This document shows, in pieces, positions 1 to 64,000 of a stretch of DNA of 64,000 nucleotides. The notes beneath the pieces were generated by a model. It did no database searches. It saw only the letters and a list, made by a program, of their open reading frames with translations, and was not told the DNA's origin. The position numbers and the translations under genes were made by a program. Each line of letters begins with the position of its first letter. Positions within the stretch are counted from its first letter, which is position 1. This stretch comes from Patescibacteria group bacterium (GTDB lineage: Bacteria > Patescibacteriota > Gracilibacteria > UBA4473), in assembly GCA_965660445.1 (NCBI GenBank), contig CBFIAK010000001.1, positions 640,001-704,000 of the forward strand, in the 5' to 3' direction.

Positions 1-1
1 A

Positions 2-58
2 GCACAACCAGAATACAAACCAGCTTGCCCAGGTGGAGCATGTTCATTAAAACGTTAA
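2..58 (+). CDS. 3' end of a CDS entering from the left edge (…AQPEYKPACPGGACSLKR*)
   Basis: Open frame from position 2 to TAA at 56-58, ending in a CxGGxC motif; too short to assign a family. Confidence 0.35.
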   Translation, partial: AQPEYKPACPGGACSLKR

Positions 59-198
59 TTTTAAAATACTACATTTCTTGTATTGGTTTGATGATTTTTA
101 GAGAACAAGGTATAAAGAGATTGTACGAATTTTTTTAAACACCTACATCAGGTGATTCTGAATTTCGTCGTTCTTTTTCATCTACAAAGGAGGATCGT

Positions 199-573
199 AT
201 GCATTATACATTTGCAGAACTTCAGTGTATTACTCCTGAAGCAGAATCAATTATTATTTCTCAGTTTATTCCTCGTAATACAGAACTTTCTGTTTTAGCA
301 GAAGTGTATTATTTCTCTGATACTGATAAAATGCGCTTATATGTGCAAGAAAGACTTCATGATCGCAAGAGACTTTTTCATGATTGGAAAGTTTTCTATG
401 ATCAAGGGGAAAAATTTTTACAATATTTAGCAATTCATCAAATGAGTGATTTAGCTCAAGTATTCCATGAATGGGAACTTGTTTATAAATACGCTTATGG
501 AAAACGTTATTTTCCCCTTTATTCAAATGCCATAGAAAATATGGAAAAACAGCCCAAACATTTGAACAACTAG
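199..573 (+). CDS. hypothetical protein
   Basis: 124-aa ORF with an AAAGGAGGA ribosome-binding site just upstream of the ATG. Confidence 0.65.
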   Translation: MHYTFAELQCITPEAESIIISQFIPRNTELSVLAEVYYFSDTDKMRLYVQERLHDRKRLFHDWKVFYDQGEKFLQYLAIHQMSDLAQVFHEWELVYKYAYGKRYFPLYSNAIENMEKQPKHLNN

Positions 574-680
574 AAATTACTCAGAAATATGTGAAACAAT
601 CTTTTTTTGCTTTTTTTACAACACCTAAAAATATATATGAAATATTGAGGTGTATGTAAAAAGATGAAAACATTTCTTTA

Positions 681-716
681 AATCTCATGAATTGTAAATT
701 CATGAGATTTTTTTTT
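681..716 (+). terminator. intrinsic terminator-like hairpin
   Basis: AAATCTCATGAAT…ATTCATGAGATTT followed by a T-run, downstream of ORF 199-573. Confidence 0.55.
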
Positions 717-766
717 GAACTTTTTATTTTGGGGGTATAATTCAGTTATAATTTTTATATTTTTCA

Positions 767-1150
767 ATGATTAAAGATTTTCAAAAATTTCTCATAAAAG
801 GAAATGCTGTTGATATGGCAGTGGGGTTTATGTTTGGGGCAGCGTTTGCAACCGTTGTTCGGTCTTTTGTGGATAATCTTATTATGCCTCCCATTGGGTT
901 TTTACTTGGGAAAATAGATTTTTCTGAGTTTGCGTATGTGTTAGTAGAAGCGACAGAAGAATCTTCTGGCGTTACTATTTCTTGGGGGCGATTTTTAAAC
1001 GATTTAATAAGTTTTTTCATTTTAGGGTTTATTATCTTCCTTATTGTGAGAACCATTACTCGGTTTCAAACAAAAGAAGAGATCAAACCATCATCTCCAC
1101 CAGTGCAGGAAGTGCTGTTAACAGAGATTCGAGATTTGCTGAAGAAGTAG
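767..1150 (+). CDS. mscL: large-conductance mechanosensitive channel MscL
   Basis: N-terminal F-x-x-F-L-I-K-G-N-A-V-D-M-A-V-G and C-terminal LLTEIRDLL signatures. Confidence 0.97.
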   Translation: MIKDFQKFLIKGNAVDMAVGFMFGAAFATVVRSFVDNLIMPPIGFLLGKIDFSEFAYVLVEATEESSGVTISWGRFLNDLISFFILGFIIFLIVRTITRFQTKEEIKPSSPPVQEVLLTEIRDLLKK

Positions 1151-1256
1151 ATATTTTTTATCATTGTAAAATACCATAAAATAATAAACTTGAAAGAGAA
1201 AAACGAAAAAACACTTTGTTCGTTTTAGTGCTTTTCTCTATACTTTAATAGAGTAT

Positions 1257-2864
1257 ATGAACAAAATAAGTACACAATTTTTCTTAAAAATAATAACTTG
1301 CTTTATCCTACTTTTTGGGGGAGGGGGAGAGGCGAGTGTTTTGCTTTTTACTGATGAGCTTCCCAAAAAAGTAAATAATGCATTTGTGCTTGATGTTTAT
1401 AATCAATATTCCACTTTTGATCTTCAGTTTGGAGGTTCTATTGATGCACGAATCCAATTTAATAACTTAGCGGACTCGTTTTCGATCAATAGAGATTTAG
1501 ATTTTGAAGGAAACCAAGCTTTAAATATGAGAATTGAGAACTTATCAAGTTCTCCTACTTGTGATGCAAATGTAATTGGACGTGTTTATCACGATACAAC
1601 AGATACTCAAACCTATGTCTGTAATGGATCTGGGTGGATACAAATAGATTTTGTGTTGCAAAATGATGATATGGCAGTAGCTCGGTATCGAGAAAATTTA
1701 AGCACGAATATAAATCTCAATGCAACTGATAACTTGATTCCGTGGAATATAGAAGATTTTGAAGATACTGTGTTTGTTCATGACACCGTCACAAATAATT
1801 CTCGTATACAGGTAAACGAAACAGGAAACTATTTGGTAAGTGGATCGGTAAGTGTTCAAGGAGCAGTTATGCGATATAATGGACGATTGAAGTTTCGACT
1901 CAATGGAGTGACGGATCTTCCAATGAGGTTTCAACCCGGATATATCCGAAACGGAAGTGGTCAAGATGAAACTGCACTTGTGTTTTCAACAATACTTCAT
2001 TTAAGTGCGAGTGACTATTTTGAAGTTTTAGTTGATCGCGAGTCTACAACAGGTGATGTATTTATGATACCGGGGGAGTCTTCGTTATCGTTATTACAAC
2101 TGAAAGGCCCCAAAGGTGATACGGGATCAAGTGGTGATTTTATAAATGGAGGAGAATCCACTGGATCAAATAGAAGTTTGGGGAATACCGATAGTTTTGA
2201 TCTTTCGTTTTTGACGAATAATCAAGCTCGAATATCTATACGAAGTAATGGAGATATTGATCTCAATAATAATCAGTTTATCAATGCTCGAATAGAAAAT
2301 GCTTCTTCAGATCCAACGTGTGATGGGGCGTCTATTGGAAAAATGTATTTCAATACAACTGATAGTCAGACGTATATGTGCGATGGAACCGAATGGAGTG
2401 CTATTGGTAATGGTGGTATTACTGTTGATGAGGGAGAACAAACTCTCGATTATAATACTATTCCCGAAAATACAATGTATGTGCTTTCAGATACATCAGC
2501 CAACAGACCTTCAGATGAAAGTTTTATTGTGAAAACATTGGGAAATACGAGTGTGCGAACACAGACGGCTAGTAATGGAACAAGTCGGTTTTATCGTGTG
2601 TATCAAGGGAGTGTTTGGAGTTCTTGGGAACAGGTGAAAACTTCTCGTTATGCGTTGTATGAGTTATCACAAATAGATCAAACAGATGGAAGTGTTTCGT
2701 ATATTTCACGAACAAGAAAAACCGATAGTAAATGGCTTATTACTCGTAGTGATACGAATGGGTTTACTTTTGCTCAAGAAGAAAACAATGTGGGAGTAAG
2801 TGATCTTACAACGGCGTGGAATAATCGATTAACACTTAATTATAATAGTGGGTTTACCCCGTGA
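1257..2864 (+). CDS. secreted/surface fibre-like protein (duplicated Cys module, C1q-like beta domain, short collagen-like GPKGDTG, tail-fibre knob-like C-terminus)
   Basis: Hydrophobic N-terminus; repeat RIEN..S.PTCD...IG..Y..TTD.QTY.C.G..W at 1530-1637 and 2289-2396; RVYQGSVWSSW knob-like motif. Confidence 0.6.
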   Translation: MNKISTQFFLKIITCFILLFGGGGEASVLLFTDELPKKVNNAFVLDVYNQYSTFDLQFGGSIDARIQFNNLADSFSINRDLDFEGNQALNMRIENLSSSPTCDANVIGRVYHDTTDTQTYVCNGSGWIQIDFVLQNDDMAVARYRENLSTNINLNATDNLIPWNIEDFEDTVFVHDTVTNNSRIQVNETGNYLVSGSVSVQGAVMRYNGRLKFRLNGVTDLPMRFQPGYIRNGSGQDETALVFSTILHLSASDYFEVLVDRESTTGDVFMIPGESSLSLLQLKGPKGDTGSSGDFINGGESTGSNRSLGNTDSFDLSFLTNNQARISIRSNGDIDLNNNQFINARIENASSDPTCDGASIGKMYFNTTDSQTYMCDGTEWSAIGNGGITVDEGEQTLDYNTIPENTMYVLSDTSANRPSDESFIVKTLGNTSVRTQTASNGTSRFYRVYQGSVWSSWEQVKTSRYALYELSQIDQTDGSVSYISRTRKTDSKWLITRSDTNGFTFAQEENNVGVSDLTTAWNNRLTLNYNSGFTP

Positions 2865-2871
2865 TAAAAAA

Positions 2872-5265
2872 ATGAAACAGTCTTGTGTTCGACTTTGTTT
2901 TCTGCTTATCATGAGCTTCCTCTCGTGGGGGGATGGGTATGCGTTGTTTTCACAAAATGGAAGTGTTATCACTCAAACAGGGACAGATACAAATCTTTCT
3001 GGTCTTGTTGGGCTTACGGGTGTTACTGTTGATACGGCTTCTTCAGTTATGCAATACGATATTGGAAACAATATTTTGGTTATAAATGGAACACTTTCTA
3101 TTGCGACAACCCAAAAAGAACAGCTTATTTTTAGAGGAATAACAAGTCATAATGAGCATGCTATTGAAGTAAGTGGGACACTCAATATTGGTACACAATT
3201 AGTTGATGATTATTTTTATACTTTTAATGATGGTGTACCTGCTATCCGGTATGATTTTGAATTTGCTGATGATCAGGAACCATGGATTGGGTTTGGTGAA
3301 GGAAATACAGGTACTCGGTCGGTATTTTATGTAGACGATGGAGGAACGCTCAATATCTATGGTCAGATAATGCATATTCGAGGGGCTGTTGCTGCTGATC
3401 CAAACACAACCGTTAACTGGGAAAATGCAGTGGTGCATGCTGATATGATTTATATATTTTCGACGAACTGGAGAATTGTAGATACGAATATATATACTCC
3501 GGGGAATCATTCTTTAGTAACCATTCCTCTTGAATACCAAAATGTTGGAGGAACCAATAGTGGTGCTTTTTATATTTCATTATCAAACTCAACACCAGAA
3601 GGAACATATATATTACGTGACATTCCAGATATTCCATCATCTGTATATCTCACAAGAGCTGGAAGAGAAAGCGGAACTCCACCTATTCTTCGAGCACTCA
3701 ATAGTGCTGACGGATCAGACCACATATTTGATACTGCTACTGACGGTGCTCAAAGACGATTTCAAGTCCTTATGGAATCTGAGTTTTTTGTGACGGCAAG
3801 TTTACTTGATGGCACTCCAATTGAGGATGCACAAGTGTGGTATCAAGGAAAGGCTGGTACAAATACGGTTGTTACAACAGATGTGAATGGAGAAACACCA
3901 GTACAAACTTTTTTGTTGCGAGATTTCTTAAACCCTGCGGGAACAACAATTCCGGTAGAAGAACGGTTTGATAAAAATGAAGATGGAACCGATAGAATTG
4001 ATGTATCAGTATGGTCGTACAATCATTTTGGAAGTATTAGTCAGAACGTGTCTTTAAAAGGAACGGGGGAAAAAGAGTTTTTAAGAATTTTATTTCCAGA
4101 TACAAATATTACAGAACCTAGTAAAGCAGTTGTTGATGGGTACGCTGAAATTGATGATTTTGAAAAACTCTATGACAGAGCAAAAAGTTATAAAATTGAT
4201 AATGTAGAATATCCTTCTGTTGAATGGCAGGTTATTGATGCTTCAGGAGAAACTTTAAATTTAGGGAGCAAAGATTTGGTGATTGATGGAACAGCGGTTT
4301 CTCCTTTTGCGATTGACCAATTTACAAATACGATCACTGTTCGCGCCGGAGCGATGGATTGTCTTGATGATACATTTACTCGTTTAGTAACTACGGGAAC
4401 GGTGACGTTTCAAAACGGAGCGAGTCCGGGAACTTGTATTTTTACAGACACTAATGGAACAAATGGAGTATTAACACTTACTGGAGTAAACAATGCTTCT
4501 GTGCTTGTCTATGATGACGATGATGTAGCAGATGCAACGATTAGTTATCAAACCGGTGTTTCAGGGGATGTTATTATTCCTTTCCTTCCAACATCATCTC
4601 TAAGCTATAAAGTCGTAGTACGACGAAAAGGATACTCAGAAGAAAATTTTTCTTTTGATCCGAGTAGTGGTGGATTTTTTGAGTTTCCAATTGCACAGTT
4701 TCAGTCTTTAACAATAGAAGGAAGTCCTGTGTATCAAAACAGTGGTGATATATTAAAAGCAAGTATTGATTTTAGTGGTCAGCGAATAAATATAGGTGAT
4801 TTCACTATGCCATCACAAGAACTTTATGACATCTTGCAAGATTATGAAATCACAGAAGAAGCGATGAAGTATCCACGTATTGCGAATTATGATGGAGAAG
4901 AAAGACTTTTATTATTAAACGGATACCAAATCAGAAATAGAGACGGTATTGCAGCTCTTCCCGGAATTAATGGATTTATTTTTGCGGAAATAGGAAACGT
5001 TCTTGATGCTTCAAACGGATCGGTTCAGTTTCTGGCAGACAATGCTGTTATTGATAGACAAGCACAAATAATTTCTATGCTTGAGAATATGCAAGGATCT
5101 ATATGGGACAATAATACAGAAGTTTTTGCTACACCGCAAGCAACCCTTACCAATATTACAGGGACAGGGTTTGATCCCAATCTTCATAGTTTATCAAACC
5201 AAGTTAATGAAATGCTCAATCGCGGAATTTTGAATTTTAATACGATGAAAGACTTACTTGAGTGA
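2872..5265 (+). CDS. large secreted beta-rich surface protein
   Basis: ~797-aa ORF from ATG 2872 with a signal-peptide-like N-terminus and G/T/N/D-rich composition; 7 bp downstream of the previous gene. Confidence 0.65.
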   Translation: MKQSCVRLCFLLIMSFLSWGDGYALFSQNGSVITQTGTDTNLSGLVGLTGVTVDTASSVMQYDIGNNILVINGTLSIATTQKEQLIFRGITSHNEHAIEVSGTLNIGTQLVDDYFYTFNDGVPAIRYDFEFADDQEPWIGFGEGNTGTRSVFYVDDGGTLNIYGQIMHIRGAVAADPNTTVNWENAVVHADMIYIFSTNWRIVDTNIYTPGNHSLVTIPLEYQNVGGTNSGAFYISLSNSTPEGTYILRDIPDIPSSVYLTRAGRESGTPPILRALNSADGSDHIFDTATDGAQRRFQVLMESEFFVTASLLDGTPIEDAQVWYQGKAGTNTVVTTDVNGETPVQTFLLRDFLNPAGTTIPVEERFDKNEDGTDRIDVSVWSYNHFGSISQNVSLKGTGEKEFLRILFPDTNITEPSKAVVDGYAEIDDFEKLYDRAKSYKIDNVEYPSVEWQVIDASGETLNLGSKDLVIDGTAVSPFAIDQFTNTITVRAGAMDCLDDTFTRLVTTGTVTFQNGASPGTCIFTDTNGTNGVLTLTGVNNASVLVYDDDDVADATISYQTGVSGDVIIPFLPTSSLSYKVVVRRKGYSEENFSFDPSSGGFFEFPIAQFQSLTIEGSPVYQNSGDILKASIDFSGQRINIGDFTMPSQELYDILQDYEITEEAMKYPRIANYDGEERLLLLNGYQIRNRDGIAALPGINGFIFAEIGNVLDASNGSVQFLADNAVIDRQAQIISMLENMQGSIWDNNTEVFATPQATLTNITGTGFDPNLHSLSNQVNEMLNRGILNFNTMKDLLE

Positions 5266-5270
5266 TAGAT

Positions 5271-5690
5271 CTATAATTGACACACTTTTACGCATTGTCG
5301 GGTGCAAACAATTGTTTCTGGTTGGTGTCTGCACACAGATGCACAAGGCGTATAGGTTCCGTTGTTTTGGTCGCACCACGTTTGACTGAGTCGCTCACAT
5401 TCATGGAACTCTGCACGATAAAATCCTCCGTTTTCTTTACAAGAGTCCGAAGAGGGGAGTATTGGTTGTTTCGCTATTGAGGTTTTGTGTTGTGTTGCAT
5501 TCTTTGTGTGTGGTAATAACACTGATTGGGGTTTGTAGTCGTGAGGTATTTGATCTGAATACGTAAAAGAAAGAGTCACTCCTTGATAGGGGATTTCTTG
5601 CGATTCTTGTGGTTGGGAAGATGAATTTCCTTTGATGATAAAAAGAATACCGAGAACCAAAAAAAAGAGGATAAATACTTGTCGTTTCAT
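5271..5690 (-). CDS. membrane-anchored protein with Cys-rich C-terminal domain
   Basis: ATG at 5690, one N-terminal TM helix, C-terminal CxxxGG…C…CASVCRH…CTRQCVKVC. Confidence 0.6.
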   Translation of the reverse strand: MKRQVFILFFLVLGILFIIKGNSSSQPQESQEIPYQGVTLSFTYSDQIPHDYKPQSVLLPHTKNATQHKTSIAKQPILPSSDSCKENGGFYRAEFHECERLSQTWCDQNNGTYTPCASVCRHQPETIVCTRQCVKVCQL

Positions 5691-5809
5691 AGAAGAAAAA
5701 TAAACCGAATGATACGGTATAATTTTTAGTAAAAAAAACAAGTGTTTTTTGGTTTTGACATTTCATGTAGAAAAAATAGAATTGTGTTCGTTCTTTCTTT
5801 TTTTTTCAC

Positions 5810-5883
5810 AGGCGCGTCGTATAATGGTAGTACAGGGGTCTCCAAAGCCCTTAGCGTGGGTTCGATTCCTGCCGCGCCTGCCA
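5810..5883 (+). tRNA. trnW: tRNA-Trp(CCA)
   Basis: Acceptor stem AGGCGCG/CGCGCCT, anticodon loop CT-CCA-AA, T-arm GGTTCGATTCC, encoded CCA end. Confidence 0.97.
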
Positions 5884-6030
5884 CACAGTACATTAAGCCA
5901 GTCCCAGATTGGCTTTCCTAGGGAAGCAGGGCACTAATTAATCTTTCAGATTTTGACCCAAATAAGCCTTTATGGGCTTGTTTATCATGTTTTTAAGGGT
6001 TCTAGACCTATTGCCTATGTATGTAGGGCA
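5884..6030. repeat. conserved non-coding left-end module, copy 1
   Basis: Homologous to 8028-8174 (shared TAAGCCAGTCCCAGATTGGCTTTCCTA, AATAAGCCTTTA, AAGGGTTC-AGACCTAT). Confidence 0.85.
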
Positions 6031-6948
6031 CTAAGAAGGCTTTTGAGAATCTATATACTCCTCAATTGCTTTTTTACTCGATACCCAATTACGACCTTCT
6101 TTGTAGGCATCAATTAAGCCTCTTCGAGCTAAAAGCCCTAAATACTCTGCCGAGTAGGGTGTTTCCGGGGCTATTTCAGAAAGCGGTCTATAACTTTCAG
6201 AATCTGTTTGTATTTCAAAAGCAGAAAGATAAAGATCCAAAGATCTTTCAAGAGCCTGTCCAATTAAGAGTTTTAGTTTTCCATAGTTTCCATTATTTGC
6301 CTGATTAAGAGCATCGTAATACTTTTTTCGGTCATTTCTAAGAATTACGGCTGGTGGATAACCCTCTTGCATAAGCCATAAATTCATAAGTAATCGAGCG
6401 GTTCGACCATTCCCATCAAAAAATGGATGAATCCATACAAAACGATGATGAATAAAGGCTGCTAACTCTAAATCATTTTCCTGTGATTGTTTTTTAACTA
6501 CCTGTTCTACAAAATCTGTCATGAGTTCTGGAATTTTATGTCCAGAAGGAGGGATGAAATTTGCTCCCATAATTCGAACCTGTCCATTTCGATATCTTCC
6601 TGTAAAATCCTCTTCTATTCCATCAAGTACCAATGTATGAAGCTGGAAAATATGGTCTTCTGTAATATTAGATTTTTGTTGAATAAGTAATTCTAAGTGT
6701 GCAATAGCTTTCTCGTGGTTTTTGGCTTCAAAATGTTCACGCAGAGATTTTCCCTTAATCGTTATACCTTCTTCAAGGACTAAACGTGTTTCTTGTAGAG
6801 TAAGGGTGTTTCCTTCAATCGCATTTGAATTATAGGTCCATTCAAGGGAAAGATCGTGTTTCAGCTTTTTAAGGATAGATGCAGAAAGAGGTCGGAGTTT
6901 ATCCAACTTCTTTTTTTTCTTTTGGATTCGTTGGAATAAATTATTCAT
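6031..6948 (-). CDS. Fic family protein (class II) with C-terminal HTH
   Basis: Catalytic HPFFDGNGRTAR motif; inhibitory SNAIEGN motif; C-terminal YSAEYLGLLARRGLIDAYKEGRNW HTH-like domain. Confidence 0.93.
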   Translation of the reverse strand: MNNLFQRIQKKKKKLDKLRPLSASILKKLKHDLSLEWTYNSNAIEGNTLTLQETRLVLEEGITIKGKSLREHFEAKNHEKAIAHLELLIQQKSNITEDHIFQLHTLVLDGIEEDFTGRYRNGQVRIMGANFIPPSGHKIPELMTDFVEQVVKKQSQENDLELAAFIHHRFVWIHPFFDGNGRTARLLMNLWLMQEGYPPAVILRNDRKKYYDALNQANNGNYGKLKLLIGQALERSLDLYLSAFEIQTDSESYRPLSEIAPETPYSAEYLGLLARRGLIDAYKEGRNWVSSKKAIEEYIDSQKPS

Positions 6949-6997
6949 ATCGGATAGTATTTATTTCAACTCTATCCGATATTTGATAAAAAATCAA
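6947..6997 (-). promoter_or_regulatory. sigma70 promoter overlapped by an 11-14-11 palindromic operator
   Basis: TTGATT(6997-6992)-17bp-TAGAGT(6974-6969); ATATCGGATAG(6947-6957)-N14-CTATCCGATAT(6972-6982). Confidence 0.8.
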
Positions 6998-7048
6998 GAA
7001 AACAAATTTCATCAAAAACTTTAGACTTATAGTGATCGATATAGGTCG

Positions 7049-7780
7049 CTATTTTTTGGGGATTATTTTCCCTTTAAAAGGGTGTGAGCAGACTACGGCA
7101 CATCGCTCGTTGATACATTTTGAACCATAAGGGCAATGTGATTGAATTAAATAGTGCATGGGGGTTTCGCAATTTGTGTCGTGAGAACAAGATTCTTGTA
7201 AGATTTCTATTACTTCAAAATCTTGAGAGGCTTCAGATAACTTCATTGTTTCGGAGTCAAGGAGAAGCCAAATACTTTTCCCAACTGATGGCTGTATGGT
7301 AAAGGGTTCTTCAGGTGCTCGGTCCATATAATTAACGATAACTGTTTTCCCTTCTCCAGATTTAGTTGTTTGAGGAGCAATACGATCTCCAAGAAGAATA
7401 GCGTTTGATCCGACATATCCATTCTCAGTATTAAGTGCGGCAACTACATAGAAAAATGTTCCAGATCCCCCTGAATTCTGTGTAAGAAGAAACACTACAT
7501 CTTCTCGACCATCATCATTCAAGTCTTTTTTAACTTCATTCCCAAAATACTGAGTAATAATTTTAGATTTGGATTCCGATACTTCCTCAATCTCAGACGC
7601 CCCATTTTCTAGTTTTATACGTGTACCATCAATAATATATTCAGCATCTTTGTAATCTGGCTGAAGAACTATTTGCTCCAGTTGTTTTACTTCGTGGTTG
7701 TCCTGCTTGCTATTAAATATATATAAAGCCCCTCCAAGTAGAACGATACTTGCGATTATGTATAGGATATTTTTTTGCAT
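7049..7780 (-). CDS. membrane-anchored hypothetical protein (island cargo)
   Basis: N-terminal TM helix; DLNDDGREDVVF…GGSGTFFY motif; Cys-rich tail. Confidence 0.75.
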   Translation of the reverse strand: MQKNILYIIASIVLLGGALYIFNSKQDNHEVKQLEQIVLQPDYKDAEYIIDGTRIKLENGASEIEEVSESKSKIITQYFGNEVKKDLNDDGREDVVFLLTQNSGGSGTFFYVVAALNTENGYVGSNAILLGDRIAPQTTKSGEGKTVIVNYMDRAPEEPFTIQPSVGKSIWLLLDSETMKLSEASQDFEVIEILQESCSHDTNCETPMHYLIQSHCPYGSKCINERCAVVCSHPFKGKIIPKK

Positions 7781-8007
7781 TCGTTTATTTTATTGCAATT
7801 GAATAATAGAAAGATTGAGAATATAAGGCAAAATTTCGCATGTATTTATAGATAATTACTTTTTCATCCTTTTGCTAAGGGCAAAGATAATGAAAAATGC
7901 AAATCAAAGTGTTCTATCGATGACCTATCCCCCTTAGTAGAAAAGGGATAATTCAATATCCCTCAATACTCTTTCTGGGATTGCTAAAGATTATTTTAGG
8001 AGGGGTA

Positions 8008-8027
8008 GATTCCTATCGCCCCTGCCA
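8008..8027 (+). repeat. diverged tRNA-Trp 3'-end copy (att-like relic)
   Basis: GATTCCTATCGCCCCTGCCA vs GATTCCTGCCGCGCCTGCCA of the tRNA (3 mismatches in 20). Confidence 0.75.
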
Positions 8028-8174
8028 CCTAGTGCACTAAGCCAGTCCCAGATTGGCTTTCCTATGGATGCAGGGCTCTAATAATTCCGAGTGAAATTAA
8101 TTTCAATAAGCCTTTACTGGCTTATTTATCTTGTTTTCAAGGGTTCCAGACCTATCGCCTAGGTATGCAGAACG
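8028..8174. repeat. conserved non-coding left-end module, copy 2
   Basis: Homologous to 5884-6030 and in the same position relative to the att copy and the Fic gene. Confidence 0.85.
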
Positions 8175-9092
8175 CTAATTAAGTTTTTTGGATTCGATGT
8201 ATGCATCAATGGATTTTTGGGTAGAAACCCAATTACGACCTTCTTTATAAGCGTCAATTAAGCCTCGGCGAGCAAGCAAACCTAGATATTCTGCTGAATA
8301 AGGAGTTTGAGGCGCCAGCATAGAAAGTGGTTGATAGATTTCTTTTTCTGTTTGTACATAAAAGACTGAAAGATACATATCGAGTGACCGTTCTATTGCC
8401 TGAGCGATCAAAAGTTCTATTTTTTTGAAATCTCCATTATTAGCTTTGTTTAAAGCGTCATAGTATTTTTTTCTATCATTTTTTAAAATTACAGCGGGAG
8501 GATATCCCGATCGCATCAGCCATAAATTCATCAACAATCGAGCCGTTCTTCCGTTTCCATCAAAAAATGGATGAATCCATACAAAACGATGATGAATGAA
8601 TGTCGCTAATTCTAAGAGATTTTCTTTTGATTTTCTTTTAATTATCTGTTCTACAAAATCTTTCATGAGTTCCGGAACTTTGTGTCCAGAAGGAGGAATA
8701 AAATTTGCTCCTACAATTCGAACTTGTCCATTTCGATATCTCCCCGCAAAATCTTCTTCAATTCCATCCAGTACAAGTTTATGAAGTTGAAGAATATGAT
8801 CTTCGGTAATGTTTGATTTTTGTTGAATAAGTGATTCTAGGTGCGTAATAGCTTTCTCATGATTTTTTGCTTCAAAATGTTCTCGAAGCGACTTCCCTTT
8901 GATTGTTATGCCCTCCTCTAGGACTAAACGAGTTTCTTGAAGAGTGAGAGTATTCCCTTCAATCGCATTGGAATTGTACGTCCATTCAAGCGATAAATCG
9001 TATTTTAATTTTTTAAGAATAGACGCGGGAAGTGGACGAAGTTGATCCAACTTCTCTTTCTTTTTTTGAATTCGTTGTAAAATTTCTTTCAT
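8175..9092 (-). CDS. Fic family protein (class II) with C-terminal HTH, paralog of 6031-6948
   Basis: Same length (305 aa) and same HPFFDGNGRTAR, SNAIEGN and HTH motifs; many synonymous differences. Confidence 0.93.
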   Translation of the reverse strand: MKEILQRIQKKKEKLDQLRPLPASILKKLKYDLSLEWTYNSNAIEGNTLTLQETRLVLEEGITIKGKSLREHFEAKNHEKAITHLESLIQQKSNITEDHILQLHKLVLDGIEEDFAGRYRNGQVRIVGANFIPPSGHKVPELMKDFVEQIIKRKSKENLLELATFIHHRFVWIHPFFDGNGRTARLLMNLWLMRSGYPPAVILKNDRKKYYDALNKANNGDFKKIELLIAQAIERSLDMYLSVFYVQTEKEIYQPLSMLAPQTPYSAEYLGLLARRGLIDAYKEGRNWVSTQKSIDAYIESKKLN

Positions 9093-9141
9093 ATCGGATA
9101 GTAACTATTTCTATTCTATCCGATATTTTATAAAAAATCAA
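9091..9141 (-). promoter_or_regulatory. sigma70 promoter overlapped by an 11-14-11 palindromic operator
   Basis: TTGATT(9141-9136)-17bp-TAGAAT(9118-9113); ATATCGGATAG(9091-9101)-N14-CTATCCGATAT(9116-9126). Confidence 0.8.
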
Positions 9142-9489
9142 GAAAATAAAGGCAAATGAAAGGGTTCTATGGTAACCGATGCCCTATGGGGATAGGGCAC
9201 CTTCATTTTTATGAAACTAAACCACAGAAAAGCCTTTTGGGGATTGTATCGCCATTTTAGAAGGGTTCGATACGACGAACGAAGAAAAAAGAAAGCGCTC
9301 GCAGAGCATTTTCTTTTGGCGAGTAAGGACGTCACGAAAGAACTATCCCGATTTTTCGGGATAAAAATGAATATCATTTTTTGTGATGAAATCACAAAGT
9401 GCTTGAGTATATGAGGAGCGAAGAGCGAACTACAAATTTTGATTTCCATTTATCTACTAAAGCCAACGAGAGTTGGCTGACAGGACGAT

Positions 9490-9508
9490 ATTCCTGCCGC
9501 GCCTGCCA
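9490..9508 (+). repeat. attR-like duplication of the tRNA-Trp 3' end
   Basis: Exact 19-bp match to 5865-5883. Confidence 0.9.
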
Positions 9509-9636
9509 AAATCAAAAAAACTAAATTTTATATAAAAATTAAAGAGAATGAAAAAATAGATTAGAAAATCATATTTTTTTAAATAATAGATTTAATAAAT
9601 ATTGATAAAAAGTATTTTTTTTGATATAATAAAAGG

Positions 9637-10239
9637 ATGGAAAAAAATATAGAGACAGCCACTCAAGCATCAGATGATGTTACTGAGTTAGTTCCAGTGG
9701 GTGAAAATCCTATTACAGTTGAACATGAAATAGATAAAAAAGCAAAAGAGAAAGAAAGAGAGATAGCCCAAACACAAGAAAAAGACGAAAGAGAGAGGGA
9801 AGAAGCCGAAATATTAAAAATTAAGGAGATGATAGGGGGAAATAACTTTGATTATCCCGAATTCATGAATTTTGAACAACAAATTTTTGTTTCAGAAAAA
9901 CTCACGTCCGAAGAATATTCATCTGAAATATTTAAAAAATTTGGCTCTATAGATAATTGGTCACAAGAAGCTATATGGCTTTTTTCACATCATAGAGCGG
10001 AAATATTAGCAGTTGAAGGAAGGTTTCATGAAGCATTAAAAGATATTACCGTAGCATATAATAATAACATTTTTGATAATCAGGTTACTGTTGGTCTTCT
10101 CTATTTTTTATCAGGTGATCTAGACAGTTATAATTCACATTTAGAAAAACTAGAAGAAATTAAATCTGATGAAAAAAACTCATTAATCTTTCAGATTGAA
10201 GATATTAAAAAACAAGCCGGAACACCTCCCAAAACATAA
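9637..10239 (+). CDS. hypothetical protein (charged N-terminus, TPR-like helices)
   Basis: 200-aa ORF preceded by TTGATA…TATAAT and AAAAGG. Confidence 0.7.
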   Translation: MEKNIETATQASDDVTELVPVGENPITVEHEIDKKAKEKEREIAQTQEKDEREREEAEILKIKEMIGGNNFDYPEFMNFEQQIFVSEKLTSEEYSSEIFKKFGSIDNWSQEAIWLFSHHRAEILAVEGRFHEALKDITVAYNNNIFDNQVTVGLLYFLSGDLDSYNSHLEKLEEIKSDEKNSLIFQIEDIKKQAGTPPKT

Positions 10240-10265
10240 TAGTAAAACCTTGCCGATTAACTATT

Positions 10266-10300
10266 AAAACCTCTTATATCTTATGATAGAGAGGTTTTTT
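10266..10300 (+). terminator. intrinsic terminator
   Basis: AAAACCTC…GAGGTTTTTT hairpin after ORF 9637-10239. Confidence 0.6.
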
Positions 10301-10332
10301 GCTTTTTCACAAATTTTCTCCATACTTAAATT

Positions 10333-10902
10333 ATGGAAAAATGCAGATGTACTTGGGTTCCTAACAATGACTCTTTATATCAAGAATATCATGACACCCA
10401 ATGGGGGGTTCCCGTTTATGATGACCGATTATTATTTGAAATGTTAATTTTAGAAGGAGCACAGGCTGGCCTCTCTTGGCAAACGATACTTAAAAAACGG
10501 CAGAATTATAAAAAGGCTTTTGATAATTTCGATGCCATAAAGATATCAAAATACAAAGAAACAAAAATACATTCTCTCCTTCAGAATGAAGGTATTATTC
10601 GCAATAAACTCAAAATACAATCGACTATCAAAAACGCACAAGTATTTTTAGAAATCCAAAAAGAGTTTGGGAGTTTTTCTCATTACCTCTGGGGATTTGT
10701 AAACAATACTCCTATTCAAAATAAAATCACAAACCATTCAGATATTCCTACTACTTCTATTATTTCAGACACTCTATCAAAAGACCTAAAATCGAGAGGA
10801 ATGAATTTTGTAGGGTCAACTATTATCTATGCTTTTATGCAGGCGATTGGGATGGTCAACGACCACGAAAAAAAATGCTTTCGATATAAAGACCTTGCAT
10901 AA
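10333..10902 (+). CDS. tag: DNA-3-methyladenine glycosylase I
   Basis: RCxW, YHDTQWGVP, LEGAQAGLSW, IIRNKLKI and GMVNDH..C motifs. Confidence 0.96.
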   Translation: MEKCRCTWVPNNDSLYQEYHDTQWGVPVYDDRLLFEMLILEGAQAGLSWQTILKKRQNYKKAFDNFDAIKISKYKETKIHSLLQNEGIIRNKLKIQSTIKNAQVFLEIQKEFGSFSHYLWGFVNNTPIQNKITNHSDIPTTSIISDTLSKDLKSRGMNFVGSTIIYAFMQAIGMVNDHEKKCFRYKDLA

Positions 10903-10923
10903 GAAAACGGGCATCAAAGGAGA

Positions 10924-11200
10924 CTACTCTATCCCCAACGATCCCAATTTCTCAAACAAAAACTCTATTCTTTTATCTACAGACTCCTCTATTGTTGAAG
11001 CTTTATATTCAGGAATACAAATGACCCCAAATCCTCGGTTGGTATATTCCTCTTCCAAAAAATCTCGAATCTGTAGCGCTCCTTGATAATCAAATACTCT
11101 CCCACTCTCTTTCCGGTCATCAAAGTTTTCCAAAATTTCACACAAAAATACCGCATCATAATGAACTGACCCAGCCATATCTTCGAGTTCCGAAGAAATT
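10924..11200 (-). pseudogene. C-terminal remnant of a predicted AAA_28/NadR-type ATPase
   Basis: …ISSELEDMAGSVHYDAVFLCEIL…D.R.E…Y…G..VI.IP…S.DKRIEF resembles the AAA_28 C-terminal half; no Walker A; frame runs into the Mrr sequence. Confidence 0.45.
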
Positions 11201-11942
11201 TTCTGATTTCTTTTTCTCCAATAATGCCAGATTCATACTGCTTTACTTGTACCTGTAGTTGTATCTGAGCGACATTGTTGACTTCCAAAACTCCCTCGAA
11301 ATCAATCCCTCCATCACCAACTTTTCCTGTTTTTTGAGTTGCGGTAAACCCCAGTGACTGTAGTATATATGCTGCTAATTCTTCGAATTGATAGGCATCA
11401 AGTTCTTTAATTCGAGCTTTGATGATTTTATAAAACTCATCTGTATCAAATTCCTTTGGTTGTTCTGCATTGGGATGTAATTTGGGTTTTAATCCAAGTG
11501 CTTCGTATACTTCTCCTTCTTGTTTTATTTGGAAAAAAGTTAGAGAGCTACGCAGTGAATTTTGTAATGGAATAGAAAATTCATGACGATTGATGGTTTC
11601 TTTAAACCATTCTACGCCCCACCGATAAGGGTATTTGCTCGTATTATCTTCTTTGAAATAAAACTTTCCTTTTATTTTTCCTGCAAGTAATTGATTGTCT
11701 CGATACGGACAAAGAATAATATCGCCTTCTTTGATATCATGAATGAATCGATTAATTTGTCCGACATTTATTCGAACATTCCCGTCTGGATTGTCGGGAA
11801 AGTTTTTTCGATATGCATCTTCGATATTTTCTTTGGTATAAGCAGGAAGGCTTGTCTGAAGCCACCCAATTCCAACATAACCATGTTCACGGAATGTATC
11901 GGTAAATTGACCAAATTCGGCACGGATAACAAAAACACTCAT
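10989..11942 (-). pseudogene. Mrr-like restriction endonuclease, C-terminally truncated/fused
   Basis: FEELAAYILQSLGF…GDGGIDFEG…VQVKQY Mrr_cat core; similarity is lost after KEIRKF (~11200), where the ORF continues over unrelated sequence. Confidence 0.7.
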
Positions 11943-11993
11943 GCAGTTATTGTAGCTTTTTTTCTATTTTTTCAAACAAAGCAACCTATGAAA

Positions 11994-12575
11994 TTAGTAC
12001 TTCCGTGGAAAATGTTCTTTGCCTAATTGCCACAAATACTTATCGATTTGTTTCAAATCAAACTCTTCTAAATTATAAAATTCTCTAAATTTCAGGAGAA
12101 TGTTTTTAAAATCAGGATAAGTCTTTAGGTCGGCACTTTTAAAACTACAAAACTTATCTTTCTTTTTGAAATACATCAGGATTTTCTCCAAATATGAATC
12201 GTAAATCGGATATACAATTGGTTTGTGATGGCTACAGTATTTTGTTGCAAAGGAATAGAAGTTCTTGAAAATCCCTTCTTTTACTTCTACATAGGCAATT
12301 TCGTTTACAATTTCCAGATTCTCTTTATTTAGCTTTTGATCAATATTTAAAGCCACAATGTGCTTTGCGACTGCAAATGGAGAAAAAATATTAGTGCTAT
12401 AAAAATCATTCAAAGCACATACTTTTATGAGGACATCATCAAGTTCTGTATTCGTTGGATACGTCTTTGAAAAAAGTTTCTTCAAACTACTTTCTTGTGA
12501 CACATAACTATCGAGAGAATCCCATTTCTTGAGATAATGTTGAACTTCTTGGGGAGCAGGAAAGGGAATGTTCAT
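11994..12575 (-). CDS. HhH-GPD-like (DNA glycosylase-fold) hypothetical protein
   Basis: NFYSFATKYCSHH.P..YPIYDS and terminal IDKYLW motifs. Confidence 0.6.
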   Translation of the reverse strand: MNIPFPAPQEVQHYLKKWDSLDSYVSQESSLKKLFSKTYPTNTELDDVLIKVCALNDFYSTNIFSPFAVAKHIVALNIDQKLNKENLEIVNEIAYVEVKEGIFKNFYSFATKYCSHHKPIVYPIYDSYLEKILMYFKKKDKFCSFKSADLKTYPDFKNILLKFREFYNLEEFDLKQIDKYLWQLGKEHFPRKY

Positions 12576-12577
12576 TT

Positions 12578-14077
12578 TTAATTTATTTGAAGTTCTTCAA
12601 TTCCATCTTTCAATACCATTGTAGCAATACAGTCATCTTCGTTATAAAGCAGTATTCTTTCTAATATTTTGGGATCCTTTTTTTCTATGTAGTCATTGAA
12701 CCATTGGATTGATAAAGCTCCTGATGGGCTTTCATCACGCCACCGAAATCCTAGATATTGGGCGATTGCCTTTAATCCATAACTTCCAAGTGGCCAGTCA
12801 GTATCCCTTAATACTATCTGATAAAGGTCTATTACATTTGGATTTTGGAAAAATGCTTCTAATGCATCTTCATTTATTACATTAGGGTATTGTTTTTGCA
12901 TTCGACGGTATGTTGTTTTTTCATGGTGTGAATAGTAATAAACAGCGAAATCATCTTGAGGAAGAGATTTAATATAGTCCCAAAATTTTTTCCATGCTTC
13001 CTCTTCAGCCTTTTCTGAAATTTCTGTAGCAGTAAAATCTAAAAACCTTTCTCCTTGCGGTGATCGTTCATAAACCCCGTGTAAGTAGACAAATTCTTGA
13101 GTTGGGTCGTCTTCAATATCAAAAAATAATTCGTAAGTCACTTCTGGGAATACTATTGGGACATGGGCTATCGGTTTTTGAGTTTCGAGCATAATTCCGG
13201 CTCGATTAATAAGCTTTGAAAGAGTTTTTTCTCCCACGCCCTTGAGGAAGGATTTATCTTTTTTCTTTTGTTCAATGGTGCTTTCAATATCTAGTGTTAG
13301 AAGTTCTTCTACTTTATCAATCCCTAGTTCTTCGTTCATTTTATCTCGAACACTTCGTCCAAGATAAAAAATCTTTGTAAGATCCTGTTCGTCTTCACAC
13401 CATTTTTTACAACTATTATACCAAGGACAAAGTTTACAAATTCCCGCCATAGCAGGCTTATTTTGATCTTTATTTTGTAGAAGCAATGAAACATGGTGTT
13501 TAATCTGTTCATAGTATTCCCAAAATGTTTGCTGATTTCTCTTTCCAATAGGAGCGTCAAATTCATATAAAACTTCATTTCCATGTCCATCAAGTATTTT
13601 CCCAAATCTATAACTTCCAAAACCAAGTTTATGAAGAATTTCTGAGTATAAACAAAGTTGGACTGCGTAATGTTTTTTGGGTTTGCCTTCTTCCCCATTT
13701 TCGTCATCTACGCCTTCAAGTCCCATTCCCGATTTAATATCAATAGGAATATATCCACCATCTGGCATGCGTCTTAATAAATCAGGAATCCCAAGAAGAT
13801 TATCTGACCGAATAACCCCTTGATAAATCAAATCAACTCCGTTGTTTATGGCATCCATTGTTTTCTGAAAACGCTCATCTATTGATCCTTCCCCCATATC
13901 CTCAAATTCTCCAATTTTCTGAATCATCTTTTCCTCATGTTGAACTCCTTTTTTCCAAAGAAGTTCCACAAAAGGATTGGCGTCCTGTATCTTTTCCACT
14001 TGGTCCCCATGCTTATCTCTCCACACTTTATGTGGACACTGAATATAATCGTAGAGCTTTGAAGCTGTTATATACAT
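12578..14077 (-). CDS. TM0106-family RecB/Cas4-like nuclease with C-terminal RNase H-like domain
   Basis: PDLL…IDIK…QLCLY PD-(D/E)xK core; CPH plus CKLCPWYNSC four-Cys set; FFDIE…YNEDDC exonuclease-like motifs. Confidence 0.9.
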   Translation of the reverse strand: MYITASKLYDYIQCPHKVWRDKHGDQVEKIQDANPFVELLWKKGVQHEEKMIQKIGEFEDMGEGSIDERFQKTMDAINNGVDLIYQGVIRSDNLLGIPDLLRRMPDGGYIPIDIKSGMGLEGVDDENGEEGKPKKHYAVQLCLYSEILHKLGFGSYRFGKILDGHGNEVLYEFDAPIGKRNQQTFWEYYEQIKHHVSLLLQNKDQNKPAMAGICKLCPWYNSCKKWCEDEQDLTKIFYLGRSVRDKMNEELGIDKVEELLTLDIESTIEQKKKDKSFLKGVGEKTLSKLINRAGIMLETQKPIAHVPIVFPEVTYELFFDIEDDPTQEFVYLHGVYERSPQGERFLDFTATEISEKAEEEAWKKFWDYIKSLPQDDFAVYYYSHHEKTTYRRMQKQYPNVINEDALEAFFQNPNVIDLYQIVLRDTDWPLGSYGLKAIAQYLGFRWRDESPSGALSIQWFNDYIEKKDPKILERILLYNEDDCIATMVLKDGIEELQIN

Positions 14078-14080
14078 AAA

Positions 14081-15724
14081 TTATTTTTTTCTATTTAATC
14101 GTCTATCTCGCAATTTCTTCCAAATACTTCTGAGGATAAAGACTTCTTCTTTTTTAAAATTATGCTGTTTGATGAGAAGTTCGTTATCAACTATGTCTAA
14201 AATTTCATCTATCTTTTTCTCTCTCATTAATTGATCGATCTTATCGAAATCTAACTGTATTTCTTTTAGTATCGGAATTCTAATTTCTCCGATCTCAGTT
14301 GGTTCAAAAGTCATTACTCCTCCTCCATAACTACGTCCTGTTACTTCAGAAAAAGCAAAGGAGAGAGAATTTAAAAATGAAATAGCTGCCAATTTCTTAT
14401 TGATCCCGTCTTTGAATTTTACTCGATGGACTGTGTCTGTTGGCATTGCATCAGTTCCATTGAGAATCAATTTGGGGTAATCATTTATCTGTCTTAATGC
14501 AAAAGCATCCGGTGCCCATAAAGACGGTGTTATATACCAATTCTTACGTATTCTACATTTATAGCCAGTATGATAATTTTGATCTTCCCCAAAATTTATA
14601 TACTTTTGGCAAACTTGAGGAAGTTTAGATTTTTCAATATTTTCTGGCATAAAAAGATAAACATCATCTAGAGATTTCGAATTTTTTTGAAAATCAAGCT
14701 TGGAAAAGTTAATTCCTCGTAATTGGTTTGAGCGACTGACTGCTGGTATTACATATGAAGAAAGCTTCCACTCTTTTACTTGATTTTCATTCATCATGAA
14801 AAACTTATTTTGTCCTGTAACAATTCCCACATTTGTGATCATTATTTCAGAACACGAACAGACTCTTTCATCATTTTTAAATCTTTTTAATAGATTTATT
14901 TCTTCTTCTGTTAAAAAGTATTTAGTCCACTTTTCTGAACTATGATCAATCGGTTTCACATTTGATCCATTTATTTTCTCAAAATTTAGAGATTTAAGAT
15001 CATCTAGATTTTCACATTCTATCGTTCGTATTCCCTTTCCATGAGTTACTTTTTTTTCACACAGCAAAAGAACTACTTCTTGTTGAATATCAGAAAATAC
15101 TAATTTTTTAAAGGTTATAATATTAATTCGGTCAAAATATTTCGATAAAAATATCCTTGTTTCTGCTGCGTATTTTACTTGAAATAATTCGGCAGGAATA
15201 ACCATTGCAAGTTTCCCTTTTTCCGTTAGAAGAGATGCTGAAATTACTAAAAATGGAACCCAAATATTAGTTAGTTTATTGGGAGAAAGCCCCAAATCAT
15301 TCATCATTTTTATTGCAATCGATCGGTGATCTTCTGGGAAATTCTGGTATCTAATGAACGGAGGATTTCCAAGAACAACATCATATTTTTCTTTTTTATT
15401 ATTTATGTAATGAAAGAAATCGCTATTAGTAATTATGTCAGGATCAATACCTAATTTCTTTGTGCGATTTTGAGCTCTTAATGCTTCCTCTGGCATTAAT
15501 TCAACTCCTCTTAGTGTTTTACTTATTTGATCATTTTTTAAGCCTAGTTTTTTGAGCCTCAAAATAGAAGATTCTATAAAATTCCCATCACCGCAACTAG
15601 GTTCTAGTATTTTTTTTGTATTTTTTTCGATTCCCCAATTACACAAAAATTCAGTTATTTTTTCAGGAGTATAATATCCTCCTCTTAGTTTTTGTGTCTG
15701 AGTATTCTTTGTTTTATTTTTCAT
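14081..15724 (-). CDS. N6-adenine DNA methyltransferase (Eco57I/BpmI companion type)
   Basis: GGYYTP, LEPSCGDG, NPPF and GRSYGGGV motifs; 547 aa. Confidence 0.93.
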   Translation of the reverse strand: MKNKTKNTQTQKLRGGYYTPEKITEFLCNWGIEKNTKKILEPSCGDGNFIESSILRLKKLGLKNDQISKTLRGVELMPEEALRAQNRTKKLGIDPDIITNSDFFHYINNKKEKYDVVLGNPPFIRYQNFPEDHRSIAIKMMNDLGLSPNKLTNIWVPFLVISASLLTEKGKLAMVIPAELFQVKYAAETRIFLSKYFDRINIITFKKLVFSDIQQEVVLLLCEKKVTHGKGIRTIECENLDDLKSLNFEKINGSNVKPIDHSSEKWTKYFLTEEEINLLKRFKNDERVCSCSEIMITNVGIVTGQNKFFMMNENQVKEWKLSSYVIPAVSRSNQLRGINFSKLDFQKNSKSLDDVYLFMPENIEKSKLPQVCQKYINFGEDQNYHTGYKCRIRKNWYITPSLWAPDAFALRQINDYPKLILNGTDAMPTDTVHRVKFKDGINKKLAAISFLNSLSFAFSEVTGRSYGGGVMTFEPTEIGEIRIPILKEIQLDFDKIDQLMREKKIDEILDIVDNELLIKQHNFKKEEVFILRSIWKKLRDRRLNRKK

Positions 15725-15728
15725 GAAT

Positions 15729-18700
15729 TTATGTATTATCAGTTAATTCCGAAAGGAATGTATTATTACTTGTTGCTAATTTAAAATCGTCATTACTGAT
15801 GTTATAAATTTTATTAATTTTTTTTATTAATTTTTCCATCAATACATCTATTTTTCGTTCAAATACTGATTTTTCAGTGTCAAAAGATTTATTAAATTTA
15901 TCCTTTGTTTTAATTAGTTCTTTTACTAGTTTTATTATTTCTTCATAGTCGGCAATTTCCTCAGCATTTTGAAAATCAATCAACCGAATAGGAAGATTCT
16001 CAATAAATTGTTTTCCATGAGAATAGTAAGCACCTCTGAATTCACTGGCACCCGCTTTTACCATGTTTTCAAAGACTGGATGAGAGAGGATTCCAAGTAA
16101 GTAAAAAATAGAGTAATCACTATTTTGTAATAAAGAATAATAGGGTCCATTTCCCCCGCCAGTAAACTGTAGATCGTTATTATCAAAAATATAAGCAGGC
16201 TCAGTTGATAAAACTGACCATATAAGCTTTGGTGCGTTGTGAAATCGCGTCAAACTTTGAGAACGACCGAATTGATACCATTTAGGATCACGACCATTTA
16301 GGCTTCTAACTTCTAGAACAGCTTTATGCTTATTTAAATACTCCCAACACAAAGGATATTCAGTTTGAAGAAATTTCTCAGAAAATAACTCAGCCCGATC
16401 TGTTATCTTATATGGGAAAATCATTTGAGCATTTCCGCTAATGGTATCAAATAAATCAAAAGATAGATCATATATGCAGGGGCGACATATATCCTTCTCT
16501 ATTTCATAACGAATACCATCTTTAGAAAAAATAAATTTCTCATTCGTTTCATTTTCGGGAGTGAATATATAAATAGGATCTTTACTGGTTTGAAGTCCCA
16601 CCGCAATTTCTGCCACCTCTTTTAATTTTTTTATATTTTGAGAATAAATATTATTAAATATGGCTTCTACTTCTGGTTGCAAGAAGATCCATGGATCGCT
16701 GTTGTATTTTTCGGTCTTATAGGTTCCCCATGTGTTGTCTGATAAAATTTCCGGAGTAATTTTATCTATTTTTTTGAATTGGAAATTATTGGTATGTTCT
16801 TTTTGAATAACAATAATTGCAGTGTAAGTGGATCTTTCAGGGAAAATCTGTGTTATTCCAAAATGAACAAGCTTTGACAGCTGACTATTTTCTGTAATAT
16901 ATTTTCTTAAGCTTTTCCCTCCCTTGTTTATAAAGAATTTATGTGGAACGATATAACCAAGAAATCCCTTGGCATTTAATAGTAAGATTGCTCTTTGTAT
17001 GAATACGTAATACTTATCAATACTTTCTTTTGTTGCAACACTAAATCCGGAGTCTTTGGATTGATAGTATTTAATTTCTTCAGGAGTGTATTTAACAAGA
17101 TTCTGAATTCGAACATATGGAGGGTTTCCGACGATAGCGTCAAATCCTTTGGTACTCTTTAAAAATGGAAATTCTTTCTCCCAATCAAATGGTTTTGTTC
17201 TTAACAACAAAGTATCGCTTAAAGACGACCCCATGAAATCATAAAATTTTGAATCAACTAGCGAATTACCACATTTTATATTTTCTTTTAGATCTGGGAG
17301 TACTCTTTCTGAGAATTGATCGATAAAATTATCGACAGTTGCTGCTGTTTCATCCTCCAATAATTTCAAGAGAAGACTAAATTTAGTTACTTCTGCTGCA
17401 TAAGGGTTTATATCTACTCCATGAATGATGTTTTCAAGAATTTTCCTTTTGGAATTTACGGTAAGAGCAAAACTGTTGTCGCTTTTTTTAATTATTAATT
17501 TTTGATCATCAACGCCTTCTTCTATGAATTTCTCAATAATGGTTCGAAGCAAATAATCATAGGATGAAATTAAAAAAGTTCCTGATCCACAACATATGTC
17601 AGAAATTTTTAGTTTTAATATTTCATCAGAAGTTTTTTCACTAATTATTGGGTTCAAAGTTTCTTGTACAATTTTTTCCACTATAATTTTTGGAGTTGGA
17701 ACAACTCCATTAGATGCGGAAACTTCAGGCTCTTCCAATATTGAAAGCTGCCTTTTTTCATCAAGAACGATTTTGCTTCCTAGGAATTTTTCATAAATTT
17801 GACTAAGTATGCTGGTATCAACAACAGAAAAGTCGTAAGGACTTAGGGGATAGTAAAGCTCACTGAATACTTCAATTAAAACCTCAGAATCAATTTCTAT
17901 CTTGAGTGATAATCTATCTTCAATAAAATCAAATAACCCCGAATTATATTTTTTATCTGACTGAATAAATATCTCTTTTAATGCTTTATAATCTTTGATA
18001 TTTTTTAGTGTTTCAAATTTCTCGATTGATCGATCTTCACAAATTCTTAAAAATATAATTTTATTAAGAAGTCGTTGAATTAAGAAATTTATACTTTCAT
18101 TATCAATTTCTTTATTCAGCTTAACTGCTGACTCTGCCAAGGTTTTTCTCCATTTTTCAATTTGTTCTAGGAAATGATTATCAAACGTTTCTCCCATCCT
18201 TTCATAGACGGAGTAAAGATCATCTATTCGCCCAGAAGCAGCTGAATGATAAGAAATTATGTCCTGTATTTCTTCAAACGCCTTTTCATATTCGGTATAT
18301 TTGAATTTTTTAATTCTTGCTACGTGTTCTCCATCTGAAGAATTAGGTTTAAATCTGCAATCATAAATAACCAGGTCTTCAAAATTTGTAAGAATTGATA
18401 TTCCAAGATTTGCATTCCATCCATATCTTCTTGTTTGAAAAGCAGATTTTGCAGATTTAAGGATATTAACACTGGGTTTTTTTGCTTCAACAAAAAGTTT
18501 TCTGGTTCCGTTAACTCGGAGTGTGTAGTCGGGATTTTTTTTGGAAATAGAATCTTCGACCTCAATATATTCCTCTTGAATTACATCTCTCAAAAATTGA
18601 GTTTGTCTTTTTTTATTATCAACATCCCATCCAAGCGATTTTAAAAGGGGGTCAATAAAATCATTTCGCAGTTGAGTTTCATTATATGAAGCCTTTAGAT

Positions 18701-18752
18701 AATTAGACCTGTGTTGTTTGTATTTGTTAACCAGTGTTGAAATATCTGTCAT
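15729..18752 (-). CDS. type IIG restriction-modification fusion enzyme (Eco57I/BpmI family)
   Basis: YNETQLRNDFIDP, PDY…VEAK nuclease motif; DICCGSG and NPPY MTase motifs; C-terminal TRD; 1007 aa. Confidence 0.93.
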   Translation of the reverse strand: MTDISTLVNKYKQHRSNYLKASYNETQLRNDFIDPLLKSLGWDVDNKKRQTQFLRDVIQEEYIEVEDSISKKNPDYTLRVNGTRKLFVEAKKPSVNILKSAKSAFQTRRYGWNANLGISILTNFEDLVIYDCRFKPNSSDGEHVARIKKFKYTEYEKAFEEIQDIISYHSAASGRIDDLYSVYERMGETFDNHFLEQIEKWRKTLAESAVKLNKEIDNESINFLIQRLLNKIIFLRICEDRSIEKFETLKNIKDYKALKEIFIQSDKKYNSGLFDFIEDRLSLKIEIDSEVLIEVFSELYYPLSPYDFSVVDTSILSQIYEKFLGSKIVLDEKRQLSILEEPEVSASNGVVPTPKIIVEKIVQETLNPIISEKTSDEILKLKISDICCGSGTFLISSYDYLLRTIIEKFIEEGVDDQKLIIKKSDNSFALTVNSKRKILENIIHGVDINPYAAEVTKFSLLLKLLEDETAATVDNFIDQFSERVLPDLKENIKCGNSLVDSKFYDFMGSSLSDTLLLRTKPFDWEKEFPFLKSTKGFDAIVGNPPYVRIQNLVKYTPEEIKYYQSKDSGFSVATKESIDKYYVFIQRAILLLNAKGFLGYIVPHKFFINKGGKSLRKYITENSQLSKLVHFGITQIFPERSTYTAIIVIQKEHTNNFQFKKIDKITPEILSDNTWGTYKTEKYNSDPWIFLQPEVEAIFNNIYSQNIKKLKEVAEIAVGLQTSKDPIYIFTPENETNEKFIFSKDGIRYEIEKDICRPCIYDLSFDLFDTISGNAQMIFPYKITDRAELFSEKFLQTEYPLCWEYLNKHKAVLEVRSLNGRDPKWYQFGRSQSLTRFHNAPKLIWSVLSTEPAYIFDNNDLQFTGGGNGPYYSLLQNSDYSIFYLLGILSHPVFENMVKAGASEFRGAYYSHGKQFIENLPIRLIDFQNAEEIADYEEIIKLVKELIKTKDKFNKSFDTEKSVFERKIDVLMEKLIKKINKIYNISNDDFKLATSNNTFLSELTDNT

Positions 18753-18757
18753 GAAAT

Positions 18758-18979
18758 TTAAGATATTAGTTGATCAAGAGTAATTTCTAATCCTTCAGCA
18801 ATTTTAGTTGCCGTTGGAAGCGTTGGACTTTTAATTACATCGCTTTCAATCTTAGCGAGTGTGGTATATGGAATATCAGCTTTTCGTGCCAAAGCCTCTT
18901 GAGTAAGCTTCCTTTTCGCACGCCAAGCTTTTATTTTTTGCCCGATACTTCGCTCTTCCTTTTGTTTTTTTTCTTCCAT
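18758..18979 (-). CDS. XRE-family HTH regulator (R-M controller-like)
   Basis: IKAWRAKRKLTQEALARKADIPYTTLAKIES HTH_3 pattern; 5 bp upstream of the R-M gene. Confidence 0.9.
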   Translation of the reverse strand: MEEKKQKEERSIGQKIKAWRAKRKLTQEALARKADIPYTTLAKIESDVIKSPTLPTATKIAEGLEITLDQLIS

Positions 18980-19082
18980 AGTGTGAAAGTATTACTCTGT
19001 TATATTAATCTTAATTAATAACTCAAAATTATCAAAGAAAACAGAGAAACAATTTGCTCTATTTTCATGTTTCACAAAATCT

Positions 19083-20363
19083 CTAATCGGTTTTTAGCTT
19101 CACGGTTCCTCGCTCAAGAAGTAATTGTCCTTTGACACATCGAAGTACTTGTTCTTTCTCCTTTGGTGTTCCGTTTTTGAGAAGAAAGCATATGTATTCA
19201 TGAACGCTCATCAATTGTGCTTTGTCTCCATACCGAACCATTTCCATCTGATTAATTTTTTCGACTTCCTTTTGTATTTCTTTGCGAATATAGAATGAAT
19301 TTTCGTCTGTTTGAGTAACGAGGCTAGATACTTCTTCAATGAGCTTCTGTTCAGGGATGTATTTCTCTTTACAGATCCCGTGTCCGTAATACCGATTGCA
19401 CTTGTAGTAGCTGTATTCTTTCCCATGACGGTTGATATGGGTTTCTCCACACACGCCTGATCCACAGACCCCGCATTTAAAAATTTTGTTGAAGTAAAAC
19501 TGTTTCCGTCCCCATTTTCCTTTTGGACTTACAATCAATTTCGTTTGAGTGAGGTCGTACATTTTCTTGGTAATCAAGGGTTTGTAATCTCCGTCATACC
19601 AGTTTCCAGAACCTCGGGGATATTCGAATTTTCCGTAGTAGAAAGTATCGCCTAAGATTTTGTAAATCATGCTGAGTGATACGATTTTGTCATTTCTCGA
19701 TTTAAGTCCTTCTCTTTGCATGTGATCCCAAACCTGCCGTCCACTCATTCCCTCGTGAGCCACGAGCATGAAAATCTGTTTTATGTACGGAGCACGTTCT
19801 GGATCTACTTCTATCGTGCTGGGATCAGACATTCGCTCGCCTCGCTTAAGAATGTATCCAATCGGGGGAGATCCAGGGCGAACGCCTGTTTCACATTTCG
19901 CTCGCATACCTCTTTTTACATTCTTGGATCGGTTGTCGTTTTCTAGCTTCGCCTGAGAACAGAGAATCATGAGAAGAAATTTCTCGTCAGGGGTGTTGGT
20001 AAATTTCTGACCGCTCGTCTGGATCTTGACCAACTTTTCTTGATCCATGAGATCGACAAGTGTCCCTAGATCTCCTGCATTTCTGCTCAACCTGTCAGGA
20101 GCCCATGTCAGCACACAATTGAAGCGTTGCTCGCTGATTCCCAAGATCACTTTGTTGTATCCGATTCGTTGCCCCGAGGACTTAGCCGATTTGCTCTCTC
20201 GAATCGTTTCCACGATCTCAATCCCTTCTTTTTCTGCGATTTGTGTCATCTCTTTGATTTGAGAATCAATACTCATGGCTTGCCGTTCATCCGCTTCGCT
20301 CGACTTACGGGCGTATAAGCAGTAGCGAAGCGGTTGTTCCGATATCGATATTGGGTTTTCCAT
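19083..20363 (-). CDS. large serine recombinase 1
   Basis: YARKSSE catalytic Ser, DRLSRN, recombinase domain, CGVC…C…C zinc ribbon. Confidence 0.93.
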   Translation of the reverse strand: MENPISISEQPLRYCLYARKSSEADERQAMSIDSQIKEMTQIAEKEGIEIVETIRESKSAKSSGQRIGYNKVILGISEQRFNCVLTWAPDRLSRNAGDLGTLVDLMDQEKLVKIQTSGQKFTNTPDEKFLLMILCSQAKLENDNRSKNVKRGMRAKCETGVRPGSPPIGYILKRGERMSDPSTIEVDPERAPYIKQIFMLVAHEGMSGRQVWDHMQREGLKSRNDKIVSLSMIYKILGDTFYYGKFEYPRGSGNWYDGDYKPLITKKMYDLTQTKLIVSPKGKWGRKQFYFNKIFKCGVCGSGVCGETHINRHGKEYSYYKCNRYYGHGICKEKYIPEQKLIEEVSSLVTQTDENSFYIRKEIQKEVEKINQMEMVRYGDKAQLMSVHEYICFLLKNGTPKEKEQVLRCVKGQLLLERGTVKLKTD

Positions 20364-20410
20364 CACGACAAGTGATGTCGCAGGAAATGTTTAAGTCTAG
20401 GCGGAATCGC

Positions 20411-21967
20411 TTAAAAGGGTCCAAAATTTGGAAATCGTCTGTCATAACTGGAAAGAAATTGTTCCATCGACATACTGCTGACAGAGGGTCCATCATCTAA
20501 TGGGATAAATTCAAAATGAACTTCTCGTTCTGCCATTATTTCGTTGATTGCAATCGTTAACGCATCGACCAAGTCATCGTGTTTTTCCACCCCAAATCCC
20601 ATGACTTGTTCAATGATTCTTTCGCATCCTTTTTTGGGAAAGAGGACTCGCCCTGTTTTTATGTAATGGTGTGCAGTACAAAGTCTTGATCTTTTGTCGC
20701 CCACAATACTCACTGGTTTTGTATTATAGCCATCTCGATCCATTTCTTGCTCAAACGCTTTTTGATACCCCACATCTTCCGTAAAAATCTTTACAGATTT
20801 TGGATGATCGTGAATCGTTGAACAAAGAGCTTTCAGCCCTTCTTTTGAGCCAGAAAAATCTGGTCGCCCATGAAAGAAATTCGGAAGAATAAAAACGTGT
20901 TTCTTTTTATTCATTTTATAAACCTTCATTGGAATAAACGCGGTATAATCTGCCGAATTTTTTTGAGAAATAGACAAGTCAGTCCCAATAGCTGGAAACC
21001 GAAAATAAACACTATTTTCTGAGTTTTTATCATGGTTTTCCTGAGGAAGGTCTTCGTAGTAGTGAATATCTTCAGGAAGGACGATTTGTCCTTCGTCAGG
21101 AATAATTCTAAGCATAAATTCTCGTTGCCATGCAATATGATTCCCAACTCGTTTTTCTTCGGCTTTGATGGCTTTTGCGTTTGGATATTTTCCGTGCCAC
21201 AAGGCTTTATTGTTTCTCGCAACGGGGTATGCTTTATATCTTCCTGTCATTTCGTTTTTTCTGATTTTTTCTTTCATCCGCATGATGACGGAATCCTCGT
21301 GGAGCAAATTTCCAATCATAATCAATCGTGTATTTTGATCGCCTGCAGGAATCACTTCACTTGTCAGCCAATCATAGGTTTTGTTTCGCCCTTCTTTGGT
21401 TTTTACAGAAGAAAGATCTTCAATATCGTCACAAATGATGAGATCGGGGCGGTATTGGTTGTGTCGTATTCCACGCACACTTTGTTCCATAGAAACCGCC
21501 ATGATTCGGGCATCGTGTTTGGGAATCAAAAGTGAAGACGTGCTCCACTCATCGTCTTCTTTGAAGGGTCCCAAATCTTTCCGTAAAAGGGCATTTGATT
21601 CGAGTTCTCGCCTAAGATTTTTGAGATGTTGTCGAGCTTGGTGTTGGGTTTGCCCTACAAGCAAGACAAATTTTTTCTGTGGTTTCCCAAGAATTGACCA
21701 CAGCGGATAGGATAAATTTACAATCGTTGATTTTCCTGATCCCCGAAACGCAATAATGACGAGATTCTTTATTTTTTCATTTTCGGTGAACTGAAACATT
21801 TCTCGCTGAAAGTCCGCTGTTTTGTAGGTGATGTAATGATGAAAGTATGTATGAAAGAACCAATAATGACTTTGACTGGTTATTTCTTGCCGAACGCGGT
21901 AATCGGTAAGGATTTTTTGAATTGTATCTTTATCAAGTTCTGGAATGTTGTAGCTTGAAGTTTTCAT
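20411..21967 (-). CDS. phage terminase large subunit
   Basis: Walker A AFRGSGKS, VRG..RPDLIICDDIE Walker B, IGN coupling motif, RNase H-like nuclease GTDLS…HDDLVDA. Confidence 0.88.
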   Translation of the reverse strand: MKTSSYNIPELDKDTIQKILTDYRVRQEITSQSHYWFFHTYFHHYITYKTADFQREMFQFTENEKIKNLVIIAFRGSGKSTIVNLSYPLWSILGKPQKKFVLLVGQTQHQARQHLKNLRRELESNALLRKDLGPFKEDDEWSTSSLLIPKHDARIMAVSMEQSVRGIRHNQYRPDLIICDDIEDLSSVKTKEGRNKTYDWLTSEVIPAGDQNTRLIMIGNLLHEDSVIMRMKEKIRKNEMTGRYKAYPVARNNKALWHGKYPNAKAIKAEEKRVGNHIAWQREFMLRIIPDEGQIVLPEDIHYYEDLPQENHDKNSENSVYFRFPAIGTDLSISQKNSADYTAFIPMKVYKMNKKKHVFILPNFFHGRPDFSGSKEGLKALCSTIHDHPKSVKIFTEDVGYQKAFEQEMDRDGYNTKPVSIVGDKRSRLCTAHHYIKTGRVLFPKKGCERIIEQVMGFGVEKHDDLVDALTIAINEIMAEREVHFEFIPLDDGPSVSSMSMEQFLSSYDRRFPNFGPF

Positions 21968-21979
21968 TTTTTAAATGGG

Positions 21980-22378
21980 TTAAGATTTTTTAGAGGGTAA
22001 AAGTGATCCCAAAGACAACGCTTTGGTGACCATTGCTTGTTGTTCTTCGGTCAGTTCTCGGTCTTCAATACGAGTGGTGACTTCGAATTTCTGCGTGTAG
22101 GATTTGTGGCGGTGTTTGAGCCAAAAAATGATGGCAGTCAGATTCTTGTCTTTGATAGCAGACAAAAGTTGAGATTCTGCCATATCATTCATGAGCTTTA
22201 CGCCTTCGTGAATGGCTTCATCGGCTTCTTTGGCAAACTCTTTGTCGTCTTTTCTCCAGCGATAGTAGGTCGCTCGCCCAAGACCTGTTTTTTCGCACGC
22301 CAGTTGAACAATGGGCGTCTTTTTGAGTTGTTCACATAACGCCTGCTTTTGCTGTTGCTGTTTCTCATTGATATTCAT
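21980..22378 (-). CDS. phBC6A51-type HTH protein, probable terminase small subunit
   Basis: ACEKTGLGRATYYRWRKDDKEF HTH and TAIIFWLK motif; immediately upstream of TerL. Confidence 0.8.
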   Translation of the reverse strand: MNINEKQQQQKQALCEQLKKTPIVQLACEKTGLGRATYYRWRKDDKEFAKEADEAIHEGVKLMNDMAESQLLSAIKDKNLTAIIFWLKHRHKSYTQKFEVTTRIEDRELTEEQQAMVTKALSLGSLLPSKKS

Positions 22379-23145
22379 TTTTCTGTGGGGTTAAGAGGTA
22401 CAGCTTTTTGCCCAGTGATCTTTTCCCACCGATCAATAATGACTTGGCAGTATTTCGGTTCGATTTCGACCATGTAGCATCGACGTTTCGTTTGTTCACA
22501 GGCAATGAGTGTTGACCCACTCCCACCAAAACAGTCGTAGACAATATCTTCTCGTCGGGTGCTATTGAGAATAAGTCTGCGTAAAACAGATATATTCTTC
22601 ATGGTCGGATGCAGATCGTTCTTTTTTGTCTTGGGACTGATGAGAACGGACTTGTCCTGCGATTTCATGAATTCATGTCGTCCACGCCAACCGTAGGCGA
22701 TGAGTTCGTGTTGGGGCAGATAATCCAGTCGTCCAATGACCGCCCCTGTTTTTACCCAGACCAGTATTTGAGAAAGCTTGAATCCTTCCGCTAAAAACGC
22801 TTCCCTCATGGCGAACATCATTTTGTCCGAGTTGAATACCGCAAAAGCGTTCTTGTCGGTCAGTCGATTTTTAATGGGTTTCAGCCAGTTTTGGGTGAAT
22901 GTTTTGAATTCCTCGTCCGACTGAATGTGATCGTTCTGGATTTCCTCGTGTTGGATTTCCGATTTCACGAAATCTTTCTTTCCTGACACAAGCGACACCC
23001 CATATGGTACGTCAGTGCAGATGAATTTGATTTTCTCTGTGCCAAGTAGTTTTTCTACCTGGTCTGCGTTGACCGCATCGCCACAGATAAGTCGATGTTC
23101 TCCCAATTGGAAAGCATCCCCGATACTAATTGATTGTTTTGACAT
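22375..23145 (-). CDS. site-specific DNA methyltransferase (N4/N6, beta class)
   Basis: HRLICGD, TDVPY, HPTMK and DCFGGSGST motifs. Confidence 0.88.
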   Translation of the reverse strand: MSKQSISIGDAFQLGEHRLICGDAVNADQVEKLLGTEKIKFICTDVPYGVSLVSGKKDFVKSEIQHEEIQNDHIQSDEEFKTFTQNWLKPIKNRLTDKNAFAVFNSDKMMFAMREAFLAEGFKLSQILVWVKTGAVIGRLDYLPQHELIAYGWRGRHEFMKSQDKSVLISPKTKKNDLHPTMKNISVLRRLILNSTRREDIVYDCFGGSGSTLIACEQTKRRCYMVEIEPKYCQVIIDRWEKITGQKAVPLNPTEK

Positions 23146-24418
23146 CGTTTTGTGGGTTAAGAGCTAAATATCGAGCGATTATGACATCGCAAAAAGCAGG
23201 GTCTTTTTCGACCAAGAATGATTTTCGTCCGAGTTGGTCACAAGCGACCATCGTACTGCCCGATCCTCCAAACAAATCGAGCACGGTGTCTCCGGGTTTC
23301 GTACATCGCTTGAGGGGGCGTTCGTGAAGGGTTGGGCTTTTTTCTGTCGGGTGTTTGTACTCTGAGGTGGGCAGTCGTTTGACCAACCAAATGTCGAGCA
23401 TATCCTCAATGTCATCAAGCGTGCGGTTTCCAGTCCCAATTTCTGGGTTCAGGATTTCTGTAAAATTGGAAGACTTGTCGCTTAAAAACGGTTTTCCCAC
23501 CGTTCCATACACGCAGGGTTCATAGCATTTGTTGAAGGCAATTTGAGGCGTAACATTTTGGTTATTTTTAACCCAAAGGCACACCCGCTGATTTTTTATT
23601 CCATTCTTCTGATACAAATCCTGCAAGAGTCCGATGTAGTTCTGATCGCAGAAATAGAAAATATGGGCATTGGATTTGCAATGCACCAGTCCGTTCTGAA
23701 TCGTTTTCTCTAAAAACGCCCGATATTCCGTATCGGTTTTCTTGTCATCGACTTTCGCACAATCGTACTTTTTCTTTTTCCCCAGTCCTTTCTGATAATC
23801 ATAGGACAGATTGAAGGGCGGATCTGAATAGATCGCATCAATCTTTGTTTCGCCCAAAAGCTTATTGATCACTTCGGGGTCTTGGGAGTCCCCACAAACG
23901 AGCCGATGTTTCCCGAGTTGAAACATTTCTCCTGTTTTTGTTTGAGGATTTTTTTGCGCTTTTTCTAATTCTTCTTTGGTATTGAACTCATCATCCTCGA
24001 TTCCTAATGCTTCATCCCAGATAACTGATAAATCCGAATCATCGAATCCGACATCAAGTAGCAAATCGAGGTCAAAATCTTTGAGTTTTTGGAAATCAAA
24101 TTCTCCGGTGTTTCGATTTAAGCGAAGATTTAACTCTTTTTCTTTCTCGATATCTGGAATATCTAAAAAGATCACGGGGACTTCCTCGTATCCCAAATCT
24201 TTGGCGACTTTGAGACGGAAGTGTCCGCCAATGGTTATGTTCTTCCTCTTGGGCGAACTATTTACGAGGATTGGATCAACCAGCCCGAAGCGTTTGACGC
24301 TCTCGGTGAGTTGATCAATTGCTCCTTTCTCCCATTTTCTAGGATTGTACTGAGCGACTTTCAGTTCTTTGATCGGAACTGAGACGATTTTTAACGAAGC
24401 CGACTTTTTTGTACTCAT
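23126..24418 (-). CDS. ParB-N domain-DNA methyltransferase fusion
   Basis: YNPR…GGHFR ParB/Srx domain; DPPF, HPTEK and DLFGGSGS MTase motifs. Confidence 0.9.
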   Translation of the reverse strand: MSTKKSASLKIVSVPIKELKVAQYNPRKWEKGAIDQLTESVKRFGLVDPILVNSSPKRKNITIGGHFRLKVAKDLGYEEVPVIFLDIPDIEKEKELNLRLNRNTGEFDFQKLKDFDLDLLLDVGFDDSDLSVIWDEALGIEDDEFNTKEELEKAQKNPQTKTGEMFQLGKHRLVCGDSQDPEVINKLLGETKIDAIYSDPPFNLSYDYQKGLGKKKKYDCAKVDDKKTDTEYRAFLEKTIQNGLVHCKSNAHIFYFCDQNYIGLLQDLYQKNGIKNQRVCLWVKNNQNVTPQIAFNKCYEPCVYGTVGKPFLSDKSSNFTEILNPEIGTGNRTLDDIEDMLDIWLVKRLPTSEYKHPTEKSPTLHERPLKRCTKPGDTVLDLFGGSGSTMVACDQLGRKSFLVEKDPAFCDVIIARYLALNPQNDVKTIN

Positions 24419-24546
24419 GACAAAAATAATTAAGAAATATATCTCAATTATTGGGGGGTGTCGGACGTAAATGGGGGATTTTTTACCTACAAAAAAACCA
24501 AGTCGCTTGATTACTTAGCTTTGGGCTTCACGAACTTTTGGGTTTC

Positions 24547-25407
24547 TTACCCTGCGATGTCTATTTTGATTTTGCATTTGCCATTTCTAATATTTTCAAA
24601 CGGATCTTCCGTGATTCCAAAACATCTTTGAAGGTCTTCTCGAAGCATGCTCAATTCCTGTTTGAAGTTAGCGTGCCCATCCTTTAGAAATTTTGAAAGA
24701 GTTCCACGATTTGAAGCGAATTTTTCCAACAACGTCCAACTAACCCTCGGACTGTTTGTGGTTTGACTCATAAATCCCAAATCGTAGAAAGTGGATTTTT
24801 GTTTGTTTTTTCCATCACTAATTTCGACCTCGTGAGAATTTAAAAATTTCAACGCTATTTCTTCCCAACGGGATACTTTTGGTTGCAGAAAATCTCTCGA
24901 AATAATGGTATTCCCTTGAATATGTACGTTTACGGTAATGTGTTGGTGAACAACGGGTTGTTCTCTCCTTGATGGGGTCGGAAGAATTGTTCGCTCCTCA
25001 TAAGAACTTATGCGGTGTTCAAAATAAGTTGATGACATTTCAGGAAAGGTCATCTTTGGAAGACTGTGAAATGTCTTCATCGACTGGTTTATCAATTCCA
25101 TATTTGGCATTGATGCTTGGATCTGTTTTGAAAGATCCGTAATTCCACTCATGTCTGGCAGAGTCGCTCTCATCCTTTCAATATCTTTTAAAATTGGCTC
25201 TATGTGCGACATCGAGTTCTTTATTTGCTCTGAAAGAGCGGTAAGTCCAGTCATGTCTGGCAAATTCAGTTTCATACCCTCCATCGCTTTCAGCATGGGT
25301 TCCATATTTATCTGCGTTGCTAAACTGGCAGATCTCCCAATAGCTCCGAACTTTTTTAATTGGTCAGGAGTAAATGTTCGACGTCGACGGGTTACTGTGG
25401 CGATCAT
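24547..25407 (-). CDS. hypothetical protein with Met-rich helical repeats and possible C-terminal winged-helix
   Basis: LPDM(T/S)G.T.LS.QI..SM repeated twice; 4-nt overlap with the upstream SLATT gene. Confidence 0.6.
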   Translation of the reverse strand: MIATVTRRRRTFTPDQLKKFGAIGRSASLATQINMEPMLKAMEGMKLNLPDMTGLTALSEQIKNSMSHIEPILKDIERMRATLPDMSGITDLSKQIQASMPNMELINQSMKTFHSLPKMTFPEMSSTYFEHRISSYEERTILPTPSRREQPVVHQHITVNVHIQGNTIISRDFLQPKVSRWEEIALKFLNSHEVEISDGKNKQKSTFYDLGFMSQTTNSPRVSWTLLEKFASNRGTLSKFLKDGHANFKQELSMLREDLQRCFGITEDPFENIRNGKCKIKIDIAG

Positions 25408-25835
25408 TTTGTGGTTTTTTCTGATTTATGAATTTCGATCCATTTGGTATTTTCTCTTGAAATTAGAGCCTCGACCCTTTCAACAAATAAAGCTTCTTTA
25501 TCCGAGGCATCTGCATATTCGTATAATTTTGCATCGTAGAAATGTTTTTCTTTCTTAAGGCTCTCAGCAATAGTTCTATAAGAGAGCCAATTTTCTTGAT
25601 ATTTAAAAGTCTTTAGCGAAGTTGCCATAATGGCGACAAAGACAGAAGCAATCGTTGGAACCAAGTTTGAATAAGGTTCGAGCAGTATCAATATGGGAGT
25701 TAATGCCGAACAAATAATCAATCCCCATTGAAATCCCACATACCATTTTTTATTACGTGAAGATTTTTCACTATACCACTTCACTTGCGATTTATACCTT
25801 CCATCAACGTATTCATCGAATTCAGTTTTATTCAT
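25404..25835 (-). CDS. SLATT/DUF4231 two-TM effector protein
   Basis: RY..QVKWY..KS..NK, two TM helices, ENWLSYR..AESLKKEK…FVERVE.LIS.EN..W. Confidence 0.88.
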   Translation of the reverse strand: MNKTEFDEYVDGRYKSQVKWYSEKSSRNKKWYVGFQWGLIICSALTPILILLEPYSNLVPTIASVFVAIMATSLKTFKYQENWLSYRTIAESLKKEKHFYDAKLYEYADASDKEALFVERVEALISRENTKWIEIHKSEKTTK

Positions 25836-26296
25836 AGTCCCAATTCGTTATAAACGGAATCTTTCCAGTGCCAGTCATCATCATCTTTTTTGGAAAAATT
25901 ATCAAGGCTGTATTTTATGATTGAAGCCTTAAACGGGACAAACATAGCCCCCTTGTTTTTTAATATTGGAGGACACATTTCATCAACTCGTCTGCTTCCG
26001 TTTAAATTTACACATATGAGCCTGCAATTTTTTTCTATCGCAATATCAGCTTCCCATCTTACATATTTATGTTTTGATTTTGTATCTTCCCCAATGAGCT
26101 GAATAAATGTTCCGGAGTTTGTGATTTTTTCACGAAGAATACGTTTTATGTAAGATTCATCTTGAGATTGAATACTTCTATCTAGTTGCATATCGATGAA
26201 ATCAAAGTCCATTTTTCCATTTGCCTTCCATCCTTTCATAAAATCGTAGTATTGTTTGTCTGTACTACTGAAACCGACAAAAACTCTATTTGCCAT
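25832..26296 (-). CDS. TIR-domain protein (ThsB/DUF1863-like)
   Basis: RVFVGFSS.D, YIKRILREKI..S…LIGEDT…YVRWE with the putative catalytic Glu. Confidence 0.88.
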   Translation of the reverse strand: MANRVFVGFSSTDKQYYDFMKGWKANGKMDFDFIDMQLDRSIQSQDESYIKRILREKITNSGTFIQLIGEDTKSKHKYVRWEADIAIEKNCRLICVNLNGSRRVDEMCPPILKNKGAMFVPFKASIIKYSLDNFSKKDDDDWHWKDSVYNELGL

Positions 26297-26486
26297 TTAT
26301 CAAGTCATTAAGAGAGGCGACATTATTTTTTTCAAGATATGTCCCCAAGTGCATATCTGACCGAACTCCGAAATCTTTTTCATATTGTTTCTCGATCGTT
26401 CCCATGTGAGTATCGTCTCGTTTATCACGAAGTTGTCCATCTTGGTTTCTTGAGCGGTTTCCTCGCATTCCTGGTGCATCTGCCAT
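26286..26486 (-). CDS. small protein with duplicated R-x-D-x-H-x-G-T motif
   Basis: 66 aa; KRDDTHMGT and VRSDMHLGT; overlaps the TIR start by 11 nt. Confidence 0.7.
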   Translation of the reverse strand: MADAPGMRGNRSRNQDGQLRDKRDDTHMGTIEKQYEKDFGVRSDMHLGTYLEKNNVASLNDLINGK

Positions 26487-26574
26487 TTTCTTGTGGGTTA
26501 AAAGCTACTGACACTACTAAATATAGCGTTTTTTTAGAAAAAGTAAAATAAAAACTACATAAAACTAGAATTTC

Positions 26575-26603
26575 TTGATTTTTTTAATTCTACAACGTAT
26601 AAT
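26575..26603 (+). promoter_or_regulatory. sigma70 promoter of the LexA-like gene
   Basis: TTGATT-17bp-TATAAT. Confidence 0.7.
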
Positions 26604-26626
26604 TTTAATGAAAAAAACAAATCATC

Positions 26627-27270
26627 ATGCACGAAACACAACGAAAAATATTAGCACTTCTTGAGTCAAAGGGACAGCTTTTCCTTAAATATGCCCAAAT
26701 AGCTCGGGATATTAAAGAAGACAGTCTTCAAAATGTTAAATATCATCTTTTGCAACTCGAGAAACGTGGCTATATCGTTATTGATAAAGTCAAAAAAGTA
26801 GTAAAAAAAGCGTCAGATGTAGCGGAAAAATCTTTAGGATTTTCTAATATTCCTTTTTATGGCGATGCCAATTGCGGATCTCCCTTATCTTACGCCGAAG
26901 ACATGCAACACGGGGTTCTTAAGGTTTCATCTTCGCTAGTACCAAGTTCCGAAAATATGATTGCGCGGTACGAGCTGTTGGAGATTCAATGAATATATCG
27001 CGTATTAAGGGATCTTCAATTGAAGATGGAGATTATGTTATTGTTGATACTCAAAAAAAAGCACCAGAAGCAAAAGATTATATACTTTCTGTTATTGATG
27101 ATGGGGCGAATATTAAACGAATTTATTTCGATGAAACAAATCATTATGTCGTCCTTAGATCAGAATCCAATGATCCAAATTTTCGAGATATAATCATACA
27201 TGAAGACGACAAGTATTCGGTTGTGGGAACGGTAGAATGTGTAATAAAGAAGCCTCAAATCGAAGATTGA
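26627..27270 (+). pseudogene. LexA/CI-like S24 repressor split by a 2-nt insertion
   Basis: wHTH plus ANCG cleavage site in ORF 26627-26992; removing one CG from GCGCG (26963-26967) restores IAVRAVGDSM (catalytic Ser) into ORF 26989-27270 (ANIKR, catalytic Lys). Confidence 0.85.
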
Positions 27271-28517
27271 TTCTTTGATTCATAAATCACTTGCTTGTCT
27301 TTTATCAAAAGCCTCCCATTCAATGCTTGTAGAGATTCAGATTTCTTTTGAAGACTTCCGTATACCAATTCATCCTGTATGAATTGATACGGCTTAAGGG
27401 GTGGTTTTATGAAAAAATTACACCTTCTCATGTCATCTTTTTGGCGTTGATTGAGTTCGCTAATGTCTAAATCCGTTATTTGTTCCGCAATTTTTTCTAT
27501 TTGTGCCAGAAGATTTTTTCCTCGAATGCTTAATTGTTTGCAGTTGCTATTGTATTTATTGCACGAGTAGTAAAGGTAGAGTCGATTGTACCTATTCCTG
27601 TAAATCTCACCAGAAATACCAGATCCGCACTCGCCACATTTAAAAATTCTATTGAATTTGAAAGGAATCTCTCCCCATTTTCTTCGGGGTTCTCGGGGAC
27701 CTCGTTTTGCGATGTTTGTTTGGACTTTATCATAAAGTTCCTTGGTAATGAGCGGTTCATGAATACCTTTGTACCAATTCCCACTTTTTTTGGGGTATTC
27801 AAATTCTCCGTAGTAAAAAGTATCTGCCAACATCTTTTGAAGCCTACTTTTGGCTAACTTCTTTCCATGCTTCGAAAATTTCCCCAATCTGTCCATATCT
27901 TTCCAAATGTGGTAGATACTTTTGTTCTCTTCTCCCACTAACCGAAATATCTCTTTCACAATGGGAGCTTTTTCTTCATCAATTACAGCTCTATTTGGCT
28001 CGTGTATATCTTCTCCAGGTACAAGTTTGTATCCTAATGGCGTTGCATAGGGTCTTCGTCCTTGTTCACAAGCTGCCCTCATTCCACGTTGCACGTTTTT
28101 ACCACGATTTTCATTCTCAAGTTTTGCCTGACTTCCCAAAAGCATGAGCAAAAACTTCTCATTTGGATTATTTCCAAGAAATGTTCGGTCATGCGTTCGA
28201 ACAACCTGTAATTTCTCTTGATCCATTAAATCGACCAACATCCCTAAATCTCCTGCATTTCTGCTGAGTCGGTCAACCGCCCATGTTAAAATCGCTTCAT
28301 ATTCTCCATCCATCAGTCCTGCCATGAGCTGAGTGAATCCCGGGCGAGAAAAGGAAGTTTTTGCAGATTTACACTCTTCTATGATTTTTACGACATCAAG
28401 ATCTTCTGCCTCTTGAATTTTTCTCATCTCTCGGAACTGAGATTCAATCGACATAGCTTGTTTTTCATCTTGTTCAGAGGACTTTCTGGCATAAATACAA
28501 TAGCGAATATTAGACAT
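27255..28517 (-). CDS. large serine recombinase 2
   Basis: YARKSSE, DRLSRNAGD, CGECG zinc ribbon; paralogous to recombinase 1. Confidence 0.93.
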   Translation of the reverse strand: MSNIRYCIYARKSSEQDEKQAMSIESQFREMRKIQEAEDLDVVKIIEECKSAKTSFSRPGFTQLMAGLMDGEYEAILTWAVDRLSRNAGDLGMLVDLMDQEKLQVVRTHDRTFLGNNPNEKFLLMLLGSQAKLENENRGKNVQRGMRAACEQGRRPYATPLGYKLVPGEDIHEPNRAVIDEEKAPIVKEIFRLVGEENKSIYHIWKDMDRLGKFSKHGKKLAKSRLQKMLADTFYYGEFEYPKKSGNWYKGIHEPLITKELYDKVQTNIAKRGPREPRRKWGEIPFKFNRIFKCGECGSGISGEIYRNRYNRLYLYYSCNKYNSNCKQLSIRGKNLLAQIEKIAEQITDLDISELNQRQKDDMRRCNFFIKPPLKPYQFIQDELVYGSLQKKSESLQALNGRLLIKDKQVIYESKNQSSI

Positions 28518-28521
28518 ATGA

Positions 28522-28633
28522 AAGGGGTTACAATGGAAACATTATAATCCCTTGTGTAAATACATCTTGAATAAAAAAATTGTTCAAAGGAAATATTGAG
28601 ACACCCCTTTTTTATAGTGTCTCATTTGTCTCA
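28522..28633. repeat. inverted repeats upstream of recombinase 2
   Basis: AAGGGGTTACAATG-GAAA-CATTATAATCCCTT (28522-28553); TGAGACAC(28597-28604)/GTGTCTCA(28617-28624) plus extra TGTCTCA (28627-28633). Confidence 0.7.
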
Positions 28634-28659
28634 TTTTCAAGGTCAGGTATAATAAAATA

Positions 28660-28780
28660 TGCAAGGCATAAGACACCAGACCGACAGCCACTGCCAAAAC
28701 AAAAACCTTGGCATACCAACAAAGATTTGGTGTGGCGGGCTTTTTGCTATTTGCTCGGGAGGAATTGAACCTCAGTTTGT
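28660..28780 (+). ncRNA. candidate structured non-coding RNA (three-way junction)
   Basis: TATAAT at 28648-28653; stems GCCAC/GTGGC, TGCCAA/TTGGCA and ACCAA/TTGGT, followed by a T-run. Confidence 0.4.
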
Positions 28781-28785
28781 TATTT

Positions 28786-28821
28786 ATATCGGATAGAATA
28801 ATAAATAATGCTATCCGATAT
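28786..28821. promoter_or_regulatory. third copy of the Fic-gene operator palindrome
   Basis: ATATCGGATAG(28786-28796)-N14-CTATCCGATAT(28811-28821). Confidence 0.8.
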
Positions 28822-28903
28822 TGAGAAAAAAGTTTAAATGACTTGTTTATAAAAAACCCCTCAATGCATAAGCATTGAGGGAAATATCCTGTTTGGATTA
28901 TAA

Positions 28904-30205
28904 TTACACAGCTAAAATTACACACTGTTTTTTTGCATTTCTGACTGTTTTTAACAGTTTTGGAAAATTATGAAGGGATTCTTTTTCTTCGAATTTTTCG
29001 AGAGAAAAGTAAAGTGTTTTTATGTCTTCATAATATTTATAAAACAAAGTATCAGGATCTTCAAAACCTTCAAACAAGGTTTTGAATTCTTCTAATAACT
29101 CTTTTTGTTGTCCGTTTTGGATTTCAAAATATGAATCATCAGGAATATTATCTCTGATAGCTTTTATTTTATTTTCTCCTTCATGCAATACAATCTCTTG
29201 CCCCATAATAAATATATCATTTTTCACTATAATATATCCAAGAAACATGTATATTGGAATAATTGGAATATTTTTCATGAAAAAACTTTCTGAAAACAGA
29301 AGAGCAACGCTCAAGGCAATAATCAATATGAGGATTGTGATTTCGTAAACAACAAAAAAATACCTTCCAATAGGTATCCATGGTTTAAACTTTTTGAGAT
29401 TATTTTTTTTATGAAACAGTTTCACTTCATTTTGAATTTGATAAAAAGCGAATCTTATAACTAAAAAAATAAGTAAAAAAATTACAGCAAAAATAAACAG
29501 CAATATATCAAGATACCATGGTAAGTTTAAGTCATTTCCCCATAAGAATTTTTCATTAATGAGTATTCCAAGGATTGAAAAGAGCAAAGAAGTAAGCAAA
29601 AAACAAAAGAGAAAGGCTATCCCTAAATTCGTTCTTTTTTGGAAACGATAATTGTTCATTTCTGGGGAATTGATATCTCCAATGTAAAAAATATTACATG
29701 TAAAGATTGTGTAGTACCAATATCCATAGCCAATTATAACGACAGATATAAGTGCATATATTGTCTTAATAATTCCCATGAACAGAAATACAAACTGAAT
29801 TGAATCAAGCCCCATAATACTCTCTATCCCTCTTGTGTGCATAATTGGAATATGTTTGAGTATTAAGAATATAAAGAAACCCCCTAAGAAGTTTATAAGA
29901 GCGAGAGATACAATAATTCCAAGTATTTGCATTGTTGTCCAAAACCAACGATATCTTGTATTGGAAAGATGTTTCCGTGTGCGAGCCAGTACAAAATAAC
30001 TCCACCAAGTAACAAAAACGGAACCAATAAAAATTGGAATTGTTACAGTATAAGGAAGAGGAGCAGAAATAGTTTTTGGGAAAAGAAAACTTATATCAAT
30101 TCCCATACTATACATCAACAGAGCAATTCCCATACAGACATTTGTTGCTATAAATCCCCAAAAAAGCACCAACATTGGTTTGTGAAAAAACGATTTCGTT
30201 TTCAT
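28904..30205 (-). CDS. multi-pass membrane hypothetical protein
   Basis: ATG at 30205; about 8 hydrophobic segments; very AT-rich. Confidence 0.65.
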   Translation of the reverse strand: MKTKSFFHKPMLVLFWGFIATNVCMGIALLMYSMGIDISFLFPKTISAPLPYTVTIPIFIGSVFVTWWSYFVLARTRKHLSNTRYRWFWTTMQILGIIVSLALINFLGGFFIFLILKHIPIMHTRGIESIMGLDSIQFVFLFMGIIKTIYALISVVIIGYGYWYYTIFTCNIFYIGDINSPEMNNYRFQKRTNLGIAFLFCFLLTSLLFSILGILINEKFLWGNDLNLPWYLDILLFIFAVIFLLIFLVIRFAFYQIQNEVKLFHKKNNLKKFKPWIPIGRYFFVVYEITILILIIALSVALLFSESFFMKNIPIIPIYMFLGYIIVKNDIFIMGQEIVLHEGENKIKAIRDNIPDDSYFEIQNGQQKELLEEFKTLFEGFEDPDTLFYKYYEDIKTLYFSLEKFEEKESLHNFPKLLKTVRNAKKQCVILAV

Positions 30206-30397
30206 AAAGAAACTCCTAAAATGTGTTTTTAAAATAATATTCAAATTAAACAGGATGAATGTTATACGATATGTAAAAATACATACGAATAACATATTTC
30301 AAAGAACTATCATATTTATAAAATAAATAAAGGAACAAGTCAATTGAATCTCTTTTAGAAGATATCTATATGTTCTATTGAAAATAAAACCTACATT

Positions 30398-31219
30398 CTA
30401 TACTCCTTGTTTTTCATAAAAACGATTTATGGATAGTTTTAAATCGTTTTCAGTACATTCATATCCATCCATAAGAGTATCAAGCGTGATACAAAATAAA
30501 ACCCCTAGTCCGTTCTTTTGAATACTGAGACCTTCTTGCATTTTTTCAGGAGTCGTAATGCCGTCTGTCATGATCCATGCATGTGGCATTTCTTCTCGAA
30601 AGAATTTTAATGCGCCTTCTTCTCGGCTTGATACACTGGCTCCAATAGATGCATACATGTTCTGCGTTGATTGAGTTGAAATATTCCAATCTTCTATCTT
30701 TTCAGCAATACGAACACATAAATCAGACCCACTTTGAAACTCCGATGCAGACTCATTGTCTGTACGGACAGTCACAAATACTCCAGCGCCATAGTTTTCA
30801 CAAGCTTCAATAAAAGGACGCATACTTTCAGATCCGAAATAAGCATTCACCGTCACTGCATGAACCGATAATGGACTTATTGGATCTGTATAGGTTTTAG
30901 CATATAACGCCATGCTTTTTTCGTTTCCACTTCGATTTATATCAAGAATAACAAAAATTCCCATATTCTTGAGTGATTTTAAAAACCGTTCAAGCACCTG
31001 AAACCCTTCCCAACCAAACTGTTCAAAAACAGATATATCAACACGAATTCCCGCTATAGAAGTTTGTAATACTTCACACATCCATAATCCGTATTCAGCA
31101 ATGCTTTCTGCATCTAACGAAAACGAATCAGGAATAGTTTTGAAAGAAGCATCAAAATGAAGAATAAGTGATGATTTCTTGTGCTCTACGATGTGTTGTA
31201 ATTGATCCGAAAAGTTCAT
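30398..31219 (-). CDS. pyrF: orotidine-5'-phosphate decarboxylase homolog, catalytically degenerate
   Basis: PyrF type-2 scaffold (AVTVNAYFG.ES..PF…GVFV.VRT.N..A.EFQ), but DxKxxD reads DINRSG. Confidence 0.7.
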   Translation of the reverse strand: MNFSDQLQHIVEHKKSSLILHFDASFKTIPDSFSLDAESIAEYGLWMCEVLQTSIAGIRVDISVFEQFGWEGFQVLERFLKSLKNMGIFVILDINRSGNEKSMALYAKTYTDPISPLSVHAVTVNAYFGSESMRPFIEACENYGAGVFVTVRTDNESASEFQSGSDLCVRIAEKIEDWNISTQSTQNMYASIGASVSSREEGALKFFREEMPHAWIMTDGITTPEKMQEGLSIQKNGLGVLFCITLDTLMDGYECTENDLKLSINRFYEKQGV

Positions 31220-31229
31220 GAAAAAGTTC

Positions 31230-33869
31230 TTATTTACGAGGCATGTCAGTATGAATTTCTATATCAGGTGTACTTTCTTTTGGTTTTGGATCAGCTTTAT
31301 CTGTTTTTTTAGTTTGATCTTCTTCAAGCAATGATAATTGTGTATCATCTTCAACATCAATATCCTCAATCATTGATATAGAAGAAACCATATCTCCTTT
31401 TGATGGTCTCATTAAAATAACACCTTGTGTTGACCGACCAGCTGTTTTTATCTTTTGGATTGGGGTTCTTAGTGTTTGCCCATTTTTACTCACAATCAAT
31501 AAATCAGCCGTTTCTTTTGATTCATCTATCACTAAACTCCCCGCTATTTTACCAGTCTTTTTTGTGAGATTTGCAGCCTTAATTCCCGAACCTCCTCGAG
31601 ATTGTAACCGGAATAAGTTCACCGATGACATTTTCCCAAGTCCGTTTTCCATAACAACCAGTAATTTTCCGTGTTCGTGTCGTAATACATCCATTTTAAC
31701 CACTTGATCATCACTTTTGAGCCGTATTCCTCTTACTCCTGCTGCTGTTCGCCCCATACATCGTATGTCTTCTTCTGAAAACCGAATAGATTTTCCTTCT
31801 CGAGTAACAATAAATATCTGATCTTCTCCTGTTGAAACCCTTGTCCATTGCAGAGTCTCATCACCTTTTAATGAACAAGCAATAAGCCCCGATTGTCGAA
31901 CGTTTTCAAAATGACTCAACTCGCTTTTTTTAATTGTTCCACCTGTTGTACACATAACAACATATTTCCCATCAGATCGAGACAAATTTAAAATATTAGT
32001 CACGAGTTCTCCTGGTTGTAACTGTAGCAAATTTACAATAGGGGTTCCTTTGGCTGTTCGAGACGCTTCAGGAATCTCATACATATGCAACTTAAATACA
32101 CGACCTTTATTCGTGAAAAATAATAAGTTGTTATGATTTGTTCCAAACGATGATTCAACAATAATATCCTCATCTTTTGTTGTTGCCCCTACAACACCAA
32201 CACCACCTCGTTTTTGAGCTCTAAAAAGAGAAGGGTTCATTCGTTTTACATAATTCTTCTCGGTCAAAACAACAAGCATTTCTTCATCAGGAATAGTATC
32301 CATCGCATTAAATTTCCCTAATGCGTTCGGATGAATTTTTGTTCGTCGTGCATCACCAAACTTTTCTTTTGCATCACGAAGTTCTTGTTCAATAATATCA
32401 GATTGTTTTTCTCGACTCGCAAGAATACCCTCGAGTTCCCCAATAAGACGTAATTTTTCAGCAAGTTCGTCTTCTATTTTTTGACGTTCAAGTCCTGCTA
32501 GTGTTTGTAACCGCATTTCTAAAATAGCTTTTGCTTGTAACTCAGTAAGAGAAAACTTCTCTTGTAATGACACACTCGCAATTTCTTTGGTTTCAGATTT
32601 CTTAATAGTCTCAATCACTTCATCAATATGATCTAAAGCAATCTTTAATCCTTCTAAAATATGAGCTCGAGCTTGTGCAATACGTAAATCATACTCAGCT
32701 CGTCGTCGTACAACTTCAAATCGATGATCAAGAAAATACCCAATAACTTCACTTAAATTTAATAATCGAGGATGAATACCATCAACTAAGGCAATCATGT
32801 TTAAGTTATAACTCTTCTGCAATAATGTGTACTTAAACAATTTATTGAGTGTTTTTTGTGGATATGCATCTCGTTTTAATTCGATAACAATACGCATACC
32901 TTCTCGGTTTGACTCATCCCTTAAATCAGAAATACCATCTATTTTTTTATCTCGCACTAAATCAGCAATTTTGATAATTAAATCAGCTTTGTTTACCTGA
33001 TAGGGGATTTCCGTAACAATGATAGCATTTCTCCCAGCTTTAAATTCTTCAATATGTGTTTTTGAACGCATCATAACCCCACCACGACCAGTACGATACA
33101 TTTCTTGGATAATCCCTCCGTCATAGATTTCAGCACCAGTTGGAAAATCAGGCCCTTTAATAAATTTTAATAAGTCATCAATTGTACAGTCAGGGTTTTT
33201 TAATTGGTGCACACAGGCATCAATTACTTCATTTAAATTGTGAGGAGGAATATTTGTTGCCATTCCAACCGCTATTCCCATTGTACCATTTAAAAGGAGT
33301 TGAGGAATAACACTCGGTAATACCATTGGTTCACTCGCTGTTCCGTCATAATTTGGACGGAAATTGACGGTTTCTTTTTCGATATCAGAAAGCATAAGTT
33401 CCGTTATTTTTTCCATTTTTGCTTCCGTATACCGCATTGCAGCCGGATTATCTCCATCAATTGAACCATAGTTCCCTTGACCGTTTACTAATGGATAACG
33501 CAAACTAAAATCTTGCGCCATACGCACCATCGACATATAAACCGCACTATCTCCATGTGGATGATATTTTCCAAGCACAGCCCCCACTACATTTGCTGAT
33601 TTTCTATATTTTGCTGTAGATCTCAGCCCATTTTCATGCATAGCATATAAGATTCGGCGGTGTACGGGTTTGAGTCCATCACGTACGTCTGGCAAGGCTC
33701 GAGAAACAATAACCGACATTGCATAGGCAATATAAGATTCTTCCATGTCATCAGAAATGTCACGCAGATGAATTTGTGCGTTTTCTGGAATATCGAGTGG
33801 TTGAAGTGGAGAAGAAGCCTCTTCGTTTTTTTCTTCATTTGGATCAACGGGATTGGGTGTTTCAGTCAT
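31230..33869 (-). CDS. gyrA: DNA gyrase subunit A
   Basis: [27 protein letters not shown], GyrA-box-like QKRGGVG, C-terminal beta-pinwheel repeats. Confidence 0.98.
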
Positions 33870-33952
33870 ACTAAAAAAAACATATAGAACGCATCTATTG
33901 TAGGTTAAAAAAACAAGAAATCAATGGAAAAACTACTTTTTCAAGAAAACTA

Positions 33953-35329
33953 TTATTGTGCAAACATGCGATCTCTTTTTTCATCAAGGAGCTCTCCTAA
34001 ATCAGGAGGAAGAACTTCAGAAAGCATGCGTAAGAATCGTTGTGATTCTTCATTTTTTGGGAGTTTTGAAACTTCTTGATTCATAACTGAAACTTGATCA
34101 ATACGAAGTGGTTCATTGAGTATCTTTCGTAAGAAAACAATGACATATTTTCTCTGAAGAATGTTTTTATGATCATCATTGTTTGCATGTTGAAACACTC
34201 GTTCAAGTGTTACAAATCGGTCAAAGCTTTGGAATCCTGTGTCAGGTGTTCTGAAAGCAAGATTCTTTTTATTGTCTTTGGTTATTACAAATAATGATTG
34301 AAGTGCTTGAGCCTCCTCTAAGAAAGATTTTGGTACTGATTTTCGTTCCATTTCGTTGATAACGTCTTGAAAAGAAAATGTTTCCCAATGGAATCTTTTT
34401 TTGGATTCCATATCTCGAGAAGAGTATAAAATATTAAGTACAGAGAAAAATGTTTTTTGAGCAGAAATAAGATCTTTTTCTGATTGTACTTCATTGTCAG
34501 CTATTATTCGTTCGATAGCGTTAATGAGTTTTGTTCGTGTGATAATGAGTTTTGCTTGTATAGAATTCAATTGGAGTGTTGAAAGACTCAGATTATCAGG
34601 AATTTCTCTTCGGGTAAGAAGCGTATCTGTGCGAAGACTTATTTTTTCTCCTGGGCGAATTGTTGTTTCACCGTTTTTCCAATCAAAGACATTAATATTG
34701 TTTTGAGAAGAGATGACTTCCATTTCACCTGTTTCAGAAATAGAAATAGTGAATACCGAATTTGGCGATGAAGCTACAAATCCTCGAGTTGAAGAAAACT
34801 GATGATTGTCATAACTTTCACTCAAAATCATTCCTTTTTCGATGAAAATTTCATCATGGTTAATTATCTTTAGTTGTGTGTTCTCTTTAATAACAGACTC
34901 AAATTGGTTGGGGAATATGATTGCGGCTTCGGCATTGTGTCCAATATGTAGAATATCACCCTCTTGTAAAAGCACATCCTCGGTAAGGAGGAGTGTTTGG
35001 TTTCCTCGAATAAGGCTTACTGCTCCGTTCTTAGGTGATACGTATCCAGCAAGTGTTTCTGTTCCAAACAAAGGAAGTAATAAAAACCCTAAAAAAAACA
35101 GTCCAAACGAAAAAGCAAGTTTAAATTGTGGTGATTGTAATGAAATGAGTTGTCGAAATGAGTGCCACAACGATATATTTTGTTGTGTGTAGCGGTCTTG
35201 ATATGCATATAATGCCTTGCGTCGAATAGATTCCTTTGTTTCAAATGAAGGGGTGAAGAATTCAGAATTGCGAAACGATCGAAACGTTTTTACAATAAAT
35301 CGTTTGAAATGATCATGATTCATACCCAT
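33953..35329 (-). CDS. single-TM protein with FecR-like extracytoplasmic domain
   Basis: N-terminal cytoplasmic part, one TM helix, G.V.L.RG…L.EGD.L..G…A.I.F FecR-like pattern. Confidence 0.6.
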   Translation of the reverse strand: MGMNHDHFKRFIVKTFRSFRNSEFFTPSFETKESIRRKALYAYQDRYTQQNISLWHSFRQLISLQSPQFKLAFSFGLFFLGFLLLPLFGTETLAGYVSPKNGAVSLIRGNQTLLLTEDVLLQEGDILHIGHNAEAAIIFPNQFESVIKENTQLKIINHDEIFIEKGMILSESYDNHQFSSTRGFVASSPNSVFTISISETGEMEVISSQNNINVFDWKNGETTIRPGEKISLRTDTLLTRREIPDNLSLSTLQLNSIQAKLIITRTKLINAIERIIADNEVQSEKDLISAQKTFFSVLNILYSSRDMESKKRFHWETFSFQDVINEMERKSVPKSFLEEAQALQSLFVITKDNKKNLAFRTPDTGFQSFDRFVTLERVFQHANNDDHKNILQRKYVIVFLRKILNEPLRIDQVSVMNQEVSKLPKNEESQRFLRMLSEVLPPDLGELLDEKRDRMFAQ

Positions 35330-35397
35330 AAGAAAGAGAAATAAGACATACTCACTTTTTATAACGAATAAGAAGAGAAAGTGTTACAAAAGTATTC

Positions 35398-36018
35398 TTA
35401 TTTTTCAAATTCGATATCTTCAATAACAACAGATGTCATTGGTTTGTCCTGTGCATCTGTTGGCGTTTGAGCAATAGCATCAACAACATCCATACCATGA
35501 ACGACTTGTCCAAAAATAGAATACCCACCATCTAAGAATAGAGAATCTTCATGAACAATAAAAAACTGAGATCCATTGGTGTTTGGTCCTCTGTTTGCCA
35601 TTGAAACCATGCCACGAGTATGAGACAGTGTTGGGTCGATTTCGTCTTCTAAGTATCCTCCTGTATGGCTATGCCCCCCAGTTCCATTGAAGTTTTGAAA
35701 ATCTCCACCTTGAATCATAAACCCTTCAATGACTCGATGAAAAATAGTATTGTCATAAAGGTCTCGTTGAGCAAGAACATCAAAATTATAAGCAATCTCT
35801 GGTGCTTTGTTGTGAAAAAGCTCAATAACAATGTCGCCTTGAGATGTGCGAAGTGTTGCATATTGATGCCGTTTAAATTCTTTTTCTGAATCTTCGATAG
35901 TATTTTCTGTTGATTGTGTTTCAGTTTCAAAAATATTAGCCGATAAATCGCTATTATCTTGATTGCTGCATCCTGAAAGTACAAATAAAGAAACGAAAGT
36001 CAGAAGAAAAAATTTCAT
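35398..36018 (-). CDS. cyclophilin-type peptidyl-prolyl isomerase (lipoprotein)
   Basis: LSGC lipobox; FHRVIEGFMIQGGD and SMANRGPNTNGSQFFI motifs. Confidence 0.95.
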   Translation of the reverse strand: MKFFLLTFVSLFVLSGCSNQDNSDLSANIFETETQSTENTIEDSEKEFKRHQYATLRTSQGDIVIELFHNKAPEIAYNFDVLAQRDLYDNTIFHRVIEGFMIQGGDFQNFNGTGGHSHTGGYLEDEIDPTLSHTRGMVSMANRGPNTNGSQFFIVHEDSLFLDGGYSIFGQVVHGMDVVDAIAQTPTDAQDKPMTSVVIEDIEFEK

Positions 36019-36169
36019 GAGTATAAGAGAGAAATATAAGTGCTTGTAGTCTATAAAAGACGATTAAAAAATCAAGTTTCTTCTTTGTTTTATGAAACGA
36101 ATTCTTGATATTCAGGAGAATATGCTTTACTATTTTTATCGATTTTTATTTCTCAAATCTCTATTCTTC

Positions 36170-37135
36170 ATGAGAGTTTTAACTGGTATGCAATCAAGCG
36201 GTATTCCTCATATTGGAAATTATTTCGGAATGATTCGTCCGGCACTTGCTTTCCAAGATGATCCTCAAAATGAGTGTTTTTATTTTATAGCTGATTTACA
36301 TGCGTTTACGTCTCATCCTCGTGCAGAAGATTTTAAGCGATATCGTTCAGAAGTTATTCTCGATTGGCTTGCATTAGGTCTTGATCCCGATCGCTCTATT
36401 TTTTATATGCAATCTCAAATTCCACAACACACAGAATTATTGTGGTATTTGTTATGTCAAACCCCACTTGGAATGCTCGAAAGAGCTCATTCTTTTAAAG
36501 ACAAAAAAGCTCGAGGTCTTGATGCAAATGCAGGGTTGTTTACTTATCCTGTTTTAATGGCTGCTGATATATTATTGTATGATGCCGATATGATTCCTGT
36601 TGGAAAAGATCAAAAACAACATGTGGAAATGGCCCGTGATATAGCTCAAAAATTTAATAACAAAGCTCCTAATACGTTTGTATTACCAGAACCATTTATC
36701 CCAGAAGAAACCGGTATTGTTCTTGGTACAGATGGTCAAAAGATGTCAAAAAGTTATGGAAATACAATTTCTATTTTTGAAGATGAGAAAATACTCCGAA
36801 AAAAAATAATGGGTCTTCCTACTGATTCTGTTCCATTGGGACAACCAATTGATCCAGATACATGTGCTGTGTTTCAATTTCATGCTTTATTTAAAAACCC
36901 CCAGATTGATGTATTGCGTCAACAATACAAAGAGGGGAGTATTGGATTTGGAGAATCGAAAAAACAATTATTTGCTTATGTGTGGGACTTTTTTCAATCA
37001 GCACGATTGAAAAGAGAAACTCTCAAAAAAGATCCCGAATATATAGAAAATATTATTTATAAAGGAGGACAAAAAGCACAAGAAAGAGCAGAGAAAAAAA
37101 TACAACAAGTGAGACGCGTCATGGGAGTATTATAA
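36170..37135 (+). CDS. trpS: tryptophan--tRNA ligase
   Basis: HIGN, YPVLMAADIL, VGKDQKQH and KMSKS motifs; start at ATG 36170. Confidence 0.97.
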   Translation: MRVLTGMQSSGIPHIGNYFGMIRPALAFQDDPQNECFYFIADLHAFTSHPRAEDFKRYRSEVILDWLALGLDPDRSIFYMQSQIPQHTELLWYLLCQTPLGMLERAHSFKDKKARGLDANAGLFTYPVLMAADILLYDADMIPVGKDQKQHVEMARDIAQKFNNKAPNTFVLPEPFIPEETGIVLGTDGQKMSKSYGNTISIFEDEKILRKKIMGLPTDSVPLGQPIDPDTCAVFQFHALFKNPQIDVLRQQYKEGSIGFGESKKQLFAYVWDFFQSARLKRETLKKDPEYIENIIYKGGQKAQERAEKKIQQVRRVMGVL

Positions 37136-37226
37136 AGAATACTCTTTCTCCTGTTGTCGAGGGGAAATAATTGAATTTTTCCACCTTTTTTCTAGAGTAA
37201 AAATAGTTATCCTTAATTTTTTCCAC

Positions 37227-38033
37227 ATGAATACTTATTTTGGTAAAACGCTTATTATAGCGAGTTTATTTCTTGTACCTTCTTTTGCAAATGCACAGAT
37301 GGCAAATCCTGCCAGTATTATGAATATAATGATGCCTCTTTTATCAGGTGAGTCATCAGAAGAGAGTATGAAGAATTTCGAAGAACAAATGGGCGATCCT
37401 GCAAATGCTATGAGAATGATACAAGAAGCATTTAATATTCCTGATAGTCAGATGCCTATGGAAATGCAAAGCACAGATCCCGCAACAGAAGAAGTTTTAG
37501 AAGAAGAATCAACTCTTATTGAAGAGGAAGAAGACATGCTTAATGAACAAGAAGATCGTATAAAAGAAGCTCGTGCAAAACTACAAGCAAGAAAATCAAG
37601 ATTACAAGCACTTCGTGCTGAATGGGCAAATTTATCACCAGAAGAACGAAAAGAAAAGTTAGCGGCACTTCGTGAACACCGACAAGAAAAAAGAGAAGAA
37701 CGAAAAGAAGTTCGAACTGAACGACGGGAAGAACGGCAAGATCAAATGACACAAATGCGTGAAACATGGCAAGCATCTGATGAAACAGAGAGATCTATGA
37801 TGAGAGAAGATGCACGAGAAAAAGTATCAAAAAGAGCCATGAGTGTTGCCGAACGTTTGCGTTCTCGAATGGGACGTTTGCAAAATGTATCTGAGAGAGC
37901 ATCTGAAAACGAGTTAGAACGAGTATCAAATACTCTTTCTCGAAATGCAGATCGAGTTGAAAGTCGTGCATCAGCTTATTCTCAACGATTATCAAATCTT
38001 CGTGAACGGTATAAAGTAGCTCCAACTCGATAA
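37227..38033 (+). CDS. secreted coiled-coil (E/R-rich) protein
   Basis: Signal peptide ending ANA; long charged helical region. Confidence 0.7.
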   Translation: MNTYFGKTLIIASLFLVPSFANAQMANPASIMNIMMPLLSGESSEESMKNFEEQMGDPANAMRMIQEAFNIPDSQMPMEMQSTDPATEEVLEEESTLIEEEEDMLNEQEDRIKEARAKLQARKSRLQALRAEWANLSPEERKEKLAALREHRQEKREERKEVRTERREERQDQMTQMRETWQASDETERSMMREDAREKVSKRAMSVAERLRSRMGRLQNVSERASENELERVSNTLSRNADRVESRASAYSQRLSNLRERYKVAPTR

Positions 38034-38059
38034 GAATTAGTTATTTATATCTACGATTA

Positions 38060-38098
38060 AAAAAAGAGCCTTATCAGATTTTCTGGATAAGGCTCTTT
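38060..38098. terminator. bidirectional intrinsic terminator
   Basis: AAAGAGCCTTATC…GATAAGGCTCTTT between convergent genes. Confidence 0.7.
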
Positions 38099-38236
38099 GT
38101 GATTGAGAAGATATGATTTTTTCTGGGGGGACAAATCCATACCTCCATCAAACTTCAAGCATAAGGAGCTATCATGTTTACACGGCATGTAGCATACAAA
38201 AATAGCGATATGATAGTAGAAAGAAAAAAAATATTG

Positions 38237-38683
38237 TCAATTTTTTTCTTGTTGGTCAAAATAAAATTCTAAGATTCGTGCGGCGGCGAGATCATCAATT
38301 CGTTTTTTTTGTGATCCAGAGATAAGAGTTCCTTTTGATGAGAATCGTTCGTTGACGTAGTGCGTTTCAATCAATGAGCTATAGGGAGAAAAAACTCGAC
38401 GTATTTCAGCACAAAGTTCGTTTTCAGAGTTGTCTTTATTGAGAGGGATACCAATAATAAGTTGTTTTGGAGTGTATTTTTGTAAGTATTGAGTGATTGT
38501 TTTGTGTAAGTCTTGTGTTGGAAAAACCCCTAAAGGAAGTATACATACTCCATCTGGAGAATAGGCAAAACCACAATGAATAGTTCCATAATCACAACTC
38601 AGTAGTGGAAAGGGAATATTTTTATAGACTTGTTCATTCTGAAGTTCAAGGTTTCGGAGGTGTTGGCGAATATCTTTTTTCAT
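38237..38683 (-). CDS. ruvX: YqgF/RuvX family RNase H-like nuclease
   Basis: DYGT..CGFA.S, IIGIPL, NERFSS and IDDLAA..IL motifs; ATGA overlap with the upstream gene. Confidence 0.88.
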   Translation of the reverse strand: MKKDIRQHLRNLELQNEQVYKNIPFPLLSCDYGTIHCGFAYSPDGVCILPLGVFPTQDLHKTITQYLQKYTPKQLIIGIPLNKDNSENELCAEIRRVFSPYSSLIETHYVNERFSSKGTLISGSQKKRIDDLAAARILEFYFDQQEKN

Positions 38684-40416
38684 GAAAGAGGAATTCCAAA
38701 AAACCAACGTATAAAAGATCCAAATCGAGAATTTTGAGAAGGCAAATCCCAGTCCTGATCTACATAGAAATACCAATCAGAAACACCTAGGTATCGATGA
38801 GCGTGTTTTCGAAGTTTTGTATGAAAGCGATCATTAAATCCTTGTAGTTGTGATGAAACAAGTAAATGATGTGTTGGTCGAGCGAGTATTAAAGCTGGAT
38901 CAAGTCTCAGGAGTCGGTCGTGTAGGTTTATAAGATCTGTTTGTGATCCTGTTTCAATAACTTCTTGTATAAGAAAATCTATAGATTCATTTGTAAGGTT
39001 TGAAAGGTTGTAAAGTCCACTTTGTGAAGAATGCCATGATGAAAGCGTGTTTGGGTTCTCTGAATAATTTTGTCCATAGAAAACAATGTCATAATCTCTT
39101 TCACTGAGTGCTTTTTGGAACTCTTGAGGAGAAAGAATATGGAGGTCAATATTAATATTGAGTTCTCGTTCCCAAGTTTGTTCGGCTACTTGTGCAAATC
39201 GAGAATAAACAGGTGGGTTTGTAGAAGTGATGAGTTTAAGCGTGAGTGGGGTTTTGCTCACATTTCCAACACGACGTCCTCTTTGTGGATCATAAGGATA
39301 TCCAGCTTCAGTGAGTATGTTTCGTGCATCATTAAAAAATACACCACTTCGTGTGTAAGGAGTAGGAAGAAAAAAGAAATACGAATGAAATGGTGTCCAA
39401 TTTGGTTCTTTTGCAAGAATCGTTTGAACATCAAACGAGAAATCAAGAGCTCTTCTAATACTGATATTTCCCGGAATAGGTCGGTCAAGGTTAAAGAAAA
39501 AACCGGTAAATTGTGGAATTTGGTATGTATAGTGTTGGTATATTTTGTTTTCTGATACTCTTTCGTTAAGGGTATTGTGCAGTGCGTCTCGATATTGAAA
39601 TGGAATATGAGAATACATATGAGTTGTTACTGATGATGATTGCAAATCTTCAAATGTTGGATAAACATAGAGTACAATCTGATCAATGTAAGGAATTTTT
39701 TTATAGTAGTGTTTGTTTTTCGTAAGAAAAACACGAATACTCCCATCATTATTAGGAACAATATTGTTCAGTTGGTACGGTCCGGCTCCAATAGGGGATT
39801 TATTGAAACTAAATGTAGGATCTGTGATTTGTTCAATAAATGCATTTTCAAAATAAGCAGAAGGGACAATAGGGGTCGTGAGAAATGCTGGAAAATAAAA
39901 GTTTGGTTCAATAAGTCGAAACTCAATTGTTTTTTCATCAATTACTTCTAGTCGAGTGTATTGAAACGCTTCAAAGAGAACTTCGTTACTAAAGTGTGGA
40001 TTTTGAATAATAGATTCAAAAGTAAACACAACATCTTTTGTTGTGACTGGTTTTCCATCCTGGAATCGTGCGTTTTCTTTAATCGTAAACTCATAGGTTG
40101 TTTCATTTTTCACTTGCATATGAGCGAGCCCGTCAATGATCGTGTCTTTTGTGGAGTCATATCTCAATAATCCTTCAAAAATAAGCTTATGGAGATCCTT
40201 GTCGAGTAATGTGTGTTCTCGGGAGAAAGGACTTAAATTTTCAATCGTCCCAATTGTAGATTCTGTTAAAATACCTCCTTCTTGTGGTTTTAGTTTGGAG
40301 TATTCGTCAAAGAAACGATTATAAGACTGAATCATTACACCACACAACACAAGGAAGCTCAAGAGTCCTAATGTAAAAAGCGTTTTCTTTTTTTGTATAG
40401 AGGGTTTAGCTCTCAT
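38680..40416 (-). CDS. peptide ABC transporter substrate-binding protein (family 5)
   Basis: IFEGLLRYD, FQDGKPVTTKDVVFT and PIGAGPY motifs. Confidence 0.9.
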   Translation of the reverse strand: MRAKPSIQKKKTLFTLGLLSFLVLCGVMIQSYNRFFDEYSKLKPQEGGILTESTIGTIENLSPFSREHTLLDKDLHKLIFEGLLRYDSTKDTIIDGLAHMQVKNETTYEFTIKENARFQDGKPVTTKDVVFTFESIIQNPHFSNEVLFEAFQYTRLEVIDEKTIEFRLIEPNFYFPAFLTTPIVPSAYFENAFIEQITDPTFSFNKSPIGAGPYQLNNIVPNNDGSIRVFLTKNKHYYKKIPYIDQIVLYVYPTFEDLQSSSVTTHMYSHIPFQYRDALHNTLNERVSENKIYQHYTYQIPQFTGFFFNLDRPIPGNISIRRALDFSFDVQTILAKEPNWTPFHSYFFFLPTPYTRSGVFFNDARNILTEAGYPYDPQRGRRVGNVSKTPLTLKLITSTNPPVYSRFAQVAEQTWERELNINIDLHILSPQEFQKALSERDYDIVFYGQNYSENPNTLSSWHSSQSGLYNLSNLTNESIDFLIQEVIETGSQTDLINLHDRLLRLDPALILARPTHHLLVSSQLQGFNDRFHTKLRKHAHRYLGVSDWYFYVDQDWDLPSQNSRFGSFIRWFFGIPLS

Positions 40417-40635
40417 TTATTCGGTTATAGAAACCATATAATAAAAAGTGCCAACTAAGAACAAAAAAGCTAAAACAACAGTGAATGTGTGAAGAAATTG
40501 TTCTGCACCTCGACGCGTTTTAACAATATCTTCATCGCTGTCTGCCCCCATCATAGATCCAAGGCTTGAGTTTTTCTGTTGCATAAGTACGACAGTGATA
40601 AATAAAAATGCGGTAATCAGAATAAAAGTTTTCAT
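40417..40635 (-). CDS. secG: preprotein translocase subunit SecG
   Basis: VLMQQK…LG…TRRGAE.FL…T with two TM helices. Confidence 0.9.
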   Translation of the reverse strand: MKTFILITAFLFITVVLMQQKNSSLGSMMGADSDEDIVKTRRGAEQFLHTFTVVLAFLFLVGTFYYMVSITE

Positions 40636-40718
40636 ATCAAGAGTAAAAAATCAGTAGGGATTGTATCACTATTTATCTATGAGACAAGTTTTTTTAAGAA
40701 AATATTTTTTTTGAACCG

Positions 40719-41102
40719 TTATCGAGAATAAAAGAATTGAAATACTAAATGCGTAAGTGCAAATAAGAATCCACTGAGTATGTAAATCCAAAATCCATTG
40801 ATAATGAGTGATACTGAAAAAAAATCGAGTTTTAACAAAACAAATTCAAGAATCCAGAGAAGAAAACCATTTATAAAAAACTGAATCATACCAAGGGTAA
40901 TAATTCGTATAGGAAGAAGTATTATTTGAAAAACAGGTTTAATAAATATCTGAATAAGACTTAAAAAAAGAGCTGATATTCCATACCCAATCCATCCTCC
41001 AGTTACTATAAAATGCGACCCAAAAAGAATAGTATCACTTACATAAAGCATACCGCAGTTTAAAAGAATAAAAATAAAAAAATGTTCAATAATACGAATC
41101 AT
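40719..41102 (-). CDS. phage holin family 4 / YvlD-like membrane protein
   Basis: IKPV..II.LP..IITLG…F.INGF.LW pattern. Confidence 0.8.
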   Translation of the reverse strand: MIRIIEHFFIFILLNCGMLYVSDTILFGSHFIVTGGWIGYGISALFLSLIQIFIKPVFQIILLPIRIITLGMIQFFINGFLLWILEFVLLKLDFFSVSLIINGFWIYILSGFLFALTHLVFQFFYSR

Positions 41103-41104
41103 GG

Positions 41105-41689
41105 TTAGGGGTTAAGACATTCTGCTTCACAATCAGCAAGTGATGAAAATGGGCTTGCTATTCCACACGCTCGTATAGAACGTTCTTCACATCCTCCATT
41201 TCGAAATTCATAGGCTGTGTGTAAACTATTACACAATCCCACAATATCTGTCTTCGCTTCACATTTATTTGATTGAGAAAAAGAAACTTCAGGGGTGCAC
41301 AATCCTTCGTTGAGTATATCAGCTCCATGCCGTTTTGCATGACAAGCGTTCAAATACCCGTTTTTTCTGTCATTCTTGTATCCACAAACGGGTTCTTTTT
41401 CATCTGTACAAGAAAGTGTTGTATCAACCACAGATAAAGTACAAATTCCAAACTGCAGAGCATTGTTTTCTTCAGTCACGCATTCATATCCTTGGTCGCA
41501 AAGAATGTTTTCAGGGCCTCCACACATTTCATTTTCTTGTGCCGTTTGTATGGGTGTTGTGGTAACCGTATCGGTTTGAGTCGCTTGTGTGTCCGGTGAT
41601 TTCGGTGATTGGCACGCGAGAAGTATTATGCTAAAAAGAAAAACAAGTATATATCGGGTACGGCGTGTTTTGTGAAAAGCTGTGTTCAT
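41105..41689 (-). CDS. Cys-rich lipoprotein with Kazal-type domain
   Basis: LLAC lipobox; CT….PVCG……YLN.C.A……….G.C Kazal pattern. Confidence 0.75.
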   Translation of the reverse strand: MNTAFHKTRRTRYILVFLFSIILLACQSPKSPDTQATQTDTVTTTPIQTAQENEMCGGPENILCDQGYECVTEENNALQFGICTLSVVDTTLSCTDEKEPVCGYKNDRKNGYLNACHAKRHGADILNEGLCTPEVSFSQSNKCEAKTDIVGLCNSLHTAYEFRNGGCEERSIRACGIASPFSSLADCEAECLNP

Positions 41690-41749
41690 TTATATTGTAT
41701 GGTTGTAAATAAAAATCCTTAATTATACTACAATAAAACAAAAAAAGGT

Positions 41750-42538
41750 CTACCTTTTTTTATGGGCAATATAGAGTCTGAATTGTTCAGTAATATGTAT
41801 CCATTCTTCTATAGTGAGCGTTTCGGCTCGTTTTTCTCCGTCTATATCTTTTAAAAGTATATCACTTGAAACACCAAAAAAAGCCCCTATATAGTTTTGA
41901 ATTTTTTTTCTTTTTCGACTAAATCCGGCATGTAAAACAGTAAAAAAATCAGCTTCCATTTCTGTTGGGATGAGTGGTGTTTTTCGCACAATGAGTTCTA
42001 TAACGGCGGAATCAACTTTGGGGGCGGGGGAAAAGTCTGTTGATTTTACAAATGTTGCAATACGACTTGATGCAAATAGTTCAACCGATATGGAAAGAAT
42101 TGATCGTTTTGAGCTACAAATTTTTTGAGCTACTTCTTTTTGCACCATAAGGATACATTTTTCTGGCTTATTCTGTGTACGTGATAATATTTTTCGAATA
42201 AGGGGTGAGGTGATGTTGTAGGGGATATTAGCAATAACTGAATAGTTTTCCGTGGGGTATAAATCATCAAGTGATATCGAAAGAATATCGTCATAAATAA
42301 GACGAAAATTCGGTTTGTGTTCAAAATCGCGTTTAAGAATCTCTATACTCCTTGCATCAAGTTCTACAGCTGTGAGTATGCATTTTTCAGCTAAGAGTTT
42401 TGTGGTTAAAAAACCAAGCCCTGGACCTATCTCTAAAACTTGTTTTTGGGATATATCACCGGCAGTTTGTAAAATAATATCACGAATAACTGGTGATTGC
42501 AGAAAATTTTGTCCGAGTGATTTTTTGGCAAATCCCAT
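41750..42538 (-). CDS. rsmA: 16S rRNA m6,2A dimethyltransferase
   Basis: KKSLGQNFL, EIGPGLG, ANIPYNIT and PAPKVDSA motifs. Confidence 0.97.
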   Translation of the reverse strand: MGFAKKSLGQNFLQSPVIRDIILQTAGDISQKQVLEIGPGLGFLTTKLLAEKCILTAVELDARSIEILKRDFEHKPNFRLIYDDILSISLDDLYPTENYSVIANIPYNITSPLIRKILSRTQNKPEKCILMVQKEVAQKICSSKRSILSISVELFASSRIATFVKSTDFSPAPKVDSAVIELIVRKTPLIPTEMEADFFTVLHAGFSRKRKKIQNYIGAFFGVSSDILLKDIDGEKRAETLTIEEWIHITEQFRLYIAHKKR

Positions 42539-42725
42539 AAAAATAAAATCAAAATACGAAAAAAGACTACTGAAAAAAAAACTTTTGTATATATAATGTG
42601 TATGTTTTTATAGTTTACAATAAAAACAAATACAATCAATTACTTTTTACATTAAATAGCTTGCAAAAGGGAAAAGAATAGCTTTACAATCGAGACAGCT
42701 TTATTTTCTAACCCTTTTATACAAA

Positions 42726-43007
42726 ATGGCTATCACAAAAAACGATCTCGTGAGCAGTATTTCAGAAGCTACTGGCTCTACAAAAAAAATGGCAGGGGAC
42801 ATGCTTGAAGCATTCCTTGATGCTGTTAAAAAAGAATTGTCAAAAGGAGGACAAGTGACTCTTACTGGATTTGGTTCTTTTAAAGTATCTCACCGAGCTG
42901 CTCGAACAGGCGTTAATCCACAAAATCCTTCACAAAAAATTCAAATTGCTGCTTCTAAAGTTCCAACTTTTAAAGCTGGTAAAAACTTAAAAGACGCTGT
43001 TCGGTAA
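42726..43007 (+). CDS. hup: HU family DNA-binding protein
   Basis: GFGSFKV..RAARTGVNP…I.I.A.KVP.FKAGK.LKDAV. Confidence 0.97.
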   Translation: MAITKNDLVSSISEATGSTKKMAGDMLEAFLDAVKKELSKGGQVTLTGFGSFKVSHRAARTGVNPQNPSQKIQIAASKVPTFKAGKNLKDAVR

Positions 43008-43024
43008 TAACCAAAACAGTGCAT

Positions 43025-43063
43025 AAAAAAACCTCACTCTCTTTTCTTGAGTGAGGTTTTTTT
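43025..43063. terminator. bidirectional intrinsic terminator
   Basis: AAAAAAACCTCACTC…GAGTGAGGTTTTTTT between convergent genes. Confidence 0.8.
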
Positions 43064-43088
43064 AAAACTATTTTTTTATACTCATGCT

Positions 43089-44204
43089 CTATGCAGCAAG
43101 TTTCGAAAGTTTTTGAACGATCTTTTGAATTTTTTGAGCATTTTTTTTCTTTTCGTTTTTAATGTCTTCTATTTCCTTTTGGAGCACTGTCTTTTTTTCG
43201 GCTACTTCATTTTCAAGTTTTAGAATTTCGTTTTCTTTGTTTTTTATTTTATCATCAGACTCCTTTTGAGTGCTTTCAAATTTTTCAATAATATGAAGAA
43301 CAAGTGTTTCAGGGTCGTCTTCTCTTTCGTTTTTTTGTGTTTCTAACTCAGGAGAAACAAATAATTCAGTTTTCAGAGCATCAGATTCTTGGGTGTTTTC
43401 ATCATTTTCCAGTGACATCTCGTTTGATGTTTCGCTTTCTTCCTCATGCACCGTTTCTTCTTGAATGTCGGTAGGTGTTTCATTTTTAACAACGTCTGAA
43501 TCTTGTTCTTCATGAAGACTGAGTGACATATCTTCAGGTTCTGTATCGGTATCAGCGGTAATGTTTTCAGTTTCTTGTATAACTGGTTGATCATTTTTTT
43601 CAGATTCTTCCTCATTCACAGTTTCTTCTTGAATGTCAGTAGGTGTTTCATTTTCAACAACATCTAAATCTTGTTCTTCATGAAGACTGAGTGACATATC
43701 TTCAGGTTCTGTATCGGTGTCGGCGGTAGTGTTTTCAGTTTCTTGTATAACTGGTTGATCATCTTCTTCTAATTTTGTCTCTTTTTGTATATCTTCAGAA
43801 GTCATATCTAAAAAAGAAAGTGATTCTTCTAAATTCTCATTAGCAAAAGATTGTTCTTTTGTATCAGATGAATCAATATCTTCATTTTCTATATCATCCA
43901 TAGTTATTTCATGATCTGTATTTGACTCCGTTTCTTTATCTCCCGTATCGACCAATTGTTCTTTTTGATGCTCCTTGTTTTCTTGAATATTCTCTTCTTC
44001 ATCGAGAGACAAATTGCTGATTTCTTCTTCTGATTTGTCCTTGAGTTGGTTGTTGACAACATCGTTTACCTCTTGAGATGGAACAGAAAGTGATTCTTTG
44101 CTCAGATCAATATTTGCATTAGATTCATCAGTAGGAGATGTATCATCTATATTTGAAGAGTTTGTTTGTGATTTCGCGCCGAATTTGAAATTAAAATCTA
44201 CCAT
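43089..44204 (-). CDS. highly acidic disordered protein with C-terminal coiled coil
   Basis: 371 aa, D/E-rich, with a basic coiled-coil tail. Confidence 0.75.
   Translation of the reverse strand: MVDFNFKFGAKSQTNSSNIDDTSPTDESNANIDLSKESLSVPSQEVNDVVNNQLKDKSEEEISNLSLDEEENIQENKEHQKEQLVDTGDKETESNTDHEITMDDIENEDIDSSDTKEQSFANENLEESLSFLDMTSEDIQKETKLEEDDQPVIQETENTTADTDTEPEDMSLSLHEEQDLDVVENETPTDIQEETVNEEESEKNDQPVIQETENITADTDTEPEDMSLSLHEEQDSDVVKNETPTDIQEETVHEEESETSNEMSLENDENTQESDALKTELFVSPELETQKNEREDDPETLVLHIIEKFESTQKESDDKIKNKENEILKLENEVAEKKTVLQKEIEDIKNEKKKNAQKIQKIVQKLSKLAA
43427..43762. repeat. 168-bp in-frame tandem duplication (2 x 56 aa)
   Basis: TCTTGTTCTTCATGAAGACTGAGTGACATATC at 43501 and 43669 (period 168). 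Confidence 0.9.
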
Positions 44205-44319
44205 AATAAAAAGGGGGGAAAGAAGAAAAAATATTTTATTTAAATTTGACTTTTTACATCAAATTCATAACAGTATACAGGAATTTCTGAAATTTTTCAA
44301 GACTTTTTTGCCTTCTTCT

Positions 44320-45357
44320 ATGATTGTGGATACTGTATATTCCCGAGTTTGTAGTCTTTATACTGAAGCTCAGGACGCTTTACAAAACATCAACACTCTT
44401 GAAGATCTTCATGACTTTGAACAAAACCATCTTTCGAAGAAGAAAGGTCTTTTGTTCTGTTTGAAAGAAATAAAAAACCTATCACCAGAAGACAAAAAAA
44501 CATTCGGCCCTAAAATTCATGGTATGGTTTCGGATATACAAGCATCATATCAAGAAAAAAGAAATAAAATTCAGCAGTCTATTCTTACTCAACAATTAGA
44601 ATCTGATTGGATTGATGTCACCAAAAAAACACCATCTTTGGCAAAAGGGAATATTCATCCCTTAGCACAAACACAACGAACAATAGAGCAATTGTTTCAA
44701 TCGCTTGGGTTTGAAATTGCTGATGGACCTGAAATAGAGACCGAATGGTATAACTTTGATGCACTAGATATTCCTGATACTCATCCGGCACGGGATATGC
44801 AAGATACATTTTGGGTTAGCTCAAATGCGAATATAGAGAATCTTGTACTTCGCACACAAACCTCAAATGTTCAAATCCGAACAATGGAAAAAGGAGCACC
44901 AGTGCGCATCATTGCACCAGGAAGGGTGTATCGAAACGAAGAAACAGACACAACTCATGATTCTATATTTTACCAAGTAGAAGGTCTTATTATTGATAAA
45001 AATATATCACTCGCTCATCTGAAAGGGGTTATTGAAAACATGCTTGAAGGTATTTTTCAGAAACAAATGAAAGTTCGGTTTCGTCCGGGATATTTTCCAT
45101 TTGTTGAACCTGGGCTTGAGGTTGACATTTGGTTTGAATACACAGACAAAGATGGAAACCAAAAATCACAATGGCTTGAATTTATGGGAGCTGGCATGGT
45201 GCATCCTCAGGTGCTCAAAAATTGCAATATTGATCCAACTCAATACACTGGGTTCGCATTTGGGTTTGGGTTAACTCGACTGGTTATGATTCAACATGCT
45301 ATAGAAGATATACGGCTCTTATTTTCACAAAAAAAATCTTTTCTTTCTCAATTTTAA
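44320..45357 (+). CDS. pheS: phenylalanine--tRNA ligase alpha subunit
   Basis: HPARDMQDTF, LRTQTS, FRPGYFPFVEP and GFAFGFGLTR motifs; start at ATG 44320. Confidence 0.97.
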   Translation: MIVDTVYSRVCSLYTEAQDALQNINTLEDLHDFEQNHLSKKKGLLFCLKEIKNLSPEDKKTFGPKIHGMVSDIQASYQEKRNKIQQSILTQQLESDWIDVTKKTPSLAKGNIHPLAQTQRTIEQLFQSLGFEIADGPEIETEWYNFDALDIPDTHPARDMQDTFWVSSNANIENLVLRTQTSNVQIRTMEKGAPVRIIAPGRVYRNEETDTTHDSIFYQVEGLIIDKNISLAHLKGVIENMLEGIFQKQMKVRFRPGYFPFVEPGLEVDIWFEYTDKDGNQKSQWLEFMGAGMVHPQVLKNCNIDPTQYTGFAFGFGLTRLVMIQHAIEDIRLLFSQKKSFLSQF

Positions 45358-45369
45358 TTTTCTATCTTT

Positions 45370-46563
45370 ATGTCAAAAAACGAACAATTTCTCGGAAAAC
45401 ACCAAAAAGCTATCAAAAAGTTTCCTCTTGAGATACAGCAACTTATTCAAAAAGGAAGAGAACAAAAGTTCATTACTGAGCAAGAGCTTATGAAAGCACT
45501 TCCTAATATTGATGAAAACTTAACACTTCTTGATGAACTGTATGAAATATTATTTGATATGGATATTCAGATTCTTGATGTTAAAGAAGAAGCCCTTTGG
45601 AAAGAAAAACACGCGAAAGAAATCGAAAAAGAATTAGAATCTGAACCATCAGATATGCTTATTGAGGTTATAGATAAGACAGATGATGATGACGACGATT
45701 CTGATAGTGACGATGATGATTTAAAAACAATTGATCTTTCTGAAATATCAAACGATTCAGTTCGTATGTATTTGAATGAGATTGGGCGTATTCCTCTTCT
45801 AATCAGAGAAGAAGAAGTAACGCTTGCAAAACGCATTGAAAAAGGGGATTTAGCGGCAAAACAAAAACTTGCTGAATCAAATTTACGATTAGTTGTTTCT
45901 ATTGCAAAACGATATATCGGACGAGGGTTGCCATTTTTGGATCTCATGCAAGAAGGAAATTTTGGACTTCTTCGTGCCGTTGAGAAATTTGATTACAGAA
46001 AAGGGTTTAAATTTTCTACATATGCAACATGGTGGATTCGACAAGCGATAACCAGAGCTATTGCTGACCAAGCACGAACTATTCGAATCCCAGTCCATAT
46101 GGTAGAAACGATTAACAAACTTCGTTATACACAACGAAGACTACAACAAGAAATTGGTCGAGAACCAACACCAGAAGAACTTTCTGTGGAAATGGATCTT
46201 GAAATAAAAAAAGTAAACTATATCCTCAAAATATCACAAGACATTGTGTCGCTCGAGTCTCCCATTGGTACAGAAGAAGATTCAAAATTGCTTGATTTTA
46301 TAAAAGATGAATCAACTATTTCTCCGTTTGATAATGCACATAGAAATCTTATTAAAGAAAATATTGATGAACTTTTAAAATATCTCTCTGCTCGTGAACA
46401 AAAAGTAATTAAAATGCGGTTCGGATTGGACGATGGAATTCCTCATACACTTGAAGAAGTTGGAAAAGAATTTAATGTCACTCGAGAACGAATACGACAA
46501 ATAGAAGGAAAAGTACTCGAAAAACTTCGAGATCATCCAATGGCTGTTAAAATTGAGTCATAA
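45370..46563 (+). CDS. rpoD: primary sigma factor RpoD/SigA
   Basis: [35 protein letters not shown] and TRERIRQIE motifs. Confidence 0.97.
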
Positions 46564-46620
46564 CAAAAACATCCTTCCAAAAGACTTCTTCTTAAAAAAA
46601 ACAGAGCTGTGTTTTGTTTC

Positions 46621-47328
46621 TTATAAAAATTGCAACACTTCTTTTATAAGAGATCTATTAAACCCATATTTCATTCTCATCGGCCCAAGTATTCCAATGT
46701 ATCCTTGAATATTTGATTTTTGGTATCGAGTAACAATCATTGCACAACTCGATATTTCATCGATCATGTTTTCTTCACCAATAAATATTTTTACTTCATT
46801 ATTCGGTAAATCAAGTTGAGAGAGAAGTGTTCGAAATCGCTCCCTTCCATCAAGAATTTCTATTATTTGAGCGACTTGTTCAGGATGAGCGATGAATTCA
46901 GGACTTCGTAATACATGAGAGAGTCCAATATAAAGCGTTTTATCGTTCTCGATAGACGAAAATGCGACATTGCCTGATAATCGAGAAAGAAGTCTGAGCA
47001 TATCAAAAAGGACTTCTTTTGATTTGGTAAACTTATATTCTTGAATATGTTTTTCAAACAAAGAATGAACAAAATCTTGCTGATTATCTTCTTTTAAAAT
47101 CTGATCAACAAAATATCGGTATCCTTTTTGTGTTGGTATTTTTCCAGCAGAAACATGCGGTGATGTGATAAATCCAACTTCTTCCAGTAAGGCAAATTCA
47201 TTTCGAACTGTTGCTGAAGAGATATTGAAATCTTTACATTCTAATAAATGTTTTGATGCCACTGGGCTGGCTGTTTCAATAAAGTTTTCAATAAGGGTTG
47301 CCAATATTTCAAGTGTTCGAGGTTTCAT
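46621..47328 (-). CDS. hrcA: heat-inducible transcription repressor HrcA (short form)
   Basis: PVAS…SSATVRNE…PH.SAG.IPT.KGYRYFVD and GILGP.RM.Y motifs. Confidence 0.92.
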   Translation of the reverse strand: MKPRTLEILATLIENFIETASPVASKHLLECKDFNISSATVRNEFALLEEVGFITSPHVSAGKIPTQKGYRYFVDQILKEDNQQDFVHSLFEKHIQEYKFTKSKEVLFDMLRLLSRLSGNVAFSSIENDKTLYIGLSHVLRSPEFIAHPEQVAQIIEILDGRERFRTLLSQLDLPNNEVKIFIGEENMIDEISSCAMIVTRYQKSNIQGYIGILGPMRMKYGFNRSLIKEVLQFL

Positions 47329-47380
47329 CACAAATTACTTTAAAAAAAAATACAAAAAAATACAATAGAGAAAAGAAGTA

Positions 47381-49537
47381 ATGCTGTATTATACAATTTG
47401 GATTCGAGGAGTGAAACATTTTTTTACATGGTCATCAAGAGACGAGATATCTATAGGGGCGAGAGTGATAGTTCCGTTTCGAAACCGATTGCGTATTGGG
47501 ATTATTATAGAACAAGTAGAAAAACCAACTGAATATGATGTCCTTCCTATTAAGGAAGTTCTCGATGCTTTTTTTGTGACGCCTCAAACCATTGCGGTCT
47601 CAAAACGTATTGCGTTTGAAAATGCATCAACTCTTCAGAAAATACTGGGACTATGCGTTAGTGAAGTGTTTATGACCAAAAAAGATCCAGCACAGTATGA
47701 TATGGTTTATACATACATACCAGAATGTGATGAGTCTTGCATAATAGGAAAGAAACAAAAAGAAGTATTGCAGTTTTTTCGTGATAAACAGATTCAAACC
47801 GTCTCACAATCTATACTGAGTAATATTGCTTCACCCCAAACATTAAAAACATTAGAACAAAAAGGAATACTGAAGAAAGAAAAAAAGGGGATTACTCGAA
47901 CTCATGCCGTAGGACATATGCCAATTCGAAAAACGTTTCCTCTTACAAAGGAACAAAACCAAGCGTATGAATCTATTATGCAATCTCAAAAGCCAGTACT
48001 TCTGTTTGGAGTAACGGGAAGCGGAAAAACAGAAATTTATAAACATATTGCGAAAGACATTCTTCAAAAAGATTCATCGGCACAAGTATTATTTTTACTT
48101 CCAGAAATAGCACTAACCGCTCAACTTATTGCGGACTTTGAGTCTTTATTTCCTCATGTACTATCCGTATGGCATTCGCAGATGTCTCAACGTGAAAAAA
48201 CACAAGAATATGAACGAATTCGATATGGGCATTCACGTATTTTGATAGGTACACGTTCCGCATTATGGGCTCCGTTTCAAAACTTAAAAGTTCTTTTAAT
48301 AGACGAAGAACACGAATGGACGTTTAAAAACGAATCAAGTCCTCGTTATTGGGCACACGATGTCGCTCATCAGCTTTCACAAGAATGGCAAGCAAAGCTC
48401 GTACTAGGAAGTGCAACACCCCGCATAGAGAGTTTAAAACTCTGTGATGAGGGGGTGTGGAATATGGTATCTCTCGATCATCGAGTTCATAAAACAAAAA
48501 TGCCTCATGTTCATATTGTTGATTTAAAAAATGAAGCCAAGAAAGGAAATTATAGTCCTTTTTCAGAAGACTTAATTGAGGCTTTAAAGCAGACATTGAG
48601 AAACGATAAACAAGCCGTTCTTTTCTTAAACAAAAGAGGATACAGTGGGAGTACACAGTGTAAACACTGTGGACACTGTTTTGAGTGTCCAAATTGTTCA
48701 CACAACATGAAAATGCACGAACAAGGGAATAATCGAAAATTTATTTGTCATATTTGTGGACACCTTGAACCGTTTCGAGACATATGCCCAGAATGCAAAA
48801 CAAAAGATTTTCAACTCAAAGGGTGGGGTACACAAATGGTCGAAAAAAAACTCAAAGAACTTTTTCCTGAAGAAACTATTCTTCGTGCTGATGCAGATAG
48901 TATTAAAAAAAGAGAAGATTTTCATACATTACTCAATGATTTTCATGGAAAAAAAGGGCGAATTCTTTTAGGGACGCAAATGATTGCGAAAGGACTTGAT
49001 TTTGATGATGTTCACTTGGTAGGAGTATTGCTTGCCGATGTAGGGCTAAATCTTCCTGATTTTCGTTCTGAAGAACGTGTTTTTCAACTTCTTATGCAGG
49101 TATCCGGAAGAGCTGGTAGGCGTGAAGCTCAAGGGGAAATATATGTACAAACATTTCAAAGCCAAGATCCTCTTTTTTCTTTTTTAAAAAAATACGATAC
49201 AAAAGGGTTTCTGCAGATACAAAAAGAAAAAAGAAAAACCGTTTTCATGCCACCCTATATTGATTTACTGAAAATCACATACTCTCATGAAAAAAAAAAC
49301 ACAGCCTATAACCAAAGTCGTCATCTTTTAGAGAGTGTACAACAATACGCACAGAAAAAATCTCATGATTGGCACATCGATTACGCACCGGCTTTTTTTC
49401 CAAGAACTCATAATAAGTACCATTTTCATGTCTATATTCGAGGGCAAAAACAAGACCTTTTACAGTGTATTTACGATCTACGTCTTTTGGAAGAAACCAC
49501 TATAAAAATTGATATGAATCCATCAAGCATATTGTGA
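47381..49537 (+). CDS. priA: primosomal protein N'
   Basis: GVTGSGKTE, DEEH, two Zn-binding Cys clusters, GTQMIAKGLDF and QVSGRAGR motifs. Confidence 0.97.
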   Translation: MLYYTIWIRGVKHFFTWSSRDEISIGARVIVPFRNRLRIGIIIEQVEKPTEYDVLPIKEVLDAFFVTPQTIAVSKRIAFENASTLQKILGLCVSEVFMTKKDPAQYDMVYTYIPECDESCIIGKKQKEVLQFFRDKQIQTVSQSILSNIASPQTLKTLEQKGILKKEKKGITRTHAVGHMPIRKTFPLTKEQNQAYESIMQSQKPVLLFGVTGSGKTEIYKHIAKDILQKDSSAQVLFLLPEIALTAQLIADFESLFPHVLSVWHSQMSQREKTQEYERIRYGHSRILIGTRSALWAPFQNLKVLLIDEEHEWTFKNESSPRYWAHDVAHQLSQEWQAKLVLGSATPRIESLKLCDEGVWNMVSLDHRVHKTKMPHVHIVDLKNEAKKGNYSPFSEDLIEALKQTLRNDKQAVLFLNKRGYSGSTQCKHCGHCFECPNCSHNMKMHEQGNNRKFICHICGHLEPFRDICPECKTKDFQLKGWGTQMVEKKLKELFPEETILRADADSIKKREDFHTLLNDFHGKKGRILLGTQMIAKGLDFDDVHLVGVLLADVGLNLPDFRSEERVFQLLMQVSGRAGRREAQGEIYVQTFQSQDPLFSFLKKYDTKGFLQIQKEKRKTVFMPPYIDLLKITYSHEKKNTAYNQSRHLLESVQQYAQKKSHDWHIDYAPAFFPRTHNKYHFHVYIRGQKQDLLQCIYDLRLLEETTIKIDMNPSSIL

Positions 49538-51178
49538 CTATTGAAGGTATTCAGAAAAATCATCAAGTGTTGCTGTTTGAGGTTTATTTGATTGTGGTTT
49601 TTTATTGTCTTGCACAAACTGAACTTGAATATCAACGGAAAAAATTTGATGAATAACACGAGCAATCTCTTGAGCGTATACCGCTTTTTCATTCAGCTTA
49701 TCAATATGAAATTTTTGTATTGAATGGAATGAAACAACTTGATCCGATATTTTTGGTTTCGTAAACAAAAATGATTTTCGAACAAAGATCGGAATATCTG
49801 CTTTTTCAGAAATAAGTTTCATACGTTCTTCAATGGTTTTCGCAGAAAACTCTTTTGAAGTAGACGAACCTTCGGATGGGCTTGATGAAGATAAAACTTC
49901 TTTTTTCTCTTGATTTGGTGAAACAGGGGACTGTGGTGTATGATTTTGGTCATCAAATACAAACCCATGATCGCTCATTGTTGAAGATGCGTCTTTGTGC
50001 TGAGGCGGAGTTGGAACAACCTCTTTTTTCTCTATTTTTGTCGTCGAATCTAAAGGAGGGGTAACTGGTTTTGCGTTTGTTTCTTCTGTACTCGAAACGG
50101 TTTTTGGTTTCGTTGGTGATGAGGTGGAGACGTGAGTTTTTGTAGATGATGAAGCAGCGTGTGATGATGTATTGATATGAATAATCTGCAATACCGCTAT
50201 TTCAAATGGAAGTTCCATAATAGGAGTATTTTTCAGACGCATAAGGGCTTTTTCGAAATACTGAACCCATTGAATAAGCGTGACTAAAGTATCATTTTCA
50301 TCAATATGTTCGTGTATTTTTGATCGTAAGAATAATAAAAAATCGTGCCCAAATGTTCGCATATCATTTCCTGATACATGCAAAGAATGGAGTATCTGAA
50401 AAGCTTGTTTTTGATTCTTATCCCATAAAGCGTTGTAAAGCCCTTCAAGTGTTTGTGTTGAAGATATGCCGAGTGAGGCAAGCACACCTGATTCTGTTAT
50501 TTTTCCGTTACTCTCAGCTGAAATTTGATCGAGAAGCGAAACAGCATCTCTCATTCCACCTTCTGCCTTTCGTGCAATAAGTGATAATCCTTCCATTTCA
50601 AATGAAAATGATTCTTTTTTTGCAATATACGTTAATCGATCAATGAGTTGTTCAAGAGAGAACCGTTGAAAAGAAAAACACTGACATCGAGAAACAATAG
50701 TATCTGGTAGTTTGTGCATTTCCGTCGTCGCCAACAAAAAATAAGCGTGAGCAGGCGGTTCTTCCAGAGTTTTTAAAAGAGCATTAAATGCTGGAGTCGT
50801 GAGCATATGAACCTCATCAATAATATATATTTTTTTATCAGCTATATTCGGGGCGAAATGAATTTTTTCTCGCAAATCTCGAATCTCATCAATCCCACGA
50901 TTCGAAGCACCATCAATCTCGATAATATCAACAAATGAACCTTGCTGAATTTGATCATAGATATTTTTTTTTCTTTCTTCATCAGTAATATTTTGCACAA
51001 TAAGTTCTTTTGCAAATATACGAGCAATTGATGTTTTTCCAGTTCCTCGACTTCCAGAAAAAAGATATGCGTGTGCTGTTTTATGATTCTTCAGACTATT
51101 TTTCAGTGTTTGCACAACAGAATGTTGTCCAACTACATCTTCAAAGGTTTGAGGTCGATATTTCAGAAAGAGAGACAT
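49538..51178 (-). CDS. dnaX: DNA polymerase III subunit gamma/tau
   Basis: KYRPQTF..VVGQ, GSRGTGKT, IDEVHML and NALLKTLEEPP motifs. Confidence 0.97.
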   Translation of the reverse strand: MSLFLKYRPQTFEDVVGQHSVVQTLKNSLKNHKTAHAYLFSGSRGTGKTSIARIFAKELIVQNITDEERKKNIYDQIQQGSFVDIIEIDGASNRGIDEIRDLREKIHFAPNIADKKIYIIDEVHMLTTPAFNALLKTLEEPPAHAYFLLATTEMHKLPDTIVSRCQCFSFQRFSLEQLIDRLTYIAKKESFSFEMEGLSLIARKAEGGMRDAVSLLDQISAESNGKITESGVLASLGISSTQTLEGLYNALWDKNQKQAFQILHSLHVSGNDMRTFGHDFLLFLRSKIHEHIDENDTLVTLIQWVQYFEKALMRLKNTPIMELPFEIAVLQIIHINTSSHAASSSTKTHVSTSSPTKPKTVSSTEETNAKPVTPPLDSTTKIEKKEVVPTPPQHKDASSTMSDHGFVFDDQNHTPQSPVSPNQEKKEVLSSSSPSEGSSTSKEFSAKTIEERMKLISEKADIPIFVRKSFLFTKPKISDQVVSFHSIQKFHIDKLNEKAVYAQEIARVIHQIFSVDIQVQFVQDNKKPQSNKPQTATLDDFSEYLQ

Positions 51179-51306
51179 GCCATATAAAAAAAATCATGGT
51201 TTATACTATCGTATCAAGAAGAACGTGTAAAGAATGAAAAAAAACTTGACACATGTTATTTTGTATTTTATTTTATATGTGAAATTTAAATAAATAATTC
51301 TTTCCC

Positions 51307-51561
51307 ATGAATAAACCATCATCAGTAAATACACCTTCATCTTCACCATCTTCAAAACCGTCTACTCCAAACACAGCGGTTTCACAAACATCCAACAAAA
51401 TACAGTCAAAAGTATGGCGAATTTTAAGTATCGCTGGTGTAGGAGCTCTTGGTTCTATTGGAGGATCTCTTATCGGACTTGGTGCATTTGGATCGGGTAT
51501 TTCTGGTGGAGTACTTGGATCCGTTTATCAAAACAAAACAAAAGCTCAAAAAAACAAATAA
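51307..51561 (+). CDS. small glycine-zipper membrane protein
   Basis: Repeated GxxxG hydrophobic segment. Confidence 0.6.
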   Translation: MNKPSSVNTPSSSPSSKPSTPNTAVSQTSNKIQSKVWRILSIAGVGALGSIGGSLIGLGAFGSGISGGVLGSVYQNKTKAQKNK

Positions 51562-51625
51562 AATTGTGTATTTGATTTATAATAGAGAATAAGGTATAAT
51601 AAGAAGATTTATTATATCTTTTTTT

Positions 51626-53773
51626 ATGGAACAGTTACGACAAAACCCATTGCAATCTGAGAATCGAGAAACTCTTATTCAAGAGATTATCAGTTCAAAT
51701 CTTTTAAAAATAACACAAAATACAGAACAAGGACTTGAAGGAATTTTAGAATCCGATCAATTAGAACAGAGTATAGAACAAGAGTTTCGATCTATTGGAG
51801 AAAAAATAAAAAACGCATTATCACAGGAAAATACACAAGAAACAAGAGCTGACATATTAAATGTTATTGAACAAACAACCGATAATCCACAAATAGCACA
51901 GTGGTTATGTAAAAAGATGAGTATTGATTATCAGTCTTTAAAAAATGAAATACAAAAACCTTTTTCTCTTGAGAATCTTATCGAAGAAAACACATCAATA
52001 GGAGGCTCAAATTCTATTGAACAGAATCAAGATGCCATCTCTCCTTTATTAACCGTGAGCAGTCAAGATTTTGAAGTACAAAAAGCAAAGGTTGAAACGA
52101 ATCTTATACAGATACAAGACACATATCAAAGAGCTATTGCACATTGGTCAGAAAACTTAAAAGGAGAAGAATACGCATTATATAAATCACCTGAAATACA
52201 TTCAAAAATGGTACAGATTCTTCTGGAAACTATTCGTCAAGACTATTTAAAAAAAGGATACCTACCAGAATATGAAAAAACAGTTGATATACTTCTGGAT
52301 AATGCACAAAAAACAAATGTTTTCAAAAAAGGACTCAGTTCTTTTATGGGAATGTTTCGTCAAGAGAAAGAAACAAAAATTGATTCCGAATATTTAAAAG
52401 ATACGCTCAAAAGCTCTTTATTGCGTGAAAACATTCCGCAAGAATATACAAAAAACAACAATATTCTGCGTTCTTGTTATGAAAATGGGACATATGAACG
52501 ACTTCAAAAAAATCAAAATATTTTTATTGATAAATACAGTAATAGAGATCTCTCTTCGTTATCAGATAAAGAACTTGAGTACCATCTTGCATACACGAAG
52601 TCACAAGTGGAACTGTTAGAAACGGTTGATGAACATGTTCCAGAAGCTTATAAAACGGAATATGAAGCGGGGGTTTTGTCTGGTTCTATTGGGATTGTTT
52701 ATGAAGAATGGGTTGTGAAGGAAAAAATACCAAACATGTCTTCTTCTGAAAAAATGTCATACCGAGTGAATAGAATGATGAAACCTTTTCAAAAAACACT
52801 GACTCTTATCGGTAATATTTTTAAAAAACTCTTTAATGTTGACAGTGAAATGTCGTGGTCTGATGTATTTACAATGGATAAGAAAAAAGAAAACAAAACC
52901 TATACGGAAGCACAAAAAAAACATGATGAAGTACAACGTTTTCATGAAAAACAAAGTACAAAGAAAGAGTGTCTTGCTTTTTCTGCGCAAGAAAATCCTT
53001 CTCATAGCCAGTTTTTAGAAAACGCTGATCTTTCTCAATTAAAAGATTACTCTGAATGTATGAAGAATGCTTATTCTTTTCATGAAACAACAGGAGAAAA
53101 AATACAAACCTCATTTGAACAAGCTCAAATACTTCAAAAAATAAACAAAGGAGAAAATGTAATTCTCTTACATTATTGGATTAAAAAAGGATGGGCTTCT
53201 CTTATTGATGGAAATATAAACATAGGTGAAAGTAAATTTCCTTTATCTGATAGTTCCATAGAAAGACATAAAGGTGAATTCATAAAAGAGTCACGAATGG
53301 GACAGTTATGGCCCGATAATATACTCTTTGAATTTCATACAGAACGAACCCAGAAAACAATCAATCCAAAAAATGAGAATGAACAAAACCGTTTACAAGA
53401 TCTCCATGTACTTGATATGTATACTTTTGTAAAAACATTTGAAAACGAAAACGTAAAAAAGTTCCTTTCTTTAGCGAACAATAAAGACTTTATTGAACAG
53501 ATGAAAGACAAGAGTTCTACTGAAAGAACCATATCACTATCACTGCTTCAAGATATCGCACAAAGCAAAAAAAGCATTGATTATATTGGGTATGGTACAA
53601 CAGAAGAACAGAAACAAAAATCAAAAAATGCCATTATGGCTATGGGGAGTTCTGTTTTAGGATTCTTTACGCCTAAAGAGGAGACAACTGATGAAATAAA
53701 ATCACTGTATACCGTTTGTAATGGTGAAGCTCATACAATAACATCTCTACACGATATACAGCAATATATCTAA
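51626..53773 (+). CDS. hypothetical protein
   Basis: 715-aa ORF; promoter-like TTGATT…TATAAT upstream. Confidence 0.75.
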   Translation: MEQLRQNPLQSENRETLIQEIISSNLLKITQNTEQGLEGILESDQLEQSIEQEFRSIGEKIKNALSQENTQETRADILNVIEQTTDNPQIAQWLCKKMSIDYQSLKNEIQKPFSLENLIEENTSIGGSNSIEQNQDAISPLLTVSSQDFEVQKAKVETNLIQIQDTYQRAIAHWSENLKGEEYALYKSPEIHSKMVQILLETIRQDYLKKGYLPEYEKTVDILLDNAQKTNVFKKGLSSFMGMFRQEKETKIDSEYLKDTLKSSLLRENIPQEYTKNNNILRSCYENGTYERLQKNQNIFIDKYSNRDLSSLSDKELEYHLAYTKSQVELLETVDEHVPEAYKTEYEAGVLSGSIGIVYEEWVVKEKIPNMSSSEKMSYRVNRMMKPFQKTLTLIGNIFKKLFNVDSEMSWSDVFTMDKKKENKTYTEAQKKHDEVQRFHEKQSTKKECLAFSAQENPSHSQFLENADLSQLKDYSECMKNAYSFHETTGEKIQTSFEQAQILQKINKGENVILLHYWIKKGWASLIDGNINIGESKFPLSDSSIERHKGEFIKESRMGQLWPDNILFEFHTERTQKTINPKNENEQNRLQDLHVLDMYTFVKTFENENVKKFLSLANNKDFIEQMKDKSSTERTISLSLLQDIAQSKKSIDYIGYGTTEEQKQKSKNAIMAMGSSVLGFFTPKEETTDEIKSLYTVCNGEAHTITSLHDIQQYI

Positions 53774-53829
53774 AAAGAAGAAACCCAAAATATATTTACA
53801 ATTTTTATTTTTCTCTTTATCCTATACAC

Positions 53830-54261
53830 ATGACACAAACACCAATAACAAATACTGATATCAATATAGATGCACTCAAAACCATATCTGGTAAAACAGT
53901 GAAGGATTTTGTTATTCCAAGTGCACTGGCGCATAACGAAAAAGAACTCGTTCAACTGATTATGGAATCAGAAGCTATGGACGACGAAGAAAAACAATAC
54001 TGGTTCAACCTTACAAAAGTTATGAACGATTCTCAAAAAGAACGTTTATACGATATTTTACGACGAGAAAAACAAAAACTTGCAGAAATCCGAAACGGTG
54101 GAAAAGCTCCTGAATTAAATCCAGAAGAAGCACGAAAAAGAGCTGAAGAGCTCTCTCAAAAAAGAGCCGAACAACAAGCACAATTAGCACAAAAAGAAGC
54201 ACAAGCTCAATCACAAGAAAAGTTTAACGAAGAAGAATTACTTGATAGTGTTGACTGGTAA
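53830..54261 (+). CDS. hypothetical helical protein
   Basis: 143 aa; LV.LI..SE.M…EKQYW…M…Q…L..IL..E..KL pattern. Confidence 0.75.
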   Translation: MTQTPITNTDINIDALKTISGKTVKDFVIPSALAHNEKELVQLIMESEAMDDEEKQYWFNLTKVMNDSQKERLYDILRREKQKLAEIRNGGKAPELNPEEARKRAEELSQKRAEQQAQLAQKEAQAQSQEKFNEEELLDSVDW

Positions 54262-54265
54262 ACAC

Positions 54266-54967
54266 CTACAACATCCAGAGTAACCGATAGAGTGGGTATA
54301 CGAAAACAGCCCGCAGTATACGACGTATTCGGTATGGTTGCCGGATAAGTCGATAGAGCCATTCAAGTCCTATTGATTGCATCCATTTTGGTGCTCTTGG
54401 TACCTTTCCGCTCCAGAAATCAAACGTTCCACCTACACCAACAGCTATTCGAAGTGATGGGAGAAGATGAGCATTGTCACGAATCCATTCTTCTTGTTTT
54501 GGTGAACCAAGTGCTACAAGAATAACAACTGGATTTTTCTTTTGTATATTCTGAACCTCTTCCATATCACTTGCCCCAGCAATGATAAGGTTGGGGTATT
54601 TCTTTTTCATTGATTCTGCTGCCGATTGACTTACATTTTGACCACCAAGGAAATAGATTGATTTTTTTTCTTCCTCGCATACTTTACAAATAGTTTCAGC
54701 AAGTGTGACACCTGTTATACGATGTATGTACGTCCATGAACAGAGTAACTCGCACAATACAATACCAAATCCATCACACACATTTAGATATGTTGATGAT
54801 AAGAGTGCATGAAATTCTGGGTTTCTGTGTGCTGTTACAAGAAATTCAGGATTAACAGTTGCAATATGAGCGCACTTTTTTCCTTGCAAAAGAGAACGAC
54901 ATTCAGTGACAAACTCTGACAACGTGATATTATGCATCTGAATTCCTAAAATGGATATTGTTTTCAT
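54266..54967 (-). CDS. WecB/TagA/CpsF family glycosyltransferase
   Basis: TVNPE, DGFG, VALGSPKQE.W, GVGGTFDF and GLEWLYRL motifs; ATG at 54967. Confidence 0.95.
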   Translation of the reverse strand: MKTISILGIQMHNITLSEFVTECRSLLQGKKCAHIATVNPEFLVTAHRNPEFHALLSSTYLNVCDGFGIVLCELLCSWTYIHRITGVTLAETICKVCEEEKKSIYFLGGQNVSQSAAESMKKKYPNLIIAGASDMEEVQNIQKKNPVVILVALGSPKQEEWIRDNAHLLPSLRIAVGVGGTFDFWSGKVPRAPKWMQSIGLEWLYRLIRQPYRIRRILRAVFVYPLYRLLWML

Positions 54968-54979
54968 ATTATTATTCTG

Positions 54980-55306
54980 ATGAAAAAGTTTACGAAAATC
55001 AATGAAAGTTTTCAGTGTCTTCAGTGTCAGCATCAAAACACACCAGCCCCTCAGACATGCCGAAATCACTGTCAGGAATGTCTTCATTCGCTTCATGTTG
55101 ACATATATCCCGGAGATAGAGCTTCACTGTGTAAGGGGCTACTAAAGCCTATTGGCGTTGAGGTGAAAAAAGGCGAAATGCAATCTCTTTATTTTTGTTG
55201 TGAAAAATGTGGATTTCAAGGGAAAAATAAAATAGCTCAAGATGATAATCGAGAATCATTATTTCGTATCTTCTCGAATACAAAAACTCATCCCTATAAA
55301 CGATGA
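54980..55306 (+). CDS. RNHCP domain-containing protein
   Basis: NESF.C..C…CRNHC..CL.SLHVD..PGDR…C.G. Confidence 0.92.
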   Translation: MKKFTKINESFQCLQCQHQNTPAPQTCRNHCQECLHSLHVDIYPGDRASLCKGLLKPIGVEVKKGEMQSLYFCCEKCGFQGKNKIAQDDNRESLFRIFSNTKTHPYKR

Positions 55307-57072
55307 AATTGTTCATCTAAAGATGTGAATGAGAAAAAAATATGGTTTGGTCTTCCATGGGGACAAAGCGTTGCCCACTGGGTTTTTAAAAAATCATCAA
55401 GTAAATACTGCGCTTCTGCAATATCAATTTTATCTCCATACATAATAGCCCCACGACAACTTTTATATTCTAAAATTTTTCTCATACACTGATCAAGAAC
55501 ATCTTCTGATACCTCATGATTATCAATATACTTGAGTACATCTTGAAAGACATATGTTAAGTCTTTACTCGAAAAAAGTGATGGCACTTGAGATACTGAA
55601 AGAGTTTTTTCATGTGTTTTAAATAAAAACCCCATGCGTTCAAACAATGCACGATGTTCTTCAATTGATGATAATTCTTCACGAGAAAACGGAATTTCTT
55701 GAGGGGTTAAAAGAGGTTGATACGTATGAGAGTTTGCTTGATACGTATTCCATAGTTTTTCAAATCGTTCTCGTTCATGCAGTGCATGCTGATCAAACAA
55801 AAACACTCCATTTTCTGATTCTGCAACAATATATTTATGAGCTATTTGTCCGATAGCTTTTAAAAATGATGGTGATGAGGTGTCATGAGTATAACTCGTT
55901 TTTTCTGACGTTTGCTCAGAAACAAAATCTTGAAGTGCATAATCAGATGACGGAATCGATTCCGATCGTTGCATATGACGTTGAGAGAAAGAGGGGAGTG
56001 AAGTCAAAAACATTTCTTTCTTCCCAAAAGAAAATCCTTTCTGGGGTTGTGACTGTTCTCTTGGAGTATGAATATGAAGCGATGAAGTATCTTTTAGAGC
56101 TTCAATAACCGATCGACGAGTGAGCTGAAAAATATCAGCTGGTTCAGAAAACTTCACTTCCCGTTTTCTTGGATGTATGTTGACATCCACTAAGAGTGGA
56201 TCAGTATGAAGAAAAAGAATAAATACGGGATGTAAATGTTTTTCTATTCCACAGCTCTGCATGTATCCTTCTCGAACCGCAGTTGCAATACGATAATCAG
56301 AAACATGCCGTCCATTAACGAATAAATACTGATGAGATTTAGTGCGTGCCCCTTTCCCTGGTTTTATAATAAATCCCGATAAAAATGCATCATGAGATTC
56401 TCCTTTTATAGGAATTATATCGTTTGATATATGTGGTAAGACATCATGAATACGTTGCGTTATCGTATCTGTCTCACGCACACGCAGTACACAGGTGTTG
56501 TCTTTCCATAATTCAAATCCAATATGTGGATACGCTAAGGCAAAATAAGTGATTTCTTTGAGAATATGACGATATTCTGTTTCTGTTGATTTGAGATATT
56601 CTCGTCGGACAGGCGTCGTATAAAACAAATCACGAATAATAAGATGAGTTCCATGATTACAGGCAGTGTCCTTTGGGGCATGTGATTTTCCACCTTCTAC
56701 AAAAAGCAATGTCGCATTTTTCTCGTTTTCGGTTCTTGTTTTGAGTTCCAAACGAGATACCGCTGCAATAGCAGCAAGAGCTTCTCCTCGAAAACCAAAC
56801 GTATGAACCGAAAATAAGTCATCAATAGTGGTTATTTTAGAAGTTGCATGGCGCAACACTGATTTAACCGCATCTTCTCGCACCATTCCTATTCCATTAT
56901 CTTCGATTTCAATACGTGTTTTCCCTCCTTCTTCAATACGAACAATAATATGGCTTGCTTGTGCATCAATACTATTTTCCACACATTCTTTTACCACAGA
57001 AGCGGGTCGTTCTACCACCTCTCCTGCTGCAATCTGGTCAGAGACCGCAGACGATAAAATATGAATTGACAT
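55294..57072 (-). CDS. mutL: DNA mismatch repair endonuclease MutL
   Basis: IAAGEVVERPASVVKE, GFRGEAL, DQHALHERE.FE and CPHGRP motifs. Confidence 0.97.
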   Translation of the reverse strand: MSIHILSSAVSDQIAAGEVVERPASVVKECVENSIDAQASHIIVRIEEGGKTRIEIEDNGIGMVREDAVKSVLRHATSKITTIDDLFSVHTFGFRGEALAAIAAVSRLELKTRTENEKNATLLFVEGGKSHAPKDTACNHGTHLIIRDLFYTTPVRREYLKSTETEYRHILKEITYFALAYPHIGFELWKDNTCVLRVRETDTITQRIHDVLPHISNDIIPIKGESHDAFLSGFIIKPGKGARTKSHQYLFVNGRHVSDYRIATAVREGYMQSCGIEKHLHPVFILFLHTDPLLVDVNIHPRKREVKFSEPADIFQLTRRSVIEALKDTSSLHIHTPREQSQPQKGFSFGKKEMFLTSLPSFSQRHMQRSESIPSSDYALQDFVSEQTSEKTSYTHDTSSPSFLKAIGQIAHKYIVAESENGVFLFDQHALHERERFEKLWNTYQANSHTYQPLLTPQEIPFSREELSSIEEHRALFERMGFLFKTHEKTLSVSQVPSLFSSKDLTYVFQDVLKYIDNHEVSEDVLDQCMRKILEYKSCRGAIMYGDKIDIAEAQYLLDDFLKTQWATLCPHGRPNHIFFSFTSLDEQFHRL

Positions 57073-57076
57073 TCTA

Positions 57077-58933
57077 TTAACGATCTAAAATCAAACGAAC
57101 AGCTGTATCAAGTTGACGATCAATCCCTTTTTTTATTTCATCAACGGTTGGATCTGATACTTCTACGTCTGGGATAATTCCAGGAGTCTCTTCATTTTCC
57201 TGAATCCATCGCCCTTTTGGAGTTAACCATTTTGCAACCGTTACTCTTAAAATAGCTTCTGTATTATAGTTTACAATTTCTTGTACGGTCCCTTTTCCAA
57301 ATGAAGATGTTCCGACGATAGGTCCAATATTATAATCCTGAATAATACTTGCAATAATCTCTGATGCTGAAGCCGTTCCTTTGTTTTGAAGAAGCACTAT
57401 GTTTTTTTGAGATGATAAGAGTCCGTTTTCTGATGCTTTAAATTCACGTTGAGAATCTTTATAATCAATAGTAAATAATAAGTCATCTTTATGAGTAAAG
57501 AGTTCACCAATCTGAACAGCAGCGGTTAAAAGCCCCCCTGGATCATTTCGAAAATCAACCACAATACCTTTTGGGTTTTTTGGAAGAACCTCTTCTTTGA
57601 GAATTTTTTCTAGCTCCGTTTTGGTTGCATTTGTAAATTTATGAATAGCAATAACGGGCACGCTTTTATGAAATGTCAGTTCAATAGTAGGAACTGTAAT
57701 AGAGGCTCGAGTAACAACAAAATTCTTTTTCTCAACCCCTCTCATAATTTCAAGTTGAACATCTGTTCCTGCTGGTCCTTTTATTTTATTAACAATATCC
57801 ATAATAGGAAGTCCTCTTACGTCTTCTTCATCAACAGCAACAACAATATCACCAGCTAATATACCCGCTTTTTGTGCTGGTGATTTCTTAATAGGAGCGG
57901 TAATGGTAAATTGGTCTTCTATCATTTCTACGTGAGCTCCAATTCCCTCAAATCGACCATCAAGGCTTTCTCGAAACTCTTTGCTTTTCGCAGGAGCAAT
58001 ATAACTTGAAAACTTATCATCGAGTTCTTTGACCATAGCAGTAATCGCCGCCTCAATCATTTCTTCTTTTTTCTCTTGTGTCAGATCTTCTGGAAATCGG
58101 TATTTTCTCAAGATATTACTAAAAACATCTTGCAGTATACCCGTTCGAGGAATCGTTTCTGTGTCGTACGAAACATTCCCTAAGAAAATTTGAGATGTAT
58201 TTTTTGATTGTTCTTCTGTTTTATTCTCTTTAGATATGTTGTTTTGTATACGTCGTCTTTGGTAAGGAGACTGCGTTTGAAATAGCTGATCCTGACCTCG
58301 TGGATTTAAGGTTGCTCGTTTTAGTTCTCCATTATTATGATAGTTATAAAGCCATTGTGCTAATACCTCACGAGTAAGTGGGGCGTGTGGTTTAAAATTA
58401 AATGTATCAACATCGGTAATCATTTTAGAAGTATAGGCAGCTTCTAATGCAGGAAGGTATTGAGCATGAGCACTAACCCCCCCTAGTTTCCTTAAAAAGG
58501 CTTTTGATGTTCGTTGAGAAGTAGGAATTCCTTTTGTTTTTACAAGCACTTGTATAGCATCTGATCGACTGATAATAGTATCTCGTACAAAAGGCTGTGT
58601 TTCATCAATAAACCCTCTTCGTATTCCTTCTCGAATATATTGAGCAAGCGGATCATCTTCTAACACATTTGCAGGAAGTGGTGTTTCAAATGTAGCGGAC
58701 TGAATATCAAACCCTGCGTCTTTAAGAACGAGTGGCCAAAATAAATCAGCGGTTACCTCTGCATGTGGCTTAAAAAAAGTACCTTCTTCAAATAAATCCT
58801 GTTCTATAAGAAATTCAATAGCAGGAAAAAGAGGGGATTGGGTATTAATATCACGAAAAGCAGAAACACTTGCCCATGATCCAAAAAGAAGAACGCAAGC
58901 GAAAACAGGAAACAAAAACTTCTTCATACTCAT
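57077..58933 (-). CDS. S41 C-terminal processing protease with SLH-like N-terminal domains
   Basis: PDZ GIGA, DFRNDPGG, TASASE and GKGTVQ motifs; SLH-like repeats at the N-terminus. Confidence 0.92.
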   Translation of the reverse strand: MSMKKFLFPVFACVLLFGSWASVSAFRDINTQSPLFPAIEFLIEQDLFEEGTFFKPHAEVTADLFWPLVLKDAGFDIQSATFETPLPANVLEDDPLAQYIREGIRRGFIDETQPFVRDTIISRSDAIQVLVKTKGIPTSQRTSKAFLRKLGGVSAHAQYLPALEAAYTSKMITDVDTFNFKPHAPLTREVLAQWLYNYHNNGELKRATLNPRGQDQLFQTQSPYQRRRIQNNISKENKTEEQSKNTSQIFLGNVSYDTETIPRTGILQDVFSNILRKYRFPEDLTQEKKEEMIEAAITAMVKELDDKFSSYIAPAKSKEFRESLDGRFEGIGAHVEMIEDQFTITAPIKKSPAQKAGILAGDIVVAVDEEDVRGLPIMDIVNKIKGPAGTDVQLEIMRGVEKKNFVVTRASITVPTIELTFHKSVPVIAIHKFTNATKTELEKILKEEVLPKNPKGIVVDFRNDPGGLLTAAVQIGELFTHKDDLLFTIDYKDSQREFKASENGLLSSQKNIVLLQNKGTASASEIIASIIQDYNIGPIVGTSSFGKGTVQEIVNYNTEAILRVTVAKWLTPKGRWIQENEETPGIIPDVEVSDPTVDEIKKGIDRQLDTAVRLILDR

Positions 58934-59114
58934 AAAAAAAATTAAAAAATCATCCGAATAGTAAGTGTTCTCTAAGTTTTGTCAAAAGAAGCAGCGAAAG
59001 GAAAATCCTTTCAGAATACTGCCAAAAAACTCTATTAAATTCCGTTACAATAGATTTTTATGTATCCTCAAAAACAGTAAAATTTTTTATGACGATTCGT
59101 TTTTCAGAACATCC

Positions 59115-59417
59115 TTAAATATTCTGGATTTCTATATCAATAACGGCATCTTCTGGAGCATCTTCTTTTACGCAAGCAATACACGTCAGTACATCGTCAT
59201 CTTCAATTGGGTATTGCACTGGTCCATTTGCTTCTTTATCAACAAATTGAGCCCCTGAAATGATACGCCCTCGACAAGTTCCACAAGCACCAACCCCACA
59301 CGCAATACTTAAAGGTACTCCATGTTCTTGGATTTGAGTTCCAAGAGACTCATCATGTTCAGGCGTAAATTCTGCTGCCTGATTTCCGTCTGCATCTTGA
59401 ATACGAACACGAGCCAT
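59115..59417 (-). CDS. 2Fe-2S ferredoxin
   Basis: ACGVGACGTC…LTC. Confidence 0.93.
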   Translation of the reverse strand: MARVRIQDADGNQAAEFTPEHDESLGTQIQEHGVPLSIACGVGACGTCRGRIISGAQFVDKEANGPVQYPIEDDDVLTCIACVKEDAPEDAVIDIEIQNI

Positions 59418-59488
59418 ATCAAAAAAAGGTAAAGAAAAGTAGTTAGGTCTATTGTAATTTGATGTTTTAAATTACGCAAATAAAAAAG

Positions 59489-59562
59489 TGGTGACCCCAT
59501 CAGGAATCGAACCTGAATTTTTTCCTTAGGAGGGAAACGTTCTTCCATTAAACTATGAGGTC
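59489..59562 (-). tRNA. trnR: tRNA-Arg(CCT)
   Basis: Acceptor GACCTCA/TGGGGTC, anticodon arm TTTCC-CT-CCT-AA-GGAAA, GGTTCGATTCC, encoded CCA. Confidence 0.95.
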
Positions 59563-59662
59563 TTGTGAGATAAAAAAACACATCCACTATACTCAAAAAA
59601 AAGGAAAAGAAAAAATTCAATGTTTACTTTTTTAAAGAAAATTCATACATTGCATACTGTCC

Positions 59663-60436
59663 ATGAAAATTTTTTCATATTCAGATATTCTTTGTACCCT
59701 GCAGTCGTTTTATAAAGACCATAAAAACGGTGTTTTAGAAATACTCGGTCCTACTGCTAGCGGAAAGACGCAACTCTCTATTGATATAGCACAGCGGTAT
59801 AGTCCGAGCGAAATACTATCTGTTGATTCTCGGCAAATATACACTCCGTTTGATATTTCAGCTGTAAAAATAAAAGAAAAAGAAATGTGTGGAATTCCTC
59901 ATTGGGGGTTGAATCTTATTTCACCAGAAACTCCATATAGCGTAGCTGATTTTCAAAAATATGCTTTTGGTATTATAGAGGATATTTTTATAAGGAATGC
60001 TCACCCGATACTTTGTGGAGGTACAATGCTTTGGCTTGATGCTATTAGTGAAAACTATGAGTTTTCAGATAAAAAGAATGCTGAAAAATCATCACGAAGA
60101 AACCCACCCAAATGGCCATTTTTAAAAATTGGGCTTCACTGGGATCGAGCACAATTATATGAAAGATCAGACAGACGATGTATTAAACTCTTTCAAGGAG
60201 GACTCATTGAAGAAGTCGAGTCTGTTTTGAAATTGTTTCCTCATATGACTCGTAATGCACGAACAAACTTTGGATACCAAGAAATAGAAAAATATATTTT
60301 AGGACACTATTCATATGAAGAAGCACTACAAGAAAACCAAAAACGAAACAGAAACTATATCAAACGACAACTTACATGGTGGAGACACCGATCAGATATT
60401 CTTTGGTTAGATGCAAAAACAATAGACAATCAATAA
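59663..60436 (+). CDS. miaA: tRNA dimethylallyltransferase (compact)
   Basis: GPTASGKT, SVDSRQIY, CGGTMLW and RNYIKRQLTW motifs. Confidence 0.95.
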   Translation: MKIFSYSDILCTLQSFYKDHKNGVLEILGPTASGKTQLSIDIAQRYSPSEILSVDSRQIYTPFDISAVKIKEKEMCGIPHWGLNLISPETPYSVADFQKYAFGIIEDIFIRNAHPILCGGTMLWLDAISENYEFSDKKNAEKSSRRNPPKWPFLKIGLHWDRAQLYERSDRRCIKLFQGGLIEEVESVLKLFPHMTRNARTNFGYQEIEKYILGHYSYEEALQENQKRNRNYIKRQLTWWRHRSDILWLDAKTIDNQ

Positions 60437-60457
60437 AAATATAAATATACTCTTTTT

Positions 60458-61297
60458 ATGAAAACACTTTCTCTCTGGGAACTCTTCAAACGTTCATGGA
60501 CTCCCAAACTTATAACACACATACTCAGCACAGAAAAACATCAATCAATCTGGAAATTTTGGTTTTGTATAAATATTGCAATAGCCTTTCTAATGACAGC
60601 CGTAATCGGTGTTTTCGTGATAGAGGCCAGTAAGAATTTTTCATTACAGGAAATAGCACAGAGTTTAGAAATTCAAGATTTTCGGATTTATATTGATGAA
60701 TCAGGTATTGAAACACATGGTATTCCTGATCCTTTTACTACAAATCTTACACAAGGAAGTACATCTCAAACAAACGAAGATTTTGTATTTCACTTAGATA
60801 CAAATAAAACGACCGACATAAACATACTCAACAACTATGAAGGAGGGATTTTGATTGGTAAAAATGAAATTGTTATTAAAGAAAGTGAATACACAACACA
60901 CGTTATTCCAACGGAAAAATTTTTAAAGGCAACGGGGAATAAAAATATTTTAATTACACCAGAAGTTATTGAACACCATGTACGTGCATTTTTACGCATT
61001 GCAAAATGGTATATCTTATGTGCATTTTTTATATTTTTATATATCTGGTATGCTCTTATTCGATTATTATTTGCTCTCTTTTGGGCTTCTCTTTTGTGGA
61101 TTATAGGCGGAAAAATAATGCAGATACCACTTTTATCATTCTCAAAAGCGTATATGATGATTTTAAGTATCTATCATATTCCCGTTTTGATTCAGATAGT
61201 TTTGATGATCAATGGAATATTTCTTCCTGGAGTGACACTCTTCTTATTCACGCTTATCTGTGGAATGAATTTGTATGATTTACAACGAAAGAAATAA
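60458..61297 (+). CDS. DUF1189-like membrane protein
   Basis: TM helix, extracytoplasmic domain, three C-terminal TM helices. Confidence 0.6.
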   Translation: MKTLSLWELFKRSWTPKLITHILSTEKHQSIWKFWFCINIAIAFLMTAVIGVFVIEASKNFSLQEIAQSLEIQDFRIYIDESGIETHGIPDPFTTNLTQGSTSQTNEDFVFHLDTNKTTDINILNNYEGGILIGKNEIVIKESEYTTHVIPTEKFLKATGNKNILITPEVIEHHVRAFLRIAKWYILCAFFIFLYIWYALIRLLFALFWASLLWIIGGKIMQIPLLSFSKAYMMILSIYHIPVLIQIVLMINGIFLPGVTLFLFTLICGMNLYDLQRKK

Positions 61298-61303
61298 TAA
61301 TAT

Positions 61304-62200
61304 TTATCGCAAACTCTTCATCACTTCATTTCGGTTCTGACTAATCATATCAGCTACTTCATCAACTCTTGGTGCAAAAGAGAAACGTATTTCCTTTGAA
61401 TCAGAAGGTGTTCTAATTTCTAAATGTCCATACCGAAAAATCATCTTAAAAAATCCTTTATTATCAGGTACGATAACAGCAATTGATTCATAATTTACTT
61501 TATCAGAAACAGTTCCAAATAACTCTCGTTCCTGCACAATAACACGAATATCGGTAATAAAAAGAACATCATAACGAAAATCCAACCATATTTTAATAAA
61601 AAATAGAACCGCAAATAAAAGAAAAAATGCCCCAATAAGAACACCGATAATATGGAACTCGAAAAAAACCATAATTATAACTCCACTTGATACCATAAAT
61701 AAAGGAAGGAGGAGCCCCACAAGAAATACAATCACATGTTTCTGAACTATTTTGAGCAGTTTTTCATCCTTTAAGAGTGTAAAATGTCCATATTTTTTCA
61801 TGGTTTTGTAATCCATTTCTTCTATTCGTGGAAACCGAGCAAATTCAAAAACACGAAAAACACGAAAAATAAGAAGGAATGCAGGGAAAAAAGAGAAAAA
61901 ACCAAGATTATAGAGAAATAAAGGCAAGATAGATAAAAAATTGATAAGCCCCCATTTACTCATAATATAACGAGAAGGCTTCGCCGTGCTTAAGATACGA
62001 AACAAAAATTCAAATATAAAAAGCGTCACTACTATTCTTTCTATAAATAATAAAATATTAAAAAGTGGACCCTCATGATAAATAAAATATAAGGGAATAA
62101 TAGAAACTGATACGAGAATAAAACCAATAACAATAACATTGAGCAACCGTGCTAAAACGGTATCACTTTTGAATAAATAGTTTCGTATTTTACGGGCCAT
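61304..62200 (-). CDS. ion-transport S1-S4 (voltage-sensor-like) domain fused to two TM helices and a bacterial PH domain
   Basis: F..EF..R (S2), INFLSILP (S3), FRVFRVFEFAR (S4); ITDIRVI…G…IFRYGHLEIRT bPH motif; no GYG pore. Confidence 0.7.
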   Translation of the reverse strand: MARKIRNYLFKSDTVLARLLNVIVIGFILVSVSIIPLYFIYHEGPLFNILLFIERIVVTLFIFEFLFRILSTAKPSRYIMSKWGLINFLSILPLFLYNLGFFSFFPAFLLIFRVFRVFEFARFPRIEEMDYKTMKKYGHFTLLKDEKLLKIVQKHVIVFLVGLLLPLFMVSSGVIIMVFFEFHIIGVLIGAFFLLFAVLFFIKIWLDFRYDVLFITDIRVIVQERELFGTVSDKVNYESIAVIVPDNKGFFKMIFRYGHLEIRTPSDSKEIRFSFAPRVDEVADMISQNRNEVMKSLR

Positions 62201-62270
62201 AAAGGGAAGGGTCTAAAAAGACACTATGCACTATAGGCGTTTTTATCTTTTATTGTCAATAGAAGGACGC

Positions 62271-63170
62271 CTATGCTTTATCAGCCCATTGTTTCCATGT
62301 AATGAGCAAAGGAGCAACAAGAAATATTGAAGAATACGTTCCTACGATAATCCCTATAGTTAAAGCGAGTACAAAATAGAAAATTGAATCAGCTCCAAAG
62401 AAAAGAAGTGAAAGTAGTGGTAAAAGCGTAGAAAAAGATGTGTACACAGAACGTCTTAAAGTTTCTTGTATTGATTTTTCAATCGTGTCTTCAAATGTTT
62501 CCGATGCTTTTTGTTTATAGATATTTTCTCGTACTCGATCAAGGATAACAATGGTATCATTAATTGAAAACCCAAGTGTTGCTAAAAGAGCTGTTATAAA
62601 AGGTAAATCGAGTTCTACTTGTGCAACAAATCCTAATACAACAAATACACCTAAAACAATAAGGATGTCATGGAAAAGTGCGATAATAGAAACCCATCCA
62701 AACCGCCATGGATTAATCGCTTGAGGAATACGACGGAAAGCAAAAGCAACAAAAAAGATAATTCCTGCAAGCGCAAAAAATACAGCCCATAATGCTTTTG
62801 TTTTGAAATGACCTCCGATAACACTATCAACACTTCTAAAATGACGCTCATCAAATGATCCAAATTGTTCGGTGAGTTGTGACTTAATTGTTTGAATATC
62901 TTCATCAGGAAGTTCTTGTAATGTCATAAGTATTTCATTTTCACTCGTCATTTGAACTTGTGGAGACTGAGTGATTGAGGGAATAGTGCTTAAAAACTCA
63001 GAGACTTCTACTTGTGTGATGTCTTGGTTTTCAAAAGCGATAGTCCAACGAGATCCTCCCGTAAAATCGAGTCCAAAACGAAACCCAAAAACAAGAACAG
63101 AAAGCAAACTACATCCGACAAGAATAAGAGAAGCTGTATACCAACGATTTCGATTGTGTGTAATATTCAT
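62271..63170 (-). CDS. secF: protein translocase subunit SecF
   Basis: GLDFTGG, ALFHDIL, GFSINDTIVILDRVRE and GTYSSIF motifs. Confidence 0.97.
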   Translation of the reverse strand: MNITHNRNRWYTASLILVGCSLLSVLVFGFRFGLDFTGGSRWTIAFENQDITQVEVSEFLSTIPSITQSPQVQMTSENEILMTLQELPDEDIQTIKSQLTEQFGSFDERHFRSVDSVIGGHFKTKALWAVFFALAGIIFFVAFAFRRIPQAINPWRFGWVSIIALFHDILIVLGVFVVLGFVAQVELDLPFITALLATLGFSINDTIVILDRVRENIYKQKASETFEDTIEKSIQETLRRSVYTSFSTLLPLLSLLFFGADSIFYFVLALTIGIIVGTYSSIFLVAPLLITWKQWADKA

Positions 63171-63182
63171 GAGCAAAAATAT

Positions 63183-63998
63183 TTATTGATTATCTGTAGA
63201 TGATAAAGAAACAGAGAAGAGATAAGAAGCTTTAAAGAAAGGAAACAAGAGTAAGAATCGCAACAAGTTTCGAGTTACATTGATAGCGGTAAAAAGAGAA
63301 AGAAGCGTTCCAATAATAAGTGTTACGGCAAACCCTTTAATAACAGAACTTCCAAGAGAGAAAAGAATAATACACGTGAGTAATGTGGTTAGATTTGAAT
63401 CTCGAATAGCAGTCCATGCTCGTTCAAACCCTAAATCAACAGCTCGTGATAATGATTTTCCATTTTTAAGCTCTTCATTGATACGTTCAAAAATAAGAAT
63501 ATTTCCATCAACAGCTAATCCAATAGAAAGAATAATACCCGCAATTCCAGAAAGAGTTAATACAATAGGACCTCCAAAACTATCGGGCCAAAGTTTTAAA
63601 ATAACAATAAAGAGAAGGGCATAGAATGTAAGTGATATAGCTGCAATAACCCCTGCTAGTTTGTAAGAAAACATCATGAAGATCATCGTTGCTATAAACC
63701 CATAAATACCCGCTTTTAAACTGAGTGCTAGCTGTTCAGCGCCAAGTTGTGGAGTAATCGTCACTTGTCCAGCAAGTGTCACTGGAGCATCAATAGCTCC
63801 AAGATTTAAATCATTCGCTAATTGTCTTGCTGATGCTGGTGTAAAGTTTCCTGTAATTTGAGACATTCGTCCAATAATCTTTTCCCGAACGGTTGGTTGA
63901 GTAATCCAAACACCTCCAACTTTTATACCAAGCCGACAAGGTTGTCCATTACACGTTCTTGATGAAACTCTTCCTGTAATATCCGCAAATAAAGAACC
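63183..63998 (-). CDS. secD: protein translocase subunit SecD (3' part; continues beyond the window)
   Basis: AVDGNILIFERINEE and AIRDSNLTT motifs; frame open to the window edge. Confidence 0.95.
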   Translation of the reverse strand, partial: GSLFADITGRVSSRTCNGQPCRLGIKVGGVWITQPTVREKIIGRMSQITGNFTPASARQLANDLNLGAIDAPVTLAGQVTITPQLGAEQLALSLKAGIYGFIATMIFMMFSYKLAGVIAAISLTFYALLFIVILKLWPDSFGGPIVLTLSGIAGIILSIGLAVDGNILIFERINEELKNGKSLSRAVDLGFERAWTAIRDSNLTTLLTCIILFSLGSSVIKGFAVTLIIGTLLSLFTAINVTRNLLRFLLLFPFFKASYLFSVSLSSTDNQ

Positions 63999-64000
63999 TC

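Follow-up and report, generated by a model that had tools for sequence, protein, structure and literature searches.

A family of integrative, capsid-less elements of Patescibacteria that encode a complete terminase

Classical PICIs and SaPIs are repressor-controlled integrative islands of about 15 kb that encode their own TerS and carry accessory or defence cargo. They use the TerL of the helper phage, encode a primase/replicase module and in many cases also have genes for capsid remodelling. VEIMEs and PICMIs are marine satellites packaged as concatemers. As far as the available parts of two reports go, cf-PICIs have TerL as a distinguishing core component, accompanied by capsid, head–tail adaptor and connector genes (PMC10085698), and encode the proteins for their own capsids, so that only tails are stolen (10.1101/2022.09.08.507074). 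The available part of the VEIME description presents small integrative elements without capsid remodelling, some of which have serine recombinases, TerS homologues and restriction–modification cargo (PMC9618062), and mobilization of PICMIs needs only a DNA motif, according to the available part of another report (PMC11389934).

The window, by which we mean the whole 64,000-nucleotide stretch of DNA analysed here, comes from a marine plankton metagenome and contains one copy of a family of Patescibacteria (CPR) elements that are integrative, encode a terminase and lack capsid genes. These elements resemble cf-PICIs as integrative elements that encode both TerS and TerL. In contrast to cf-PICIs as the available text describes them, no capsid, adaptor or connector genes of their own were found, and the serine integrase, the tRNA target, the ParB-MTase and the CPR hosts are particular to the family. 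A repressor-controlled island, an own TerS and defence cargo are shared with classical PICIs and SaPIs, but the present elements also encode TerL and have no conserved gene for replication or remodelling. The family has its small size, integrative nature and, for the window, marine origin in common with VEIMEs and PICMIs, whereas the available part of the VEIME description speaks of TerS and ‘motor-like ATPases’, treats TerL as a helper gene and mentions no Patescibacteria host (PMC9618062). The family is widespread and previously undescribed; the supplementary VEIME and PICMI datasets might hold related elements.

The genes named in a preliminary description of this locus (two recombinases, a LexA-like gene, a TIR/SLATT cassette, ParB-MTase, a second methyltransferase, TerS and TerL) were all recovered at or near their first positions by ORF, Pfam and PHROGs analysis. 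All lie on the minus strand with the sole exception of the repressor, and G+C is raised over the module (0.41–0.44 across 19–25 kb versus 0.30–0.37 on surrounding DNA of the window). The conserved module starts with a ParB_N-domain DNA methyltransferase (ParB_N-N6_N4_Mtase, 23126–24418) and continues with an N6/N4 DNA methyltransferase (N6_N4_Mtase, 22375–23145), both recognized by Pfam and PHROGs. TerS, of the HTH_Tnp_1_2 type (21980–22378), matches PF13022 (1e-9) and has seven family matches in PHROGs, all but one of them to small-terminase families (best 2e-8). TerL (20411–21967; phrog_38, 1e-82) retains its Walker A motif (FRGSGKST), Walker B motif (RPDLIICDDIED) and nuclease acidic residues, as first reported. 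The next gene is the large serine recombinase (LSR) rec1 (19083–20366) and not a portal, also as reported. These five module genes are all intact, catalytic residues included. The closest solved structure by sequence is T7 gp19 (DNA maturase B; 4bij, profile match, E 9e-5), whose ATPase domain aligns together with its FRGxGKS and Walker B (DD.E) motifs; only the N-terminal ~150 residues match at that level. TerLs of cultured phages are at most 25 per cent identical.

Upstream of the module lies a left-arm cargo operon (24547–26486, minus strand) composed of orf66 (26286–26486), a ThsB-like TIR gene (25832–26296; Pfam ThsB_TIR 3e-16, PADLOC ThsB 2e-43), a SLATT/DUF4231 2TM protein (25404–25835; Pfam) and unk286 (24547–25407). 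The last encodes a 286-aa protein and contains an internal 102-nt repeat (D1); its homologues adjoin ParB-MTase in two relatives (L003 and L208). Divergent from the operon is a LexA/CI-like repressor gene with wHTH and Peptidase_S24 domains by Pfam (26627–27270, plus strand), of a family found in 23 of 137 loci. The gene first described as LexA-like is present, but not intact: a frameshift at about 26944–26965 separates it into two ORFs, one with the wHTH and one with the Peptidase_S24 domain, as judged from intact homologues of 205–245 aa that align colinearly in two frames (tblastn). Since the repressor is frameshifted, the window copy may be locked or decaying; the frameshift may also be an assembly error, contigs being the sole source of the sequence.

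The module is not peculiar to the window. The series ParB-MTase, (MTase), TerS, TerL and LSR is kept in 12 of 12 CPR genome loci, with TerL identities of 40–81 per cent, and in the majority of the 160 loci from viral and metagenome contigs; relatives comprise 341 of 360 viral contig stretches and at least 386 among the 598 metagenome stretches listed. ParB-MTase lies upstream of TerL in 88 of the 90 relatives with enough flank, a TerS-profile ORF is directly beside TerL in 111 of 119, and the second methyltransferase is optional (32/90 loci, about a third). The window element is not an isolated case of a deleted prophage. In transcription order, a typical element consists of a left end (with a repeat motif and a stretch that looks like a pseudo-tRNA), variable cargo, a divergent LexA/CI-like S24 repressor, the ParB-MTase/(MTase)/TerS/TerL operon, zero to about 10 cargo genes, the LSR, often more cargo, and a tRNA gene. 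According to recurrent families and PADLOC, the cargo is mostly defence, with restriction–modification, CBASS, TIR and Fic among others.

The TerL tree (n = 151) splits in two with 100/100 local support. The portal comes next after TerL in 22 of the 23 members of the smaller clade, where portal, protease and major capsid protein were confirmed with PHROGs, and in none of the 128 members of the larger, element clade. Members of the smaller clade are uncultured tailed phages from IMG/VR (e.g. L141, L157 and L159), with TerLs 35–45 per cent identical to those of the elements, the same Walker and nuclease motifs, and ParB-MTase upstream of TerL in at least eight loci. In these phages, the genes after TerL encode a portal with a fused Mu-F-like domain and then the protease and the major capsid protein; in the element clade, cargo and the LSR occupy the place of the portal. 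The four most divergent TerL matches in the inspected Patescibacteria genomes all have the element layout. Both terminase active sites, ATPase and nuclease, are retained throughout the element clade: all 128 TerLs have K79, S80, T81, D180, D181, D330, D465 and D468, and 127 have E183. On pairs with measurable dS, dN/dS was 0.014–0.07 for TerL, 0.009–0.11 for TerS and 0.023–0.12 for ParB-MTase. By these values, the terminase is under strong purifying selection, which points to its being kept functional.

The preliminary description had proposed that this may be a separate class of integrative CPR element that encodes a full terminase and carries defence genes, a proposal to be abandoned if close homologues usually ran on into portal and capsid genes or if terL were under relaxed selection. 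Neither was observed, and the proposal therefore holds as a statement about the family. A decayed prophage was rejected as an explanation of the family on the basis of the fully supported tree split, the 0/128 portals and the purifying selection. The locus was likewise rejected as a tailed prophage (Caudoviricetes): a terminase with ATPase and nuclease centres is present, but a linked portal and an HK97-fold major capsid protein are absent.

Searches for virion genes gave a consistent picture. Pfam detected no portal, capsid, tail or lysis families in the 57 ORFs of the window (21 + 36), except for a distant match to the holin-like membrane protein family PF04020 at 40719–41102, far outside the element. 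To this extent, the absences first claimed stand; the claim that the window also lacks replication genes does not, as it contains host PriA and DnaX genes outside the element. Custom portal, capsid and protease profiles yielded a single weak match on element loci (1e-5, L150) and none in the genome to which the window belongs (943 ORFs), where PF04860 and PF05065 were not found either. Structural families were also lacking among 105 flank ORFs (Pfam), 67 recurrent cargo families and 32 unassigned cargo proteins rescanned with PHROGs. No primase/replicase module was detected among the families recurring in at least three of 137 loci. A PIF1-like helicase occurs in three loci only.

The elements probably integrate at tRNA genes. 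In 24 of 24 loci, the tRNA gene that comes first after TerL lies on the other strand and points its 3′ end towards the element. Direct repeats enclose whole elements in two loci, L203 (89 nt, 14.8 kb) and L143 (86 nt, 14.3 kb); the distance from motif to tRNA is 14.1–17.8 kb in six loci. As in PICIs and SaPIs, the integrase lies at one end beside the putative att site, the LSR adjoining the tRNA-proximal end, but it is a serine and not a tyrosine recombinase. Relatives normally have a single LSR, downstream of TerL: where 5 kb or more of sequence follows TerL (64 loci), it was downstream in 49, upstream only in seven and out of reach in eight, and downstream LSRs share the strand of TerL (77/77). 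Near-identical modules occur at different tRNAs with exchanged LSRs, as in L116 and L261 (TerL 97 per cent, LSR 58 per cent identical). On average, LSR identity does not predict tRNA type (0.523 for 49 same-type pairs versus 0.519 for 204 different-type pairs). No circular contigs were present among the loci.

In the window, the two recombinases had been taken as the ends of the element (19083–28553). They are indeed paralogous (46 per cent identity over 415 aa), and both have the complete Resolvase, Recombinase and zinc-ribbon architecture (Pfam Resolvase, Recombinase and Zn_ribbon_recom). However, relatives end at a tRNA gene and a conserved left-end motif, so the two LSRs were rejected as boundaries; the window element extends beyond rec1 towards tRNA-Trp. 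The canonical LSR of the element is rec1, 81–87 per cent identical to LSRs directly after TerL in L002 and L004. The intact second LSR, rec2 (27255–28517, minus strand), is interior to the left-end motif and unusual within the family, since none of the LSRs linked to a terminase is closely related to it (best match 47 per cent identical). The motif (28595–28637, minus strand) comprises two direct copies and one inverted copy of TGAGACA(C) around TATAAAA. Its architecture is that of a motif family that occurs in 25 or more loci, without exception in + orientation, and in relatives it sits about 90–110 nt inside the left end. Motif type does not clearly track any one protein. Beyond it, a tRNA-like T-arm/acceptor fragment can be read from the sequence (28745–28770, minus strand); it has no full-length partner, resembles the 36 genomic tRNAs at the level of the T-loop only, and is possibly an att remnant near the left boundary, an uncertain interpretation.

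On the other side, the clear one of the window copy, tRNA-Trp (cca; 5810–5883, plus strand; ARAGORN) has its 3′ end towards the island, the geometry of all 24 relatives, and is probably the integration hot spot; L203 likewise resides at tRNA-Trp. Two small SoFic-like Fic islets (6031–9508; Pfam Fic, PADLOC SoFic/PDC-S04) are closed by copies of the tRNA-Trp 3′ end (8008–8082, 87 per cent over 75 nt; 9490–9508, 19/19 nt; blastn-short) and are probably separate tandem insertions. The cargo that lies beyond rec1, towards the tRNA (9637–18979; Pfam and PADLOC), consists of a 200-aa ORF, a methyladenine glycosylase, an Mrr-like nuclease (PDC-S02), a 193-aa ORF, a Cas4-like/RNase_H_2 nuclease (499 aa), a type II MTase, a type IIG restriction–modification enzyme (1007 aa) and an HTH controller. 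Relatives also have cargo between LSR and tRNA, and that of L203 lies inside its flanking repeats; we infer that the whole of this cargo travels with the element. The window element would have one end at about 28.7 kb and the other, next to tRNA-Trp, at either 9.5 or 5.9 kb, a length of about 19–23 kb.

We favour, with modest confidence, the view that the family represents phage satellites that load their own DNA into helper capsids. The LSR, as the only recombinase present, would integrate the element at the tRNA-gene 3′ end. The repressor would silence the operon until DNA damage or infection by a helper phage, upon which the LSR, with a directionality factor, would excise the element. The methyltransferases would pre-modify its DNA, TerS would recognize a pac site, for which the left-end motif is a candidate by guess, and TerL would cut and pump the DNA. 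As the family lacks capsid, portal, tail, lysis and replication genes, TerL would have to engage the portal of procapsids that a co-infecting helper phage supplies; true phages with a sister-clade TerL followed directly by a portal do exist. In a new cell, the LSR would integrate the element again and the defence cargo would benefit the host. Several observations count against such satellites: no replication gene is conserved, and the concatemer that serves as packaging substrate needs a source; circular contigs are absent; LSR similarity does not follow tRNA type; the window copy has a frameshifted repressor and a second LSR; and no portal-bearing sister-clade prophage was seen in the inspected Patescibacteria genomes.

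The lack of replication genes would suit an anti-phage device, in which TerS and TerL, perhaps with ParB-MTase, sabotage phage packaging, for example by cutting phage concatemers or occupying portals, and the LSR merely moves the island. The module is always in or beside defence cargo, interference would equally need a conserved nuclease and ATPase, and known satellites also disturb helper packaging, according to the available part of one report (PMC11417361). We nevertheless consider this unlikely. TerL and TerS match no PADLOC model and the methyltransferases only generic MTase models, and interference alone explains neither why TerS, TerL, the methyltransferases and the repressor stay together with an integrase nor why near-identical modules occur at different tRNAs in different hosts. 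Self-transfer and interference are, moreover, mutually compatible.

Still less probable is packaging in situ, akin to lateral transduction, from an integrated pac site without excision, by which helper capsids would be filled with downstream cargo, LSR, tRNA and neighbouring host DNA and the defence island mobilized by homologous recombination. Phages of the pac type with such a gene order package in the downstream direction, and it is downstream of TerL that the cargo lies. Replication genes would again be dispensable, and a 2026 paper reports that phages and PICIs can mobilize defence systems by lateral transduction, as its available part indicates (PMC12829572). However, discrete repeat-bounded elements of similar size (14–18 kb) at different tRNAs and a conserved integrase speak for transfer as a unit. 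That the window copy is a functionless remnant of a prophage or element is very improbable: the frameshifted repressor, the composite organization, in which an additional LSR and Fic islets in tandem occur, and the lack of any sign of activity (the public runs containing the sequence are only contigs from the probable source sample) would fit it, but the five module genes are intact, the family is under strong purifying selection and never portal-linked, and the frameshift is possibly an assembly error.

If the elements are satellites, a broader scenario can tentatively be drawn, in which minimalist satellites that kept TerS and TerL but no other virion component and exchange serine integrases at tRNAs would act phylum-wide as a main defence shuttle of CPR, with the left-end motif as packaging signal. 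Terminase-less islets bearing the motif might then be packageable in trans, as satellites of the satellite. An exact second copy of the window's motif lies upstream of a third LSR in a terminase-less islet (LSR3) of the same genome. In a survey whose scope was the phylum Patescibacteria, the element TerL was present in 45 of 401 sampled genomes with a patchy distribution, and in two of 18 other genomes of the window organism's own family.

Every gene that the preliminary description had named in the element was recovered by ORF listing and comparison with Pfam and PHROGs. The minus strand carries rec2 (27255-28517), a large serine recombinase (LSR) with Resolvase, Recombinase and zinc-ribbon domains; orf66 (26286-26486), which matches no family; a ThsB-like TIR gene (25832-26296); a SLATT/DUF4231 gene (25404-25835); unk286 (24547-25407), encoding a 286-aa protein with no assigned family; a ParB_N-methyltransferase gene, here ParB-MTase (23126-24418); a second methyltransferase gene (22375-23145); the small terminase gene terS (21980-22378); terL (20411-21967; phrog_38, 1e-82); and a further LSR gene, rec1 (19083-20366). 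Between rec2 and orf66 is a LexA/CI-like gene of the opposite, plus strand (26627-27270). From ParB-MTase to rec1 the genes overlap or are spaced by 12-44 nt, and they therefore look like a single operon. The two recombinases are 46% identical. The G+C content of the module is 0.41-0.44, against 0.30-0.37 in its surroundings, in a host genome of 991 kb and five contigs.

A scan of the window's TerL against one genome per prokaryote species yielded 12 loci. ParB-MTase, (MTase), TerS and TerL are kept in all of them, with TerL identities of 40-81%, and an LSR gene lies downstream in 11 and upstream in reversed orientation in one. No portal, capsid or tail family was found by Pfam in the 105 other ORFs of these loci, whose flanks consist of housekeeping genes (RuvCAB directly after the LSR in locus L010, AcrB in L008 and L011) or of restriction and defence genes. 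All 12 are labelled CPR except L008 (CAYOXM010000009.1), recorded as ‘uncultured Gammaproteobacteria’; a genome search, re-sampling the same genomes, puts this MAG in the phylum of the window, and its label looks wrong. With an alignment of the 12 TerLs as query, 341 of the 360 IMG/VR candidate stretches proved to be relatives, as did at least 386 among the 598 candidate stretches listed from metagenomes, and 80 loci were retained from each source. Most of the 80 retained of the 341 IMG/VR stretches have the element layout, and a terminase gene by itself is an unsafe virus marker. The terminases of cultured phages and plasmids are at most 26% identical to that of the window.

ORFs were called in 172 loci and labelled by BLAST against the window's proteins. 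Beside the most distant TerLs, the next gene encodes a portal protein with a fused Mu-F-like domain (phrog_2662 / phrog_12), followed by a protease and then by the major capsid protein (phrog_10). Custom profiles built from these portal, protease and capsid proteins gave strong matches in 24 portal-type loci, one weak match elsewhere (1e-5, a 159-aa ORF of L150) and none in the 943 ORFs of the genome to which the window belongs. A TerL tree was computed from 151 sequences including the window's, omitting 12 exact duplicates, five loci with two TerLs, four with a TerL shorter than 440 aa and one without a labelled TerL ORF. It separates two clades with local support of 100/100 on either side; as this was a quick FastTree analysis with midpoint rooting, we claim the bipartition and no rooted clade. 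A portal gene follows in 22 of the 23 members of the smaller clade (none was detected in L179) and in none of the 128 members of the larger one, the element clade. Portal-bearing real phages occupy the sister TerL clade.

Within the element clade, an LSR gene is found downstream of TerL in 78 loci and only upstream in nine; flanks are shorter than 3 kb in 26, and no LSR is in reach in 15. In the 64 loci whose downstream sequence extends to 5 kb or more, these figures become 49 downstream, seven upstream only and eight without. All 77 downstream LSRs counted lie on the strand of TerL; 32 adjoin it, 27 come after one to three ORFs and 18 after four or more. ParB-MTase lies within four ORFs upstream of TerL in 88 of 90 loci, and an ORF matching the TerS profile abuts TerL in 111 of 119. 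Even the four most divergent matches in Patescibacteria genomes (34-37% identity) have this arrangement. The family-level claim of a conserved capsid-less terminase element is strongly supported. Of 401 genomes sampled evenly across the phylum, 45 encode TerL at E <= 1e-60, seven of them in two copies; within the window's own family it is present in two of 18 other genomes. Tandem pairs of full-length TerL genes occur in L109, L114, L120, L121 and L125 and in two sampled genomes (G209:C5:87855-90906 and G255:C1:69884-72845); a split or intein-bearing TerL was considered for such loci and rejected, both genes being full-length.

The packaging enzyme is intact. Residues K79, S80 and T81 (Walker A), D180 and D181 (Walker B) and D330, D465 and D468 (nuclease) are invariant in all 128 TerLs of the element clade, E183 is present in 127 and E397 in 126, and the ATPase domain aligns with that of T7 gp19. 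For pairs with estimable dS, several others being saturated and giving no value, NG86 dN/dS is 0.014-0.07 for TerL (0.022 at a dS of 0.60 for the pair L231/L247), 0.009-0.11 for TerS, 0.023-0.12 for ParB-MTase and 0.04-0.06 for the second methyltransferase. That the window's copy is dead is the weakest of the rival explanations, having both these invariant residues and these low ratios to account for. The preliminary description had named two outcomes that would speak against an element of a distinct kind, namely homologues that usually continue into portal and capsid genes, and relaxed selection on terL; the lack of portal linkage in the element clade and the low dN/dS values are the opposite of both.

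The elements are also mobile and integrate beside tRNA genes. ARAGORN was run on 133 element loci. Of these, 24 have a tRNA gene downstream of TerL, in every case on the opposite strand, so that its 3' end faces the element; the types are Gln (8), Ser (7), Glu (3), Asn (3), Arg, Tyr and Trp (1 each). In seven loci the tRNA gene lies upstream, and it is on the plus strand in the three with an upstream, reversed LSR, a mirror-image geometry. A perfect 89-nt direct repeat surrounds 14.8 kb at tRNA-Trp in L203, enclosing left cargo, LexA, the module, the LSR and post-LSR cargo, and an 86-nt repeat (93% identical) surrounds 14.3 kb in L143. The TerLs of L116 and L261 are 97% identical and their LSRs 58%, and these loci are situated at tRNA-Glu and tRNA-Gln. 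Such exchangeable LSRs adjoining tRNA genes are candidate new site-specific integrases. LSR identity is 0.523 for pairs with the same tRNA type (49 pairs) and 0.519 for pairs with different types (204 pairs); as it does not track tRNA type, either some elements target a tRNA gene other than the nearest one, or target specificity is less strict than was supposed. No circular or terminally redundant contig occurs among the loci. In public runs the stretch was found only in contigs from what is probably the source sample and its study; none of them spans an excised form, and no RNA run was listed. Two joints reported in another sample were rejected, their sides of just 21-22 nt being likely due to chance or other organisms. 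In the empty-site approach, the Tag gene was present in one of five related genomes, at another chromosomal place.

The left end is marked by a conserved motif in which two direct copies of AAAGTGACA(C) are combined with a TATAAA-like spacer and a single inverted copy. It lies 4-8 kb upstream of TerL, 14.1-17.8 kb from the tRNA gene (six loci) and, where the left repeat is known, about 90-110 nt inside it. Variants have the same architecture with half-sites GAGACA, GTTACA, TAGACA or GGGACA. The broad pattern is met in 26 loci, all clear instances being in the plus orientation, and the strict GTGACA/GTTACA pattern in 20 loci forward and none in reverse. Conservation across elements extends for about 100 nt leftward of the motif (L236:430-600 and 14 further loci), in a region with two CTCGAG palindromes and a stretch resembling the reverse complement of a tRNA anticodon, T-arm and acceptor; judged by its sequence, this region could be an attP-derived arm or a small structured RNA. 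Protein identity is higher within than between motif types for TerS (0.63 vs 0.48), TerL (0.63 vs 0.55), ParB-MTase (0.56 vs 0.47), LSR (0.64 vs 0.56) and the LexA N-domain (0.36 vs 0.33), that is, in every family tested, a comparison confounded by phylogeny that singles out no motif-binding protein.

Clustering of 1807 ORFs from 137 element loci, with families named via Pfam and PADLOC, gave only TerL, methyltransferases, LSR and TerS as common families. No recurrent replication family emerged among these ORFs, and the recurrent unknowns matched no structural PHROG; the module is devoid of virion and replication genes. A LexA/CI-like wHTH-S24 repressor is present in 23 of the 137 loci, usually divergent from a small ORF preceding ParB-MTase, and a 136-aa unknown family in 15. 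No single conserved gene precedes ParB-MTase: 20 of 70 upstream ORFs belong to the 136-aa family, three to that of unk286 and 47 to neither. The cargo is rich in defence genes, comprising type I restriction-modification (RM) subunits, type IIG, ISP and MmeI enzymes, a CBASS cyclase with a SAVED-HNH effector, ThsB-like TIR, SNase, Cas4/DUF2779 nucleases, T5orf172 and Fic. Reverse transcriptases (14 loci) and bAvd (seven loci) represent diversity-generating retroelements (DGR) as cargo, for example at L002:687-2206, L124:4423-5481 and L239:15338-15688. The genomes of CPR bacteria are tiny, recognised prophages and CRISPR systems are few in them, and to our knowledge the exchange of genes and defences among these bacteria is poorly known. 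Present in about one in nine sampled genomes with RM, CBASS, TIR, Fic and DGR cargo, the elements would constitute a major channel of gene flow that has gone unrecognised.

The best explanation is the satellite mechanism put forward in the preliminary description. The LSR would integrate and excise the element, the repressor would render it inducible, the methyltransferases would guard its DNA in transit, and TerS/TerL would load it into the procapsids of a helper phage. The weakest point of this proposal is the packaging substrate, because there is no replication module, together with the helper. The conserved terminase and the defence cargo may also be read as a defence device that interferes with packaging, which we consider the stronger rival, or as an island packaged in situ, against which the repeat-bounded elements and the conserved LSR speak. 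Satellite loading into helper procapsids is the reading we prefer to both.

Satellite families listed in the portions of the literature available comprise P4-like, PICI, cf-PICI, PLE, PICMI, VEIME, tycheposons, MiniFlayer-type and EPIP (PMC11389934; PMC12822802). TerL is a mark of cf-PICIs and is shared with the window's family; however, cf-PICIs also encode capsid and connector genes, at least as their report presents them (PMC10085698). Some VEIME groups are rich in serine recombinases and carry TerS, as here, whereas TerL is counted as a helper function in the sections concerned (PMC9618062) and is element-encoded in our family. Papers on CPR phages and gene exchange report, in the parts available, full prophages and not such an element (PMC6509639; PMC12455944). 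In the literature searched, supplementary tables aside, we found no description of a capsid-less element with TerS, TerL and LSR. The element bridges satellites encoding TerS alone and those building whole capsids.

The extent of 19083-28553 originally proposed for the window's copy is not borne out. An analogue of the left-end motif lies at 28595-28637, 78 nt upstream of rec2, and a tRNA-like fragment that has no full-length partner in its own genome lies at about 28745-28770. On the other side, tRNA-Trp (5810-5883) has the family geometry relative to the element; copies of its terminal 19 nt are found at 8009-8027, inside a 75-nt repeat (8008-8082, 87% identical), and at 9490-9508. From these features one boundary of the element most likely lies at about 28.7 kb and the other at 9.5 kb, a span of 19 kb, or at 5.9 kb, a span of 23 kb, if two Fic islets that the tRNA 3'-end copies bracket are included. 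These are paralogous SoFic-like mini-islets in tandem (6031-9508), each closed by such a copy; they have no recombinase of their own, so that their mobilisation may occur in trans. The interval from 9.6 kb to rec1 contains genes for a glycosylase, an Mrr-like nuclease, a Cas4-like nuclease (55% identical to one in L010), a type II methyltransferase, a type IIG enzyme and an HTH protein. Recombinase rec2 is inside the motif and without close relative among terminase-linked LSRs, unlike the two-LSR layouts of L228 and L244, where the extra LSR is outside it. The LexA/CI-like repressor is frameshifted at about 26944-26965: intact homologues of 205-245 aa align colinearly in two frames, and the second ORF begins just past the catalytic serine of the GDSM motif. 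As only contigs are available, this may be an assembly error.

Several minor observations concern the window and its genome. The TIR gene is translationally coupled to that of the two-TM SLATT/DUF4231 protein (25404-26296); PADLOC matches TIR alone and ThsA is absent, which makes the two genes a TIR-SLATT pair and not a canonical Thoeris system. The unk286 gene, with homologues in seven loci and no match in Pfam, PHROG or PADLOC, has an internal tandem repeat of 102 nt (34 aa) at 25121-25305. A 127-aa protein (40719-41102) matches PF04020, the phage holin 4 / DUF360 membrane family (2.5e-10); 12 kb from the element and amid housekeeping genes, it is probably a host membrane protein. Contig C5 of the same genome (2992 bp) encodes a second TerL of 614 aa, whose identity to the window's TerL is just 30% over 155 aa and for which no link to the element was found. 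It has 409 related IMG/VR stretches, with 79-94% identity to the 80 retained of these; it belongs to a very common uncultured phage group and was probably co-binned. Contig C4 (8564 bp) has a ‘virion structural protein’ match (phrog_1383, 1e-17), and the two contigs may represent phage fragments caught in the bin, or else a phage that infects this host. Contig C1 holds the 43-mer of 28595-28637 again, upstream of a third LSR gene (62663-63937). The encoded 424-aa protein is 73% identical to the terminase-linked LSR of L006. A tRNA-Lys gene comes after this LSR gene, on the other strand, and 3 kb off, past a 900-aa gene, is a 91% copy of the 43-mer. The genome thus contains, in addition, a terminase-less islet built on the same plan (C1:59469-64817), in which two GAGACA left-end motifs flank the 900-aa gene, ahead of the LSR and tRNA-Lys, and a motif of the GTTACA type comes after the first, as in L210.
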